Assembly (NCBI GenBank): GCA_030390025.1
Contig: CM059432.1
Coordinates: 96,288,001 to 96,352,000 of the forward strand
Origin: Squalus acanthias
Lineage: Eukaryota
DNA: 64,000 nt
Reading direction: 5' to 3'
Shown: piece after piece, positions 1 to 64,000 of the stretch
Layout: each line of letters opens with the position of its first letter
Numbering within the stretch: position 1 is the first letter of the stretch
Position numbers and translations under genes: made by a program
The notes under the pieces: generated by a model
Databases searched by the model: none
What the model was told of the DNA's origin: nothing
What the model saw: only the letters and a program-made list of their open reading frames with translations

Positions 1-269
1 ATTGAGAGGTCAAAGAAAGCATCCCATCCCGAAGACTGCACGTTTTTCAAATACTTGGTTGAGGATGTTTCAAAAACAGTTCTAAATTGGGAAGAGCTGT
101 ATCAGAATTCTGTATAAGACTATGGGTGACCCTGCAACCAAATATTCTCTTAAAAATAATATTAGTTTGTAAGGTGATTGGATACATGCTGCCTGTTAAA
201 AGTTTAGAGTAGTACCTTAGACATTTTCTTGGTTACAGCAGTGCAATCTACTTCTGTAAGTAGTGAAGT

Positions 270-1695
270 AAGACTAAGTGGCTTATCCTGTTTCCTTTTT
301 CTGATGAGGGGAGTTACTTATGCCACCCTTCAATCTTCTGATACAATTTCCTTTCCATAGAATATCAGAAAATTACAGTCACAGCCTCCATTATTTTTGC
401 CCTACCTTCCCTCAGAATCCTTAGTGGTAAACTGTCAGGTCCCATTATTTTATCTACCTTAATTTGGGTAATTTCTTTAGTGCCATCTCCCTTTGAATAA
501 TAACCTCAACTAACTAGTCTACAACCGATCACCACAAAATTGTCTTCTTCAACTCAGAGGTCCTACCATTAATTTACTACTAATATGCCTATAGAAAGCC
601 TCTTTTATTGCCTTTTATGCTTATACTAATTTTCTGTCATACTTTCATCCTAAATAAACTCCCTCTTTGTGGCTCTAATGGCCCAGAATTTGCGGCCAGC
701 AGCGAAGTGATGACAAACGCAGCGGACCTCGAAGAAAGCTGCCCAGAAAGATCTAGCGATCTTTATGGCGTGAATTTCACCTCTCCTGATGTTAGTTTGA
801 ATCTGGCGCTGAATCTCCAGTGTCCAACAACAGTGATGTCCTCAAGTAGGCTAAGCAGCCAAACAATTTGTAGAATTCTTACAGACAGCAAACCAGGAAG
901 TAAAATGCACAGATTATAATTTACTTTTTATAAATTTTATAGAGAGCAAAATAATGATTGGGATATATACATAGGATTAAGGTAGAAGCTGAAAGATCAT
1001 AAACAAACTTAAAAATATATATATTTAAAAACCTTTGTATTTCTTATCATATTAATCAAAAAATTTGACATTCCAAAAATATAAAATTAGTTTTTCAAGG
1101 CCAGAATGGTTGTTCAGCAGTCAATACGCTGTTAAAAACCCAGTTACACCTCTTTCAACAATGCTTAACTTTTCAGGGGGTGGCGGGGGGTTTAACAGCG
1201 ATATTCTAGAGTAATAGGGGAAGTTTTCATCCTTCAGTGCGATTTGAATTGATTGTCGGCTCCGGGGAGTTACACAGCACAACCTGTGAAGGAGCAGGGA
1301 ATGACTGACAGCAGTTTCTGGATTTCCACATTTATCTGCGCATGCACTGACTCCAGAAGTTGTTGTCATTTTCTAAGGAGTAATGATGGTGAATGCTTAC
1401 AGTTTCAGTGTCATTACCACCACAAAATCCAGGCCATTATAGTGGTTATATTTGTCTTGATTTTCAGTTTTTATTATCTGCCCTGTAAACACTAAATGCT
1501 CTTTTATTTAGTTTCAAATTTCTAATCCCTCCATTAATCCATGAAACCCAATTTTTGACACATTCACTTTATTTCATTACTGGAAAGCATTTGATTATAC
1601 CCTTTCCATCTTTTTAAATATTTTCCATTGCTGACCAAAAGTTCTACTTGTCAACTTTTCCTCCCATTTGACCAAATCAAGGACCCTTTTTATCA
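270..1695 (-). mobile_element. Old, degenerate CR1 LINE ORF2 remnant, split by a MITE at 680-1435
   Basis: Diverged similarity to the minus-strand CR1 copies at 9200-9700 and 23560-24300. No intact ORF. Boundaries are approximate. Confidence 0.5.
680..1435. mobile_element. Non-autonomous PIF/Harbinger element (MITE)
   Basis: Left end GGCCCAGAATTTGCGG; right end reverse-complements to GGCCTGGATTTTGTGG. Flanks AAT/ATT, a 3-bp TSD with one mismatch. Confidence 0.6.
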
Positions 1696-2832
1696 CAGAA
1701 TCATAGAAACTTACAGCACAGAGGAGGCCATTCAGCCTGTCGTGCCACTTCCACCCACCTCCCCCAAACCCTACTTCTTTCTGAGTCCGCCCCTGGAAAA
1801 AACTCTCTCCCAACTCTCTTAGAACTGCACTTATGAAATCCCAACTGTCCAGCCTTTGGCCCTCCATTCACCATGACATTTCTGCAGCTACCGATCTGCT
1901 CAACCATACCCTCACCACCATCTTTGATGCCCTAGTCCCTACTAAAACAATTACCCTCCCTCATCCTGGCAGTTCCCCCTGGCACGGCCCTCATCTTCAC
2001 TCCCTTAAGTCCAAGGGACACAGACTTGAACAGATATGGCGGACAACTGGTTTAGCCATTCACCGCCAGATCTGGTTGGACCACATAAAGCATTATCGGG
2101 TCCTGCTCTCGTCTGCCAAAATTGCTCACTATTCCAGAATCATTCTGGAATGCAAAGATAAACCCCAGTTCCTATTCTCTACTGCTAATCGTCTTCTTAA
2201 ACCCCTCTCCCCTGTCTCCTCCACTCTCACTTCCGATAACAAGTGTGAGGAGCTCATGGACTTCTTTGTCTCTAAGATTGAGACAATCCATTCAGCTGGC
2301 TCTGCCACTTCCCTTCCTTCCCCTAGCCCACTGGGCCAAACTTCCTCTAAGGTTCCCCCCCACTGCCCTAGCCCTGAACTCACATCTTTCTCCAGTTTCT
2401 CTCCGATCTCCCCTCATGACCTCTCTGCGCTCATCTTGTCTATGAGACCCACCTCCTGCTCCCTCGAACCTATTCCCACCAAACTGCTGACCACCCAACT
2501 TCCTTTTCTGGCTCCCATGTTAGCTGATATTGTTAACGGTTCTCTCTCCTCTCCCTCAAATCTGCCGTCATCACCCCTCTCCTCAAAAAACCAACCCTTG
2601 ATCCCTCCGTCCTTGCAAACTACCGCCCCGTCTCCAACCTCCCTTTCCTCTCCAAAGTCCTTGAACGTGTTGTCGCCTCCCAAATCCGTGCCCATCTTTC
2701 CCGCAATTCTGTGTTGGAATCCCTCCAATCAGGTTTCCGCCCTTGCCACAGTACCAAAACGGCTCTCATCAAAGTCACAAATGACATCCTTTGTAACTGT
2801 GACAAAGGTAAACGATCCCTCCTCGTCCTTCG

Positions 2833-5800
2833 ATGGAATCTGGAACTGTACCCATGGATTGGAGGGTAGCTAATGTTACCCCACTATTCAAAAAGGGTGG
2901 TAGAGAGAAAGCGGGGAATTACAGACCAGTAAGCCTGACATCGGTAGTGGGGAAAATGCTAGCGTCCATTATAAAGGATGTAATAGCTGAGCATTTGAAA
3001 AACAGTGATAGGATCGGACAAAGTCAACATGGATTTACAAAAGGTAAATCGTGCTTGACTAATCTACTGGAATTTTTTGAGGATGTAACTGGGAAAATAG
3101 ATAAGGGAGAACCAGTAGATGTGGTGTATTTGGACTTTCAAAAGGCTTTCGATAAGGTCCCGCATAAGAGATTAGCGGGTAAAGTTAAGGCACATGGGAT
3201 TGGGGGCAAGGTATTGACTTGGATAGAGAACTGGTTGGCGGACAGAAAGCAGAGAGTAGGAATTAATGGGTCTTTTTCCGAGTGGCAAGCAGTGGCTAGT
3301 GGGGTACCGCAGGGATCGGTCCTTGGACCCCAGCTATTCACAATATACATTAATGATCTAGATAAGGGAATTAAATGTAATGGCCCAAAAATTCATCCTG
3401 GTGCGCGAGAGTACGCACTGCGTACACTCGCGTATTCCCTCTGCAATTGCCGGTTTTCTGCATGCACTGCGCATGCGCTGAAAACCGGCACTTCATGTCT
3501 GGTCAGTTTCATGGATATGCGAGTAATCGCGTGGGCTGGTGATTCTGCGCGTGCGTCGGAAAATTCATGTATTTTGTGAATGAGAGTAGTGTGTGTAAGC
3601 TCCTAGCAGTTACACATTTTAAAACCAGGAGCAGCAGCCATTTATACATTTACCGAGATAGTAGGAGGAAGAAATCCTTTTGGAGTGTGGCTACTGAGGT
3701 GAGTTTTTTAAATCTGAAAGACACAAAAGTTTTAAATGAAGTCTTATATAAGTTAAGAGTTTTAAAAAAAAAATTTTAAAAACGGGTTTTGACCATTTGG
3801 AGTAGTATAGCAACTGTGGGTGTGTACAAGGCATATTTAGGTATCTATCTGTGAAAATGAAAGTTTAAAAATGAACTGTTTACGTTTCAAAAAGTTTTAA
3901 AGATGAAAATGAGTAAGTAAGTATGTATGTATGTATGTATGAATTTATGAAAATGTTACAGTTTTGGAAAATCAGCTAGGGCCGTGTGGCGGGTAGATGT
4001 GTTCCCAAGCTGATAGCGCACGTATCCCACCATAGCCTGACCTGATTTTATAGCCACTCACTTAACTAAAGTTACTTTAACAACTATTTCCATTTTTTCA
4101 TTACAACTTTCAGTTTGAGGAGGAAGCCTGTGTGAGAGAAAGATGCCCTTTTGCAATCGTCCTCCGTAACTCTGACTTATATGGCGTCCTCAACGCATTG
4201 CCTCCAGGATCCACATGGATATTGGGCGACAAGGGCTACCCGCTAAGACCATGGCTGATGACTCCCTACCGCAAGACCAATAATGAGGCTCAGGAGAGAT
4301 ACAACCAGGCACACGTGTCCACACGGCAAGTGGTGGAGAGGACAATTGGAGTTCTGAAATCACGCTTCCGGTGCCTGGACAGGTCAGGGGGGACCTTGCA
4401 GTATTCTCCTCAGAAAGTGGCAAAGATTGTGGTGGCCTGTTGTGCTTTGCATAACTTTGCCCTGCAGGAAGGACTGACCCTTAACGCTGCAGATGAACTA
4501 CCTGCAGAAATGGAGGATGTGGACAATGCCAATGTGCCTGTGGGAAGGCATGATGGGGAAGAGCCAACTGCTGCTCAAAGTAAGGCTGCTCGGGAGCAGC
4601 TGGTAGCCAACACCTTCACGAGGTAGTGTCGCCTTGTACCTCCCGCTCCCCCTCCCCCTCCCCCTCCCCCTCCCCCTCCCTCTTCCCCTCCCTCTCCCCC
4701 TCCCTCTCCCCCTCCCCCTCCCCCTCCCTCTCCCCCTCCCTCTTCCCCTCCCCCTCCCCCTCCCTCTCCCCCCCTCTCCCCCTCCCTCTCCCCCTCCCCC
4801 CCTCCCTCCCTCCCTCCCCCCCTCCCTCTCCCTCTCCCCCTCCCCCCCTCCCTCTCCCTCTCCCCCCCTCCCTCTCCCTCTCCCTCTCCACCAGCAAGGC
4901 AAATAAAGGTACAGACACAATTTAAAGTGAAACAGTGCTCTTTTATTGCAGCATTACAGACTTCTGAGGTTCATTGTTGCTTTACATAGTTTATAACTTT
5001 TCAATGTTAACTAGCTACTTTTCAACTTTGTAAACAATCGTAAACAGAAATAGGTTTTTTAAAAATTTGTTAACAGTTCTCAGTAACTTTTTTGCTTCGT
5101 TAATGCAGTAAAGACATTCAAGATGGGAAATAACTCTTTCCTAAATGTAAACAAGTTTAAATGTTCAATTTTTTTGTGAAAATAAACAATTTGAATTTTT
5201 ATAAAGTGACTAAAGGCTGTACTTTTTCAATGAAAAGCTAACTTTCAGTTTCAGTGTCAAATATATATATAAATAAAGAAAAATGTAAACATGTAAGTTT
5301 TAAATAAAACTTAAAATTTAACCACAAATAAACTATTCCTGAGGGTCAATGGATGTGCATTGTGGAACATGCAACACCCTAACGTCTCTTGCGCTTTCTT
5401 GATTGCATCATCGTTGGTGGCTCTTGGACCTGCACTGATTCTGCGCTGGGAGCAGGTAAGGTTGGTTCTGATGGAGTCACAGTAATTGCAGCAGAAATTA
5501 TTCGCATGAGTCCTTCAAGAGACTCATTTATTTTACTAAGCTGCACTTCCACATTGGCTTTCTGCAACAGTCCTTCAAGAGGACTCAGTAAGCAACTCAA
5601 AGCATTTCAATCAAGATGACATTAGCATTTTATGAGACTTGCCTGGCTACAAAAGCCATAAAAATTTATGGGAGCATCTTGTGACTTCAGTTAACTCAGC
5701 TTAGCAAACAAACACTTTTTCAAGGCTTTTCATTTTAAATGTTAAGACATTTTAACATTGACTTTTGTTATAACTATACAAACCTTCAGCGTTCGATATA

Positions 5801-7358
5801 AATCGCTGAATTTTTTGCGACATTGCTCAGCTGTACGTGGAATGGTCGAGGTTGCGCTCACACTTTGAGCAACCTCTTTCCACGCTGCCATTTGGCCTTT
5901 TCGCGGCGGCTTGGACTTCTGAGTTCCAATTATCCGTGAACGTTTCGATTCTACCTCGTCAAGAAGTGTACGGAGATCATCATCACTGAAATTCTGTGTT
6001 CTTTTGATAAATTGGATAGTGCTGATAGCAGCCATTTTCGTTTGCTGATTATAAACAGTTAAATCTCTGAAAAAAATGATTTCTGTGCTTTTAAAACTAT
6101 TTAAATTACTTTAAATCTCTTTGCAAATGTTTAACATTACTCAAATTATACTAAAAATCTTTAAAAGTTTACAAAACCATGCATTTAAATCCTACTTACT
6201 GCAAATTCCACCTAAAACAGTGAGAAAACTGTGTCTTCAGCAGCTGTACAATGGTTTCAGTGGAGAAAAAAATCGGGGGCGTGGCCTATGGAAAAGAGAC
6301 CTTAATGGGCGTGTCTTCACTCCACATCGCACGCGATGCAACGCGCACGCTGCGCTGCAGGGCAGTGTGACGTCATACGCTGCCCTGCACTCAATCAGCC
6401 AGAAGATGAATTTTCTCCGTGGAAAAGACGAAACGGCAGACGCGGTATGTATTACCGCGCCTGCTCCTTACACCCGCGGGAACAGAGCCAGATCAATTTC
6501 TGGCCCAATATCTCCAAGTTTGCAGATGACACAAAGCTGGGTGGGAGTGTGTGCAGCGAGGAGAATAGCGAGAAACTCCAGGATGATCTGGACAGGTTGG
6601 GTGAGTGGGCAGAAGCGTGGCAGATGCAATATAACGTGGATAAGTGCGAGGTTATCCACTTTGGTGTCAAAAACAGAAAGGCAGACTATTATCTGAATGG
6701 CAATAGATTGGGAGAAGGGGAAGTGCAACGAGACCTGGGTGTCCTTGTGCACCAGTCGCTGAAAGTAAGCATGCAGGTGCAGCAGGTGGTGAAGAAGGCA
6801 AATGGTATGTTGGCCTTCATAGCGAAAGGGTTTGAGTATAGGAACAGGGATGTCCTGCTGCAGTTGTACAGGGCCTTGGTGAGACCACACCTTGAGTACT
6901 GTGTGCAGTTTTGGTCGCCTTATCTGAGGAAGGATGTTCTTGCCATGGAAGGAGTTCAGCGAAGATTCACAAGGCTGATACCTGGGATGACAGGAATGAC
7001 ATATGAGGAGAGATTGGGTCGATTGGGCTTATACTCACTGGAGTATAGAAGAATGAGAGGGGATCTCATCGAAACATATAAAATTCTGACAGGTCTGGAC
7101 AAACTAGATGCAGGAAGAATGTTCCCGATGGTCGGAGAGTCCAGAACCAGGGGTCATAATCTACGGATAACGGGTAAACCATTTAGGACAGAAATGAGGA
7201 AGAATTTCTTCACCCAGAGAGTGGTGAACCTGTGGAATTCTCTACCACAGAAGGTAGTTGAGGCGAAGTCATTAAATATATTCAAGGATGAGTTAGATAT
7301 ATTTCTTAAAGCTAAAGGTATCAAGGGATATGGGGAGAAGGCAGGTACAGGGTACTGA
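2833..7358 (+). CDS. CR1 ORF2 reverse transcriptase/C-terminal region, join(2833..3381,6510..7358), about 465 aa and in frame once the Harbinger and one TSD copy are removed
   Basis: ORF 2833 ends ...GIKCN and ORF 6336 resumes [12 protein letters not shown] in the same frame, with no stops. Confidence 0.85.
4156..4626 (+). pseudogene. Harbinger (HARBI1-like, DDE_Tnp_4) transposase, C-terminal part only
   Basis: [39 protein letters not shown] and ACCALHN motifs are present. The GAID and PGSxHD motifs are absent. Confidence 0.88.
4639..4888. repeat. Pure C/T low-complexity tract (CCCCCT/CCCT units)
   Basis: Seen directly in the sequence, immediately after the transposase stop codon. Confidence 0.95.
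5379..6035 (-). CDS. Harbinger Myb/SANT-like (trihelix, MSANTD-type) DNA-binding protein. Proposed exons 6035-5784 and 5561-5379, 144 aa.
   Basis: [14 protein letters not shown]...WKEVAQSV...[13 protein letters not shown]. Donor AAG|GTTTGT and acceptor TTGCAG|AAA, both phase 0. C-terminal RKRKRR. Exon 2 is less certain than exon 1. Confidence 0.75.
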
Positions 7359-10231
7359 GTTTAGATGATCAGCCATGATCTCATCGAATGGCGGAGCAGG
7401 CTCGAGGGGCCGAATGGCCTACTCCTGCTCCTATCTTCTATGTTTCTATATTTCTTGACTTGTCTGCAGCCTTTGACGCGGTTGACCACTCCATCCTTCT
7501 CCAACGCCTCTCCACCGTCGTCCAGTTAGGTGGGACTGCACGCGCCTGGTTCCATTCTTATCGATCTAATTGTAACCAGAGAATCACCTGCAATGGCTTC
7601 TCTTCCCGCTCCCGCATCGTTACCTCTGGTGTCCCCCAAGAATCTATCCTTGGCCCCCTCCTATTTCTCATCTACATGTTGCCCCTTGGCGACATCATCC
7701 GAAAACACTGTGTCAGTTTCCACATGTACGCTGACGACACCCAGCTCTACCTCACTACCTCTTCTCTCGACCCCTCCACGGTGTCTAAATTGTCAGACTG
7801 CTTGTTAGACATACAGTTCTGGATGAGCAAAAATTTCTCCAATTAAATATTGGGAAGACCGAAGCCATTGTTTTCGGTCCCCGCCACAAATTCCGTTCCC
7901 TAGCCACTGACTCCATCCCTCTCCCTAACATCTGTCTGAGGCTGAACCACACTGTTCATAACCTTGGTGTCATATTTGACCCTGAAATGAGCTTCCGACC
8001 ACATATCAACAGCATAACAAAGACCGCCTATTTCCACCTCCGTAACACCGCCCGTCTCCGCCCTTGCCTCAGCTCATCCACTGCTGAAACCCTCATACAT
8101 GCCTTTGTTACCTCTAGACTTGACTATTCCAATGCACTTCTGGCTGGCATCCCACATTCCACCCTACGTAAACTTGAGGTCATCCAAAACTCGGCTGCCC
8201 GTGTCCTAACTCGCACCAAGTCCCGTTCATCCCTGTGCTCGCTGACCTATATTGGCTCCTGGTTAAGCAGCGCCTTGATTTCAAAATCCTCATCCTTGTT
8301 TTCAAATCCCTCCATGGCCTCTCCCCTTCCTATCTCTGTAATCTCCTTCAGCCCCACAACCCCCCGAGATATTTGCGCTCCTCTAATTCTGCCCTCTTGA
8401 GCATCCCTGATTATAATCGCTCAACCTTTGGTGGCCATGCCTTCTGTTGCCTAGGCCCTAAGCTATGGAATTCCCTGCCTAAACCTGTCCGCCTCACTAC
8501 CTCTCTTTCCTCCTTTAAGATGGTCCTTAAAACCTACCTCTTTGACCAAGCTTTTGGTCACCTGCCCTAATTTATCCTTATGTGTATCTGTGTCAAATTT
8601 TTTGTCTTAAAATACTCCTGAGCAGCGCCTTGGGACATTTAATGATGTTAAAGGTGCTCTTTAAATACAAATTGTTGTTGTTGTTGTTTCATATCATCTG
8701 CACACTTTATAATGCTGCTCCCTACACCTAAGTCTATGTAGTTTATAAAAATTGAAAAGATTAATGGACCCAAAACTGACTCTTGGGGAACACCACTGCA
8801 AACTACCTCCCAGTCTGAAAAACATCCATCAACCACTGCCCTTTGCTTCCTGTTACTGAGCCAATTCCGTATCCATACCACCACTTTACTCTTAACTCCA
8901 TGGACTTCCACCTTCTTAACAAGCCTCCTGTGTGGCACTTTCTCGCATGCCTTCTGCAAGTGCATATATAAAACGTCTACTGCACTACCTTGATCAACCT
9001 TCTCTGTTACCTCATCAAAGAATTTAATCAAGTTAGTCAGACAAGATTTGCCTTTAACAAATCCATGCTGGCTCTCCTTGATTAACCCATGCCTTTCTGA
9101 TTGAAAGTTTATTTTGTCCCTGATATTGGTTTCCAATAACTTCTCCACCACCGATGTTAGGCTGACTGGCCTGTAGTTTCCTTGTTTATCCCTCTCCCCT
9201 TTCTTGAATAGTGATATAACATTAGCAACCATCCAGTCCTCCGGCACTATTCCTGTATCCAATGAAGATTGAAAGATTGTGACCAATGTCTTTGCTATTT
9301 CTACCTTTGCTTCTTTCAGCAACCTAGGATGCATTCCATCTGGACCAGGTGACTTACCAACTTTCAGTAATGCTAATCTTTTTAGTACGTCTTCTCTATC
9401 TATTACTATCCTGTCCATAACTTCCCTCTCCTCTTTTAGTGTAACCTTCACATCATCCACTTCCTTTGTGAAGACAGATGCAAAGTACTCATTTAATGCT
9501 TTGGCCATGTCCTTTGCCTCTAAATGAAAATTTCCCTTTGGGTCCTTAATAGGCTCAACTTTTTCTCTAGCTAACCGCTTATACTTCATCTGTTTATAAA
9601 ATGTTTTAGAGTTCAATTTAATGTTGTCTGCTAATCTTTTCTCATAACCTTTCTTTGCCTCCCGTAATAATTTTTTCAATTCCCTCCTGTACTTTCTCTA
9701 ATCTTTCTGGTTATTAACTGAATCTTGCTCCTGACAGTTGTCAAAGAGGCTGAGAAAAAACAGACTCCTTTCTCTGTTTTACTTTAACTTTTATTTCCTT
9801 TTTCATCCAGGGTGCATTAGCTTTGGATGTTTTACCATATCCCTTCAAAGGGATATGCCTAGTTTGTACTTGAACTATCTCTTCCCTGAATGCCCTCCAT
9901 TGCTCCGTTACTGCTTTACCCTGAAATCACCTTTACCAATCTACCTGTGCTAGGTCCCTTCTTAAATCACTGAAATTAGCTCTTCCCCAGTTGAGCATTT
10001 CTACCTTCGATATTTTATGGTCTCTTTTCCATAATTACTCTAAAACAAATGACATTGTGGTCACTGTGGTCTACTGCAACACACTCCACTTGCCCTACTT
10101 AATTTTCCAGAACCAACATTGCTTCCTTCCTTACAAAAGCAAAATACTGCGGATGCTGGAAATCGGAAATAAAAATAGAAAATGCTGGAAATACTCAGCA
10201 GGTCAGGCAGCATCTGTGGAGAGAGAAATAG

Positions 10232-10268
10232 AGTTAACGTTTCAGGTCAATGACCCTTCATCAGAACT
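10232..10268 (-). ncRNA. Minimal type I hammerhead ribozyme motif
   Basis: AGTT-CTGATGA-AG-GGTC-ATT-GACC-T-GAAAC-GTT-AACT. Core boxes are intact, with stem I AGTT/AACT and a short stem II. Confidence 0.8.
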
Positions 10269-10615
10269 GGAAAAAGCTGAAGATGGAACAGGTTTTTAAG
10301 CAAGTGCAGGGGCAGGGAGAGGGGAAGGGGAGGAAAGAACAAAAGGGAAGGTCTGTGATAGGATGGAAGGCAGGAGAGATTAAGAGACAAAAGGAATGTC
10401 TCTATCTTTTTTCCATTTATTTTTTTTCTCTCTCTCTCACATGGCAGCTGTCTTTCATTCTGCCAGTGCCATTCACACTTCATCGAGAGCCATCTTTTGT
10501 TTCTTAACTTGTTCTATTACCATCTCCTTTTGACTTGCACCATCATTCAGGCAGGTAGTGCAGGAGTCCCCTGAGCCCATCATGCTCACCCACCAGTATT
10601 TGGTGCTGAGTACTG

Positions 10616-11224
10616 GTGAGGGCAATGGTTCCTCTGGGCATTGCAGCCAGAGCCAAGTCCACAGCAACCATGGAAGGCTCAGCTGCACAGGTGGGGGGGG
10701 GGAAGAGGAGAAGAAGAGCAATAGTGATAGGGGATTCGATAGTTAGGGGAGCAGACATGCGTTTCTGCAGTCACAGATGTGACTCCAGTATCGTATGTTG
10801 CCTCCCTGGTTCCAGGGTCAAGGATGTCACTGAACGGCTGCAGGGCATTCTGAGGGGGAAGGGTGAACAGCCAGAGGTCGTGGTCCATATCAGTACCAAC
10901 GACATATGTAGGAAGAGGGATGAGGTCCTGCAGGCAGAGTTTAGGGAGCTAGGAAAGAGGTTAAAAAGCAGGACCTCAAAGGTAGTAATCTCCGGATTAC
11001 TACCAGTGCCACGTGCTAGTGAGTACAGAAATAGGAAGATAGAGCAGATGAATGTGTGGCTGGAGAGATGGTGTAGGAGGGAGGGCTTTAGATTCCTGAG
11101 GAATTGGAACTGTTTCTGGGGGAGGTGGGGCCTCTACAAGCCAGACGGATTGCACCTTAACGGGAACGGGACCAATATCCTCGCGGGAGGGTTTACTAGT
11201 GCTGTTGGGGAGGGTTTAAACTAG
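10616..11224 (+). CDS. CR1 ORF1 SGNH esterase-like domain
   Basis: IVIGDSIVRG, CCLPG, VVVHISTND, SGLLP and DGLHLN blocks. Confidence 0.85.
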   Translation: MRAMVPLGIAARAKSTATMEGSAAQVGGGKRRRRAIVIGDSIVRGADMRFCSHRCDSSIVCCLPGSRVKDVTERLQGILRGKGEQPEVVVHISTNDICRKRDEVLQAEFRELGKRLKSRTSKVVISGLLPVPRASEYRNRKIEQMNVWLERWCRREGFRFLRNWNCFWGRWGLYKPDGLHLNGNGTNILAGGFTSAVGEGLN

Positions 11225-11456
11225 CTTGGCAGGGGGATGGGAACCTAAGTATAGAGTCAATAGGGAGGGAAGAAAAACTGGAATTGGAAAACAAAAACAT
11301 AGAAAGTAAATTGGAAGGACAGAGGAATCAAGGACTAGATAGTAGTCAACAAGGAGGTTTGCCTGTACTAAATGGTATATACTTCAATGCAAGGAGTATA
11401 GCGAACAAGGCAGATGAGCTGAGGGCACAGGTAGATACTTGGGACTATGATATTAT

Positions 11457-12349
11457 GGGGGAAAAATTCAGATGGTTGCACCTCCCATTAGCGCCTTAAG
11501 AGGGCGCTAATGGGGCGCAAAGCAACTAGCGCCTGGGCGCGGCGATGTTTGCGCCGCTCGCGAAATTAAATAGACATTTTGCGGCGGCGCTAAACACTAC
11601 CGCCACGATCTCCTGCGCCAGCAGATCGTGACGTCAGTTGAGTACGCAACGCCCCAGTAGCGCCCCGGAGCGGATATTGAGTGGTGCCCCCTGCCTTACT
11701 GCCTGCCGCTAGCAACGACAGGTTGAGGGGAGCGTTTTGGAGTCAGGAAGGGACTGGGGGAGCGCTATTTAAAGGCGACCACTTCCTGCCTTTTTTTGTT
11801 GGTGACATTTTTGAACCACGCATTCTGAGAGAGAGAGAGAGAGACTTCTGGAGAGATTCAACGCTGTGTGAAGGAGTTTTGGGTACTGAGCAGCACTTTG
11901 CAGGTTCATTTTGATTTGCCCTTCCTTGTATCGATTTAGAAGAGACTGTGGGGGCTGCATTCTGAGCTCTTTCCTTGGGCCTCTCCATTGTTCTTTCCAG
12001 CAGATTTGATGTACAGGTCTCTCCAGGCCGAGATTCAAGGCTGCAATGAGCAGGATGTGGATGGAAAGCAAGATCAACCCTCCCCTTTAAGAACTGGCCG
12101 GCGCCATTTTGTCTGTGTTCCATTGCTGACTGACATCACATGAGCTTCGCCAGTGCTCTGAGTTAGCGCCTCGCTCCTCCGCCTTTGCGCCGTAAGACAG
12201 ACGTGTAGCGCCTGATTTAGCGCTCCAATCACCTCCAGGGGCGATAAAAGTCAAGTTTGCAGTCGGAGGCGATAATTAGCGCCAGGCGCTAATCTTTGCG
12301 CCCGGCCGATAATTGCGCCCCAAATGGGGCGATACTGAATTTCTCCCCC
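11457..12349. mobile_element. Harbinger MITE
   Basis: TIRs GGGGGAAAAATTCAG / GGGGGAGAAATTCAG and a perfect TAT TSD. Removing it restores CR1 DYDIIAIT. Confidence 0.92.
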
Positions 12350-15267
12350 TATAGCTATTACAGAGACGTGGCTGAAAGAGGAGCAGGTATGGCAGCTCAA
12401 CATTCCTGGTTACAGGATTTTCAGACGGGATAGAGAGGGGGGTAAAAAGGGAGGTGGGGTCGCGGTATTGATTAAAGAAACTATTACAGCTGTGAGGAGG
12501 GATGATATGTTGGAGGGATTATCAAACAAGGCCATAGGGGTGAAATTGAAAAACAAAAAAGGGGCAATCACACTGCTGGGAGTGTACTACAGACCCCCAA
12601 ACAGTGAGAGGGAGATAGAAGAACAAATATGTAGACAAATTTCTGAGAAGTGCAAAAACTATAGGGAAGTAATAGTAGGGGATTTCAACTACCCCAATAT
12701 TAACTGGGATAAAATTAGTGTGAAGGGTATAGAGGATGTCGGAATTCCTAAAATGCATCCAGGAGAACTTTTTTAGCCAGTATGTAGCAAGCCCAGCAAG
12801 GGAGGAGGCGGTTCTGGACTTAGTTTTAGGAAATGAAGCTAGGCAGGTAGAAGGCGTATCAGTGGGGGAGCATTTTGGTGCTAGTGACCATAATTCTGTT
12901 AGATTTAAGGTATAATGGAAAAGGACAAGGATAGACCAGGAATAAAAATTCTAAATTCGGGAAAAGCAAATTTTGCTAAGCTCAAGGGGATTTAGCCATA
13001 GTGGACTGGAAACAGCTACTTGAAGGTAAATCAGTGTCAGAGCAGTGGGAGGCATTCAAGAAGGAGATCCGGAGGGTTCAGACCAAATATGTGCCCTTAA
13101 AGAAAAAAGGTGGGACTAACAAATCGAGAGCCCCCTGGATGTCTAGGGACATACAGGGTAGGATAAAGAAAAAAAGGGAGGCGTATGACAGATACTGAGG
13201 ACTAAATACTCCAGAATATTTAGAGGAGTACAGAAAGTGCAGGGGTGCAATTAAAAAGGATATTAGGAAAGCAAAGAGAGAGCATGAAAAATTCTTGGCA
13301 AGTAAAATCAAGGAAAACCCAAAGATGTTTTATAAATATATTAAGAGTAAGAGGATAACTAAAGAAAGGGTAGGGCTTATTCAAGATCATGAGGGTAATC
13401 TGTGTGTGGAGGCGGGAGATGTCAATAGGGTTCTTAATGAATACTTTGCGTCTGTTTTCACAAAGGAGAGGGGCGAAGCAGACATTGCTATCAGGGGGGA
13501 GGAGTGTGAAACATTCAATGAAATAAACATAGTGAGAGAGGAAGTATTAAGGGGTTTAGCAGCTTTAAAAGTGGATAAATCCCCAGGCCCGGATGAAATG
13601 TATCCCAGGCTGTTAAGCGAAGCAAAAGAGGAAATAGCAGAGGCCCTGACCATCATTTTTCAATCCTCTCTGGCTTCAGGTGTAGTGCCGGAGGACTGCT
13701 AATGTGGTACCCTTGTTTAAAAAGGGAGAAAAGGATAGACCGAGTAATTACACAGTCAGCCTAACCTCGGTGGTGGGAAAATTATTGGAAAGAATTCTGA
13801 AGGACAGGATAAATCTTCATTTAGAAAGACATGGATTAATCAAGGATAGTCAGCACGGATTTGTTAAGGGAAGGTCGTGTCTGACAAACTTGATTGAATT
13901 TTTTGAGGAGGTAACAAGGAGGGTAGATGAGGGTAGTGCGTTTGATGTAGTGTATATGGACTTTAGCAAGGCTTTTGATAAGGTTCCACATGACAGACTG
14001 GTCACGAAGTTAAAAGCCCATGGGATCCAGGGCAAAGTGTCAAGTTGGATTCAAAACTGGCTCGGAGGCAGGAAGCAGAGGGTAATGGTTGATGGGTGTT
14101 TTTGTGACTGGAAGGCTGTTTCCATTGGGGTTCCACTGGGCTCAGTACTAGGTCCCTTGCTTTTTGTGGTATATATCAATGATCTAGACTTGAATATAGG
14201 GGGTCTGATTAAGAAGTTTGCAGATGATACGAAAATCGGCTGTGTGGTTGATACTGAAGAAGGAAGCTGTAGACTGCAGGAAGATATCAATAAATTGGTC
14301 AGGTGGGCAGAACAGTGGCAAATGGAATTCAATCCGGAGAAGTGTGAGGTAATGCATTTGGGGAGGGCTAATAAGGAAAGGGAATACACATTAAATGGTA
14401 GGACACTGAGTAGTGTAGAGGAATAAAGGGACCTTGGAGTGCATGTCCACAGATCCCTGAAGGTAGCAGGCCAGGTAGATAAGGTGGTTAAGAAGGCATA
14501 CGGAATGCTTGCCTTTATTAGCCGTGGCATAGAATACAAAAGCAGGGGGGTTATGCTTCAACTGTATAAAACACTAGTTAGGCCTCAGCTGGAGTACTGC
14601 GTGCAGTTCTGGTCACCACATTGCAGGAAAGATGTGATTGCACTAGAGAGAGTACAGAGGAGATTTACAAGGATGTTGCCGGGAGTAGAGAATCTTAGCT
14701 ATGAGGAAAGACTGGATAGGCTGGGTCTGTTTTCCTTGGAACAGAGGAGGCTGAGGGGAGACCTTATTGAGGTGTATAAAATTATGAGGGGCATAGATAA
14801 AGTGGATAGAAAGGACCTATTTCCCTTAGCAGAGGGGTCAAAAACCAGGGGGCACAGATTTAAAATAATTGGTGCAAGGTTTAGAGGGGATTTGAGGGGA
14901 AATTTCTTCACCCAGAGGGTTGTGGGGGTCTGGAACTCACTGCCTGAAAGGGTGGTAGAGGCAGAAACCTAACCACATTTAAAAAGTACTTGCATGTGCA
15001 GTTGGGATGCTGTAACCTGCAGGGCTACGGACCAAGAGCTGGAAAGTGGGATTAGGCTGGATAGCTCTTTGTTGGCCGGCGCGGACACGATGGGCTGAAA
15101 TGGCCTCCTTCGTGCTGTAACTTTCTATGATTCTATGATTCCTTTTGTCTCTTAATCTCTCCTGCCTTCCATCCTATCACAGACCTTCCCTTTTGTTCTT
15201 TCCTCCCCTCCCCCCTTTCCCTGCCCCTACACTTGCTTAAAAACCTGTTCCATCTCCAGCTTTTTCC

Positions 15268-15304
15268 AGTTCTGACGAAGGGTCATTGACCTGAAACGTT
15301 AACT
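15268..15304 (+). ncRNA. Minimal type I hammerhead ribozyme motif
   Basis: AGTT-CTGACGA-AG-GGTC-ATT-GACC-T-GAAAC-GTT-AACT. Confidence 0.8.
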
Positions 15305-16716
15305 CTGTTTCTCTCTCCACAGATGCTGCCTGACCTTCTGAATATTTCCAGCATTTTCTGTTTTTATTTCTGCTTCCTTCCTTGTTGGACTGGAGATATA
15401 TTGATAGAAAAGTTTCTCCTGTACTTCTCTACTCTTAGCACTATGTGTTTTCCCTGTCCATATTAGGGTAATTAAAGGCTCCTAATACTACTACTCTATT
15501 TTTGTTACACACCTTTGAAATTTGCCAACAAATGGTCTCATTTATCTGTTTGCATTTCTATAAAAAAAACTCCCAGCAATGCAACAGCTCCCCCTCTGTT
15601 CCTTAACTCAAGCCAAGTAGATTCAGTCCTAGAACCAACTTGTATATACTTCTTATTTAGAACTGTAACATCACCCTTAATACGGCCATGCCCCCTCTTC
15701 TTTTTCCTTCTCTATCATTCCTGAATACTTGGTAACCAGAAATATTAAGAATCCATTCCAGGCCGTGTTTGAGCCATGTCTCTGTTAATGCAACCACGTC
15801 ATAATCCCATGTGGCAATTTACCAATGTGCAGCTCACCAACCTTATTAGTTACACTACGGGCATTGACGTACATACAATTTAATACCTCCTTTGTCACTT
15901 TTGCTATTTTCCTCAATCTGGTCCCTGCAATTTTTATGATATTTCTAATTTAACTGCTGTTTATATCTCTCTGTCCTCTGATCTCATTGCTGCTCCTTTC
16001 TGCTATTTTCTGGTTCCTCTCCCCCTGCCAAATTAGTTTAAACCCTCCCAAACAGTACTAGTTAAACTTTCAGTGAGAACATTGGTCCTGGTTCTGTTCA
16101 GGTTATAATTTGTCTTGGTTATAATTTGTAAGATTACCACCTGCCTGACTGGAAAAGTGTTAACCCCACAGCAGCTCATGTAGTCAGCCTCATTTTAATA
16201 AATGGGACGAGCACCAGCCCTTACTGGGCCTGAAATTGGGAGCGAATCGGAGGGTGGAAAAATGAAGGCTGCTGACAAAGGATGATGGGAAATTTTAGAC
16301 TCAAGTTTGACCAGTTTTTTTTGACAGCCATTTTAATAATCAATGTAAGTGATGCAAGTTCCCATGCTTTCCAGCTCCCTCCGCTTCCATGCAGTCGTGC
16401 GTCCGGCAAAAGGAAAAAAAAAGCTGCAAAGAGCATATTTAAATTATAGGGGGGATTCAGCAGTCCAGTGTTCTCAGAGTGGAACAGAGTTCGCTGGGAG
16501 CACATCTTCCGAAATTGCAGATACGCAGCCCATGATTTTCTTTCCATTAAATGTTGCAGCATTCTATTTCCCAAGATATACTCCCGGAGAATGTCGCTCC
16601 CAGCTGGGCGCACTAGATTTTGGAATCACCCATTATATCCGCGAACTTGGCTTGCAATATCCTAGCTGTGCTATTGCAACCAGTGATCCCAGTGGTAGCT
16701 ACATCTTAGAATCATA

Positions 16717-17418
16717 GGGCTAGAAATTCGGAGCATTTGCGCCTCTCTTTAGCCCGGGCGCGGCGCCGCTAATGACTCCCGCTAAATTCAGCGGTAGTTT
16801 AGCGGCAGCGGTAACCGGTAGTGCCCCGCTCCGCTGCGTAGGTGACGTGCGCAGGGCCCCGTTTTCGCCCCACCTGCAAAATTGGCCCGCGCCCCCTGAA
16901 TCTGCGCCAGGCGATGACAGCGACTGATTCAGGGGCGGGAACAGAGCGGCAGGAGTCTCGCGGGGCGCTAACTAAAGGAGAGGTAGTGGGCGGGGAAAGA
17001 AAATCGGCTGACTTACTTGTCACGGCCCGTTGCATCTTTGAACGCGGGGTCCATGCCGTGATCTGGCAGCCCGGCACTCCTCTTCTGTGCCGGGCTGCTG
17101 GCACAGCACCCCGCTCCCCAGTGCTCCAGCTAGGGCCCCGCAGAGTTGTGGGCTTGGGCCCTCCCCTTTAATGAGGGGAAGAGCGCTTCCATGCGGCAGT
17201 GCTACGTGGCCCAGTGCGTCGCGCTGCAGAACGCACCACCCCGATATTCGGGGTTAGCGCACTAAGAAGGAAGTGGAGCGCTTGATTTAGTGCTCCACTT
17301 CCCTCTTGGGGCGCTAAAACTGAATTTTGCAGTTGTCGGTGCTAATTAGCGACGGGCGCTAAAGTTAACGCCCAGGCAATGTTAGCGCCCCAAAATGGTC
17401 GATACCGAATTTTTCCAC
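16717..17418. mobile_element. Harbinger MITE related to 61472-62136 (inverted)
   Basis: Ends GGGCTAGAAATTCGG and CCGAATTTTTCCACC, with many GGCGCTAA motifs. No TSD; the adjacent CR1 3' end appears deleted. Confidence 0.75.
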
Positions 17419-17853
17419 CATCCTTTCAGGCAGTGCATTCCAGATCCTAACCACTCACTGCGTAAAACAGTTTTTCCTCATGTCGTCTTTGGTTCTTCTG
17501 CCAATCACCTTAAATTTGTGTCCTCTGGTTCTCGAACCTTCTGCCAGTTTCTCTCTATCTACTCTGTCTAGACCCCTGATGATTTTGAACACCTCTATCA
17601 AATCTCCTCTCAACCTTCTCTGCTCTAAGGAGAACAACCCCAGCTTCTCTACTCTATTCACATAACTGAAATCTCTCATCCCTGGAACCATTCTTGTAAA
17701 TCTTTCCTGCACCCTCTCTAAGGCCTTCACATCCTTCCTAAAGTGCGGTGCCCACAATTGGACACAATACTCCAGTTGAGGCCGAACCAGTATTTTATAA
17801 AGGTTCATCACAACTTCCTTGCTTTTGTACTCTATGCCTCTATATATGGAGAA

Positions 17854-18060
17854 AATTGAGAGGTCGCACAACACCAGGTTATAGTCCAACAGTTTTATTT
17901 TAAATCACAAGCTTTCGGAGTTACAACTGCTTCGTCAGGTGAAGGAGTTGTAACTCCGAAAGCTTGTGATTTAAAATAAAACTGTTGGACTATAAGATGG
18001 TGTTGTGCGACCTCTCAATTTTGTCCACCCCAGTCCAACACCGGCATCTCCGCATCATGA
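17854..18060. mobile_element. Palindromic Penelope-like pLTR insertion (second family)
   Basis: 80-bp inverted arms 17854-17933 and 17941-18020 with 3 mismatches. 17-bp TSD CCTCTATATATGGAGAA at 17837-17853 and 18061-18077. Contains a hammerhead core. Confidence 0.8.
17905..17942 (-). ncRNA. Minimal type I hammerhead ribozyme motif
   Basis: TCAC-CTGACGA-A-GCAG-TTGTAA-CTCC-GAAAG-CTT-GTGA. Stem I is TCAC/GTGA and stem II has one mismatch. Confidence 0.7.
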
Positions 18061-18906
18061 CCTCTATATATGGAGAACAGGATCCCGTATGCTTTTTTAA
18101 GCACTTTCTTAACCTGGCCTGCCACCTTCAACGATTTGTGCACATATACCCCCAGGTCTCTCTGTTCATGCACCCCCTTTAGAATTGTACCCTTTAGTTT
18201 ATATTGCCTCTCCTCATTCTTCCTACCAAAATGAATCACTTCGCACTTTTCTGCGTTCAATTTCATCTGCCACGTGTCTGCCCATTCCACCAGCCTGTCT
18301 ATGTCTTCTTGAAGTCTTTCACTATCCTCCTCAGTGTTCACTATACTTCTAAGTTTTGTTTCATCTGCAAATTTTGAAATTGTGCCCTGTACACCCAAGT
18401 CTAAGTCATTAATATATATCAAGAAAAACAGTGGTCCTAGTACTGACCCCTGGGGAACACCACTGTGTACCTTCCTCCAGTCCGATAAACAACCGTTCAC
18501 CACTACTCTCTGTTTCCTGTCACTTAGCCAATTTTGTATCCATGTTGCCACTGTCCCTTTTATTCCATGGGCTTCAAATTTGCTGGCAAGCCTATTATGT
18601 GTATTTTAAATGTTATCTGAATAGGAACAGAGCATATCTAAAGGATCACCAGATCTGTGTGCACATCTGTTCATCGCCACAATTCACAGCTTTTATAAGA
18701 GTGAAATGCTCCAAGAAAAATATTGTGAAATTTCTCTCAGAATACCTAGGGCTAGAAATTCGGTTTCGTCCCGGTTGGGGCGCTAAATTAAAAAAAAGTT
18801 GGAGAAATAGCGTCAGGCGCTAATCCTTCTGACCTCCCACTAAATTGATTGTTAGCACTCCAAGAAAGAGCTGGAGCACTAAATCAAGCGCTAATCAGCT
18901 AACTTA

Positions 18907-19451
18907 GGGCGCTACACAGAGAGCGGGGCGCTACACACAGAGAGTGGGGCGCTACACACAGAGAGCGGGGCGCTACACACAGAGAGTGGGGCGCTACACA
19001 CAGAGAGCGGGGCGCTACACACAGAGAGTGGGGCGCTACACACAGAGAGCGGGGCGCTACACACAGAGAGAGCGGGGCGCTACACACAGAGAGCGGGGCG
19101 CTACACACAGAGAGCGGGGCGCTACACACAGAGAGCGGGGCGCTACACACAGAGAGCGGGGCGCTACACACAGAGAGCGGGGCGCTACACACAGAGAGCG
19201 GGGCGCTACACACACAGAGAGCGGGGCGCTACACACAGAGAGCGGGGCGCTACACACAGAGAGCGGGGCACTACACACAGAGAGCGGGGCGCTACACACA
19301 GAGAGCGGGGCGCTACACACAGAGAGCGGGGCGCTACACACAGAGAGCGGGGCGCTACACACAGAGAGCGGGGCGCTACACACAGAGAGCGGGGCGCTAC
19401 ACACAGAGAGCGGGGCGCTACACACAGAGAGCGGGGCGCTACACACAGAGC
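18907..19451. repeat. 21-bp minisatellite GGGGCGCTACACACAGAGAGC, about 26 copies
   Basis: Direct tandem array; the ORF track shows 7-aa periodicity. Confidence 0.95.
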
Positions 19452-19604
19452 GATAACCAATTTCAGGTGCACTCCAATCGGGACTCATCATTCACACTGG
19501 TGCCTTCCAGTTCTTAAAGGGGAGGTTCATTCATTCTACACAACCTCATTCTCAACATTGCTGGCTATGAAGGCGGCCTCCAAGCAACTCAACCTCTTAT
19601 CATC

Positions 19605-21468
19605 ATGGCTGATCCCACTTCCAGGGAGAGAGCTCACCGTTTCAGTGACCAGGCATTGGAAGCATTGGTCACAGCAGTCGAAAGAAGGAGGGCTGTGTTG
19701 TTCCTGGCCACTGGCAGGAGGCCATTGCCCCAGGTCTTCAGAGCAATGTGGAGCGAAGTGGCCCAGGACGTCTTGGCCAGCAGTGTGCTCCTCAGGACCC
19801 TCACACAGTGCCGTAAAAAATTCAACAACCTCACTCGGGTGGTCAGGGTGAGTACATGCTTCAACATGTCCTACATACCAGGATCTGAACCTCGGTCTGT
19901 ACACACTACACAAACCACCACACCCCCACCACTCACCCACCAAGCATCTCCATCTACTAAAATTCACATCCACATCTCACACCTTGCCTACAATCACAGC
20001 TATTCAACAGGCACATCTCCCAAACACACAGCTACACACTCACTCACACACTTTCCTTTCTCTTGCAGACCAAGCTGGCCCACAGTAGGAGGGAGCAGGA
20101 ACGAACAGGCTGGGGTGAAGCAGACATTCAACAGCTTACAGACCTGGAGGAGCGAGTGCTGAGAGTCATTGGGCAGCAGGTGGTGGGCGCCGTTGCCGTT
20201 GGCAATGTCGACCGACTTAGGGGCAACAACGGAATGTCCATCCCGTCTCCATCTGTCATCCCACTTCCCTGTCACACCACAAGCCTTTCCCACTTTCCAG
20301 CTCATTATACTGTCTGCATTCCTTGCTCCCTTCATGACCACTGCCCTCACCTTAACGTGAGTCATGTGCCTTTATGCTTTCAGATAATCAGCAACCAGCT
20401 GATAAGCCTGTCCCTGAGCCTCCCAGTGAGAGTGAGGCGGGAGAAGAGGAGGAGGAAGAAAGCACCGCGTCACTGCATGTCTCACCCACAGGCACCCACT
20501 CAGATACTGGCACTACACAATCTTTGGAGGCAAGTTTAGTAGAAGGGTCTGCACTGCATGATGCACTGGGGACAAGCGGGCTGCAGCAAGCCAGGGGGAA
20601 AGGGTAGCTTGGGAGCCAGCTCCCCGGAGGGCGAGTTCACGTGCGAGTTCTGCTGCACAGGACTCAGATGAGGACCTCGATAGGGAGGCATTCACAAGAA
20701 GGGTGATGGGCATGCACACCGAGATCATAGGTGCAATGGCAAGGGTGCCTGAGAGCCTGTTGGCAATGGTAAGGAGTGCGGAGGAGTCCGACTCCAACAT
20801 TGCACAGAGCTCTGCGCACACCATGGAGCCCATCCTTGGCAGTCTGCCAAGGATGGTGGACTCCCTGAGAGACCGTGTGGGGACCCAGACCTCATGCCGC
20901 ATGTCATGGGCGATGTAGCAACATCCATTGCAGCACAGACGGAAGCCACGCAACGTCTTAGTGCAGTAATGCAGTCAATGGTTGGTGGCATCGAGTCTCA
21001 GGCTGCTCTCATGCAGTCTCAGCTTGATGCCACGAAAGCTCTGACTACTGCCATCATCATTGGGTCCACCACAGTCCACCGGGGATCTCACAATGTCGCA
21101 GCAGGCCAGCAATCTGTGCTCCAGCAGATGGTTAGGGATGCTGAGGTGCTGCCCCGGGGAGCGGCAGTGGATCAGTGGAGCAGGTAGCTGCTCTCTCAGG
21201 ATGACAGCATTCCTGCTCCCACCACTGACACTCCGCCATTGCCCTTGTCGCTGCCTGTCATCCAGCCAGGCCAGACTGCTGCCGCACAGCCTGAGGAGGT
21301 GCAGTGAGTCGAGGGCGTCCTGCAAGGCCATCTGCAGTCTCTGGCACCGACACTCAGCAGCCTTCCAGCAGCCGTGCTGCAGCCACTGAGGACAGACTAC
21401 GTAGGAGCAGTAGATTAATAAAAGGCACTGTAAAGAGGGGAAGTAAGGGTTTGCACAAGGGTGATTAG
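19605..21468 (+). pseudogene. Harbinger Myb/SANT gene with three exons, decayed
   Basis: Exon 1 19605-19847 encodes RERAHRFSDQALEALV...W...QCRKKFNNL and ends at AGG|GTGAGT. The exon 2 donor is mutated (GAATGT) and exon 3 has frameshifts. Confidence 0.85.
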
Positions 21469-21626
21469 TTCATATTGTTGTTGTATATATGTGTTTACTG
21501 ATAAATTTATTAATTGAATTTTGCAGAATTTGTGGTGTCTCTCATTTCAGCTTTGTGCTATGATATAGCATGTGAAATGTTTGGAATGATGGGGATGTAG
21601 TGAGCAACATAGATCTGGGGTTTAAT

Positions 21627-24600
21627 TTATTGGAACCGCAGTCTGATGAGGCGGTCAAGGACCGCCCTTCCAGAATGCTGATTGAGTGGCTGCCTCCTCC
21701 CTCGCTCCTGTTCCTCTTCCTCCTCCTCCCCATCTTCCTCGTCCTCCTCGTCATCCTCCTCCTCTCCCTCTTCCTCCTCCTGAAGTGGTCCCGCAATCCC
21801 TGGTGACAATGGCTGGGCCCTTATGATGGCCAAGTTGTGAAGCATGCAGCAGACTACGTGAAATGGGACACCCGCTCTGCCGAGTACTGGAGGGCTCCTC
21901 CTGAGCGGTCAATGCAGCAGAACCGTTGCTTGAGCACCCCGATGGTCTGCTCAATGATGTTCCTGGTGGTGGCATGGCTCTCATTATATGAGTGCTGGGC
22001 AGGAGTGTTGGGGTTGCAGAGGGGAGTCATAAGCCAGGTGGAGATCAGATAGCCATTGGCTCCGACCAGCCAGCCGCGAGCTTGATGTGGTGGCTGGAAG
22101 AGTGCTGGCACAATGGTCTGGCACAGGATGAAGGCATCATGGCTGCTGCCAGGATAAGAACATAAGAACATAAGAAATAGGAGCAGGAATAGGCCACTTG
22201 GTCCCTCGAGCCTGCTCCGCCATTCAATAAGATCATGGCTGATCTTGGGCTCAAAGCCACTTCCCCACCCGCTCCCCATAACCCTTCACTCCCTTATCTT
22301 GCAAAAATTTGTCTATCTCCACCTTAAATGTATTTAATGACCCAGCCTCCACAGGTCTCTGGGGCAGAGAATTCCACAGATTTACGACCCTCTGACAGAA
22401 GAAATTCCTCCTCATCTCAGTTCTAAAAGGGCGACCCTTTATTCTAAAACTGTGCCCCCGCGTTCTAGATTTCCCCATGAAGGGAAACATCCTCTCTGCA
22501 TCTACCTTATCATGCCCCCTCAGTATCTTATATGTTTCAATAAGATCACCACTCATTCTTCTAAATTCCAATGAGTATAGGCCCAGCCTGCTCAACCTTT
22601 CCTCATAAGTCAACCCCCTCATCTCTGGAATTAACCTAGTGAATCGTCTCTGAACTGCCTCCAATGCAAGTATATCCTTCCTTAAATAAGGAGACCGAAA
22701 CTGTACGCAGTACTCAAGGTGTGGTCTCACCAATACCCTGTACAGTTGTAGCAGGACTTCCCTGCTTTTATACTCCAACCCCTTTGAAATAATGGCCAAC
22801 ATTCCATTTGCCTTTTTGATTACTTGCTGTACCTGCATGCTAACTTTTTGTGTTTCATGCACAAGGACCCCCAGGTCCCTCTGCACTGTAGCATTTTGTA
22901 ATCTCTCTCCATTTAAATAACAATTTGCTTTTTTATTTTTCCTGCCAAAATGTATAACCTCGCACTTTCCCACATTATACTCCATCTGCCAAATGTTTGC
23001 CCACTCACTTAGCCTGTCTATATCCCTTTGCAGGTTCTTTGAGTCCTCTGCACAACTTGCTTTCCCACCCATCTTTGTATCATCTGCAAATTTGGCTACA
23101 TTACACTCGGTCCCTTCATCCAAGTCATTAATGTAGATTGTAAATAGTTGAGGCCCCAGCACCGATCCCTGTGGCACCCCACTAGTTACCGTTTGCCAAC
23201 CGGAAAATGACCCATTTATCCCGACTCTCTGCTTTCTGTTGGTTAGCCAATTCTCTATCCATGCTAATATATTACCCCCAATTCCGTGAGCTCTTATCTT
23301 ATGCAGTAACCTTTTATGTGGCACCTTATCGAATGCCTTCTGGAACTCCACTGGTTCACCTTTGTCCATCCTGCTCGTTACCTCCTCAAAGAACTCCAGC
23401 AAGTTTGTTAAACATGATTTCCCTTTCATAAAACCATGCTGACTCTGCTTGACTGCATTATGATTTTCCAAATGCCCTGCTACTGCTTCTTTAATGAAGG
23501 ACTCCAGCATTTTCCCAATGACAGATGTTAGGCTAACTGGTCTATAGTTTCCTGCTTTCTGTCTCCCTCCTTTCTTAAATAGGGGTGTTACATTTGTGGT
23601 TTTCCAAACCGTTGGGATCTCTCCAGAGTCCAGGGAATTTTGGTATATTGCAACCAATGCATCCACTATCTCTGCAGCCACTTCTTTTAAACCCTGGGAT
23701 GCAAGCCATCTGGTCCAGGGGACTTGTCATCTTTTCGTTCCATTTTTTACCAAGTACTATTTCCTTAGTGATAGTGATTGTCTTTAGATCCCCCCTCCCT
23801 GTGGTCCCTTGATTATCCATTATTGGGATGTTGTTAGTGTCTTCTACCGTGAAGACAGATACAAAATATTTGTTCAGAGTCTCTGCCATTTCCCCGTTCC
23901 CCATTATTAATTCCCCAGTCTCATCCTCTAAGGGACCAATGTTTACTTGAGCTACCCTCTTCCTTTTTATATACCTTTAGAAGCTCTTACTATCTGTTTT
24001 AATGTTTCTTGCCAGTTTACTCTCATAATTCATCATCTCTCTCTTTATTATTTTTTTAGTCATCCTTTGCTGGTTTTTAAAAATTTCCCAATCCTCTGGT
24101 CTCCCACTAATCCTGGCAACATTCAATTTGATACCATCCTTTACTTCCTTAGTTAGCCACGGATGGTGCTCCTTCTCTTAAATTCTTTCTTTCTCACTGG
24201 AATATATTTTTGTTGAGAGTTATGAAATATCTTCTTAAATGTCCGCCACTGCATTTCAGCTGTCTCACCCTTTAATTTATTTTTCCAATCCACTTCAGCC
24301 AGTTCTGCCCTCATCCATTATAATTGCCTTTGTTTAAGATCAGGACACTGGTTTGAGATACAACTTTCTCACCCTCCAACTGAATTTGAAATTCAACCAT
24401 GCTATGATCACTTTTTCCTAGAGGATCCTTTACTATGAGATCATCTATTAATTCTGTCTCATTACATAGTACCAGATCCAAGATAGCCTGCTCCCTGGTT
24501 GGTTCCATTACATACTGTTCTAGGAAACCATCCTGGATGCACTCTATGAACTCCTCCTCAAGGCTACCATGGCCAATTTGATTTGTCCAATCAATATGGA

Positions 24601-25253
24601 GATTAATATGGGCATTGACGGTGAGGATTCTCTGTCTGTGGTCGCACACCAACTGGACATTAAGAGAGTGGTAGCCTTTGCGGTTACGTAAGACTTCAGG
24701 ATTGTTATGGGGTACCCGCAAAATGACATGGGTGCAGTCAATGGCGCCCTGCACCATGGGGAAGCCTGCTATCCTGGCAACGCCACATGCACGCTCGTCC
24801 TGCTTCTCTCTGGTGATGGGAAGGAAATGTAGTCCCTTCTCCTTCTGTAGAGAGCCTCTGTGACCTCCCGGATGCAGCAATGGACGGCAAACTGCGAGAT
24901 GTTAGCTATGTCTCCTGCTGTAGACTGGAACGATCCACTGGCATAGGAATTGAGGGCGATGGTGACCTTGACCTCCTGATCTGAGGCTCGAGGTCTGGCT
25001 GCAGGAGGTGGCAGAGTTCTGTGACCACCTCCTTGCTGAAGTGGAACCTTCTAAGACACTACTCCTCAGTTAAATTTATGTAGGAGAAGTGCTCCCGGAA
25101 TACCCTGGGAGGGTAAGGCCTCCTGTTGAGAGCCCTGTTGACCCTCCTCCCTCTGGCCACATTTTCCAATCTTTGTCTCTGCCTCCGCTGCCTCCGACGT
25201 TGATGCTGGAGTGCGGGGTTGAGTGCCAGTACGGCCCCCATTAATATAACCAA
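21627..25253 (-). pseudogene. Harbinger transposase, interrupted by a CR1 at about 22156-24616
   Basis: RRPYPPRVFRE, GAIDCTHV, RKGYHSLNVQLVCD, YPGSSHDAFIL and IEQTIGVLKQRF in order, with frameshifts. Confidence 0.88.
22156..24616 (-). mobile_element. 5'-truncated CR1 (HER1-like) LINE
   Basis: 476-aa RT ORF at 22251-23681, (TTCTTATG)n tail at 22156-22175, endonuclease remnant at about 24311-24616. Confidence 0.95.
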
Positions 25254-26609
25254 GTGTAGGACTTTGAAATCTTAGCAGAATGAAAGTGACAAATATTTAG
25301 CAGGCAGAACACTCCTGAAAGTAAGAAACGTTTAACTCACTGAAAACGGCTGTTTCGCGATGTGAAACTGAACAGGCAGCATTGATTGGCGACTAAACTG
25401 AAAGCGGATGTTGATCCCTTTAAATACCGCTCCTACAGCAGCCATCCGAATGTATAACGCCTCCTCTTCCTGCCGTTGTTCAGGCCAGGCGCTAAGGCAG
25501 GGGGCGACAGTGAATTTTGCGTCTGGGCCGTTAACGGGACGTTCTGCAATCATTGATGTCACGATCTGACAGGCGCTAAAGGCCTAGGCGTTAACTGTTA
25601 GCGCCAGCGCTAAATCCTGGGTGAATTTTGCGTGCGGCGTTGGATTCGCCGCGCCCCACCGCAAACCCATTAGCGCCCCCCCCCAACCCCCCGCCGGTGC
25701 TAACAGGAGGCGCTATCATGCCGAATTTCTCCCCCAATGTTTCTCATGCTGAACTACTCAAAAATGAGACAAAAGAGCATGTGATCAGTGGCTTTCCTGC
25801 TGTCAAACAAAAATACTGTATTCAACGCAAAACAGATTGATTTTCTCCATTTTGTTGATGTCACATCTCTGAAGATAATTTCACTTGATGACAGTAATTA
25901 GTGTCACTGTCCTGTTGTTTGCAGTAAAGAAAAGAATAGGGGAGAAATAGAAAGCAGTCGAAACTGGCAGCTGGCAAACCAGTTTGTTTTCTCCTGGCAC
26001 TGTTTATTTCCCTGAAGTATTACTTGACATTTCCAATTTAACCCTTAAAAATGGCTTACATACTATAGATTTGACATTCTAACATAGGATGCGATGTGTT
26101 ATCGTGTTATAAAAAGCCACTGGTAGAAGTTTCAGTAATTTTTCATATCGTTAATTATTAGAATCATTTACTTGGGATTTATGCAACTGGTATATTGATA
26201 TATTAGACACTAGTGATTAATTTAAATGACAAGAACTACCAAACTTGCTTAAGAGCTTTACCACATACAGTAACAGATGGTTGAGTTTGAAATTACCCAT
26301 TTCAAACAAATTATTGCACTATGGTTTATAACTGACAATAGTCATTTGAATTAAATCATCATTGCTTGTTTTTGAAACTTTTATAGTACTGTTTATTATC
26401 TAAATGGTAGGCATAATGAATACTTTAATTAAAATAATAATTAATTTTAAGGATTATATTTTAGGCATAGTAGTGATTGGTTAATGGATGTAAATGGTTT
26501 GATTGTCTATTTTTCACAATGTCAGTATTACAATGCCAATGCAAGGAGTTAAAGTGAATCCTGGGCCTAGAAATTGGATATGGCCCAAAAACAGCCGGTG
26601 TCATGGCCC

Positions 26610-28058
26610 TGTAATGGAATAAGCCATATTCCAAGAAATACATCATCCTATGAACAGATTTTGATAATATTAATACATGACATACTGAGTTTAAATGTCT
26701 GGAAAGCCTCGGCGACACAGGCTGCAAACACAATACAGGCTTCTGAGATAAGGTGAAGTGTTAACAAAAGCTGTAAAACACCACAAGCTTTGAAATGGGA
26801 ATTGGTTTGTCAATACAAAAACAATGGCCCTATTGAAGCAAACCATTGGTGCTTCCAGAAGGTCTGGAGTTTGGGAGAAACACAATGGAATGACCCAAGT
26901 AAAGTGTTATAAGCTGACACTCAGCAGGGAAACAGAAACTTAGAACATTAAACAACCATATGCCTTCATAAAGTAACATCAAATAAGACAGGAAACATGA
27001 TTAAATATGCAACCAATTGAGATAGCAAGAAAACAAGTAAACACCCTAAGAGAAGTGTTTTCAATTTACAAGTTGTAAAATATACCTACAGAAGACTTTG
27101 AAAATATAATATCAATAGATGACACCAAGCAATTACATTTGTTTGTATTGAACTTGGAACACCACGGAGTCACGACGTCTGGCTTACAATCAGTTAAGTG
27201 ATATTAAGAATTCAATAGAAAGACTTCCTAAGAATAGCATCAAAAGATAAATCTGTAATAACCATTTTATGATAAGTTTTGAAACACCTAAAGGTAGAGA
27301 CAGAATTCTAATAGTTGGCAGCTGAAATGACAGTAAGAATAGAAAAGAATTCAATAGAGTATCACTAGAGATAATTAGCTTACATCAGTAGAAAACTTCA
27401 AAGAATATACCACTAAAAAAGAATATAAAAATAAAAGCTTTTCAGATAGAGAGTCAGAAGTTGCTGGAAGGGCAAACGTTTCTCAACTTCACAGGCATGC
27501 TCTGTAGGCCTACAACTCTGAGTCTCGGGTAATCAAGGTATTTGATTTTGGTGGTATTCTGGATTAAGAAATAAGTAGAAGTGTGAAAATGTAACGAAGT
27601 TAAGATTTGAGAATAAGGATCTCTGATAAGAAATGTAAGCTATTTGAATTTTGAACAGTTAAAGTTGCGATTGCCATACCAGCTGTTAACTAGATGTCGG
27701 TTCTTTAATAAATCTATATATTTTTAAAATTGTCTCAAAGAGTATTTCTGTATCAATCTCGTGAACTCAATTTCTGTACACTCTTCAGTGAGGAGTTGCA
27801 GAATTCTGGGGGGATTTCCGGACCCTCATAATATCCGGAAGGTTACAGTCTAGTTAAACTTGTTAAAAGTGCTATCAGGAGGACGGTAACATCTTCAGGC
27901 TGTTCCTTTCCTTTAGGGAGAGATAGTCTGAACCTTTAGACCCAATTAAGCATCTCTAGGATTTGGCTACCACTAACTTTAGTTGAAGGTGAACGTCTGG
28001 GGAATACGCCTGATCTGGGGTAGCCCAAAAAGGGCTAGGACTTGTAATTATCCCTTCA
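26610..28058 (+). mobile_element. Solo LTR (1449 bp), Gypsy or ERV type
   Basis: TGTAA...TTCA termini, 4-bp TSD GCCC (26606-26609 and 28059-28062), AATAAA near 27707, and Harbinger sequence resumes after it. Strand is inferred from the AATAAA only. Confidence 0.7.
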
Positions 28059-28335
28059 GCCCAATGCTATTTAGCTGCGCCAGGTCAAACTGGTCTAGGT
28101 AGCATGCAAAATTTGCGCTCAGTCCTCATTAACATGTTTATAGTGCTGATCTCAGCGCTGAAACCTCTGCTCATTGGCTTATCACTCAACTGCTGGGCCA
28201 ATGTCAGGTGCAGTCTCATTCCAAGTCATGTTTGGCTTTGGCGTTATCCAGTAAAGGGGAGATACATTGATGCAACAGCACCTCATTGTCATTCCACTTG
28301 GAACTCCACTTGGAAGCACAAGCAACTATGAAGAG

Positions 28336-30263
28336 ATGGCTGAGCCTCAGCACAGGGAGAGAGCAAGACGTTTCTCAGACGTGGCTCTGGAGGCACTGGT
28401 GGTAGCTGTGGAGAGGAGGCAGGCTGTCCTCTTCCCGCAAACCGGCAGGAAGCCATCAGCCTATACGTCCAGAAGGCCGTGGCGGGAGATATCCGATTAT
28501 GTAATTGCCACCAGTGTGGTCCCCAGGTCCTTCATCCAATGCCACAAGAGATTTAATGACCTCATACAATGACCTCATACGGCAGGTCAAGGTGAGTGAA
28601 GGCATCAGCAAATGTCATATCCCACCATCTGTACCACTGCTCAATGCACCGCACCCCCATCACTCATCGACCAACAGTATCTATCTATCACCACACAGAC
28701 CTCACAATCATGGCTTCACTTCACTCTCATAACCTTACCACTGCTGCAAGACTCACACCCACATCTCATACCTTGCACACACTGACAGCTATTCAACCAT
28801 GGCAGGCACATCACCCAAACACATTGCACCACACTCAATCACACACTCCTCTTTCTCTTGCAAGCCAAGGTCACACGCAATCGCGAGGAGCAGCGGCAGA
28901 CAGGTAGGGGGCAAGTTGCCATACAGGCCCTGAGCCAACTGGAGGAGCGAGTGCTCGACATCATTGGACGGGAAGTCACAGAGGCCGTGGTAATGGGTGA
29001 AACCTTTGGGGACAACAACGGTACGCTCATTCCTAATCCTTCTTCTCACATCCCACTTCCCCCTCATCCCACAATCTCTTCTCACTGACAAGCTGCTGAT
29101 GCTGTATGCATGCATATCTTGCTTTCCCCCCCTCCCCTCACCATAACCCGATCCTTGTTCCTTTCTGCTTTCAGCTAAGCAAGAACAAGCAGCTGCACAG
29201 CCTGCCCCTGAGGCGATGGAAGAGAGCGAGGGGGGAGAAGAAGACGACACAATGTCACTGCATCTGTTACTCGCAGACTCCAGTTCAGAAACTGGCACTG
29301 CGTGTAATTTAGAGGGTAGTATAGAGGCGGGATCTGCACAGGGTGAGGCACCGGGCACGAGTGGGCTGCAGCAAGGCCAGGGGAATAGGGTAGCTCGGGG
29401 GCCAGCTCCTCAAAGGGAGAGTTCACGCACGAGTTCTGCTGCACAGGACTCAGATAGAACCTCGATGGGGTGGCCTTCAGAAGAAGGGAGAGGGGCATGC
29501 ACACCGAATTACGAGGTGCAATGGCAAGTCTGCCAGAGAGCCTCTTGGCAATGTCAAGGAGCATGGAGGCGTACACCTCCAACATTGGCTGGGGCTTTGC
29601 GCAGAGCTTGGAGCTCATGATTTCCAGGCTGGAAATGATGGAAAACTCCAGGAGAGACTGTGTTGACCCAGACATGATGCTGCGTGTGATGGGCGATGTC
29701 GCGACTGCCATTGCAGCACAGGCGGAAGTGACCCAACGACTCAGTGTTGCAGCGGAAGCACTGACCTCTGTCCTGCAGTCTCAGCTTGCTGCCACCCAAC
29801 CTCAGACTGCTGCCATCATGGCTGGGTTTACCAGTGTCGAACGGGGCTTTCACGGTGTTGCAGCAGACCAGCAATCTGTCCTCCAACAGATGGCTAGGAA
29901 TGCTGAGGCGCCGCCCCGGGGGAGTGGCAGTGGGTCAGTGGAGCAGAACCCTGCTCCCTCTCTCAGGATGACAGCATTCCTACACCCACCACTGCCACTC
30001 CGCCATTGCCCTTGCCGCTGCCTGTCAGCCAGCCATCCCAGACTGCTGCCGCCCATTCCGAGGTGGTGCAGTCGACAGCCGGGCCTTCTAGGCCCAGAGC
30101 TACTCGAGTTTTTCCTGCAAGGCCATCTGCAGTCTCCCCTATGGAAAGTTAGCAGCCTTCCACCAGCCGTGCTGCAGTCACTGAGGGAGCACTTCATAGG
30201 AGCAATAGAGTACGAAAGGGCACTCGATCAACATGCACTAAGGGATTGCACAAGGGTGATTAG
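28336..30263 (+). pseudogene. Harbinger Myb/SANT gene, copy 2
   Basis: MAEPQHRERARRFSDVALEALV...QCHKRFNDL. A 13-bp tandem duplication at about 28555-28580 frameshifts exon 1. Confidence 0.85.
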
Positions 30264-31025
30264 TTGATTATAGTATGTGTTTATTGATTCTTGACAAATT
30301 AATAATTTTGTTTGGAATCTTTGTTTTGTGGTGGCTCTCATTTCAGCCTTGTGCCCAGGAGGATGCTCTAATATTCCATGACAGAGGGATGGGATGATGG
30401 GGATGTGGTTGATGAGGATGTGGTGAGCAACAGGGATCTGGGGTTTCCTTCACTGGAATCAGAGTCTGATGAGGCGTTCACGGATAGCGCGTGCCAAAGG
30501 GGGATTTGCTGCCTGCCTCCTCTCGTCCTCCTCCTTTTCCTCCTCATTCTCTTCCTCTTCAGCCTCCTACTCTCCCTCTTCCTCTTCCTGAGATGGTTCC
30601 ACAAACCCTGCTGGCAAAGTCTTCACCCTCATGATGGCCAAGTTGTGGAGCATGCAGCATACCACCACGAAATGGAACACCCGCTCTGCCGAGTACTGGA
30701 GGGCTCCTCCCGAGCGTTCAAGGATCGGAAGCGTTACTTCAGCAGCTCGATGGTCTGCTCGATGATGTTCCTGGTGGCAGCATGGCTCTCATTGTATGAG
30801 TGTTGGGCACGAGTGGTGGGGTTGCGGAGGGGAGTCATGAGCCAGATGGAGAGCGGATAGCTCTTGTCTTCGAGCAGCCACCTTTGGGTTTGACGTGGTG
30901 GCTGGAAGATTGCTGGCACACCGGACTGATGCAGGATGAAGGCATCATGACTGCTACCAGGATAGCGGGCATTGACCATCAGGAAGTGCTGGGCATGGCC
31001 GCACAACAACTGCACATTAAGTGAG

Positions 31026-32913
31026 GGACGTGTCTATTCGCAATACCAAAGTTCTGATTGGTCCTTTTGGATGACAAGACCTGATTGCTGATTTGTCCCC
31101 ATAGAGGACAAGACACACACAGCAGTTTCTCTGGAATGTGTAATTAGATCTTCCCTGCCTACGTAATCAATTACTTTGCAAAGTGTAATTCGAGCCATTC
31201 TGACTGCCTACTCCAGACAGAACAGAGCTCACTTAGAACAGACAGGGCTCACCCTCGTGGGTTAAGACCGTCTCTCACCCACAAACAAGTTCCTGCCGCC
31301 CTGCTTAAGTTCCTGACCTTCCCCTGCCCAAGTTCCTCCCCCTCTGGGTTCCTGACCTTCTCCCTCCAACAAGTTCCTGACCTTCCTTCACCGCCCCCAC
31401 CACCCCCATAGATGGGGCATTGTGCATGGGTCACGGATTGTTAACAGGTTTATTGGTTAGGAAGTGAATAGTGACAGCTTTCCGAGAAATCAACCAGGTC
31501 TCGGGGGAGGAGAGGGAGAATGTGGTGCGGGGGCAAAGGGGGTGGGGTTGGATTAACGTGATCTGTCTTACCAGCTGGATCACGTTCTCGCTCTCATCCC
31601 CACGCCCCCCCCGCCCACCCACACCCCCTTTGGACCTGGAACACATTCTTCCCACACCCCCACTGTGCCCTCCTTACTCCTCTTTACCCCCCACCCCCCG
31701 AGTTCTTGACCTTCTCTCCCGAGTTCCTGACCTCCTCTCCCCTCCCTTCCTCTCTCTCCCCTCCCTTCTTCTCTCTCCCCTCCTCTCTCTCTCCCCTCCT
31801 CTCTCTCTCCCCCTCCCCCTCTCCCCCCTCCTCTCTCTCTCTCGCCCTCCCGTCTCTCCCCCTCCTCTCTCTCTCTCTCCCCCTCCTCTCCCCTCCCCTC
31901 CTCTCTCACCCCTCCCTCCTCTCTCTCCCCCTCCTCTCCTCTCTCTCTCACCCCTCCCTTCCTCTCTCTCCCCCTCCTCTCTCTCGCTCTCTCGCCCTCC
32001 CGTCTCTCTCTCTCTCCCCCTCCTCTCCCCTCCCCTCCTCTCTCTCCCCTCCCTTCCTCTCTCTCCCCCTCCCCTCTCTCCCCCTCCTCTCTCTCTCCCC
32101 CCTCCTCTCTCTCCCCTCCCTTCCTCTCTCTCCCCCTCCTCTCTCTCCCCTCCCTTCCTCTCTCTCCCCCTCCTCTCCCCTCCCCTCCTCTCTCTCCCCT
32201 CCCCTGCTCTCTCTCCACCCCTCCTCTCTCTCTCCCCCCCTCCTCTCTCCCCCTTTCTCTCTCTCTCCCCTCCCGTTCGCTCTCCCCCCCCTCCGGTCCG
32301 CTCTCTCGCCTCTCCCTTGCTCTCTCACCCCTCCCCTCGCTCTCTCACCCTCCCCTCACTCTCTCTCCCCTCCCCTCACTCTCTCTCCCATCCTCTCTCT
32401 CTCCCCTCCGATTCCCTCTCTCTCTCTCTTCCCGCTGATCCCCTATCTCTCTCCCCTCCGATTCCCTCTCTCTCTCTCTCCCCTCCTCTCTCTTTCCCCT
32501 CCTCTCCCTCTCTCTCTCCCCTCCGATCCCCTATCTCTCTCTCACCTCTGTTCCCCTCTCTCTCTTTTCTCCGATCCCGTCTCGCTCCTGCCTCCAATTC
32601 CTTCGCTCTCTCTGAAGGCCGCAAAAATGTTCATGTAGATAATCACAGCGATATTCTAGGCAAAAGTCCTGGCGGCTTCTTTAGTATAGTCATTGATTTT
32701 CAAAGGAAAACCCAAAAGCCTTAGTAGCAGGCTCAGGCTCAAGCAGCAATGGCAGCAGCTCCAGGCTCGGCAATGTGGCTCGGCCCCACTTCCGGCTCCC
32801 TCATATATCATACTGCTCATGCGCGACCGGATCAAGTGCGCATGCGCAGTACCAAAGAGGCGTGCATGCGCAGAGGGAGTCAAAAAACGCCATGCAAATA
32901 ATCACTCCGTTAG
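31026..32913. mobile_element. Unclassified non-coding insertion (1.9 kb)
   Basis: Absent from Harbinger copies 1 and 3. Flanked by GTGAG direct repeats (31021-31025 and 32914-32918), extendable to TTAAGTGAG/TTAGGTGAG. Confidence 0.8.
31730..32610. repeat. C/T-rich low-complexity tract of about 880 bp
   Basis: Seen directly in the sequence. Confidence 0.95.
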
Positions 32914-34514
32914 GTGAGTGGTAGCCTTTGCAGTTACGGAAGATCGCAGGAGTGTTATGCAGCACCTGCAAAGCCACATGGGTGCAGTCGATGGCGCCCT
33001 GCACCATGGGGAAGCCTGCTCTCCTGGCAAAGCCACATGCACGCTTGTGCTGCTTCTCTCTGCTCAGAGAGAAGACAACGTAGTCCCTTCTCCTGCTGTA
33101 GAGAGCGTTTGTTACTTCCTAGATGCAGCGATGGATGGTGAACTGGGAGATGTTAGCTATGTCTCCTGCTGCAGACTGGAAGGATCCGCTGGTGAAGAAA
33201 TTGAGGGCCATGGTGACCTTAACTGCCACTGGGAGAGCCGTGTTCGCCCTGGTCTGAGGCTGCAGGTCTGGTTGCAGGAGGTGGCAGATTTCTGTGACCA
33301 CCTCCTTGGTGAAGCAAAGCCTCCGAATACACTGCTCCTCGCTTAAGTGGATATAAGAGAAGTGCTCTCTGAAGACCCTAGTTGGGTAAGACCTCCTGTT
33401 GAGAGCCCTCATGCTCCTTCTCCTCCCTCTGCACGCATCTTCTCCTCTACTTCGCTGCCTCCACTCCCTCTGACGAAGATCCTGGAGCGTGAGGGGGACT
33501 GCCAGTAGAGACCCCATGGCTGTGAGCAAGTGTTGTGAGCAGAAGCCTTTAAATAAGAATGAAGGTGTTCTCCACTTGCTCCAGCACTCCCTGTTACCAT
33601 AGAACCTTGCAATAAGTTAATAAAGCTGCTGGAGTTGCAGAAAGTTGCACAGAGCCAGTCAAACTACAGAATCATGTGAGGTGCAAGTTGTTGCTGATGA
33701 TCCCTTTAAATACCACTGCTGGAGCCTCCTTCCTGCTTGTCAATGCTTGCTCAGCTGTTTGCAGTTAAGGCATGCCGGTAAGTGAAGTGGCGAAGCTGAA
33801 AATCGCAGATCAGGCATCAAGTGAGCATTGCACGTTCACTGACGTCACGTTCTGCATAATCTCCATAATTTTTACGAGCGAGGACATCAGCAGTGCTGCC
33901 GCCCAGCCAAAAATGGCGGCCGCCCCGGGACCTGCCAGCAGTGGGCAGAAACATGGCGGCCGCCACTTTTTCCCTGAATCGGGTGGTAATGGCCTGCACT
34001 AAACTCCCGAATTTTTAGCCCCATGTCTTTTATATGCCCTAATAATAGTTCTGCTAGTCGGAGGGTTGATGACTATGGATTAACTGACATCTAGAGCAAT
34101 AAATAATGACATGGATGAAGAATTCCTAATTACATAAGAAATAGGAGCAGGAATAGGAGACTTACGGATTTTGGGTATAAGGAAAAAATGAAAAATTGTT
34201 ATCTCATTATTGGGAAACAAGCTGAAGCAACTTGGATGGACTGAATGGAACTTTCACGTTGTTTTAACTTGTAGAGTTGATTCGTGAAGTAGGTGAAAGG
34301 AGGGTTGTTTGATTTGCCAACCCAGGATACTCTCCTCACAGGAATGTAACACATAACTGGCACGAACAGTGAATGCTATCTTCAAAACCCAGATGACTTT
34401 GGGGTAGATACTAAAAATAGCTTGGAGCTGAAAAAAATCTGCCAAGGTAAAGCTACCAACTAGAATCTTATACCAAGTTAATGGGCAAAGTATGCATGTC
34501 ATTAAATGTTTCCT

Positions 34515-35270
34515 CTCACAGGAACAGGAGTAGGCCTTTAATCCCGGCGAGCCTGTTCTGCTGTTCAATTACATCATGAATGACTGATATGTATCTTAAC
34601 TCCATCTACCCGCCTTGGCTCCATAACCCTCAATACCCTTGCCTAACAAAAACCTATCTATCTCAGTTTTGAAATTTTCAATTGAGCTAGCTTCAACAGC
34701 TTTTTGGAGAAGAGAGTTCCAGATTTCCACTACCCTTTGTGTGAAGAAGTGCTTCCTGATGTTGCATTTGAATTGCCTAGCTCTAATTTTAAGGTATTGC
34801 CCCCTGGACTCGCCCACCAGAGGAAATAGTTTCTCTCTATCAATCCTATCAAATCCTTTAATCATCTTAAACACCTCAATTAGATTACCTCTTAACCTTC
34901 TACACTCAAGGGAATAAAAGCCTCATCTATGCAACTTGTCCTCATAAATTAACCCTTTTAGTCCCGGTTTCATTCTAGTGAATCTGTGCTGCACTCCCTT
35001 CCTGAGGTGCAGTGCCCAGAACTCAACGCAGTGCTCCAGATGGGGTCTAACCAGAGCTTTTTACAACTATAACATACCCATTTGTATTCCAGCCCACTTG
35101 AGATGAAGGCCAACATTCCATTAGCCTTTTAAATTATTTTTTGTACCTGTTCACTAGCTTTTAGTGATTTTTGCACATGGACCGCTAAACCTCTCTGCTC
35201 CCCCACAGATCCTAACGTCTCACCATTTGGAAGATACTCTAATCTATCTTTCTTAGGTCCAAAGTGGATC
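34515..35270 (-). mobile_element. CR1 3' fragment
   Basis: ORF 34596-34874 (FFTQRVVEIWNSL) and a degenerate HER1-like tail. Confidence 0.85.
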
Positions 35271-35379
35271 TCAACCTGTTACATATAGCCACATGATACA
35301 TGTTCATTTATTCACACAAATACTAGGCTGTAGGCTGGATATTTGGGCATTGCTGTCAGTGCTCTTGCCCTTTACAACA

Positions 35380-36660
35380 TCTTAAGATTACTTCTCTCCT
35401 TGCAGGCCAAGGTGGCATATAACAGTGGGGAGCAGACCTGCTTGGGAGGAGGGCACTGAAACTTCAACCTTCTGAGTCCCTCCAAAGAAGTGATGATCGA
35501 CTGAAAGCACAGAGGGAGTGGGAGGCATGAGCTGGTGACCTCTCTCTTGGGCTAGCACCATCCTGCTCTCATTGTTTCTTCTTACTCACTCATTCTCACA
35601 CAGGCATACACTCAAACACACCAGCATGGCACACATCATTTTGCCACATAGTACCATTAGGAGGAGTTTCATGCAGCCAGCATTCTAACATATGTTCCTC
35701 TACTTTTCGTACAGACTCCTCCCAAAATCCAAGCCAAATGCCAGGGCTATGTTTAAGCCAGCACAACACAGCACCCTCCATCACACAGTGAACCTGAAGC
35801 AAGCATCAAAACAGGCACAGCCACCCTGTGAAATTTAGGTAGTGAGCAAATCATTGAGCATGAATAAGGTTGGAGCAAATGCTGGTGACAGAGGAGGAAC
35901 AGGAACCTGCTGGCTAGAGGACCAGTTTGTGTACTTCCTCCGCTGTATGAATTCAGATCACCGTGCCTGCTTATAGTACATGTTTGCTATTTGAATATGA
36001 TCATCTTGTGGAATCACTGGAAGCTGTCCAAAGTAGCTCCTGACAGGTCTGGTGACAACTGTGAAGGCCAATGCTTGCATCTGTGCAGACATGTAGGAAG
36101 GCTTGTTGGCACTGGTGTCTACCATAGAGTGTACCGCAACTCAATCGGCATTTTTGTGGAGGTCCCAGTGGAACAGACTCTAAGTATGAATGCTCATAAT
36201 GCAGCTATGCAGGTTGTTCACTGAGAAGTACAAGAGGTTCTCCTGTCTGGCAATAAGGCGCTGGGGTGTTAGATGGAGAGATCCACGACACAGCCTGTAC
36301 TGCAAGAGATTCCCTGGTTTCCCATGCATATAAATGCTGCTTCAAGATACAAAAAGTGTGATCTATTATCACCATGGTAACTGCATGGGCCTTGTTGTAC
36401 TTGTACTCTACTTTTGTCTGTGATGCTACAGGGCGTGTTGTTAGGCAAGGCTCAAAGGGAAGCTATGATTTCTGAGAATCCATCCTTCCAGCTGTCATTC
36501 ACTTTCAAAGAAGCCCGGTGCAGATGATTGCCGCCAATGAAAGATCATGACTAAGGCGGCCAATATCCTGCATGACGAGATTGTTCCTGATCACTGACCC
36601 GCTGCACATTATTCATAGCATGCATAGTCACATTGGTGTCATCAATGACTCTCTGGATTT
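35380..36660. mobile_element. Very old Harbinger remnant
   Basis: TTGCAG|GCCAAGGTGGC matches the Myb exon 2 acceptor of the younger copies. Weak transposase-like traces at about 36460-36660. Confidence 0.4.
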
Positions 36661-37459
36661 TGCAATGAAATTAGACAGCTGTCATGCTATAGCTATTCAG
36701 TGGGAAAAGAACTATGAACCATGCATTCATTTGATATAAGGGGAGGGGGCAGCAAATTTGCTCATTTAGTATAAATCTAGATAAAGTATATCAAAATATT
36801 TCAAAATGTGAAGGGCCCTTAAGATGTATTTGTCCTCTGATTAATACCATACAAATAAACTTTTAATACATTAAGGCTCCCCAATAAAACTTTCTATACT
36901 TGAAAACAAATAGAAACCCCTTTGGAGAACTATCTAATTATCACTTTGGAACTGGTGGGAATTAAATTATTTCATCCACAGCAGCACAGTCCTAATTAAA
37001 ATTATAGTACTTTAAATTGGATTTGTTCAAACTCGTTTGCTTGAGCAGTTGAGCAGTAAATATTTCAGAGACTAATGGACAGGGTGCTACAAACACTGCT
37101 GGATGTGCTTCATTTAGCAATAATACATAATTTACATAAAATACGCAAAATAATCATGCAGTGAGGCTAATAGTTACAATTTCCACATGGCTAATAAAAT
37201 TTAGCCAAAAGTAATTTTAAATCCACCGATCCTATGCTCCCAGCAAGGAGCTATGGTTAAAGGGAACTTGGGTCAGAGAATCATGATTTGCGTTGTAACC
37301 CTATCTCTAACCTGCACTCCATCCAAGCCAGACTTCCCACTGAAGAGTGGGATCGATAAAATTACCCTTCAGTTTCCTTTCAGGTGTAAATGTTGAAAGT
37401 TGATATGAGTAAAATGTTGAATAATAACAGTTAGAAGTTTAATAATCTTTTCTTTAACA

Positions 37460-37655
37460 AGAATGACACCATCAATTTATATATCTTTCATATAAAAAAT
37501 TTCACAAGGCATTTCACAAATAGGTCGGAGGAAGTAGGTGCCGAGCTATTGGGGGGGTGGGGTAGGGGCAAAGGGCGAGACTAAGAGGGGTGACCATCGC
37601 TTGGTCGGAGAGATAGGTTTTAAGAAGGATTTTAAAGGTGGAGAGAGAAGTGGAA
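37460..37655 (-). mobile_element. Degenerate L2 3' end
   Basis: Reverse-complement similarity to 8490-8670. Confidence 0.5.
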
Positions 37656-38144
37656 GTGATTAAGAATTTGCTCGCATGATTCACCAGGGCCTTGGAGGAG
37701 CATCCAATCTTGATCTCAGAGATAATGGTAGGTGATTACAATTAGCCACAGTGCTCTGGCAGAGGGAAGGGAAAATTAGCCTGAGTTCCCTCCCACTCTA
37801 GATTACATCCAATGGCCCAACTGGAGAGTACATGTGTGTGGATGCAAGAACAGAATAGGTCTCAGCTACAATGGATATTAAAAGTCAGATAGGATTTTCA
37901 CATTACTTAAAAATTTACATAGAATTCTGCTTAACTTGATTTTTCTTTAAATCTCTATCCCATTAATTACATGAATTATTAATCTCACTATTACAATAAG
38001 CTGCTGTGTCACTTTACCACCTCTGGGGGCATTATTAGATTGAAAATTTATTTTCTAGCAGTGCACAGATCCTGCTTGTAATCGCCTCATTCATGTCTGA
38101 TATTGTACTCATGAAAAGTACACTTATCTGGAGATTAGAACAGT

Positions 38145-40885
38145 GCCCTTGCTGGTGCCACTCAGCCAGCCAGCCAAGACTGTTGCAGCCCATGCCAAGA
38201 TGCTGCAGTCTGTAGCTGGGCCCTTTAGGCCCAGAGCTGCTCAAGGTCATCCTCCAAGGCCATCTGAAGTGTCATCAATGAAAGCTCAGCAGCCTTTTAA
38301 AAAAATTAGTTTATAGGATGTGGGCGTTGCTGGCAAGGCCAGCATTTATTGCCCATCCCTAATTGCCCTTGAGAAGGTTGTGGTGAGTTGCCTTCTTGAA
38401 CCGCTGCAGTCCGTGTGGTGAAGGTACTCCCACAGTGCTGTTAGGGAGGGAGTTCCAGGATTTTGACCCAGCGATGATGAAGGATCATGGTGGGGAACTT
38501 GGAGGTGGTGGTGTTCCCATGCACCTGCTGTCCTTGTCCTTCTAGGTGGAAGACATCACGGGTTTGGGAGGTGCTGCCGAAGAAGCCGTGGCGAGTTGCT
38601 GCAGTGCATCTTGTAGATGGTACACAATGCAGCCACGGTGTGCCGGTGGTGGAGGGAGTGAATGTTTAAGATGGTGGATGGGGTGCCAATCAAGTGGGCT
38701 GCTGTGTCCTGGATGGTGTTGAGCTTCTTGAGTGTTGTTGGAGCTACACTCATCCAGGCAAGTGGAGAGTATTCCATCACACTCCTTACTTGTGCCTTGT
38801 AGATGATGGAAAGGCTTTGGGGAGTCAGGAGGTGAGACACTCGCCGCAGAATACCTAGAAATGGCCTTCAATCTCCCAAGCTGTAACCACTGAGGAAACA
38901 CTCTGTAGGAGCACCAGGATAGGAAAAGGAGCACACAATACAGGCACTAAGGGCCATAAGAGTGATTAGCCATTTTTTTGTCAATGTTGACATCATTTGA
39001 TAAATTTGTCTTTTATTCTGGATTTGGTGTTGGTATTTGTCTTCATAGTGAAGTGAGAGCAAGATCAATAAGTCTGGAGTGAAGGAAAGCAATTGGTGGT
39101 CGTCAGGAGAGTGGTAAGGATTGTAGAATTGTTGGTGAATGGGGAATGGGAGGGCTGATTTAGGTGAAGCACTCCTCGATGAGCTTGTCTCTGAGGGCTC
39201 GGGCAGATAGGAGCTCTGGTGGTTGCTGCCTCTCCTCCTCTTCCTTCTCCTCCTCCTGTACTGGTTGCTGCCCATGTGGTGGTAACGGCTGGTACTGCTG
39301 CCGGGATAGCGGGCACAGACCTGCATGATGCCCTCCGTGTAGTTGTAGACCAGCTATTCGTTGAAGGAGTGGAATCCCTTTCAATTGATAAAGATGCTAG
39401 TCTGGTGATAAGGAGAACGCAAGGCAATGTATGTGCAGTCAATGGAAAACTGCACCCCGGGGAAGCCTGCCATTCATGCAAAACCTAGTGCTCGCACGTG
39501 GAATTGTGTAGAGATCAGGGACAGACAGGATCAAGCTCGCCTGAAGATCCTCCGATGACCAAATAGCCTGCCAACACACACAATGTAGGCTCATACATGA
39601 AGAATAGTCACTTGGATCAGCTAAGAGAGGGGAGCTAGCATCTGTTGGTGTACTTTAGCATGAGTCAGTGTCTGCAGGAGTGAAGGGGAGAAAATTAGAA
39701 GGCAAAACAGAAAAAGAAAGCCTCCTGCTTCACACTCTCCACAGGGATGAAGATGCAAGCATTTCTCTTGGTGTAGAAAGCCTCAGTGACCTCCCTGTCA
39801 ATGTACTGCAATCTGTGGGATGTTGGTAATGTCACCTGCAGCCTGAAAGGAGCCTGTGGCAAAAAGGTTGAGGGCGACGGTGACCCTGACAACCACAGGC
39901 GGTGCTGTCCATCCCCTGGTTTGAGGTGAGTTGTGGCTGCAGGAGGTGATGTAGCTCAGTGACAGCCACCTTGATGAAGTGAAGGCACCTCATACATTTC
40001 TTTTCAGTAAAGCAGATGTAGGAGAGGTGTGCCCTGAATACCCTCTGTGGATATGGCCTCCTGTTCAGTGAGCTCCTCCTCCTCCCTCTTCTGGTAGCTG
40101 CTTTTGTTCTGTTGTGTCTTCGTTGCCCACGTCTTCCAGCCCCAAAGGCAGCCCTATCAGTCCACCCATTTCTGCAGCCAGTCTATTTCTGTGGCAAAGA
40201 GCAACAGCAGTGCAAGACCAGCAAAACCTCTCTGTGCAGAGAAAGTGAACTTTCTAGAGTGATAAAAATACCAAAAAAGCCCAGATGTCACGCAGCAACC
40301 AGAAATGATAAACCTGCAATTAACCTGTAAGTACTGCATGATTCCTTTAAATAGCCCTGGTGAGGGGGCCTTCTTGCTGGTTTGCGCCACATTTTGCTGT
40401 ACGAGGTCAACACGTAGCGAGTGAAGCACTGGGGCAATCAAAAATTGAACACGGCTCCTGCAAGAAGCAGAGGACCCTAATATACATTCATTATTCCTTA
40501 CTTTGAATGTTGCCGGTGTGCGTTCCTGCTGCCAGCCTGCACCTCCTATACCTCCTCTACCTGTATCTGTGCTGCAGGGTCTACAGACCACAGTGGATTT
40601 TTCATATAGGCAGTGCCTGTTGTTCCCTCTCCCTGACATCACAACAGAGATATACCAGCTGTTGGAACCTGACCCATAAAGGAGCAGTAGGATTTCAGTG
40701 GGATGCCCAGGAGTCAATGCTGGAATATCTCCTGCTATAATAATGCAGGAATTACAGTATCAATGCAAGGTAGTTAAATTCACAGAGGATACCAAGCTAT
40801 GGGAGATTGTAGATTTAGGGGAAGTTAAGATAGGGTCGTTTCTATAATGAACGGCCAATCCGCATCACCAGTTTTACACTCAGGC
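38145..40885. mobile_element. Old Harbinger remnant (Myb 3' end, transposase fragments, right end), interrupted by LINE and SINE pieces
   Basis: Similar to copies 1-3 at 38145-38300, 38865-39490 and 39715-40140 (ARYPGSS, acidic tail, RRPYP-like). TIR-like GAAAATCCACCCC near 40885. Confidence 0.6.
38305..38858 (-). mobile_element. 3' fragment of a CR1-group/Jockey-like LINE (same family as 53893-54517)
   Basis: IYKAQVRSVMEYSPLAW...LNIHSLHHR RT C-terminal motif. Confidence 0.8.
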
Positions 40886-41147
40886 GGCAAATTGAAAATC
40901 CACCCCAATATCCTTTAACTAGTAGATGAAATGCAAAAATTTCCCACTATACATCGTTTCAAATGACTCAATCGTACAGCCAAACTTTGTATTTGTATTG
41001 CTTACAAGATCACAATGAAAGGTTCCACAGCTATAGACCAAATATGTGCATATATGTTAACTGATACATTATTGAGCAATTTTACATGACCAGAGAAGTT
41101 GTTCAATATTAGATATAAGTCGGTATTATCTATAGTTGAAGACCAAA

Positions 41148-41580
41148 CACGGTGGCATAGTGGTTAGCACTGGTGCCTCACAGCGCCAGAGACCTGGGTT
41201 CGAATCTGACCTCGGGTGACTGTCTGTGTGGAGTTTGCACATTCTCCCCGTGTCTGCGTGGGTTTCCTCCGGGTGCTCCGGTTTCCTCCCACAGTCCAAA
41301 AATGTGTGGGTTAGGTTGATTTGGCTATGATAAATTGACCCTTAGTGTTAGGGGGGATTAAGTATGTGGGGTTATGGGGATAGGATGGGATATGTTAGGG
41401 GGAATTAAATACGTGGGGTTACGGGGGTAGGGTGGGATATGTGTACTGTGGGGATTAAAGCAGGGACAGGGTACTGGATTTGGATGATCAGCCATGATCG
41501 TATTGAATGGCGGAGCAGGCTCGACGGGCCGAATGGCCTACTCCTGCTCCTAGATTCTATGTTTCTATGTTTCTATGTTT
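41148..41580 (+). mobile_element. HE1-like V-SINE
   Basis: tRNA-like A box TGGCATAGTGG and B box GGTTCGAATC. V-domain CTGTGTGGAGTTTGCAC...GGTTTCCTCCCACAGTCCAAA. CR1/HER1 tail nearly identical to 7367-7450. Confidence 0.92.
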
Positions 41581-42471
41581 AAAACAGCTCGAAAAAACTA
41601 TTAGCAATTGAGATGGAGGGAGGGGAACAGCCATTTTGGTCTTAATTTTGCTTCTCAGTCAATATTTATGGTGGTAATTGAAGATGTCTGTTAGGACAAT
41701 GGTATAGTTAGGTCTGGATGATAAAGCTCTGTTGATGATATTTTACAAGTAGGTGAACAATTTCATAATCAGCAGAAGCTAAATTGTAGCAAAGGACCTT
41801 TTTCTCTTTGACAAATAATTCTGTTCAAAAAATGACCCTGCTTCATTCTAAATCTAACTGCAGACAGTAGCCAACCCATGCTTAAAATATAGGCAACACC
41901 ACGACCCTCTCCATCATAGTCTTAATAGAGTTCATAGTCAGGGGTGAGTATGGCATTTTTGGCTATCTGCTCCAATAAGAATATTGCAAAGCTAGCTTGT
42001 ATGTTCAAATAAGTTAGCTAGGTCCTTAGAGATTCTGCTCTTATTTGAATAGTTTCATTCAATCTTTTATGTCAACCTGAACAGGTAGATGGGCCCTTGG
42101 TTTAAAGTCCAAGGGGGAGAAATTCATTATAGCCCAGGAGTGGGCGCTAACTTTGGAAAAGTTTGAGATTTAGTGCCAGGTGCTAATGAATCTCGCTGCA
42201 CGCAAAATTTAGTGTCATCGCTCAAAGAATGGATTGGAGCGCTAAATCAAGCGCTAACGGCCTAACTCAGTGGCGTTGGACTCAAAATGCTAAACAATTT
42301 CAGGTGCAGTCTAATCACTAGTCATCATTGTCACAGGCTTTTTCCAGTTCTTAAAGGGGAGGCTCAATCATGCTGCAGAACCTCATTCTCAGCGTTGCTG
42401 GTTCTGCAGCTGTCTCAGCAAGCAGCAGAAGGCCAAGGAGAAGGAACTGGACCACTGAAGGAGGTGTCATT

Positions 42472-44378
42472 ATGGCAGATCAATGGCCCAGGGAGAGAGC
42501 CCGCAGATTCTGCCACCAAGCATTGGAGGCCTTGGTCTTCGCTGTGGAAAGACGGAGGGCGCTGCTGTACCCAGCAACTGGCAGGAGGCCCTCGCCGCAA
42601 GTCATCCGCACCATGTGGAGGGAGGTAGCCCAGCAGGTCTCGGGCAGCACTGTGGTCCCCAGGACCCCCACACAGTGCAGGGAGAAATTTAACAACCTCA
42701 CTCGGGTGGTCAGGGTGAGTCAAAGCTTCAACAAATGCTACATACCACCATCTGAACCACAGTCTGCACAAACTGCCCAAAGCACCACACCCTCAGCACT
42801 CACCCACCAACAATCTCCACCTACCAACACTCACACCCACATCTCACACCTTGCACACAATGAGAGCTATTCAACTATGGCAGGCATGTCACCCAAACAC
42901 ATTGCTCCACACTCACTCACACACTTTCCTTTCTCTTGCAGGCCAATGTTGCTCACAACAGGACGGAGCAGGAGCGCACAGGCGGGGGACAACCTGACAC
43001 CCAATCACTTTCTGAGCTGGAGGAAAGAGAGCTGCAAATCATTGGGTGCCAGGTGGTGGGCGCTGTGGCCACCGGCGACATTGACCCCCTTGGGGACAAC
43101 AACGGTATGTTCATCCCTACTCCTTCTTCTCACATCCCACTTCCCCCTCACCCCACAAGCCTTTCCCACTTTCCAGCTAATCATGCTATATGCATGTCTT
43201 TCTCTCTTTCTGCCCCCCTCCCCTCACCTTAACCCAACTCTTGTGCCTTTATGCCTTCAGATAATGAGCAAGCAGCTGAACAGCCTGTCCGTGAGGGCAC
43301 CGTAGAGAGCGAGGCGGGAGAAGAGGAGGACGAAGAACACACCGCGTCACTGCATGTCTCACCCACAGACACCAGCTCAGATACTGGCACTAGGCGTTCT
43401 TTAGAGACTGGTATAGTAGCGGGATCTGCACAGGGTGATGCACTGGGGACGAGTGGGCTGCAGCAAGGCCAGGGGGAAAGGGTAGCTCGGGAGCCAGCTT
43501 CCCGGAGGGCGAGTTCGCGCGCGGGTTCTGGTGCACAGAACTCAGATGAGGACCTCGATGGGGAGGCCATTAGAAGAAGGGTGATGGGCATGTAAACGGA
43601 GATGAAAGGTGCAATGGCAAGGGTGCCCGAGAGCCTCTCAGCAATGGTAAGGAGCGTGGAGGAGTCCGCCTCCAACATTGCACAGAGCTCTGCGCACACC
43701 ATGGAGCCCATCATTTGCAGTCTGAAAGGGATGGTGGTCTCCCAGAGAGACCGTGGCAACCCAGACCTCATGCCGCATGTGATGGCCGATGTCGCAGCTT
43801 CCATTGGAGCACAGACAGAAGCCACGCAACGTCTTAGTGCTGTAATGCAGTCTATGCTTGGTGCCATCGATTCTCAGACTGCTCTCCTGTAGTTTCAGCT
43901 TGATGCCAAGCAAGCTCTGACTGCTGCCATCGTGGCTGTGTCGACCACTGTCCACCGGAGCTTTCATGGTGTCGCAGCAGGCCAGCAATCTGTGCTCCAG
44001 CAGATTGGTAGTGATGCTGAGGTGCTGCCCCAAGGAAATGGCAGTGGGTCAGTGGAGCAAGAAGCTGCTGTCCTCGCTCATGATGACAGCATTCCTGCTC
44101 CCACCACTGGCACTCCGCCATTGTCCTTGTCGCTGCCCGTCATCCAGCCAGCCCAGACTGCTGCCGCCCATGCTGAAGTGATGCAGTCTACAGCTGGGCC
44201 TTCCAGGCCCAGAGCTGGTCGAGGGCATCTTGCAAGGCCATCTGAAGTCTCCCGCACGGACACTTAGCAGCCTTCCACCCGCCCTGCTGCAGCCACTGGG
44301 CCAACACTTCATAGGAGCACTAGAGTAGGCAAAGGCACAGTAACGACAGGCACTAAGAGATTTCACAAGGGTGAATAG
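42472..44378 (+). pseudogene. Harbinger Myb/SANT gene, copy 3 (splice sites intact, stops in exon 3)
   Basis: MADQWPRERARRFCHQALEALV...QCREKFNNL. Splice sites AGG|GTGAGT, TTGCAG|GCC, ACG|GTATGT and TTCAG|AT. In-frame TAA near 43593. Confidence 0.85.
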
Positions 44379-44543
44379 GTAATATTGTTGGTGTAAATAT
44401 GTGTTCGCTGATTATTGATAAATTTATTAATTGGCTTTGGATGATTTTGTGGTGTCTCTCATTTTAGCTTTGCGCTGTGATATGGCCTGAGACAGGGATG
44501 GAATGATAGGGATGTGGTGAGCAATGGGGATCTGGGGTTTAAT

Positions 44544-45273
44544 TTATTGAAACCGCAGTCCGATGAGGCGGTCATGGACCGGCCCTTCCAGAAGGCCGCT
44601 TGAGTGGCTGCCTCCTCCTTCGCTCCTGTTCCTCCTCCTCCTCATCTTCCTCTTACTCCTTGTCCTCGTCCTTGTACTCCTCCTCCTCTCCCTCTTTCTC
44701 CACCTGAGGTGGTCCCAAAATCCCTGGTGGCAAGGCTGGGCCCTCATGATGGCCAAGTTGTGAAGCATGCTGCAGACCATGACGAAATGGGACACCTGTT
44801 CAGCCGAGTACTGGAGGGCTCCTCCCGAGCTGTCAAGGTAGCGGAACCATTGGTTGAGCACCCCGATGGTCTGCTCGATGATGTTCCTGGTGGCAGCATG
44901 GCTCTCATTATATGAGTGCTGAGCATAGTGTTGGAGTTGTGGAGGGGAGTCATGAGCCAGGTGGCCAGCGGATAGCCCTTGTCTCCGACCAGCCAGCCGT
45001 GAGCTTGATGTGGTGGCTGCAAGAGTGCTGGCTCACCGGTCTGGCACAGGATGAAGGCATCGTGGCTGCTGCCAGGATAGCGGGCATTCATATTGAGGAT
45101 TCGCTATCTGTGGTCGCACACCAACTGCACATTAAGTGAGTGGTAGCCTTGATTGAGAGCCCTGATGGCCCTCCTCCTCCCTCTGGCCACATCTTGCAAT
45201 CTTTCTCGCTGCCTCCGCTCCCTTGCAGTAGATCATGGAGGGCGAGGTCGACTGCCAGTACAGCCCCCATTAA
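44544..45273 (-). pseudogene. Harbinger transposase, copy 3, with about 0.45 kb deleted at about 45151
   Basis: NARYPGSSHDAFIL...GDKGYPL is present. The GAIDCTH region is missing relative to copy 1. Confidence 0.85.
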
Positions 45274-45874
45274 TATTACGATGTGTAGCACTTTCAAATT
45301 TTGTCAGAATAAATGTAACAAATTTTTAGTAGCCACAACATTCCTGATACTAAAGAACCTTTAAATGACTGAATTAAACTCGTGCACAATCACAAACTGA
45401 CAAGGAAGCAGTGACACAGCACTAACCTGACAGCTGTGACTCATCCCTTTAAATATCACCCCTGGAGCCACCATACGCCTGCTTCATGCCTCCTCTTCCT
45501 GTCATTGTCAGGGTGAGGCTCGAAGGCAGGGGGCTATAATCAATTTGGCAGATCGGGCGCTCAGTGAGCGTTGCACACTCACTGATGTCACAATCTGCCT
45601 GGCACTAAAGCCCCAAGTGCTAACTGTTAGTGGCGGTGCTAAGGGGTGACTGGAGTTGATGTGTGGAGCTGGATTCGCCTCATTAGCGCCCCTTTACTGC
45701 CCCCGCCAGGCGCTAACAGGAGGCGCTAAGCAACTGAATTTCTCCCCCCAAAAGTCTGAATGCAGCAATGTGTCAGAGGGGAGGGAATGTTTAATATAAA
45801 GGTATTATTAGGCATAAAATGTTTCTTTTCCAATGTCTCCTAACATTTCCAGTGTTTCTAAAGTATGAAGTCTT

Positions 45875-46160
45875 GCTAGTGGGATCACTCACCTCTGAGT
45901 CAGAAGATTGTGAGTTCAAGACCAATGCTAGGGTGGAGCATATAATCTAGGCTCACACCGAGAGAGTGTTGCATCATCAGTGCTGTCTTTTGGATAAATT
46001 TTAAACCGAGGACCTGTCTGCCTGTTCAGGTGGATGTAAAAGATACCACAGCACTATTCAAAAAAGATATGGGAGTTATCTTGTAGGCCTGATCAACATT
46101 CATTAATTCATTAGCTGTTTTGTGATATCCTGGCTACATGAAAGGTACTATATAAATTTT
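45875..46160 (+). mobile_element. Degenerate DeuSINE (SacSINE1-like)
   Basis: tRNA-like head, Deu core TAAACCGAGG...TCAGGTGGATGTAAAAGAT...GCACTATT, and an L2-like tail GAAAGGTACTATATAAAT. Confidence 0.7.
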
Positions 46161-46992
46161 AGGTTCTCTTTTCTCCCACACCACCCTAATGCTTCCAGTA
46201 GCAGAAAAAGTCAGACGGGTTGAACTGTGAACTGTTCCAAGGTTACTGTTTATGTTGTTCCATTATTGTGTAACAGGTTGTATTCGGGACTAGTCCTGCT
46301 AAATATTATTTTCCACCACTCAAGGTAGAATACTCCATTGCTGTGGCTTTCCCCCACACTGAACTAGTTGAAAATGGATTAAGCTTCCGTGGTGAGACCA
46401 GTGAGAACTAGATTGGGTTCAAGTTTTGGGAATTTTTCCACATATTACTGGTTTACAACCAGGCAACAATGTATATATTCCTGAGTTAACATTAAATTGG
46501 GCAAGGTGTAAAATGAACTGCTGAATCGCTATCGCCCATTTTTCGCCGGTGTTAAAAGTTGAAATTATCTTCAAAATGATTTTACTACAATATTCGTAAC
46601 AAATTGATTCATCACCATGACGACTAATTTATTAAGTTCTCAATAGAATTTTAAATAAGAAGAATTCCCTGGAAATGGTTTGGAAATGTAGTTATTGGAG
46701 AATTAGTTTAATTTTTCAAAGTTCATTGATTAGATTTTCCACTTCTGTTGGCATTTTAGGAATATTACTGCTGGCAATAACAATTTTCTTTTGAATATGA
46801 TGTTAATTATAGCAGTGAGTGTATGTTATTCAGTATTGGTCCTTGATGATTTACAACCTAATTTCCAAGCAGCCTCACCTCCACTCTCTAATACTCACTG
46901 CTGGATTTTCACTTCTCTCAACTGGTGAAAACATAGCTAGAATTATCTATACAGGTGAAAGCACTGATTAACCTAAATAAGTCACTTGTTTT

Positions 46993-47156
46993 GGGCTAGA
47001 ATTTGGAAACCTAGTGAAATTTACGGCTTGGCAACTTACTGTCACATCAGTGATGGAGAATTCTGCAAAATCACAGCATTGATAAGTTTGAAACATTTAT
47101 CACTGAATCACTGCCAAGAAACACCTCTACCACCCGCCAAGTGGAAAATTCAGCCC
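46993..47156. mobile_element. Short old Harbinger-type MITE
   Basis: Ends GGGCTAGAATTT and AAAATTCAGCCC. No TSD match. Confidence 0.45.
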
Positions 47157-48477
47157 CATATGTTTCTCATTGTTTATTGAGGAGCATTGCCTGAAAACGA
47201 AGCTGATGTCTCATGTTAACAATATAATGTTCTCTGTGTCCCGTTGTTATCATATTTTCATGACTCTCTGTTTAGCATCTGTTGCACAGGCCATGTATTT
47301 TTCACTAGTAGTAACAAGAATAATAGGTCCTGTCATCATTTGTTTTATCTTAACTTCTTTAAGACATTCCTTGTTATTAATCTTTTATTAGCCTCACGTT
47401 TACATCAGTTCTTTCTTTAGTAGGTTATATGATCTGTAAGATGATCTTTCCAAGTTGTGCTCTCCTTTGTTTTACCTCCTATCTAGTCCTGATTATAATC
47501 CAAGCTTTAACTGAGTGTTGCTTCATGTTTGCATCAATCTTGACATATATTTATCATTAAAACATTTTGTTCATTGTAAAGTTGAATATAATAAATTTAC
47601 CTAAAAAGGTCTCAGGCATGGGAAGCATTACTATCTTCCAAACTAATTTTTTGGCATTAGTGTAAAATATGCAAAATTACTTCTCATAATATAACAGTAT
47701 ACCATCAGCCTTTTCCAGCCTGCATTTTATAGTTTTCTAATAATTTTCTAAGCACAAGTTCATCCACAGGAATACTAAATCACTGTTGTAATGTAAAACT
47801 GGGAGAAGCTTCAATTGAGAGAGTAAAAGTACCAGAGACACAAACTGAATGTTTATACCATGCTTGTTTAAAGTTTCCTTTGTTGGTCTCCCTAGGAAAG
47901 AGGACAGAGAGATGAACTAACTCGAAACTTCTGGCAAGGTCATTCTATAAACAGGTGTGTAAAAGTGTCCTGGGAAGATGGTGAAGGGGAGAGGGATTCA
48001 TTTTCTTTACCTCCTTGTGTGAGAAGTATTAGGCCTCCACTTGTCACCACCCTACAATAGAACATGTGAGACTCGATTTAAACTCCGGACGGGAATCGTG
48101 CAGGCGGGGTGGGGTTGGGTGGGCAACAAAGCCCCCGACATTGTTGGTATGAGGCCCAGGCCACTTTAGCTACCTGGCCTCATTAACATTTGAAGGGTGG
48201 GATGGTGGGATGCCCTCCCAGTCGCCTGCAGAATCGGGCACCCCGCCCACGTGACCCGCACAATTTCCAGAGGTTCCCTGACTGTACTTAAAGCGGGATT
48301 ACATCTGCTATTTTTCAGTGAACAACTGCAGAGATGAGTCGAAAGGCTGTACCCCACTTTCCTGATTAATCTTGAGGCCCTAATAGTGAAAGTGAGGGCC
48401 AGGAGGGAGGTACGATTCCACAGCACCCGCAGGAACAACTCCATTCAGGAACACAGAAGAGACTTTTATTCCAATAA

Positions 48478-49810
48478 CAATAGAAAGTGCTGGAAACACA
48501 CAGCGTGAGGCAGCATCGACGAGAGGTAGCCTCAATGTAAGCTCGAGGAACAGCACCTCATCTTTCTATTAGGCACTTTATAGCCTTCTGGACTTAAAAT
48601 CGAGTTCAACAATTTCAGACTATAAATTGGCCCCTGTAGTTCTTTTTTTGTCTCTTGTTTCCTCACATGGTGGCTGTTAATGTTGCTGCCGTCATCATCC
48701 ACACATTGTCTAGAGCCATCTTTTGTTTCTTAACTTGTCCCATTACCTTTTGCCTTACACTATCACCCCTTTTGTCATTCAATCTCTCCTGCCTTCCATC
48801 CCATCACAGACCTTCCCTTTGTTTTTCCTCCCCTCCTCCCTGCCCCTGCTTAAAAATCTCTCCTCCCTAACCTTTTCCAGTTCTGACAAAGGGTTCGACC
48901 TGAAACGTTGGGCTGGATTTTGCCAATGGGGAGCTTTTGGAGGCGGGACTCCCACTTGTCGGGTTTCAGTCCCGCCTCCATCAACTTCTGGCCAACCCAT
49001 GCTATTTTCCCTTGATTGACCTTGTTAAGCCCACCCAGCGGGTTTAGCAGGCCAATTAAGGGAAAGCCGATTACAGAGAACGTCAACGTATGACGTTTCA
49101 TCTGTCAAAAATTTTTGACAGATGAATTGTCATCGTTTGACAGCTCTGTGAAACTGTCAAACACTGACATTCTCTGTAGTTTGATGAGTTCTTGAATTCA
49201 AGACTCATCAAACCTCTTTATTTAGCAGAAATTAAATGGTTGCTGCATTGGAGAATGCAGCGGCCATCTGTCATCTCTGCCGCGGAGGTGCGAGACTCTC
49301 CGCATACCCAACTCTTGAAGCCTGCAGGAAGAAACAAAGGTAAGTAAACTTTTTCTAACACTTTCCATTTACCTCACATACTCACCTCTCCACACTTGCA
49401 CCCATCACGCACCTTCACAGCGCACTTTTGCACCCCTCCGACCCCCGCAGACCCACTGCTCGCCTCGGTGACCCTGGCAGAGTTCGGAGCCTTTGGAAAG
49501 CCCGCACTTGTGTGGGCAAATTGGAGATAATCCTCTTATCTGCCTGTTAACTACCTGTTAGTAGGCAGATAAGTGGCACTAATCCCCTTCCCGCCTCCAA
49601 GGAGACTGGACCCGGCGCCAGTTGGCTACCAGCCTCCTGGCAAGATTGGCATTTTCCCGGCAGTCCCGCCTCCATACCCGCCTCCCCAGGGCTGGCAAGA
49701 TCACGCCTGTTGACTCTGTTTCTCCCCTCCTCGATGCTGCCTGACCTGCCGAGTGTTTCCAGCACTTTCTGTTGTTATTTCAGATTTCCAGCATCTGCAG
49801 TATTTTGCTA
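48478..49810 (+). mobile_element. Penelope-like element 3' fragment with a short 5' inversion, split by a MITE
   Basis: 14-bp TSD TTTTATTCCAATAA (48464-48477 and 49811-49824). Encodes KLEEQHLIFLLGTL..SGLKIEFNNF (GIY-YIG C-terminus) followed by the pLTR. Confidence 0.88.
48910..49708. mobile_element. Harbinger MITE inserted in a hammerhead motif
   Basis: TIRs GGGCTGGATTTTGCCA / AGGCGTGATCTTGCCA. TSD GTT (48907-48909 and 49709-49711). Confidence 0.85.
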
Positions 49811-49949
49811 TTTTATTCCAATAAGTCTGACTTGGAATTGACCTAGCTCCCATGACACTGAGCTAAACCCAGTTCGCAATATATTAGTGACATTTTAAAA
49901 CACCTATCTGTGAGTGACTTTCATCCAGCTAGCAAGACAAAAAACCTAA

Positions 49950-50680
49950 AAGAAAAGCAAAATACTATGGATGTTGGAAAACAGAAAATGCTGGAAATAC
50001 TCAGCAGGTCAGGCAGCAACTGTGAAGAGAGAAACAGAGTGAACGGGCTGAATTTTAACACGCAAAAATGGATGGGTTGGGTACGGGTCAGATGTTAACA
50101 TTTTTAAAATCTGAAACCCGACCCCAACCTGCCCACTTCCGGGTTTTACTGAGGCAGGACAAGGGGCGGGCAGACCTTGGGAAACCTGACAGCTGAAGTG
50201 AGGTGAGGACAGCTTCGGGGAGAAGGTAAGTGCCTTTACAGCACTGCTTGTGAGCCAGGAGGAGCAGGAGTGCTTCCCCCCGGCCTCCAAAGCTGCCACC
50301 ATAAACCCCCCTCCATACAAAGACCCCGGGGTCGGGGATCGGAGCCCCCCTCCCCCACTGGGATCGGACCACCCCCCTGGGATTGGACACCCCCCCCATC
50401 CCGGGGTCGGGAATCAGAACCTTCCCCGGGTCATGGACCAGACATACCAGGTCCTGCGGCCTGCTCCAGAGTCCTCCCCGCCCGATTGGAAGCCGAACCT
50501 GTCAATCAGGCTGACTTCCGGGCGGGGAACCTGTCTGGGCCAAAAGACGCACGCTGTGGAGTTAAAGCTGGGCAAAACTGGACTTCCAGGTTTCCCATTC
50601 GAAACTCCGCCCCCGCCTACGTAACTCGCCCCTGTTCATCTCCAGGCCAACGTTTCAGATCGATGACCTATTATCAGAAC
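49950..50680 (-). mobile_element. Penelope-like pLTR fragment split by a MITE
   Basis: Matches 10135-10268. AGAGTGAAC|...|AACGTTTCAG rejoins across the insertion. Confidence 0.85.
50045..50648. mobile_element. Harbinger MITE (different family) inserted in a hammerhead motif
   Basis: Ends GGGCTGAATTTTAACA / GGCCTGGAGATGAACA. TSD AAC (50042-50044 and 50649-50651). Confidence 0.8.
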
Positions 50681-50842
50681 AGATTCAGGTGAATTTGCTT
50701 TTGATATGTAACTGTCATTATCACCGAGATACACCAAATCATCTTTTGGTTGGTTTTCCAGCTAGCCTATTTCGGATTTAATGATATCAAGAAGATCCAG
50801 TTTTGAAATGTACACTCCAGTTTGAATTACTCCTGATCATTA

Positions 50843-51165
50843 CATAAGAACATAAGAACATAAGAAATAGGAGCAGGAGTAGGCCAATTGGCCCCTCCAG
50901 CCTGCTCCGCCATTCAATAAGATCATGGCTGATCTGATCCTAACCGCCAATCTACTATCATAGAACCATCTCCTGAACCTAACAGAATTGGACACACGAA
51001 ATAGGAGCAGGATCAGGCTACACGGCCCCTGGGCCCGCTACGCTACCCACAGGGCCATGACCGATCCGAACCTAGACTCATGTCCAAATTCCTGCCCGCT
51101 CCCCGTAACCCTTAATTCCCTTTACTTCTAGGAAACTGCCTATTTCTGTTTTAAATTTGCTAAAT
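50843..51165 (-). mobile_element. CR1 3' end with two tandem tail modules
   Basis: (TTCTTATG)n tail. GAAATAGGAGCAGGA occurs at about 50864 and again at about 50998. Confidence 0.8.
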
Positions 51166-51252
51166 TTGCTAAATGAGTTGATTTAGACAAGTAGGTCAGT
51201 ACTGAACTGGAGTAAAGTCCATACCAGATAAGAAGAACAGGTTTCCTTCCCT

Positions 51253-51371
51253 CTTCCCAGGCTCTTCCCAGTTCTGATGAAAGGTCATCGACCTGAAACG
51301 TCAACTCTCTTTCTCTCTCCACGGATGCTGCCTGGCCTGCTGAGTTTTTCCAGCGTTTTCTGTTGTTATTT
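51253..51371 (+). mobile_element. 119-bp Penelope-like pLTR insertion
   Basis: 14-bp TSD AGGTTTCCTTCCCT (51239-51252 and 51372-51385). Confidence 0.88.
51270..51306 (+). ncRNA. Minimal type I hammerhead ribozyme with canonical GUC site
   Basis: AGTT-CTGATGA-A-AGGTC-ATC-GACCT-GAAAC-GTC-AACT. Confidence 0.85.
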
Positions 51372-51986
51372 AGGTTTCCTTCCCTAACGGACATTAGTGA
51401 ACCAGTTTGGTGTTTATGACAATCCGACAGCTTCACTTGACTGATACCAGCTTCTTATTTCCAGCTTATTTCAACTGAATTCAAATTCTCAAACTGACAT
51501 GGTGAGATTTAAACTCACGTTGTCTGGATTACTAGTCCAGAAACCCAACCACTACACTACCTTGTGAGCATTTACCAGAGAACAACCAAGCAGGCATAAA
51601 TGCTGTCAAATGTGACAAGGTGCAGAATCTTTCAGAGAGCCAGAGTGTTTGACAGTTACTATGTGAGAAAGAGTAACAGTATAATGAGGACAAATTGTGC
51701 AAATGGAAAAAAAAATCCACAGCCAGCCATGTGAATTAAATACTTGAATGAAAAATATTCACAGGACTTAACTCTTGAGGACTAAGGGCCTTTTCAGCTT
51801 TCAAAATATACATCTCTTTTCATGTAGCCAATATCAAATTTTTTTGAGTCGGGCATGTTAAAGTGTTAAAGTTTCAGGGTGTTTGATTTACCAAAGACAC
51901 ATTTATCCATTCATGCTGTTTTGAGACAAAATTTTTAAAAATCCTGCAATATAATTAATTGTTTGATTTTGATGTTAAAAAAATAC

Positions 51987-53069
51987 GGGGGAGAAATTCA
52001 GTATCACCCCATTTGGGGCGTAATTATCGGCTGGGCACAAAGTTTAGTGCCGGGCGCTGATTATTGCCTCCGACTGCAAACTTGTCTTCTATCGCCCCTG
52101 GAGGTGATTGGAGCGCTAAATCAGGCGCTACACACCTCTCTTAAGGCGCTAACGCCGAGGAGCGAGGCGCTACCTCAGAGCGCTGGCGAAGCTCATGTGA
52201 TGTCAGTCAGCAATGGAACACAGACACACTGGCACTGGCAAGTTCTTAAAGGGGAGGGTTGATCTTGCTCTCCATCCACACCCTGCTCATTGCAGCCCTG
52301 AATCTCAGCCTGGAGAGACCTGTACATCAAATCTGCTGGAAAGAACAATGGAGAGGCCCAGGGAAAGAGCTCAGAGTGCAGCCCCCTCAAGTTTCTTCTA
52401 AATCGAAGCAAGGAAGGTCAAATCAAAATGAATCTGCAAAGTGCTGCTAAGTACCCAAAACTCCTTCACACAGCGTTGAATCTCTCCAGATGTTTCTCTC
52501 TCTCAGAATGTGTGGTGCAAAAATGTCGGCGACAAAAAAAAAGGCAGGAAGCGATCGCCTTTAAATAGCACTCCCCCAGACCCTTCCCAACTGCAAAACG
52601 TTCCCCTCAACCTGTCATTGCTAGCGGCAGGCGGAAAGGCAGGGGGCGCCACTCAATATCCGGTGCGGGGTGCTACCAGGGCGTTGCACGCTCGACTGAC
52701 GTCATGATCTGCGGGTGCAGGAGATCGTGGCAGTAGTGTTTAGTGCTGCCGCAAAATGTCTGGCCAAGCGTGGGTGCAGCCATGCACCTCTGTGCCGTGT
52801 TGGTCAGTGTTTGCTGTAGAACACTGACAGCACAACTGTCAAAATCAATTTGCGCATGGTCCCTTTAAAGAAACCGGCTGATGACACGTCATCAAATGAC
52901 ATCATCAGACCCGCTTCCTTCAATTGGCCGCCAAACGCGCTGGGCGGGCTTAACAAACCCAAACAAGGTAAATTATTCTGCACAGTGGGCTGGAGCCAGC
53001 AGTGGGGTCAGGTCTCGCCACTGATGTCGCTCGCACCGGACCCGCCGAGGTAGGGGAAATCGCGGTCCA
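51987..53069. mobile_element. Harbinger MITE, apparently chimeric
   Basis: 51987-~52761 is the inverted homolog of 11575-12349. The remainder is unrelated and ends in TIR-like GAAATCGCGGTCC. Confidence 0.7.
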
Positions 53070-53649
53070 AGTGTTCATTTTATAAAATCAGCAAGCCTCA
53101 AAATTGGTTCACAAGATGTAAAAAAAATTTTAAACTGAATATGAACTGATATCATAAACCATCTGGATTTAATCTGTGAAGACTTGTGTCAGCAATACAA
53201 AACCTTCAGCTTTTTGTGTTCTGCCAGTTGTTGTTGTCAGGCAACAATGGACTTTGATTATAAGGGGCAATTTTGTTACGTCTTCCTGCAGCGGAGAACC
53301 TTGCCTGTCAGTGCTGCATATTGGAAGTTCAGGCACATTCTACACTTGAATTTCTGACCGTTAATTTAAATATTGGAAATGTCACCCTCATTTCTGAAAT
53401 GCGCACTTGGCAGGCCAGGTTCTCTGCTAGCAGTGCAAAGTCAGAAAAATACCCCGAATGAAATATATGTTCTGTCACATTTTACCTTTTCAGTAAGAGT
53501 TCAAATAAGTTTGTAATCTTTTCAGAACCTTAATTTAGTTTTTTCTTTGATGTCTGGGTGGCATTGAGCTACTATGTTAATTCCCTTTTGAAGCTCTTGT
53601 CAGTGCCATAGCCAAAGCCGGGTAACGTGTCTACTGTCTTGCTATAGCA

Positions 53650-54570
53650 CGGAGCTAGATAAACCAGGAAAGGTCCCAAATTTGTGTTCTGGTCTGCACT
53701 GAGTTAGCTGATCCCTGTTGGAGTGACAGTGGGGGGTCCAACAATTGACCTCAGTATCCCTGGGCTAAGTGAGGGAAAAGCTAGCCAGGGTTCCAGCTCC
53801 TTTTCACTATCCTTGCGAGCATGTGTGGATGCTGTGTTAGGAAAGCTGAACAGTCTGCTCAGACTCACTGTTCAGGTTTACACATGAAGAATAAATACTG
53901 TGGCAACAAGAGCAGGTAAGAGGCTAGGTACTCTGCGGTGAGTGTCTCACCTCCTGACTCCCCAAAGCCTTTCCACCATCTACAAGGCACAAGTAAGGAG
54001 TGTGATGGAATACTCTCCACTTGCCTGGATGAGTGCAGCTCCAACAACACTCAAGAAGCTCAACACCATCCAGGACAAAGCAACCCGCTTGATTGGTACC
54101 CCATCCACCACCTTAAACATTCACTCCCTCCACCACCGGCGTACTGTGGCTACAGTGTGTACCATCTACAAGATGCACTGCAGCAACTTGCCAAGGCTTC
54201 TTCGGCAGCACCTCCCGAACCCGCGACCTCTTCCACCTAGAAGGACAAGGGCAGCAGGCGCCTGGGAACACCAGCACCTCCAAGTTCCCCTCCAAGTCAC
54301 ACATCATCCTGATTTAGAAGTATCTCGCCGATCTTTCATCGTCGCTGGGTCAAAATCCAGGAAGTCCCTACCTAACAGCACTGTGGGAATACCTTCACCA
54401 CAAGGACTGCAACGGTTCAAGAAGGCAGCTCACCACCACCTTCTCAAGGGCAGCTAGGGAGGAGCAATAAATGCTGGCCTTGCCAGCGACGCCCTGATCC
54501 CATAAGCAAATAAAAAAAAGAATGGACACTTGGGTGATGCTGCAGAAGACCATTCATGGTACCATGCTCT
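53650..54570 (+). mobile_element. Old SINE-like repeat (related pieces at about 37680-37900 and 39500-39620), interrupted by a LINE
   Basis: Shared motifs GAGTTAGCTGATC, ACAATTGRCC and CACATGAAGAATGG.CACTTGG. Family not named. Confidence 0.5.
53893..54517 (+). mobile_element. 3' fragment of a CR1-group/Jockey-like LINE
   Basis: ORF 53942-54457 encodes an RT C-terminus. A-rich tail and TSD AAGAAT (53887-53892 and 54518-54523). Confidence 0.85.
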
Positions 54571-56427
54571 ACCAGCTGCAGGACAAGAGGTGCATGGAGA
54601 GAAAATCAGAGGTAGAAATTGGACCAAAATAATAAAAGAGATCCACAACACTTTTATATATTTTTCAGCCGTTTCCATGACAACACTGTTCCCTGCATTT
54701 GGCTAGCTCTGCTTTTTCTGCCAGCCAGCTGTAGATATTACGAGTCAAAATGTTTACATGAGCTGAGAGTTTTGTATCTGTTGTTAAATTCTTCAAATAA
54801 ACACAAGGTTAAACAGGACTTATCCTTGTCTGCATATTTGTGCAGCCCGAGAGAACAGAACAAGTTCACCTACAGCACAGTTTAAAACGTTTCTGTACTC
54901 ATTCAGATCTACTTCACACTGTAGCTTGATTCACTTTGTCACTGTTCACCAAGATCAAGAATATGATTAAAGTAAAGATATTACAAAACAACAGCTTGCT
55001 TACATTACTGTATTCATGTGTGATTTCAGACACATGCTAGTGAATAGCTTTAAGTATTTTTAAGAGCGTTGTGTCTCCAGTATGCAAAAGATGAGCTGGA
55101 AAATTCCACTAGCCAACTATCTAGGAGTAAATTACTTCCTAGATCTGGTGAGCTGAGAGACAGTATGTACTCATTAGCTCTCAACTTTCACCAGTGTGTG
55201 TGGGGGTTCCTTAACCTCCAACCCTCCAACAATTATCTTCCTGCTTTTCACTGTTTCTTTGCATCCTTCAGTATCTCTTACCCAGCCGCATCCAGCATCT
55301 TATCTACACAAAATATGTGTTTTGTTCCTTTTTAGAATTCATTTTGCCAGGTTAAAGTTCAAGTAGTGAATGAATAGTTAATTTAAACAAGATCAGAAAA
55401 GTCAAATGTCAAGTAACTTTTGAAAAGTCTATCTAGAACTGCTGTGTCAATCATATATGCAACATAATTTCCTCAAAATTCTCTCACCACATCGGTACCA
55501 ATTTGCATCAACTGTGTTTTTACTTTTCTTCATGGTTCAGATAAAATGTCAGGGTGATTTTTGATGGCCTTACTAAAAGTGTCAGAATATTTTGTACACT
55601 TGTCACTGCATTTTAACAGCTCGCTGACGTGCATGTTGTATGGGGGTGACTTGAACCTGTTGCACCTGGCGTTAATAGGCAGTAACAACCGCAAAGTAGA
55701 GTCGCTAGCCATAATGCTCTGTTAATACCAATGTTGCGGCCAGCGCCATTATGAAAGCGGCCTACCGTTGGGTGCCTAATACACATACCTGTTTCAGGTG
55801 GTATGCCCCTTTTAATATGAAAATTGGGGTGCTAGGACTTCGATTGCCATCTTAGGTTGGAACTAGTCGGAGGGTGCGCTGTGCACACACAGATCAGTTC
55901 CTTACGAGGTAAAGCCGAAGAGGACCAGCAAAGCTCATTTTGAAATTATTTCTATGAGGGCAGGAGGAGCAGGAGTTTTCCTCTGGGCCCCACAACAATC
56001 ATGTAGGCCACTGCCGCCCCGGGATTCCCCTCCTCCGCAACCGTGACCCCTCCCCCTGTGAGTACCTTGCTGCCAGCTGGGGAGACCTAGTTTTGGGGCC
56101 AGACTTAATCTGACGAGTGCATCGGGACGCCCATTTGGCGCCCCGCAGATCGTCAGCTCAATGCAAATGAAGTCACATCTTCACCGCGGCTACGGGTGAC
56201 TCGCCACCATGCTCTGTCGGTTGGGTGCCCAAAAGTCAAAACCGACACCTATATATGGATTAAGCAGTTCCAATGTGCTGCTGTATTATAGAGATGAGCA
56301 ATAGTGTGATTGTACTGGATATGAGTGAAAAGAAGACACTTCAGGAGAGGAAGGGTGTGGGGAGAAATATACAATAATCTATGTTTTCTCTTTCAGAATC
56401 AAAGGAGTGATTCTTGAAAGAAAACAA

Positions 56428-56668
56428 TGTGGCGGATCGCCACCTAAACGGGCATTATCCACTTTTCCGTCCGTGGACAATCTATCGAGCACTTTCCCTT
56501 TAAGGCACCTTACCTTTAAGGCAGGAGTGGGCGGGGCCTCAGGATTTTTCCAGAGAATTCTGGGAGCAGTCTGTTCAGCCATTTTGTACCATGCAGTTGT
56601 ATTAAAAAAAGTCTCTCGTTTTCCACACATGGATTCAGCCTTAATTCGTGTTTTGCGCAGCCTCAACA
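56428..56668 (+). repeat. 5' LTR
   Basis: Direct repeat of 60502-60742, with about 5 substitutions and 2 single-base indels counted by eye. Confidence 0.95.
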
Positions 56669-56669
56669 T

Positions 56670-56683
56670 TGGTGACCCCGACG
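56670..56683 (+). promoter_or_regulatory. Primer-binding site complementary to tRNA-Trp
   Basis: TGGTGACCCCGACG lies one base after the LTR and matches the known Trp PBS TGGTGACCCCGACGTGAT over 14 nt. Confidence 0.9.
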
Positions 56684-56708
56684 CTCAGAACGTATTCCGA
56701 GCACTGCA

Positions 56709-57340
56709 ATGGCGGACACGAACGCAGTTTCCGTGAAACTGCCGGAGTTTTGGGAAAACCAGCCCGAAGCCTGGTTTCTCCAAGCTGAATCCTGCTTCGA
56801 GCTGCGAAACATCACCACAGATGGGACGCAGTACGACTACCTCGTCACATCACTCGGTAGCGCCACAGTTTCGAAGGTTTGGACAGCGCTGCAGAACCCA
56901 CCAGAGGAAGGCAGGTACGCACATCTGAAGACAGCGCTCCTTAAAAAATTTACGGCCTCGGCATATCAGCGAAACTGCCACCTCCTCGACCTTCCAGGCC
57001 TCGGTGATGCCTCACCGTCAGACTCCTCTCCCACATGCTCTCCCTCACTGACGAGAGCCCACCTGGATCCCTCTTCCGCACGCTGTTCATCCGCCAGCTC
57101 CCTCTCAGCATCTGCCCAGTGATCGTGGCGTCCGGCCTCACGAACCTGGAAGCCCTGGCTGATGAGGCCGACAAGCTGCTGTCCGCTCACGCCAGCCGCG
57201 ACGTCACTGGCCACCACGCAGACACAAGGGTCTGCCACCAGGCCCATGGGGCCTTCACACCCCACTAACCCAGGCCACTGTTACTACCACACACGGTTCG
57301 GCGCCAGGGCACAACGGTGCACACCTCCCTGCTCTTTCAA
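56709..57340 (+). pseudogene. gag: Gypsy gag, frameshifted
   Basis: VKLPEFWENQPEAWFLQAE N-terminus, and the CYYHTRFGARAQRCTPPC CHCC motif in a later frame. Confidence 0.85.
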
Positions 57341-60300
57341 GTCCGCCCCCGTACCAGCCCCCGCGATGGCCGTGGGCCACGCGGGCTCCCTGCTGTTCGT
57401 CACGGATGACAAAACCGGCCGCCGGTTCCTGTGCAACACTGGGGCTCAGCACAGCATCATCCCGGCCTCCTCCCTCGACATCCAAAAGGGTGAACGAGGA
57501 CCGGCGCTGGCTGCTGCTAACGGCTCGGAAATCCGGACGTATGGCACCCGGACAGTCACCCTTGACCTCGCTGGTCGCCGCTACCGATGGGAGTTCATCA
57601 CTGCCAAGGTGCTCTCCCCTCTCATCGGCGCAGATTTCCTGTGCGCCCACGGCCTACTGGTAGACATCCCCCGTCACCGCCTCGTGGACATGAACACCAT
57701 GTCCCCCATCCTGGGCGCCATGGCCCCCCGTCAACCCACCGACATGGCGTCACAGTGCCATGCCCGGGCCACGGATGACTACTCGGCACTCCTGGCCGAA
57801 TTCCCGGCCCTTACCAATCCGACCTTCTCCGCGGAGGCCGCCAAACACGGGGTGGAACACTTCATCCCCACCACAGGCCCCCCAGTGTACGCCCACGCCC
57901 ACAGGTTGGACCCGGCCAAACTGGAGATCGCGCGGACCGAGTTTGCCACCATGGAACAGCTCGGCATCATCCGCCGCTCCAACAGTCCCTGGGCCTCCCC
58001 ACTCCACATCGCCCCCAAACCAGGCAGAGGTTGGCGCCCCTGCGGGGATTACCGCCGCCTCAACGACGCCACCACCCCTGATCGGCACCCCGTGCCGCAC
58101 ATTCAGGACTGCTCGGCTAGACTAGCCGGCCGCTCAGTCTTTTCCAAGGTCGACCTGGTGCGCGGCTACCACCAAGTCCCCGTCCACCCCGCGGACATCC
58201 CCAAGACGGCCGTAATCACCCCCTTTGGCCTGTTCGAGTTCCTGCGGATGCCCTTCGGCCTCAAAAACGTGGCCCAGGCATTCCAACGGCTCATGGACTC
58301 GGTCCTTCGGGACCTGAAGTTCCTGTTCGTCTACCTGGATGACATCCTGGTAGCCAGTTCCTCCAAGCAGGAACACCTCGAACACCTTCGCATCCTGTTC
58401 GGGCGCCTCAGCGACCACGGGCTCATCCTCAGCCCAGACAAATGCCAGTTCGGCCTGGACAAGATCGACTTCCTCGGCCACCACATCACCCATGCTGGGG
58501 CCATTCCCCTGCCCACCAAGGTGCAGGCCGTCCAACAATTTCCCCGCCCCACCACCATCACAGGCCTCCAGGAGTTCCTCGGGATGGTGAATTTCTGTAA
58601 CCGCTTCATCCCCAAAATGGCGTCCCTCATGAGGCCCCTGTATGAAGCCCTCCGGGGCAGGAGCGGCAAGATGGCGGTCGAATGGACGGCAGACGCGTCC
58701 GCCGCCTTCGACTCCACCAAGACTGCGCTCGCCAACGCCACCCTGCTCGCGCACCCACGGCCCAATGCCAGGGTAGCGCTCACCACGGACGCCTCCGACC
58801 ATGCGGTCGGCACCGTGTATGAGCAGTGGGTCGACGGCGCCTGGCAACCACTTGCCTTCTTCAGCCGCCAACTACGCACCCCGGAGGTGAAGTACAGCAC
58901 CTTCGACCGCGAGCTCCTCGCGCTGTTCCTGGCAGTCCGCCATTTTCGGTTTTTGCTTGAGGGCCACCCCTTCACTGCGTTTGTCGACCACAAGCCCCTG
59001 ACATTCTCAATGGCAAAGACAACCGACCCCTGGTCCGCCAGGCAGCAGCGCCAGCTCGCGGCAGTGTCCGAGTTCACCAAGGACATCCAACACGTCTCCG
59101 GCCGAGACAATGTGGTAGCCGACTGCCTCTCCCGCCCCGCCATCCACGCCGCACACCTGGCAGTCGACTACGCTCAACTTGCAGCAGACCAGATCACCGA
59201 CCCTGATCTGCTCTCCGCACCCACCAACCTACCAGGGCTACGCCTGGCCGACGTCGCCTGTGGCACGACCGCAGTCACGGTCAAGTGCGACATATCCCTA
59301 TGTCAACCTCGGCCCGTCGTCCCAGCGTCCTGGCGCCGCCGGGTATTCGACATTCTCCACAACCTCTCCCACCCCGGCGCCCGCGCATCCATCAAATTGG
59401 TAGCCAACCGCTTCATCTGGCGTGGCCTTCGCAAGGATGTGCGTACTTGGGCCAACTCCTGCCTCGCCTGCCAACGGGCCGAGGTACAGCAACACATGAA
59501 AGCACCACTCGAGGAGTTTACCGTCCCCTCGCAGAGATTCGATCACATCCACGTGGACATCGTCGGGCCCCTGCCGCCGTCGCAAAGCCACACGCACTTG
59601 CTGACCATCGTTGACCGCACCACACATGGCCCGAGGCAATTCCACTGACCTCTACCACCACCGCCGACATCGCCAGAGCCTTCATCAGCACCTGGGTCGC
59701 ACGGTTCGGCGTCCCCTCCGACATGACGTCGGACAGAGGTCCGCAATTTACCTCTGAACTCTGGACCGCCGTCGCACGCAATCTCGGGGTGACCATTCAC
59801 CGCTCCACAGCGTACCACCCCCAAGCCAACGGACTGTGTGAGCGGTTCCACAGATCCTTGAAGGCATCTCTTCGAGCCAGCCTCCAGGACGGCGCTGGAC
59901 CGACCGACTTCCGTGGGTCCTCCTCGGCCTGCGCACTGCGTTTAAAGAAGACCTCCACGCATCGGCAGCAGAGCTCGTGTACGGTCAGCCGTTGCGCGTA
60001 CCCGGCGAGTTCCTGCCCACCGCCACGACACCCTGGTCAGCCGACCAGCAACGCCACGACTTCGCCTCACTGGCGCTGCAGTTCGCCCCGGTGCCCATTG
60101 CCCAACATGGCGAATCCACCTCACACGTCCCACTAAGCCTGCACCAGGCACGGTTCGTTTTCGTCCGGCACGACGCCCACCGCGGACCCCTTACACCCCC
60201 CGTACGACGGGCCCTACAAGGTGCTACAGGCTGGGGACAAATTTTTCACCCTGCAAGTGTGCGACAGGACCTAAAAAGTGTCTGTTGACCGACTCAAGCC

Positions 60301-60480
60301 AGCACACTCGGAGCCCGCTGAGCAGGTCCCTGTAGCTCGTCCACCTCCACGCGGCCGACCTGCCCTCAAGCCGGTTCACCCGGCTGCTCCACGCCTGACC
60401 ATTCCACGTCCACCGGCGTCCTACAAGAGCCGCTCCGGCCGGCCCATCAGACCGCCGCACCATCTCGTCCACACCTCCTA
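57341..60480 (+). pseudogene. pol: Gypsy pol (PR, RT, RNase H open; integrase frameshifted)
   Basis: FLCNTGA (the protease D is replaced by N), YLDD, TDAS, HNLSHPG...CLAC, HVDIVGP, SDRGPQF and NGLCERF. Confidence 0.92.
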
Positions 60481-60490
60481 AGCGGATTCT

Positions 60491-60498
60491 GGGGGGAG
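60491..60498 (+). other. Polypurine tract
   Basis: GGGGGGAG just upstream of the 3' LTR. Confidence 0.8.
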
Positions 60499-60501
60499 CT
60501 G

Positions 60502-60742
60502 TGTGGCGGATCGCCACCTAAACGGGCATTATCCACTTTTCCGTCCGTGGACAATATATCGAGCACCTTCCCTTTAAGGCACCTTACCTTTAAGGCAGGA
60601 GTGGGCGGGGCCTCAGGATTTTTCCAGAGAATTCTGGGAGCAGTCTGTTCAGCCATTTTGTACCATGCAGTTGTATTTAAAAAGTCTCTTGTTTTCCACA
60701 CATGGATTCAGCCTTAATTCGTGTTTCGCGGCAGCCTCAACA
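60502..60742 (+). repeat. 3' LTR
   Basis: Direct repeat of 56428-56668. Confidence 0.95.
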
Positions 60743-61471
60743 ACAAAGAGTATTATGTGCTTGTACCATGGGGAGAGGAGCGAAATGGAATGGTGAGACA
60801 TTCTCCACTGAGGGAAAGATAGGAAAGTTAGGCCAATATGAAAAATAAAATGACTCAGGGAACTGCATCCTCCAGGATGCGACTCAGATGTGTGTGTGTG
60901 CAAAGACGAAAAAACAGCTACACGTGAGGGGTTCATAGTTCACAAATTTTAGTATAAATACAAAACCTTCAGCTAGTTGTAATCTGTGCTATTGATTCTT
61001 TCAATTGAGCAACAAATGTTAGAGAAACAGGGATTGAAATTGGTGTTTGGCGGTAGATGTAAAACAGGTGAGAACGAAGTGGCAGCCCATTTTACAATGA
61101 AAAGAAAATCAGGCGGGGTGCGAATCGGGAGGGGAGTGAAACGGCATTTGATTTGCTATTACTCATTTTGCGCTACTGACAAAAATCAATTTCACCCCAA
61201 GATCATTTTCTATCACAAACTAAAAAACACAAATCCTCCCCAGCTAGAGGTTTTGTAATCCATCAAAATCTCACTCTTTGGTGATATCATTTACATTTTA
61301 CTTAGGATCATAGTTTTAAATAAGTAAACAGCTATCATTTATTCTCACGGTTTTGGAGATGCATAAATCGCAAGCGTCACTCTTAGGCTTATGGTGCTCG
61401 TTTGAATTGTGCGATTAAATTACAGCTTTTTAGTTTACTCCCAATCACCTATAACTTGAGGTAAAGTCTAA

Positions 61472-62136
61472 GGGGGCAATATTGGGTTGCGCCCCCTTTG
61501 GGGCGCTAACTTCGCCGGGGCGCTACTTTTAGCGCCCCAAAAAAGTTAGCGCCCCCGCGCCCGAAATTCACTGGTAGCGCACCAAGAGGGAGGTGGGGTG
61601 CTACTGAAGTGCCCCGCCTCCCTCTTGGGGCATTGTGAGTGAATATCGCGGCGCTACGTGCAGCAGCGCCACATCGCGCCGCGGTACTGCAGGCCTTCCT
61701 CCCCTTATTAAAGGGAAGGGGCCTAGCGTAGCGTGACCCGGGGCCCAGCTGGGCCACCAGGGATCAGAGTGCCGGCACCCTGCAGGGGGGCTGCACAGGA
61801 GGCTGGGGACAGCAACGGGAGCAGGTGCTGGCAGGCGGCCAGCAACAAAAATAGCCGTCCGGCACCTCCTCTTTAATTTGCGCCGCCCCGGCCGCAGGTA
61901 GGCCCCCTTGACCCTGTTGGACATAGCATCCGGCGGTAAGTCAGGAGACGCTACCAAAGAATGCCATCGCTGGAGGCGCAGCGCTGCGGGGCACTAACGG
62001 TTACCGCCGCCGCTAACCTCCCGCTGAATTTTGCGGGAGGCGTTAGTGGCACCGCACCCGGGCGCTAGTTGCTTTGTGCCCTGTTAGTGCCCTTAGGGCA
62101 CTAATGGGAGGCGCAAATCAACCGAATTTTTCCCCC
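61472..62136. mobile_element. Harbinger MITE
   Basis: Ends GGGGGCAATATTGGGTTG / GGGGGAAAAATTCGGTTG, flanks TAA/TAG, rich in GGCGCTA motifs. Confidence 0.82.
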
Positions 62137-63534
62137 TAGATGTAAAATGCAGTAAGTATCTTCACAAGGGAAGCTGACTGGATAATGAATGAGTTATGGT
62201 CAACTATGCAGGGGAAGATATTTATTGCACGCACTGCTGGCCACTAAATTGTACCTAATCAGCAAAATAAATTCTTGCTAAGGCTTTGATGGTTTTACTT
62301 GCATTTGAAAAATGGGCTTTCACAGGAGGTCCTTGACTCTATTTTGAGAGAAGTGCAAATCATGAAGCTCCATGAATTGCCCTGGAAGATAATGGTATTT
62401 AAATGTAACTTACCATGAGGCAATATGACTGACAAAGAAAAAGTATGCGTTCACTTTGACTTACTTGCGCAGTGACGGGTGCTCAGCATTCAAACCAGCT
62501 GACAGGTTCTTTCTTAGGATTCGGAATAAATGCATTTTGATTACTTCAGTACACAAGAAACTTACAGCAGAATGACTGCACTCAGCACCTCTTGCTTCCT
62601 GTTCCTGTGACAAGGCAATGTCACACAACCTGATAGCTCTGGTGTAGAGTATGCTATACAATAGAGGTGGGAATCATCTTCTCTGTGATAGTGTTGTTGC
62701 ATATTTACTGCTTATATTTATGGTTATTTTGAAATAACTACTGTTGATGTAGTTAGCGCAAACTTGTAGTCCGTTAAACACAGCCATAAGTACATTTACA
62801 GACAATGATTAAAACAATAATTAAACCAATAACCAAATGGCTGATCTAATGAAAATAAGTGAACCTGTAATTTTCAGCATTAAATACCAGAAACCTCCAC
62901 TTACACTATCATAACTAAAGTAATATTACATACAATTAACATACAAAAATTCCTTTAATATCATCAGTGAATTGTACCATTATCTCACGTTTTGAAGCAG
63001 CAACCTCACAGCAGTGGAGAAAGACTGGGGGAAGAAGCATCTGCAAGGTGAGATATTATCATTTCAGAAAATTTACAGGTCAAGAACCAACTTGACAGGC
63101 CCCTGAGAGGGATTTTAAATTCAAGTCCAAAATGGGCACCAAGTTGGCACTGCACCCACAAAAGCCACAGTCGCGAGGCCCGAACCATTGAGAGGATCGG
63201 GAATTATTTGAATGTTACCTGCAGGTTGCGGGCACCAAATGGGCGTTTCACTGTCGCTCACCGGTTTTGGACAGTGGAAAATTGGTCGGCTTCCAATGTG
63301 TTGGAGGTGCTGGAGGAGAGCAGATTCTCGTGTGCAGCGAGAATGGGATGGCAACATGCCGGAAGATCTTTGTGGGGCCAGAAGGAGCACAAATACTTGT
63401 GGCACCACAAAAATCATAAAATAAACAAAAATTTATCTTTAGCAAAATACTGCGGATGCTGGAAATCCGAAATAACAACAGAAAATGCTGGAAAAACTCA
63501 GCAGGCCAGGCAGCATCCGTGGAGAGAGAAACAG

Positions 63535-63571
63535 AGTTAACGTTTCAGGTCAAAGACCTTTCGTCAGAACT
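63535..63571 (-). ncRNA. Minimal type I hammerhead ribozyme motif
   Basis: AGTT-CTGACGA-A-AGGTC-TTT-GACCT-GAAAC-GTT-AACT. Confidence 0.82.
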
Positions 63572-63847
63572 GGAAATAGCAGGAAATGAAATAGATTTAA
63601 GGCAAGGATAAAGCTGGGAAAAGGGGGGAGGGGATGAAAGAACAAAAGGAGAGATTAAGAGACATTGAGAGATGATCAAGGCAAGAGGTGGTGTTAATGT
63701 GACAGGTTGAGGCTAAAAGAAGTGTGAAATGCACTGGCAGAATGAAGGACAGCTGCCAGCTTCTAGGAGGGAAAAAAAAGGGAGGGGGGGGGGGGCAAAC
63801 AAAAGGGTGGATGAAAAAATAAAATATAAATGTGATAGGAGCTGAGG

Positions 63848-64000
63848 TTATGATTTAAAATTGTTGAACTCGATATTGAGTCCAGAGGGCTGTAGCGTGC
63901 CTAAACGAAAGATGAGGTGCTGTTCCTCGAGCTTACGCTGCGCTTCCATGGAACAGTGTAATAGGCCGAGGACGGTGAGGTCAGAGTGGGAGTGGAGCGG
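63848..64000 (-). CDS. C-terminal 50 aa of a Penelope RT-GIY-YIG ORF (partial)
   Basis: PLHSHSDLTVLGLLHCSMEAQRKLEEQHLIFRLGTLQPSGLNIEFNNFKS*, with the RKxxE...LGTLxPxGLN signature of PLE endonucleases. Confidence 0.85.
   Translation of the reverse strand, partial: PLHSHSDLTVLGLLHCSMEAQRKLEEQHLIFRLGTLQPSGLNIEFNNFKS

Follow-up and report, generated by a model that had tools for sequence, protein, structure and literature searches.

Harbinger-type MITEs nest recurrently at the predicted hammerhead triplet of a Penelope-like element in Squalus acanthias

Harbinger-type MITEs of many families have inserted independently at one and the same triplet, the GTT of a predicted hammerhead motif in the terminal repeat of a Penelope-like element, and they very probably did so because the sequence around it, TGAAAC-GTT-AACTCT, fits the general 15-bp target of these transposons. 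The site is an ordinary nesting hot spot that arises from the extended Harbinger target, a new instance but no new homing system. In other words, an abundant repeat with a matching 15-mer becomes a nesting hot spot through a known Harbinger preference, and this is a quantified example. At the level of titles and abstracts, our literature search turned up no description of Harbingers inserted at Penelope hammerheads, although one may exist in subscription journals, Repbase or supplements.

We propose that the transposase would read two 6-bp half-sites, each with an A at -4 and a pyrimidine at -1 in mirrored arrangement, and would make a staggered cut of 3 bp. The conserved GAAAC box would serve as a good left half-site and the stem I arm as a fair right one, so that the duplication would fall on the NUH triplet by sequence coincidence. 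The Penelope element supplies more than 75,000 copies of the matching 15-mer. CpG decay of GTT to ATT in dead copies would make the site about tenfold better, with loss of the ACGU palindrome that the minimal ribozyme is thought to need.

Two occupied motifs in one locus, their host and their occupants

The window, by which we mean the whole 64-kb stretch of DNA that was analysed, holds six copies of the hammerhead motif (10264-, 15272+, 48883+, 50677-, 51274+ and 63567-, the sign giving the strand), two of which are occupied. In copy A (+), CTGAAAC GTT is followed by an insert of 799 bp at 48910-49708 and then by GTT GACTCT; in copy B (-), read along the ribozyme strand, CTGAAAC GTT is followed by an insert of 604 bp at 50648-50045 and then by GTT CACTCT, the duplication reading AAC/AAC on the forward strand. 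The first-pass annotation had described two unrelated MITEs at the GTT of two Penelope hammerhead copies, and both the coordinates and the target site duplications (TSDs) that it claimed are correct; the longest alignment common to the interiors of MITE A and MITE B is at most 13 nt. The four empty copies read GAAAC GTT AACTCT (three) or GAAAC GTC AACTCT (one). The probability of at least two occupied copies in six is 0.007-0.05 at an occupancy of 2-6%, which is unremarkable in a window chosen after the fact.

Copy A stands head-to-head with an inverted stub (48473-48526, -), a short inverted copy of the 3' part of the Penelope terminal repeat that is found in the inverted repeats I5 and I13 and by blastn (48517-48473). 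A C-terminal remnant of the Penelope ORF, which covers where the GIY-YIG region ends and is interrupted by one stop, was recognised by translation at 48530-48625 (+). The minimal hammerhead motif of copy A spans 48879-48909 (+) and consists of the AGTT 5' arm of stem I, CTGACAA, a shortened stem II, GAAAC and GTT, this last being both the cleavage triplet and the left TSD (48907-48909). MITE A (48910-49708, no strand assigned) has Harbinger-type ends, one GGGCTGGATTTT and the other decayed; it matches locus L164 at 85% over 840 columns, and its family has many relatives among the fetched loci. The right TSD GTT (49709-49711) opens the 3' remainder of Penelope copy A (49709-49817, +). The 3' remainder of copy B occupies 49947-50044 (-) and includes the TSD AAC (50042-50044), MITE B (50045-50648, likewise without strand) has the ends GGGCTGAATTTT and GGCCTGGAGATG and an interior unrelated to that of MITE A, and a second TSD AAC (50649-50651) adjoins the hammerhead core of the 5'-truncated copy B, with its box CTGATAA (50649-50681, -). 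An empty neighbouring Penelope copy with a GTC triplet (51247-51379, +) serves for comparison. The catalytic box has G8 changed to A in both occupied copies (CTGACAA in A, CTGATAA in B), and both are therefore predicted to be dead regardless of the insertion.

The host element has the organisation of a Penelope-like (EN+) element, with a single ORF in which RT precedes GIY-YIG. An uninterrupted Penelope frame of 876 aa (L071:7158-9788, -) encodes RT and then GIY-YIG with a Cys-rich linker, and is followed by a GTC-type hammerhead; its Pfam matches, RVT_1 (E=2.1e-5) and GIY-YIG (E=3.4e-4), are both slightly below the gathering scores. The ORF remnant of copy A aligns with the end of this ORF over 95 nt at 86% identity, and the motif lies about 280 nt downstream of the ORF in L071 and in the window alike. 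A pLTR with the hammerhead motif and, as often in Penelope-like (EN+) elements, an inverted truncated copy is seen in copy A and its stub at 48473-48526. There are at least two Penelope subfamilies, GTC and GTT, and their 3' regions differ.

The predicted layout of the motif is CUGANGA, an unpaired A, a 5-bp helix II, GAAAC, GUU and a 4-bp helix I (AGUU/AACU). ACGU provides the palindrome 15.2-16.2 for helix III of a dimer, with a predicted -1.7 kcal/mol for the 4-bp self-duplex. Empty copies have the features of a minimal type I hammerhead, with a perfect core in 26 of 53. By the standard hammerhead numbering, cleavage presumably falls after GUU, and the duplicated triplet is then the NUH triplet. 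An Rfam scan of the 64-kb window gave no match to a hammerhead family; the assignment is a match by eye to the description of minimal hammerheads in PMC4209133, as given in the accessible parts of that paper. Metazoan Penelope-like elements carry minimal type I hammerheads in their pLTRs (Cervera and De la Pena 2014, PMC4209133). In the same parts of that paper, these hammerheads share with our motif the CUGANGA box, the unpaired nucleotide before helix II, GAAA, a palindromic 15.2-16.2 without loop 3 (ACGU), the 4-bp helix I, and the location in a repeat behind an ORF with RT and GIY-YIG. The first pair of helix II is A-U or G-U in the motif predicted here, whereas the published hammerheads usually have G10.1-C11.1. 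The accessible text of PMC4209133 makes no mention of DNA transposon insertion at the hammerhead site.

The inserts have 3-bp TSDs and terminal repeats that begin with GG. Their decayed inverted-repeat ends agree at 11 of 15 positions in MITE A and at 7 of 12 in MITE B, and the ends match in intact relatives. Short terminal inverted repeats and putatively noncoding interiors characterise them as MITEs, and open frames overlie MITE B. Identical 3-bp TSDs flank 26 of the 32 paired ribozyme-site insertions, among pairs that were selected with at most one mismatch. The transposase-bearing Harbinger at 3382-6506 (ends GGCCCAAAAATT and GGGCCAGAAATT, TSD AAT) ties the end type GGSCCARAAATT, which is related to the MITE ends, to DDE_Tnp_4 (E=3.6e-26), and a decayed two-gene Harbinger at 42113-45748 (ends GGGGGAGAAATT, TSD CAA) retains remnants of Myb/SANT (Myb E=8e-6) and DDE_Tnp_4 (E=1.2e-8), with an end type, GGGGGAGAAATT, that is also related to the MITE ends. 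No transposase-bearing element with exact GGGCTGRATTTT ends was found within the 64-kb window, and we infer the link of that exact end to a transposase. Decayed two-gene Harbingers with DDE_Tnp_4 and Myb/SANT remnants form a dense cluster in the window (3382-6506, 19518-22285, 24311-25735, 32894-33616, 39312-40906 and 42113-45748), and a 21-bp tandem array (about 25 overlapping matches, 18830-19600) lies just ahead of a Myb/SANT frame.

The narrow PIF/Harbinger group of Han et al. 2015, as the accessible part of that paper defines it, has a TWA TSD (PMC4482050). TWA is not the rule in our elements, with TAA/TTA at 8 of 79 sites; because their TSDs are variable A/T-rich triplets, they are assigned to the superfamily PIF/Harbinger only, outside the narrow group. 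For the elephant shark no Harbinger was reported, and the accessible text of that report urges the examination of other cartilaginous fish (PMC9179366).

Two further features of the window were recorded. A near-perfect hairpin with 87-bp arms and a central CTGACGAAG box (17839-18035) sits in a LINE and is possibly an inverted pair of another Penelope-type end; its Rfam match to MIR821 falls far short of the gathering score and is probably due to the hairpin alone. An open frame of 841 aa at 57123-59648 (+), with RT, RNase H and integrase zinc-finger matches and repeated ends on its flanks, is an LTR-retrotransposon-like element.

The genome-wide peak and the 15-bp target

Across the 3.71-Gb genome, ACCTGAAAC followed by a MITE-type end within 12 nt gave 1,885 matches, compared with 3 for the reversed control, and the gap was 3 nt in 90 of the 100 matches listed. 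Most of the 30 loci fetched from this junction search are Penelope copies with varied MITE families, and two (L006, L008) clearly are not. When the search was anchored upstream of the core, about 96 of the 100 junctions listed (212 in total) that lay within 30 nt were at the triplet, copies with small indels being counted. The 30 nt downstream of the triplet held 27 junctions: 15 at +6, 10 at +8 and 2 elsewhere. The end type GGGCTGGATTTT alone accounts for 589 junctions against 75,863 empty exact sites, so that occupancy is 0.6-0.8% for this end type, and it is about 2% for all strictly matching ends. Genome-wide, at least many hundreds of Harbinger insertions lie at the hammerhead triplet.

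The peak at the triplet is thus real and not due to chance. When the 32 paired ribozyme-site insertions are clustered in the same orientation, 31 clusters result at 95% identity, 30 at 90% and 16 at 80%; the insertions are independent events that involve many MITE families. On both counts the first-pass annotation, which had taken the window pair for independent events at the same 3 bp and the ribozyme core for a recurrent landing site of Harbingers, is borne out. A canonical TTA/TAA duplication inside GTTAAC was considered and rejected: paired ends give GTT or ATT, and the +2 junction occurs once among the 100 listed. At L283:1287-1358, a head-to-head Penelope pair carries different MITEs at both hammerhead triplets, which are 48 bp apart (ATT and GTT sides).

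The general target was derived from four sources: 10-kb stretches at even spacing (120 of them), 70 loci chosen because they lie at or near MITE ends, the loci that had been targeted for Penelope, and the window. Both ends could be paired for 148 elements, and the 99 that lie off the Penelope site gave 79 distinct sites, unpaired or decayed ends being left out. In the symmetrised profile, position -4 is A in 126 of 158 half-sites and position -1 is C or T in 152; positions -5 and -6 are purines, and the TSD is rich in A/T. AAT/ATT, ATA/TAT, TAA and AAA are the most frequent central triplets, and the best letters overall are AGACAC-AAT-GTGTCT. This matrix gives the Penelope GTT site a score of 102x the genome mean, at the 52nd percentile of real insertion sites (leave-one-out), and its ATT variant one of 1,237x. 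The share of the 30-nt core window that the matrix predicts for the triplet is 97%, or 96% with the background-corrected fit, and about 96 of the 100 junctions listed were observed there; the best downstream sites by the matrix are +8 and +6, which were used by 10 and 15 of the 27 junctions. A background-normalised fit left the picture unchanged.

A target of this kind has been reported for Harbinger3_DR of zebrafish (AAACACCWGGTCTTT; PMC3016246, in its accessible part). As described there, both systems have a 3-bp TSD within a 15-bp palindromic target, and the outer half-sites are near-identical (AAACAC in Harbinger3_DR, AGACAC as best letters here), whereas the central triplet is variable and A/T-rich here and CWG in Harbinger3_DR. 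Unlike the Harbinger3_DR entry, the preference described here is common to many MITE families, with family-specific shifts.

The state of the CpG at the triplet bears on this reading. The change from GTT to ATT raises the matrix score about 10- to 12-fold, and the predicted self-duplex of ACAU stands at +3.4 kcal/mol compared with -1.7 for ACGU. Among 100 empty sites listed, 9 have ATT and 84 GTT. ATT is present in 35 of the 90 occupied junctions listed (GTT in 35), an odds ratio of 9.3 (35:35 vs 9:84), and in 34 of the 100 occupied GGGCTGGATTTT junctions listed (GTT in 49), an odds ratio of 6.5 (34:49 vs 9:84), the two lists of occupied sites overlapping in part; the preference for ATT over GTT that the matrix predicts is 12 (7-29) or 10 (5-17). 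The TSDs of the 32 paired insertions are ATT/ATT in 11, ATT/GTT in none, GTT/ATT in 3, GTT/GTT in 15 and other in 3, which shows that ATT is mostly older than the insertion. Occupied copies look older than empty ones, with the stem II CpG decayed in 13 of 50 occupied and 4 of 45 empty copies (p=0.03). Age therefore confounds part of the ATT bias, and the odds ratio is somewhat inflated; the CA-vs-TG asymmetry by itself is non-significant (16:3 vs 4:3, p=0.29).

CpG decay in dead copies thus creates better targets, and the hundreds of insertions in one constant context amount to a natural mutational scan of Harbinger target recognition, with uses in repeat annotation and in the dating of families by nesting.

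The same target accounts for sites outside the ribozyme. The strongest hot spot that we found is a coding site of a LINE which, from its translated motif, we take to be of a CR1-like family; a Harbinger-type MITE is present in 29 of the 100 copies listed (of 9,132 matches; for example L197, L215 and L057), and the GGGCTGGATTTT end type has 980 junctions there. Its occupancy is about 13-16x that of the Penelope ribozyme site, and its enrichment, about 10,000x, lies within about 1.6-fold of the predicted 6,400-13,600x. About 14 of 100 copies listed are without two bases at the central triplet, gaps for which excision footprints, slippage and a subfamily variant are candidate causes. Three further LINE coding positions recur among the paired insertions. 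In the Penelope element itself, the top site of the matrix lies outside the ribozyme, 148 nt upstream, and has a peak of 277 matches with at least 51 distinct TAA loci; per copy it is used at about 0.35-0.4 of the rate of the ribozyme site (small denominators, 10 vs 40 copies), and the mix of MITE families differs between the two sites. The matrix predicts a further site at -215.

Height of the peak and effect on the ribozyme

The first-pass annotation had named a coincidental match to the Harbinger target consensus as the simpler explanation. This match explains where the peak lies, which sites come next, why ATT is favoured and why the hot spot in a CR1 LINE is stronger, but not the full height of the peak (about 4-5x the pooled matrix); prediction by the general matrix, which that annotation had set against its own reading, was found for position but not for the whole of the height. 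The GGGCTGGATTTT end type is enriched at the ribozyme site about 650-800x over the genome mean, compared with a predicted 184x (102-328) or 145x (98-228). Occupancy of the ribozyme site is about 4-5x the prediction of the pooled matrix, and that of neighbours in the element about 1.4-3x; since the neighbours exceed their prediction to this extent and the CR1 site is near its own, the excess specific to the triplet is about 2x.

The base rate behind these ratios is uncertain: the approximately 71,500 ends are 55,777 matches corrected by an assumed 0.78 for the last letter of the pattern, and the density of ends in the sample, 43 per 1.2 Mb, is about twice the genome average. At the start of contig 1, about 13 of the 100 GGGCTGGATTTT ends listed have one identical flank (L111-L115, L125, L126, L133, L134). 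These are probably a repeated unit with an end and not separate insertions, by which the base rate would be inflated.

Two sources of the excess were tried and rejected, namely a CpG-poor background, as the background-normalised fit left the gap open, and half-sites stronger than the matrix, for which direct counts went the opposite way. Outside the exact Penelope context, the half-sites were counted 147 and 128 times compared with 15.4 and 14.2 expected without preference, partly in mutated Penelope copies. These counts are lower than the matrix predicts, which speaks against a purely multiplicative account, and the gap is wider under a multiplicative model; it is wider also because occupied copies are older and the copies at risk are thus fewer than counted.

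A property of the Penelope terminal repeat could add a further 2-5x to a position that the 15-bp match fixes, although we hold this to be unlikely. Such a property might be, and the same estimate covers all of these candidates jointly, the open chromatin of a germ-line promoter-like region, the inverted repeat of the adjacent stem II, an influence of flanking sequence more than 6 bp away, or the likeness of TCCAG motifs to the MITE terminus, through which a Myb-like subunit might be drawn in. It would agree with the roughly 4-5x left over at the site and the 1.4-3x left over at the in-element neighbours, with the double occupancy in the window and in L283, and with the promoter that has been proposed in the pLTR (PMC11167929, accessible part). 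However, the matrix comprises 79 sites, and the observed site-to-neighbour ratios, about 40 and about 60, lie within their bootstrap ranges (5-71 and 6-79); the differing family mix of the ribozyme and -148 sites moreover means that the pooled matrix is known to be blunt. We conjecture that the excess likely stems from this bluntness (family-specific preferences and dependent positions), from regional co-occurrence or age effects, and from promoter chromatin.

Insertion displaces the native 3' arm of helix I at the DNA level, as implied by the earlier statement that the core is separated from stem I. At the RNA level that statement is weakened: for the commonest MITE end, GGGCUGGA, a one-bulge helix with the 5' arm UCCAGUU is predicted, at -4.2 kcal/mol in register compared with -0.1 for the native arm, a pairing that was spotted after the fact and that in the window would meet two mutated cores. 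Among random 12-mers, 15 of 3,000 pair as well as GGGCUGGA, and the other end types mostly do not pair. We saw no sign of selection for an end that restores stem I, the share of GGGCTGGATTTT among matches listed being 32 of 90 at the ribozyme, 9 of 29 at CR1 and about one third at -148. It is very unlikely that the Penelope repeat draws Harbingers several-fold beyond the 15-bp match and that, in addition, GGGCUGGA restores helix I, in a longer form with one bulge, in chimeric hammerheads. If this were true, such hammerheads could be encoded at hundreds of loci and would cleave the transcripts precisely where the MITE begins. A several-fold excess or a chimeric ribozyme, either of them if true, would point to a DNA transposon and a retroelement interacting in a new way.

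Homing and duplication as alternatives

Dada DNA transposons (snRNA and tRNA genes) and R2 (rDNA) are target-specific "safe-harbour" elements. As in the present case, they insert again and again at a single exact position within a multicopy sequence that encodes RNA. However, most copies of a Dada or R2 family lie in the target, whereas about 1-2% of the Harbingers do so here and the site follows the general consensus of the family; we did not find most insertions in one target beyond that consensus, as a safe harbour would have it. The share of GGGCTGGATTTT ends at the ribozyme site is about 1.6% (2 x 589 of about 71,500). Loci that had not been selected for Penelope gave 88 distinct elements; none of these sits at the ribozyme, whereas 20 fall in five other repeat hot spots; a looser search of the 1.2-Mb even sample gave three probable ribozyme-site junctions (L051, L109, L242).

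It is highly improbable that Harbingers have evolved to seek out the hammerhead core for use as a multicopy safe harbour, which was the main proposal of the first-pass annotation, or that the host or the element gains from disabling the ribozyme. A peak so sharp and exactly on the cleavage triplet, at a site used by many MITE families, is what such homing would produce, but it would not lead us to expect the small share of ends at the site or its absence among unselected elements. Nor would it explain why copies with the palindrome broken by ATT are favoured about 6- to 9-fold, why the CR1 coding site is far more heavily used, or why both window copies carry G8 to A. Nor are occupied copies richer in intact cores (20 of 54) than empty ones (26 of 53).

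The idea that retrotransposition or segmental duplication spread one or a few Penelope composites that already bore a MITE, and that the junctions are their copies, is barely credible, as the few duplicates seen (L014/L015 with common flanks; L284, a local duplication at 94% over 751 bp) stand against 31 clusters from 32 insertions, differing end types, lengths and host subfamily variants, and the unrelated MITEs of the window; for the window pair and most of the sample such an origin is refuted.
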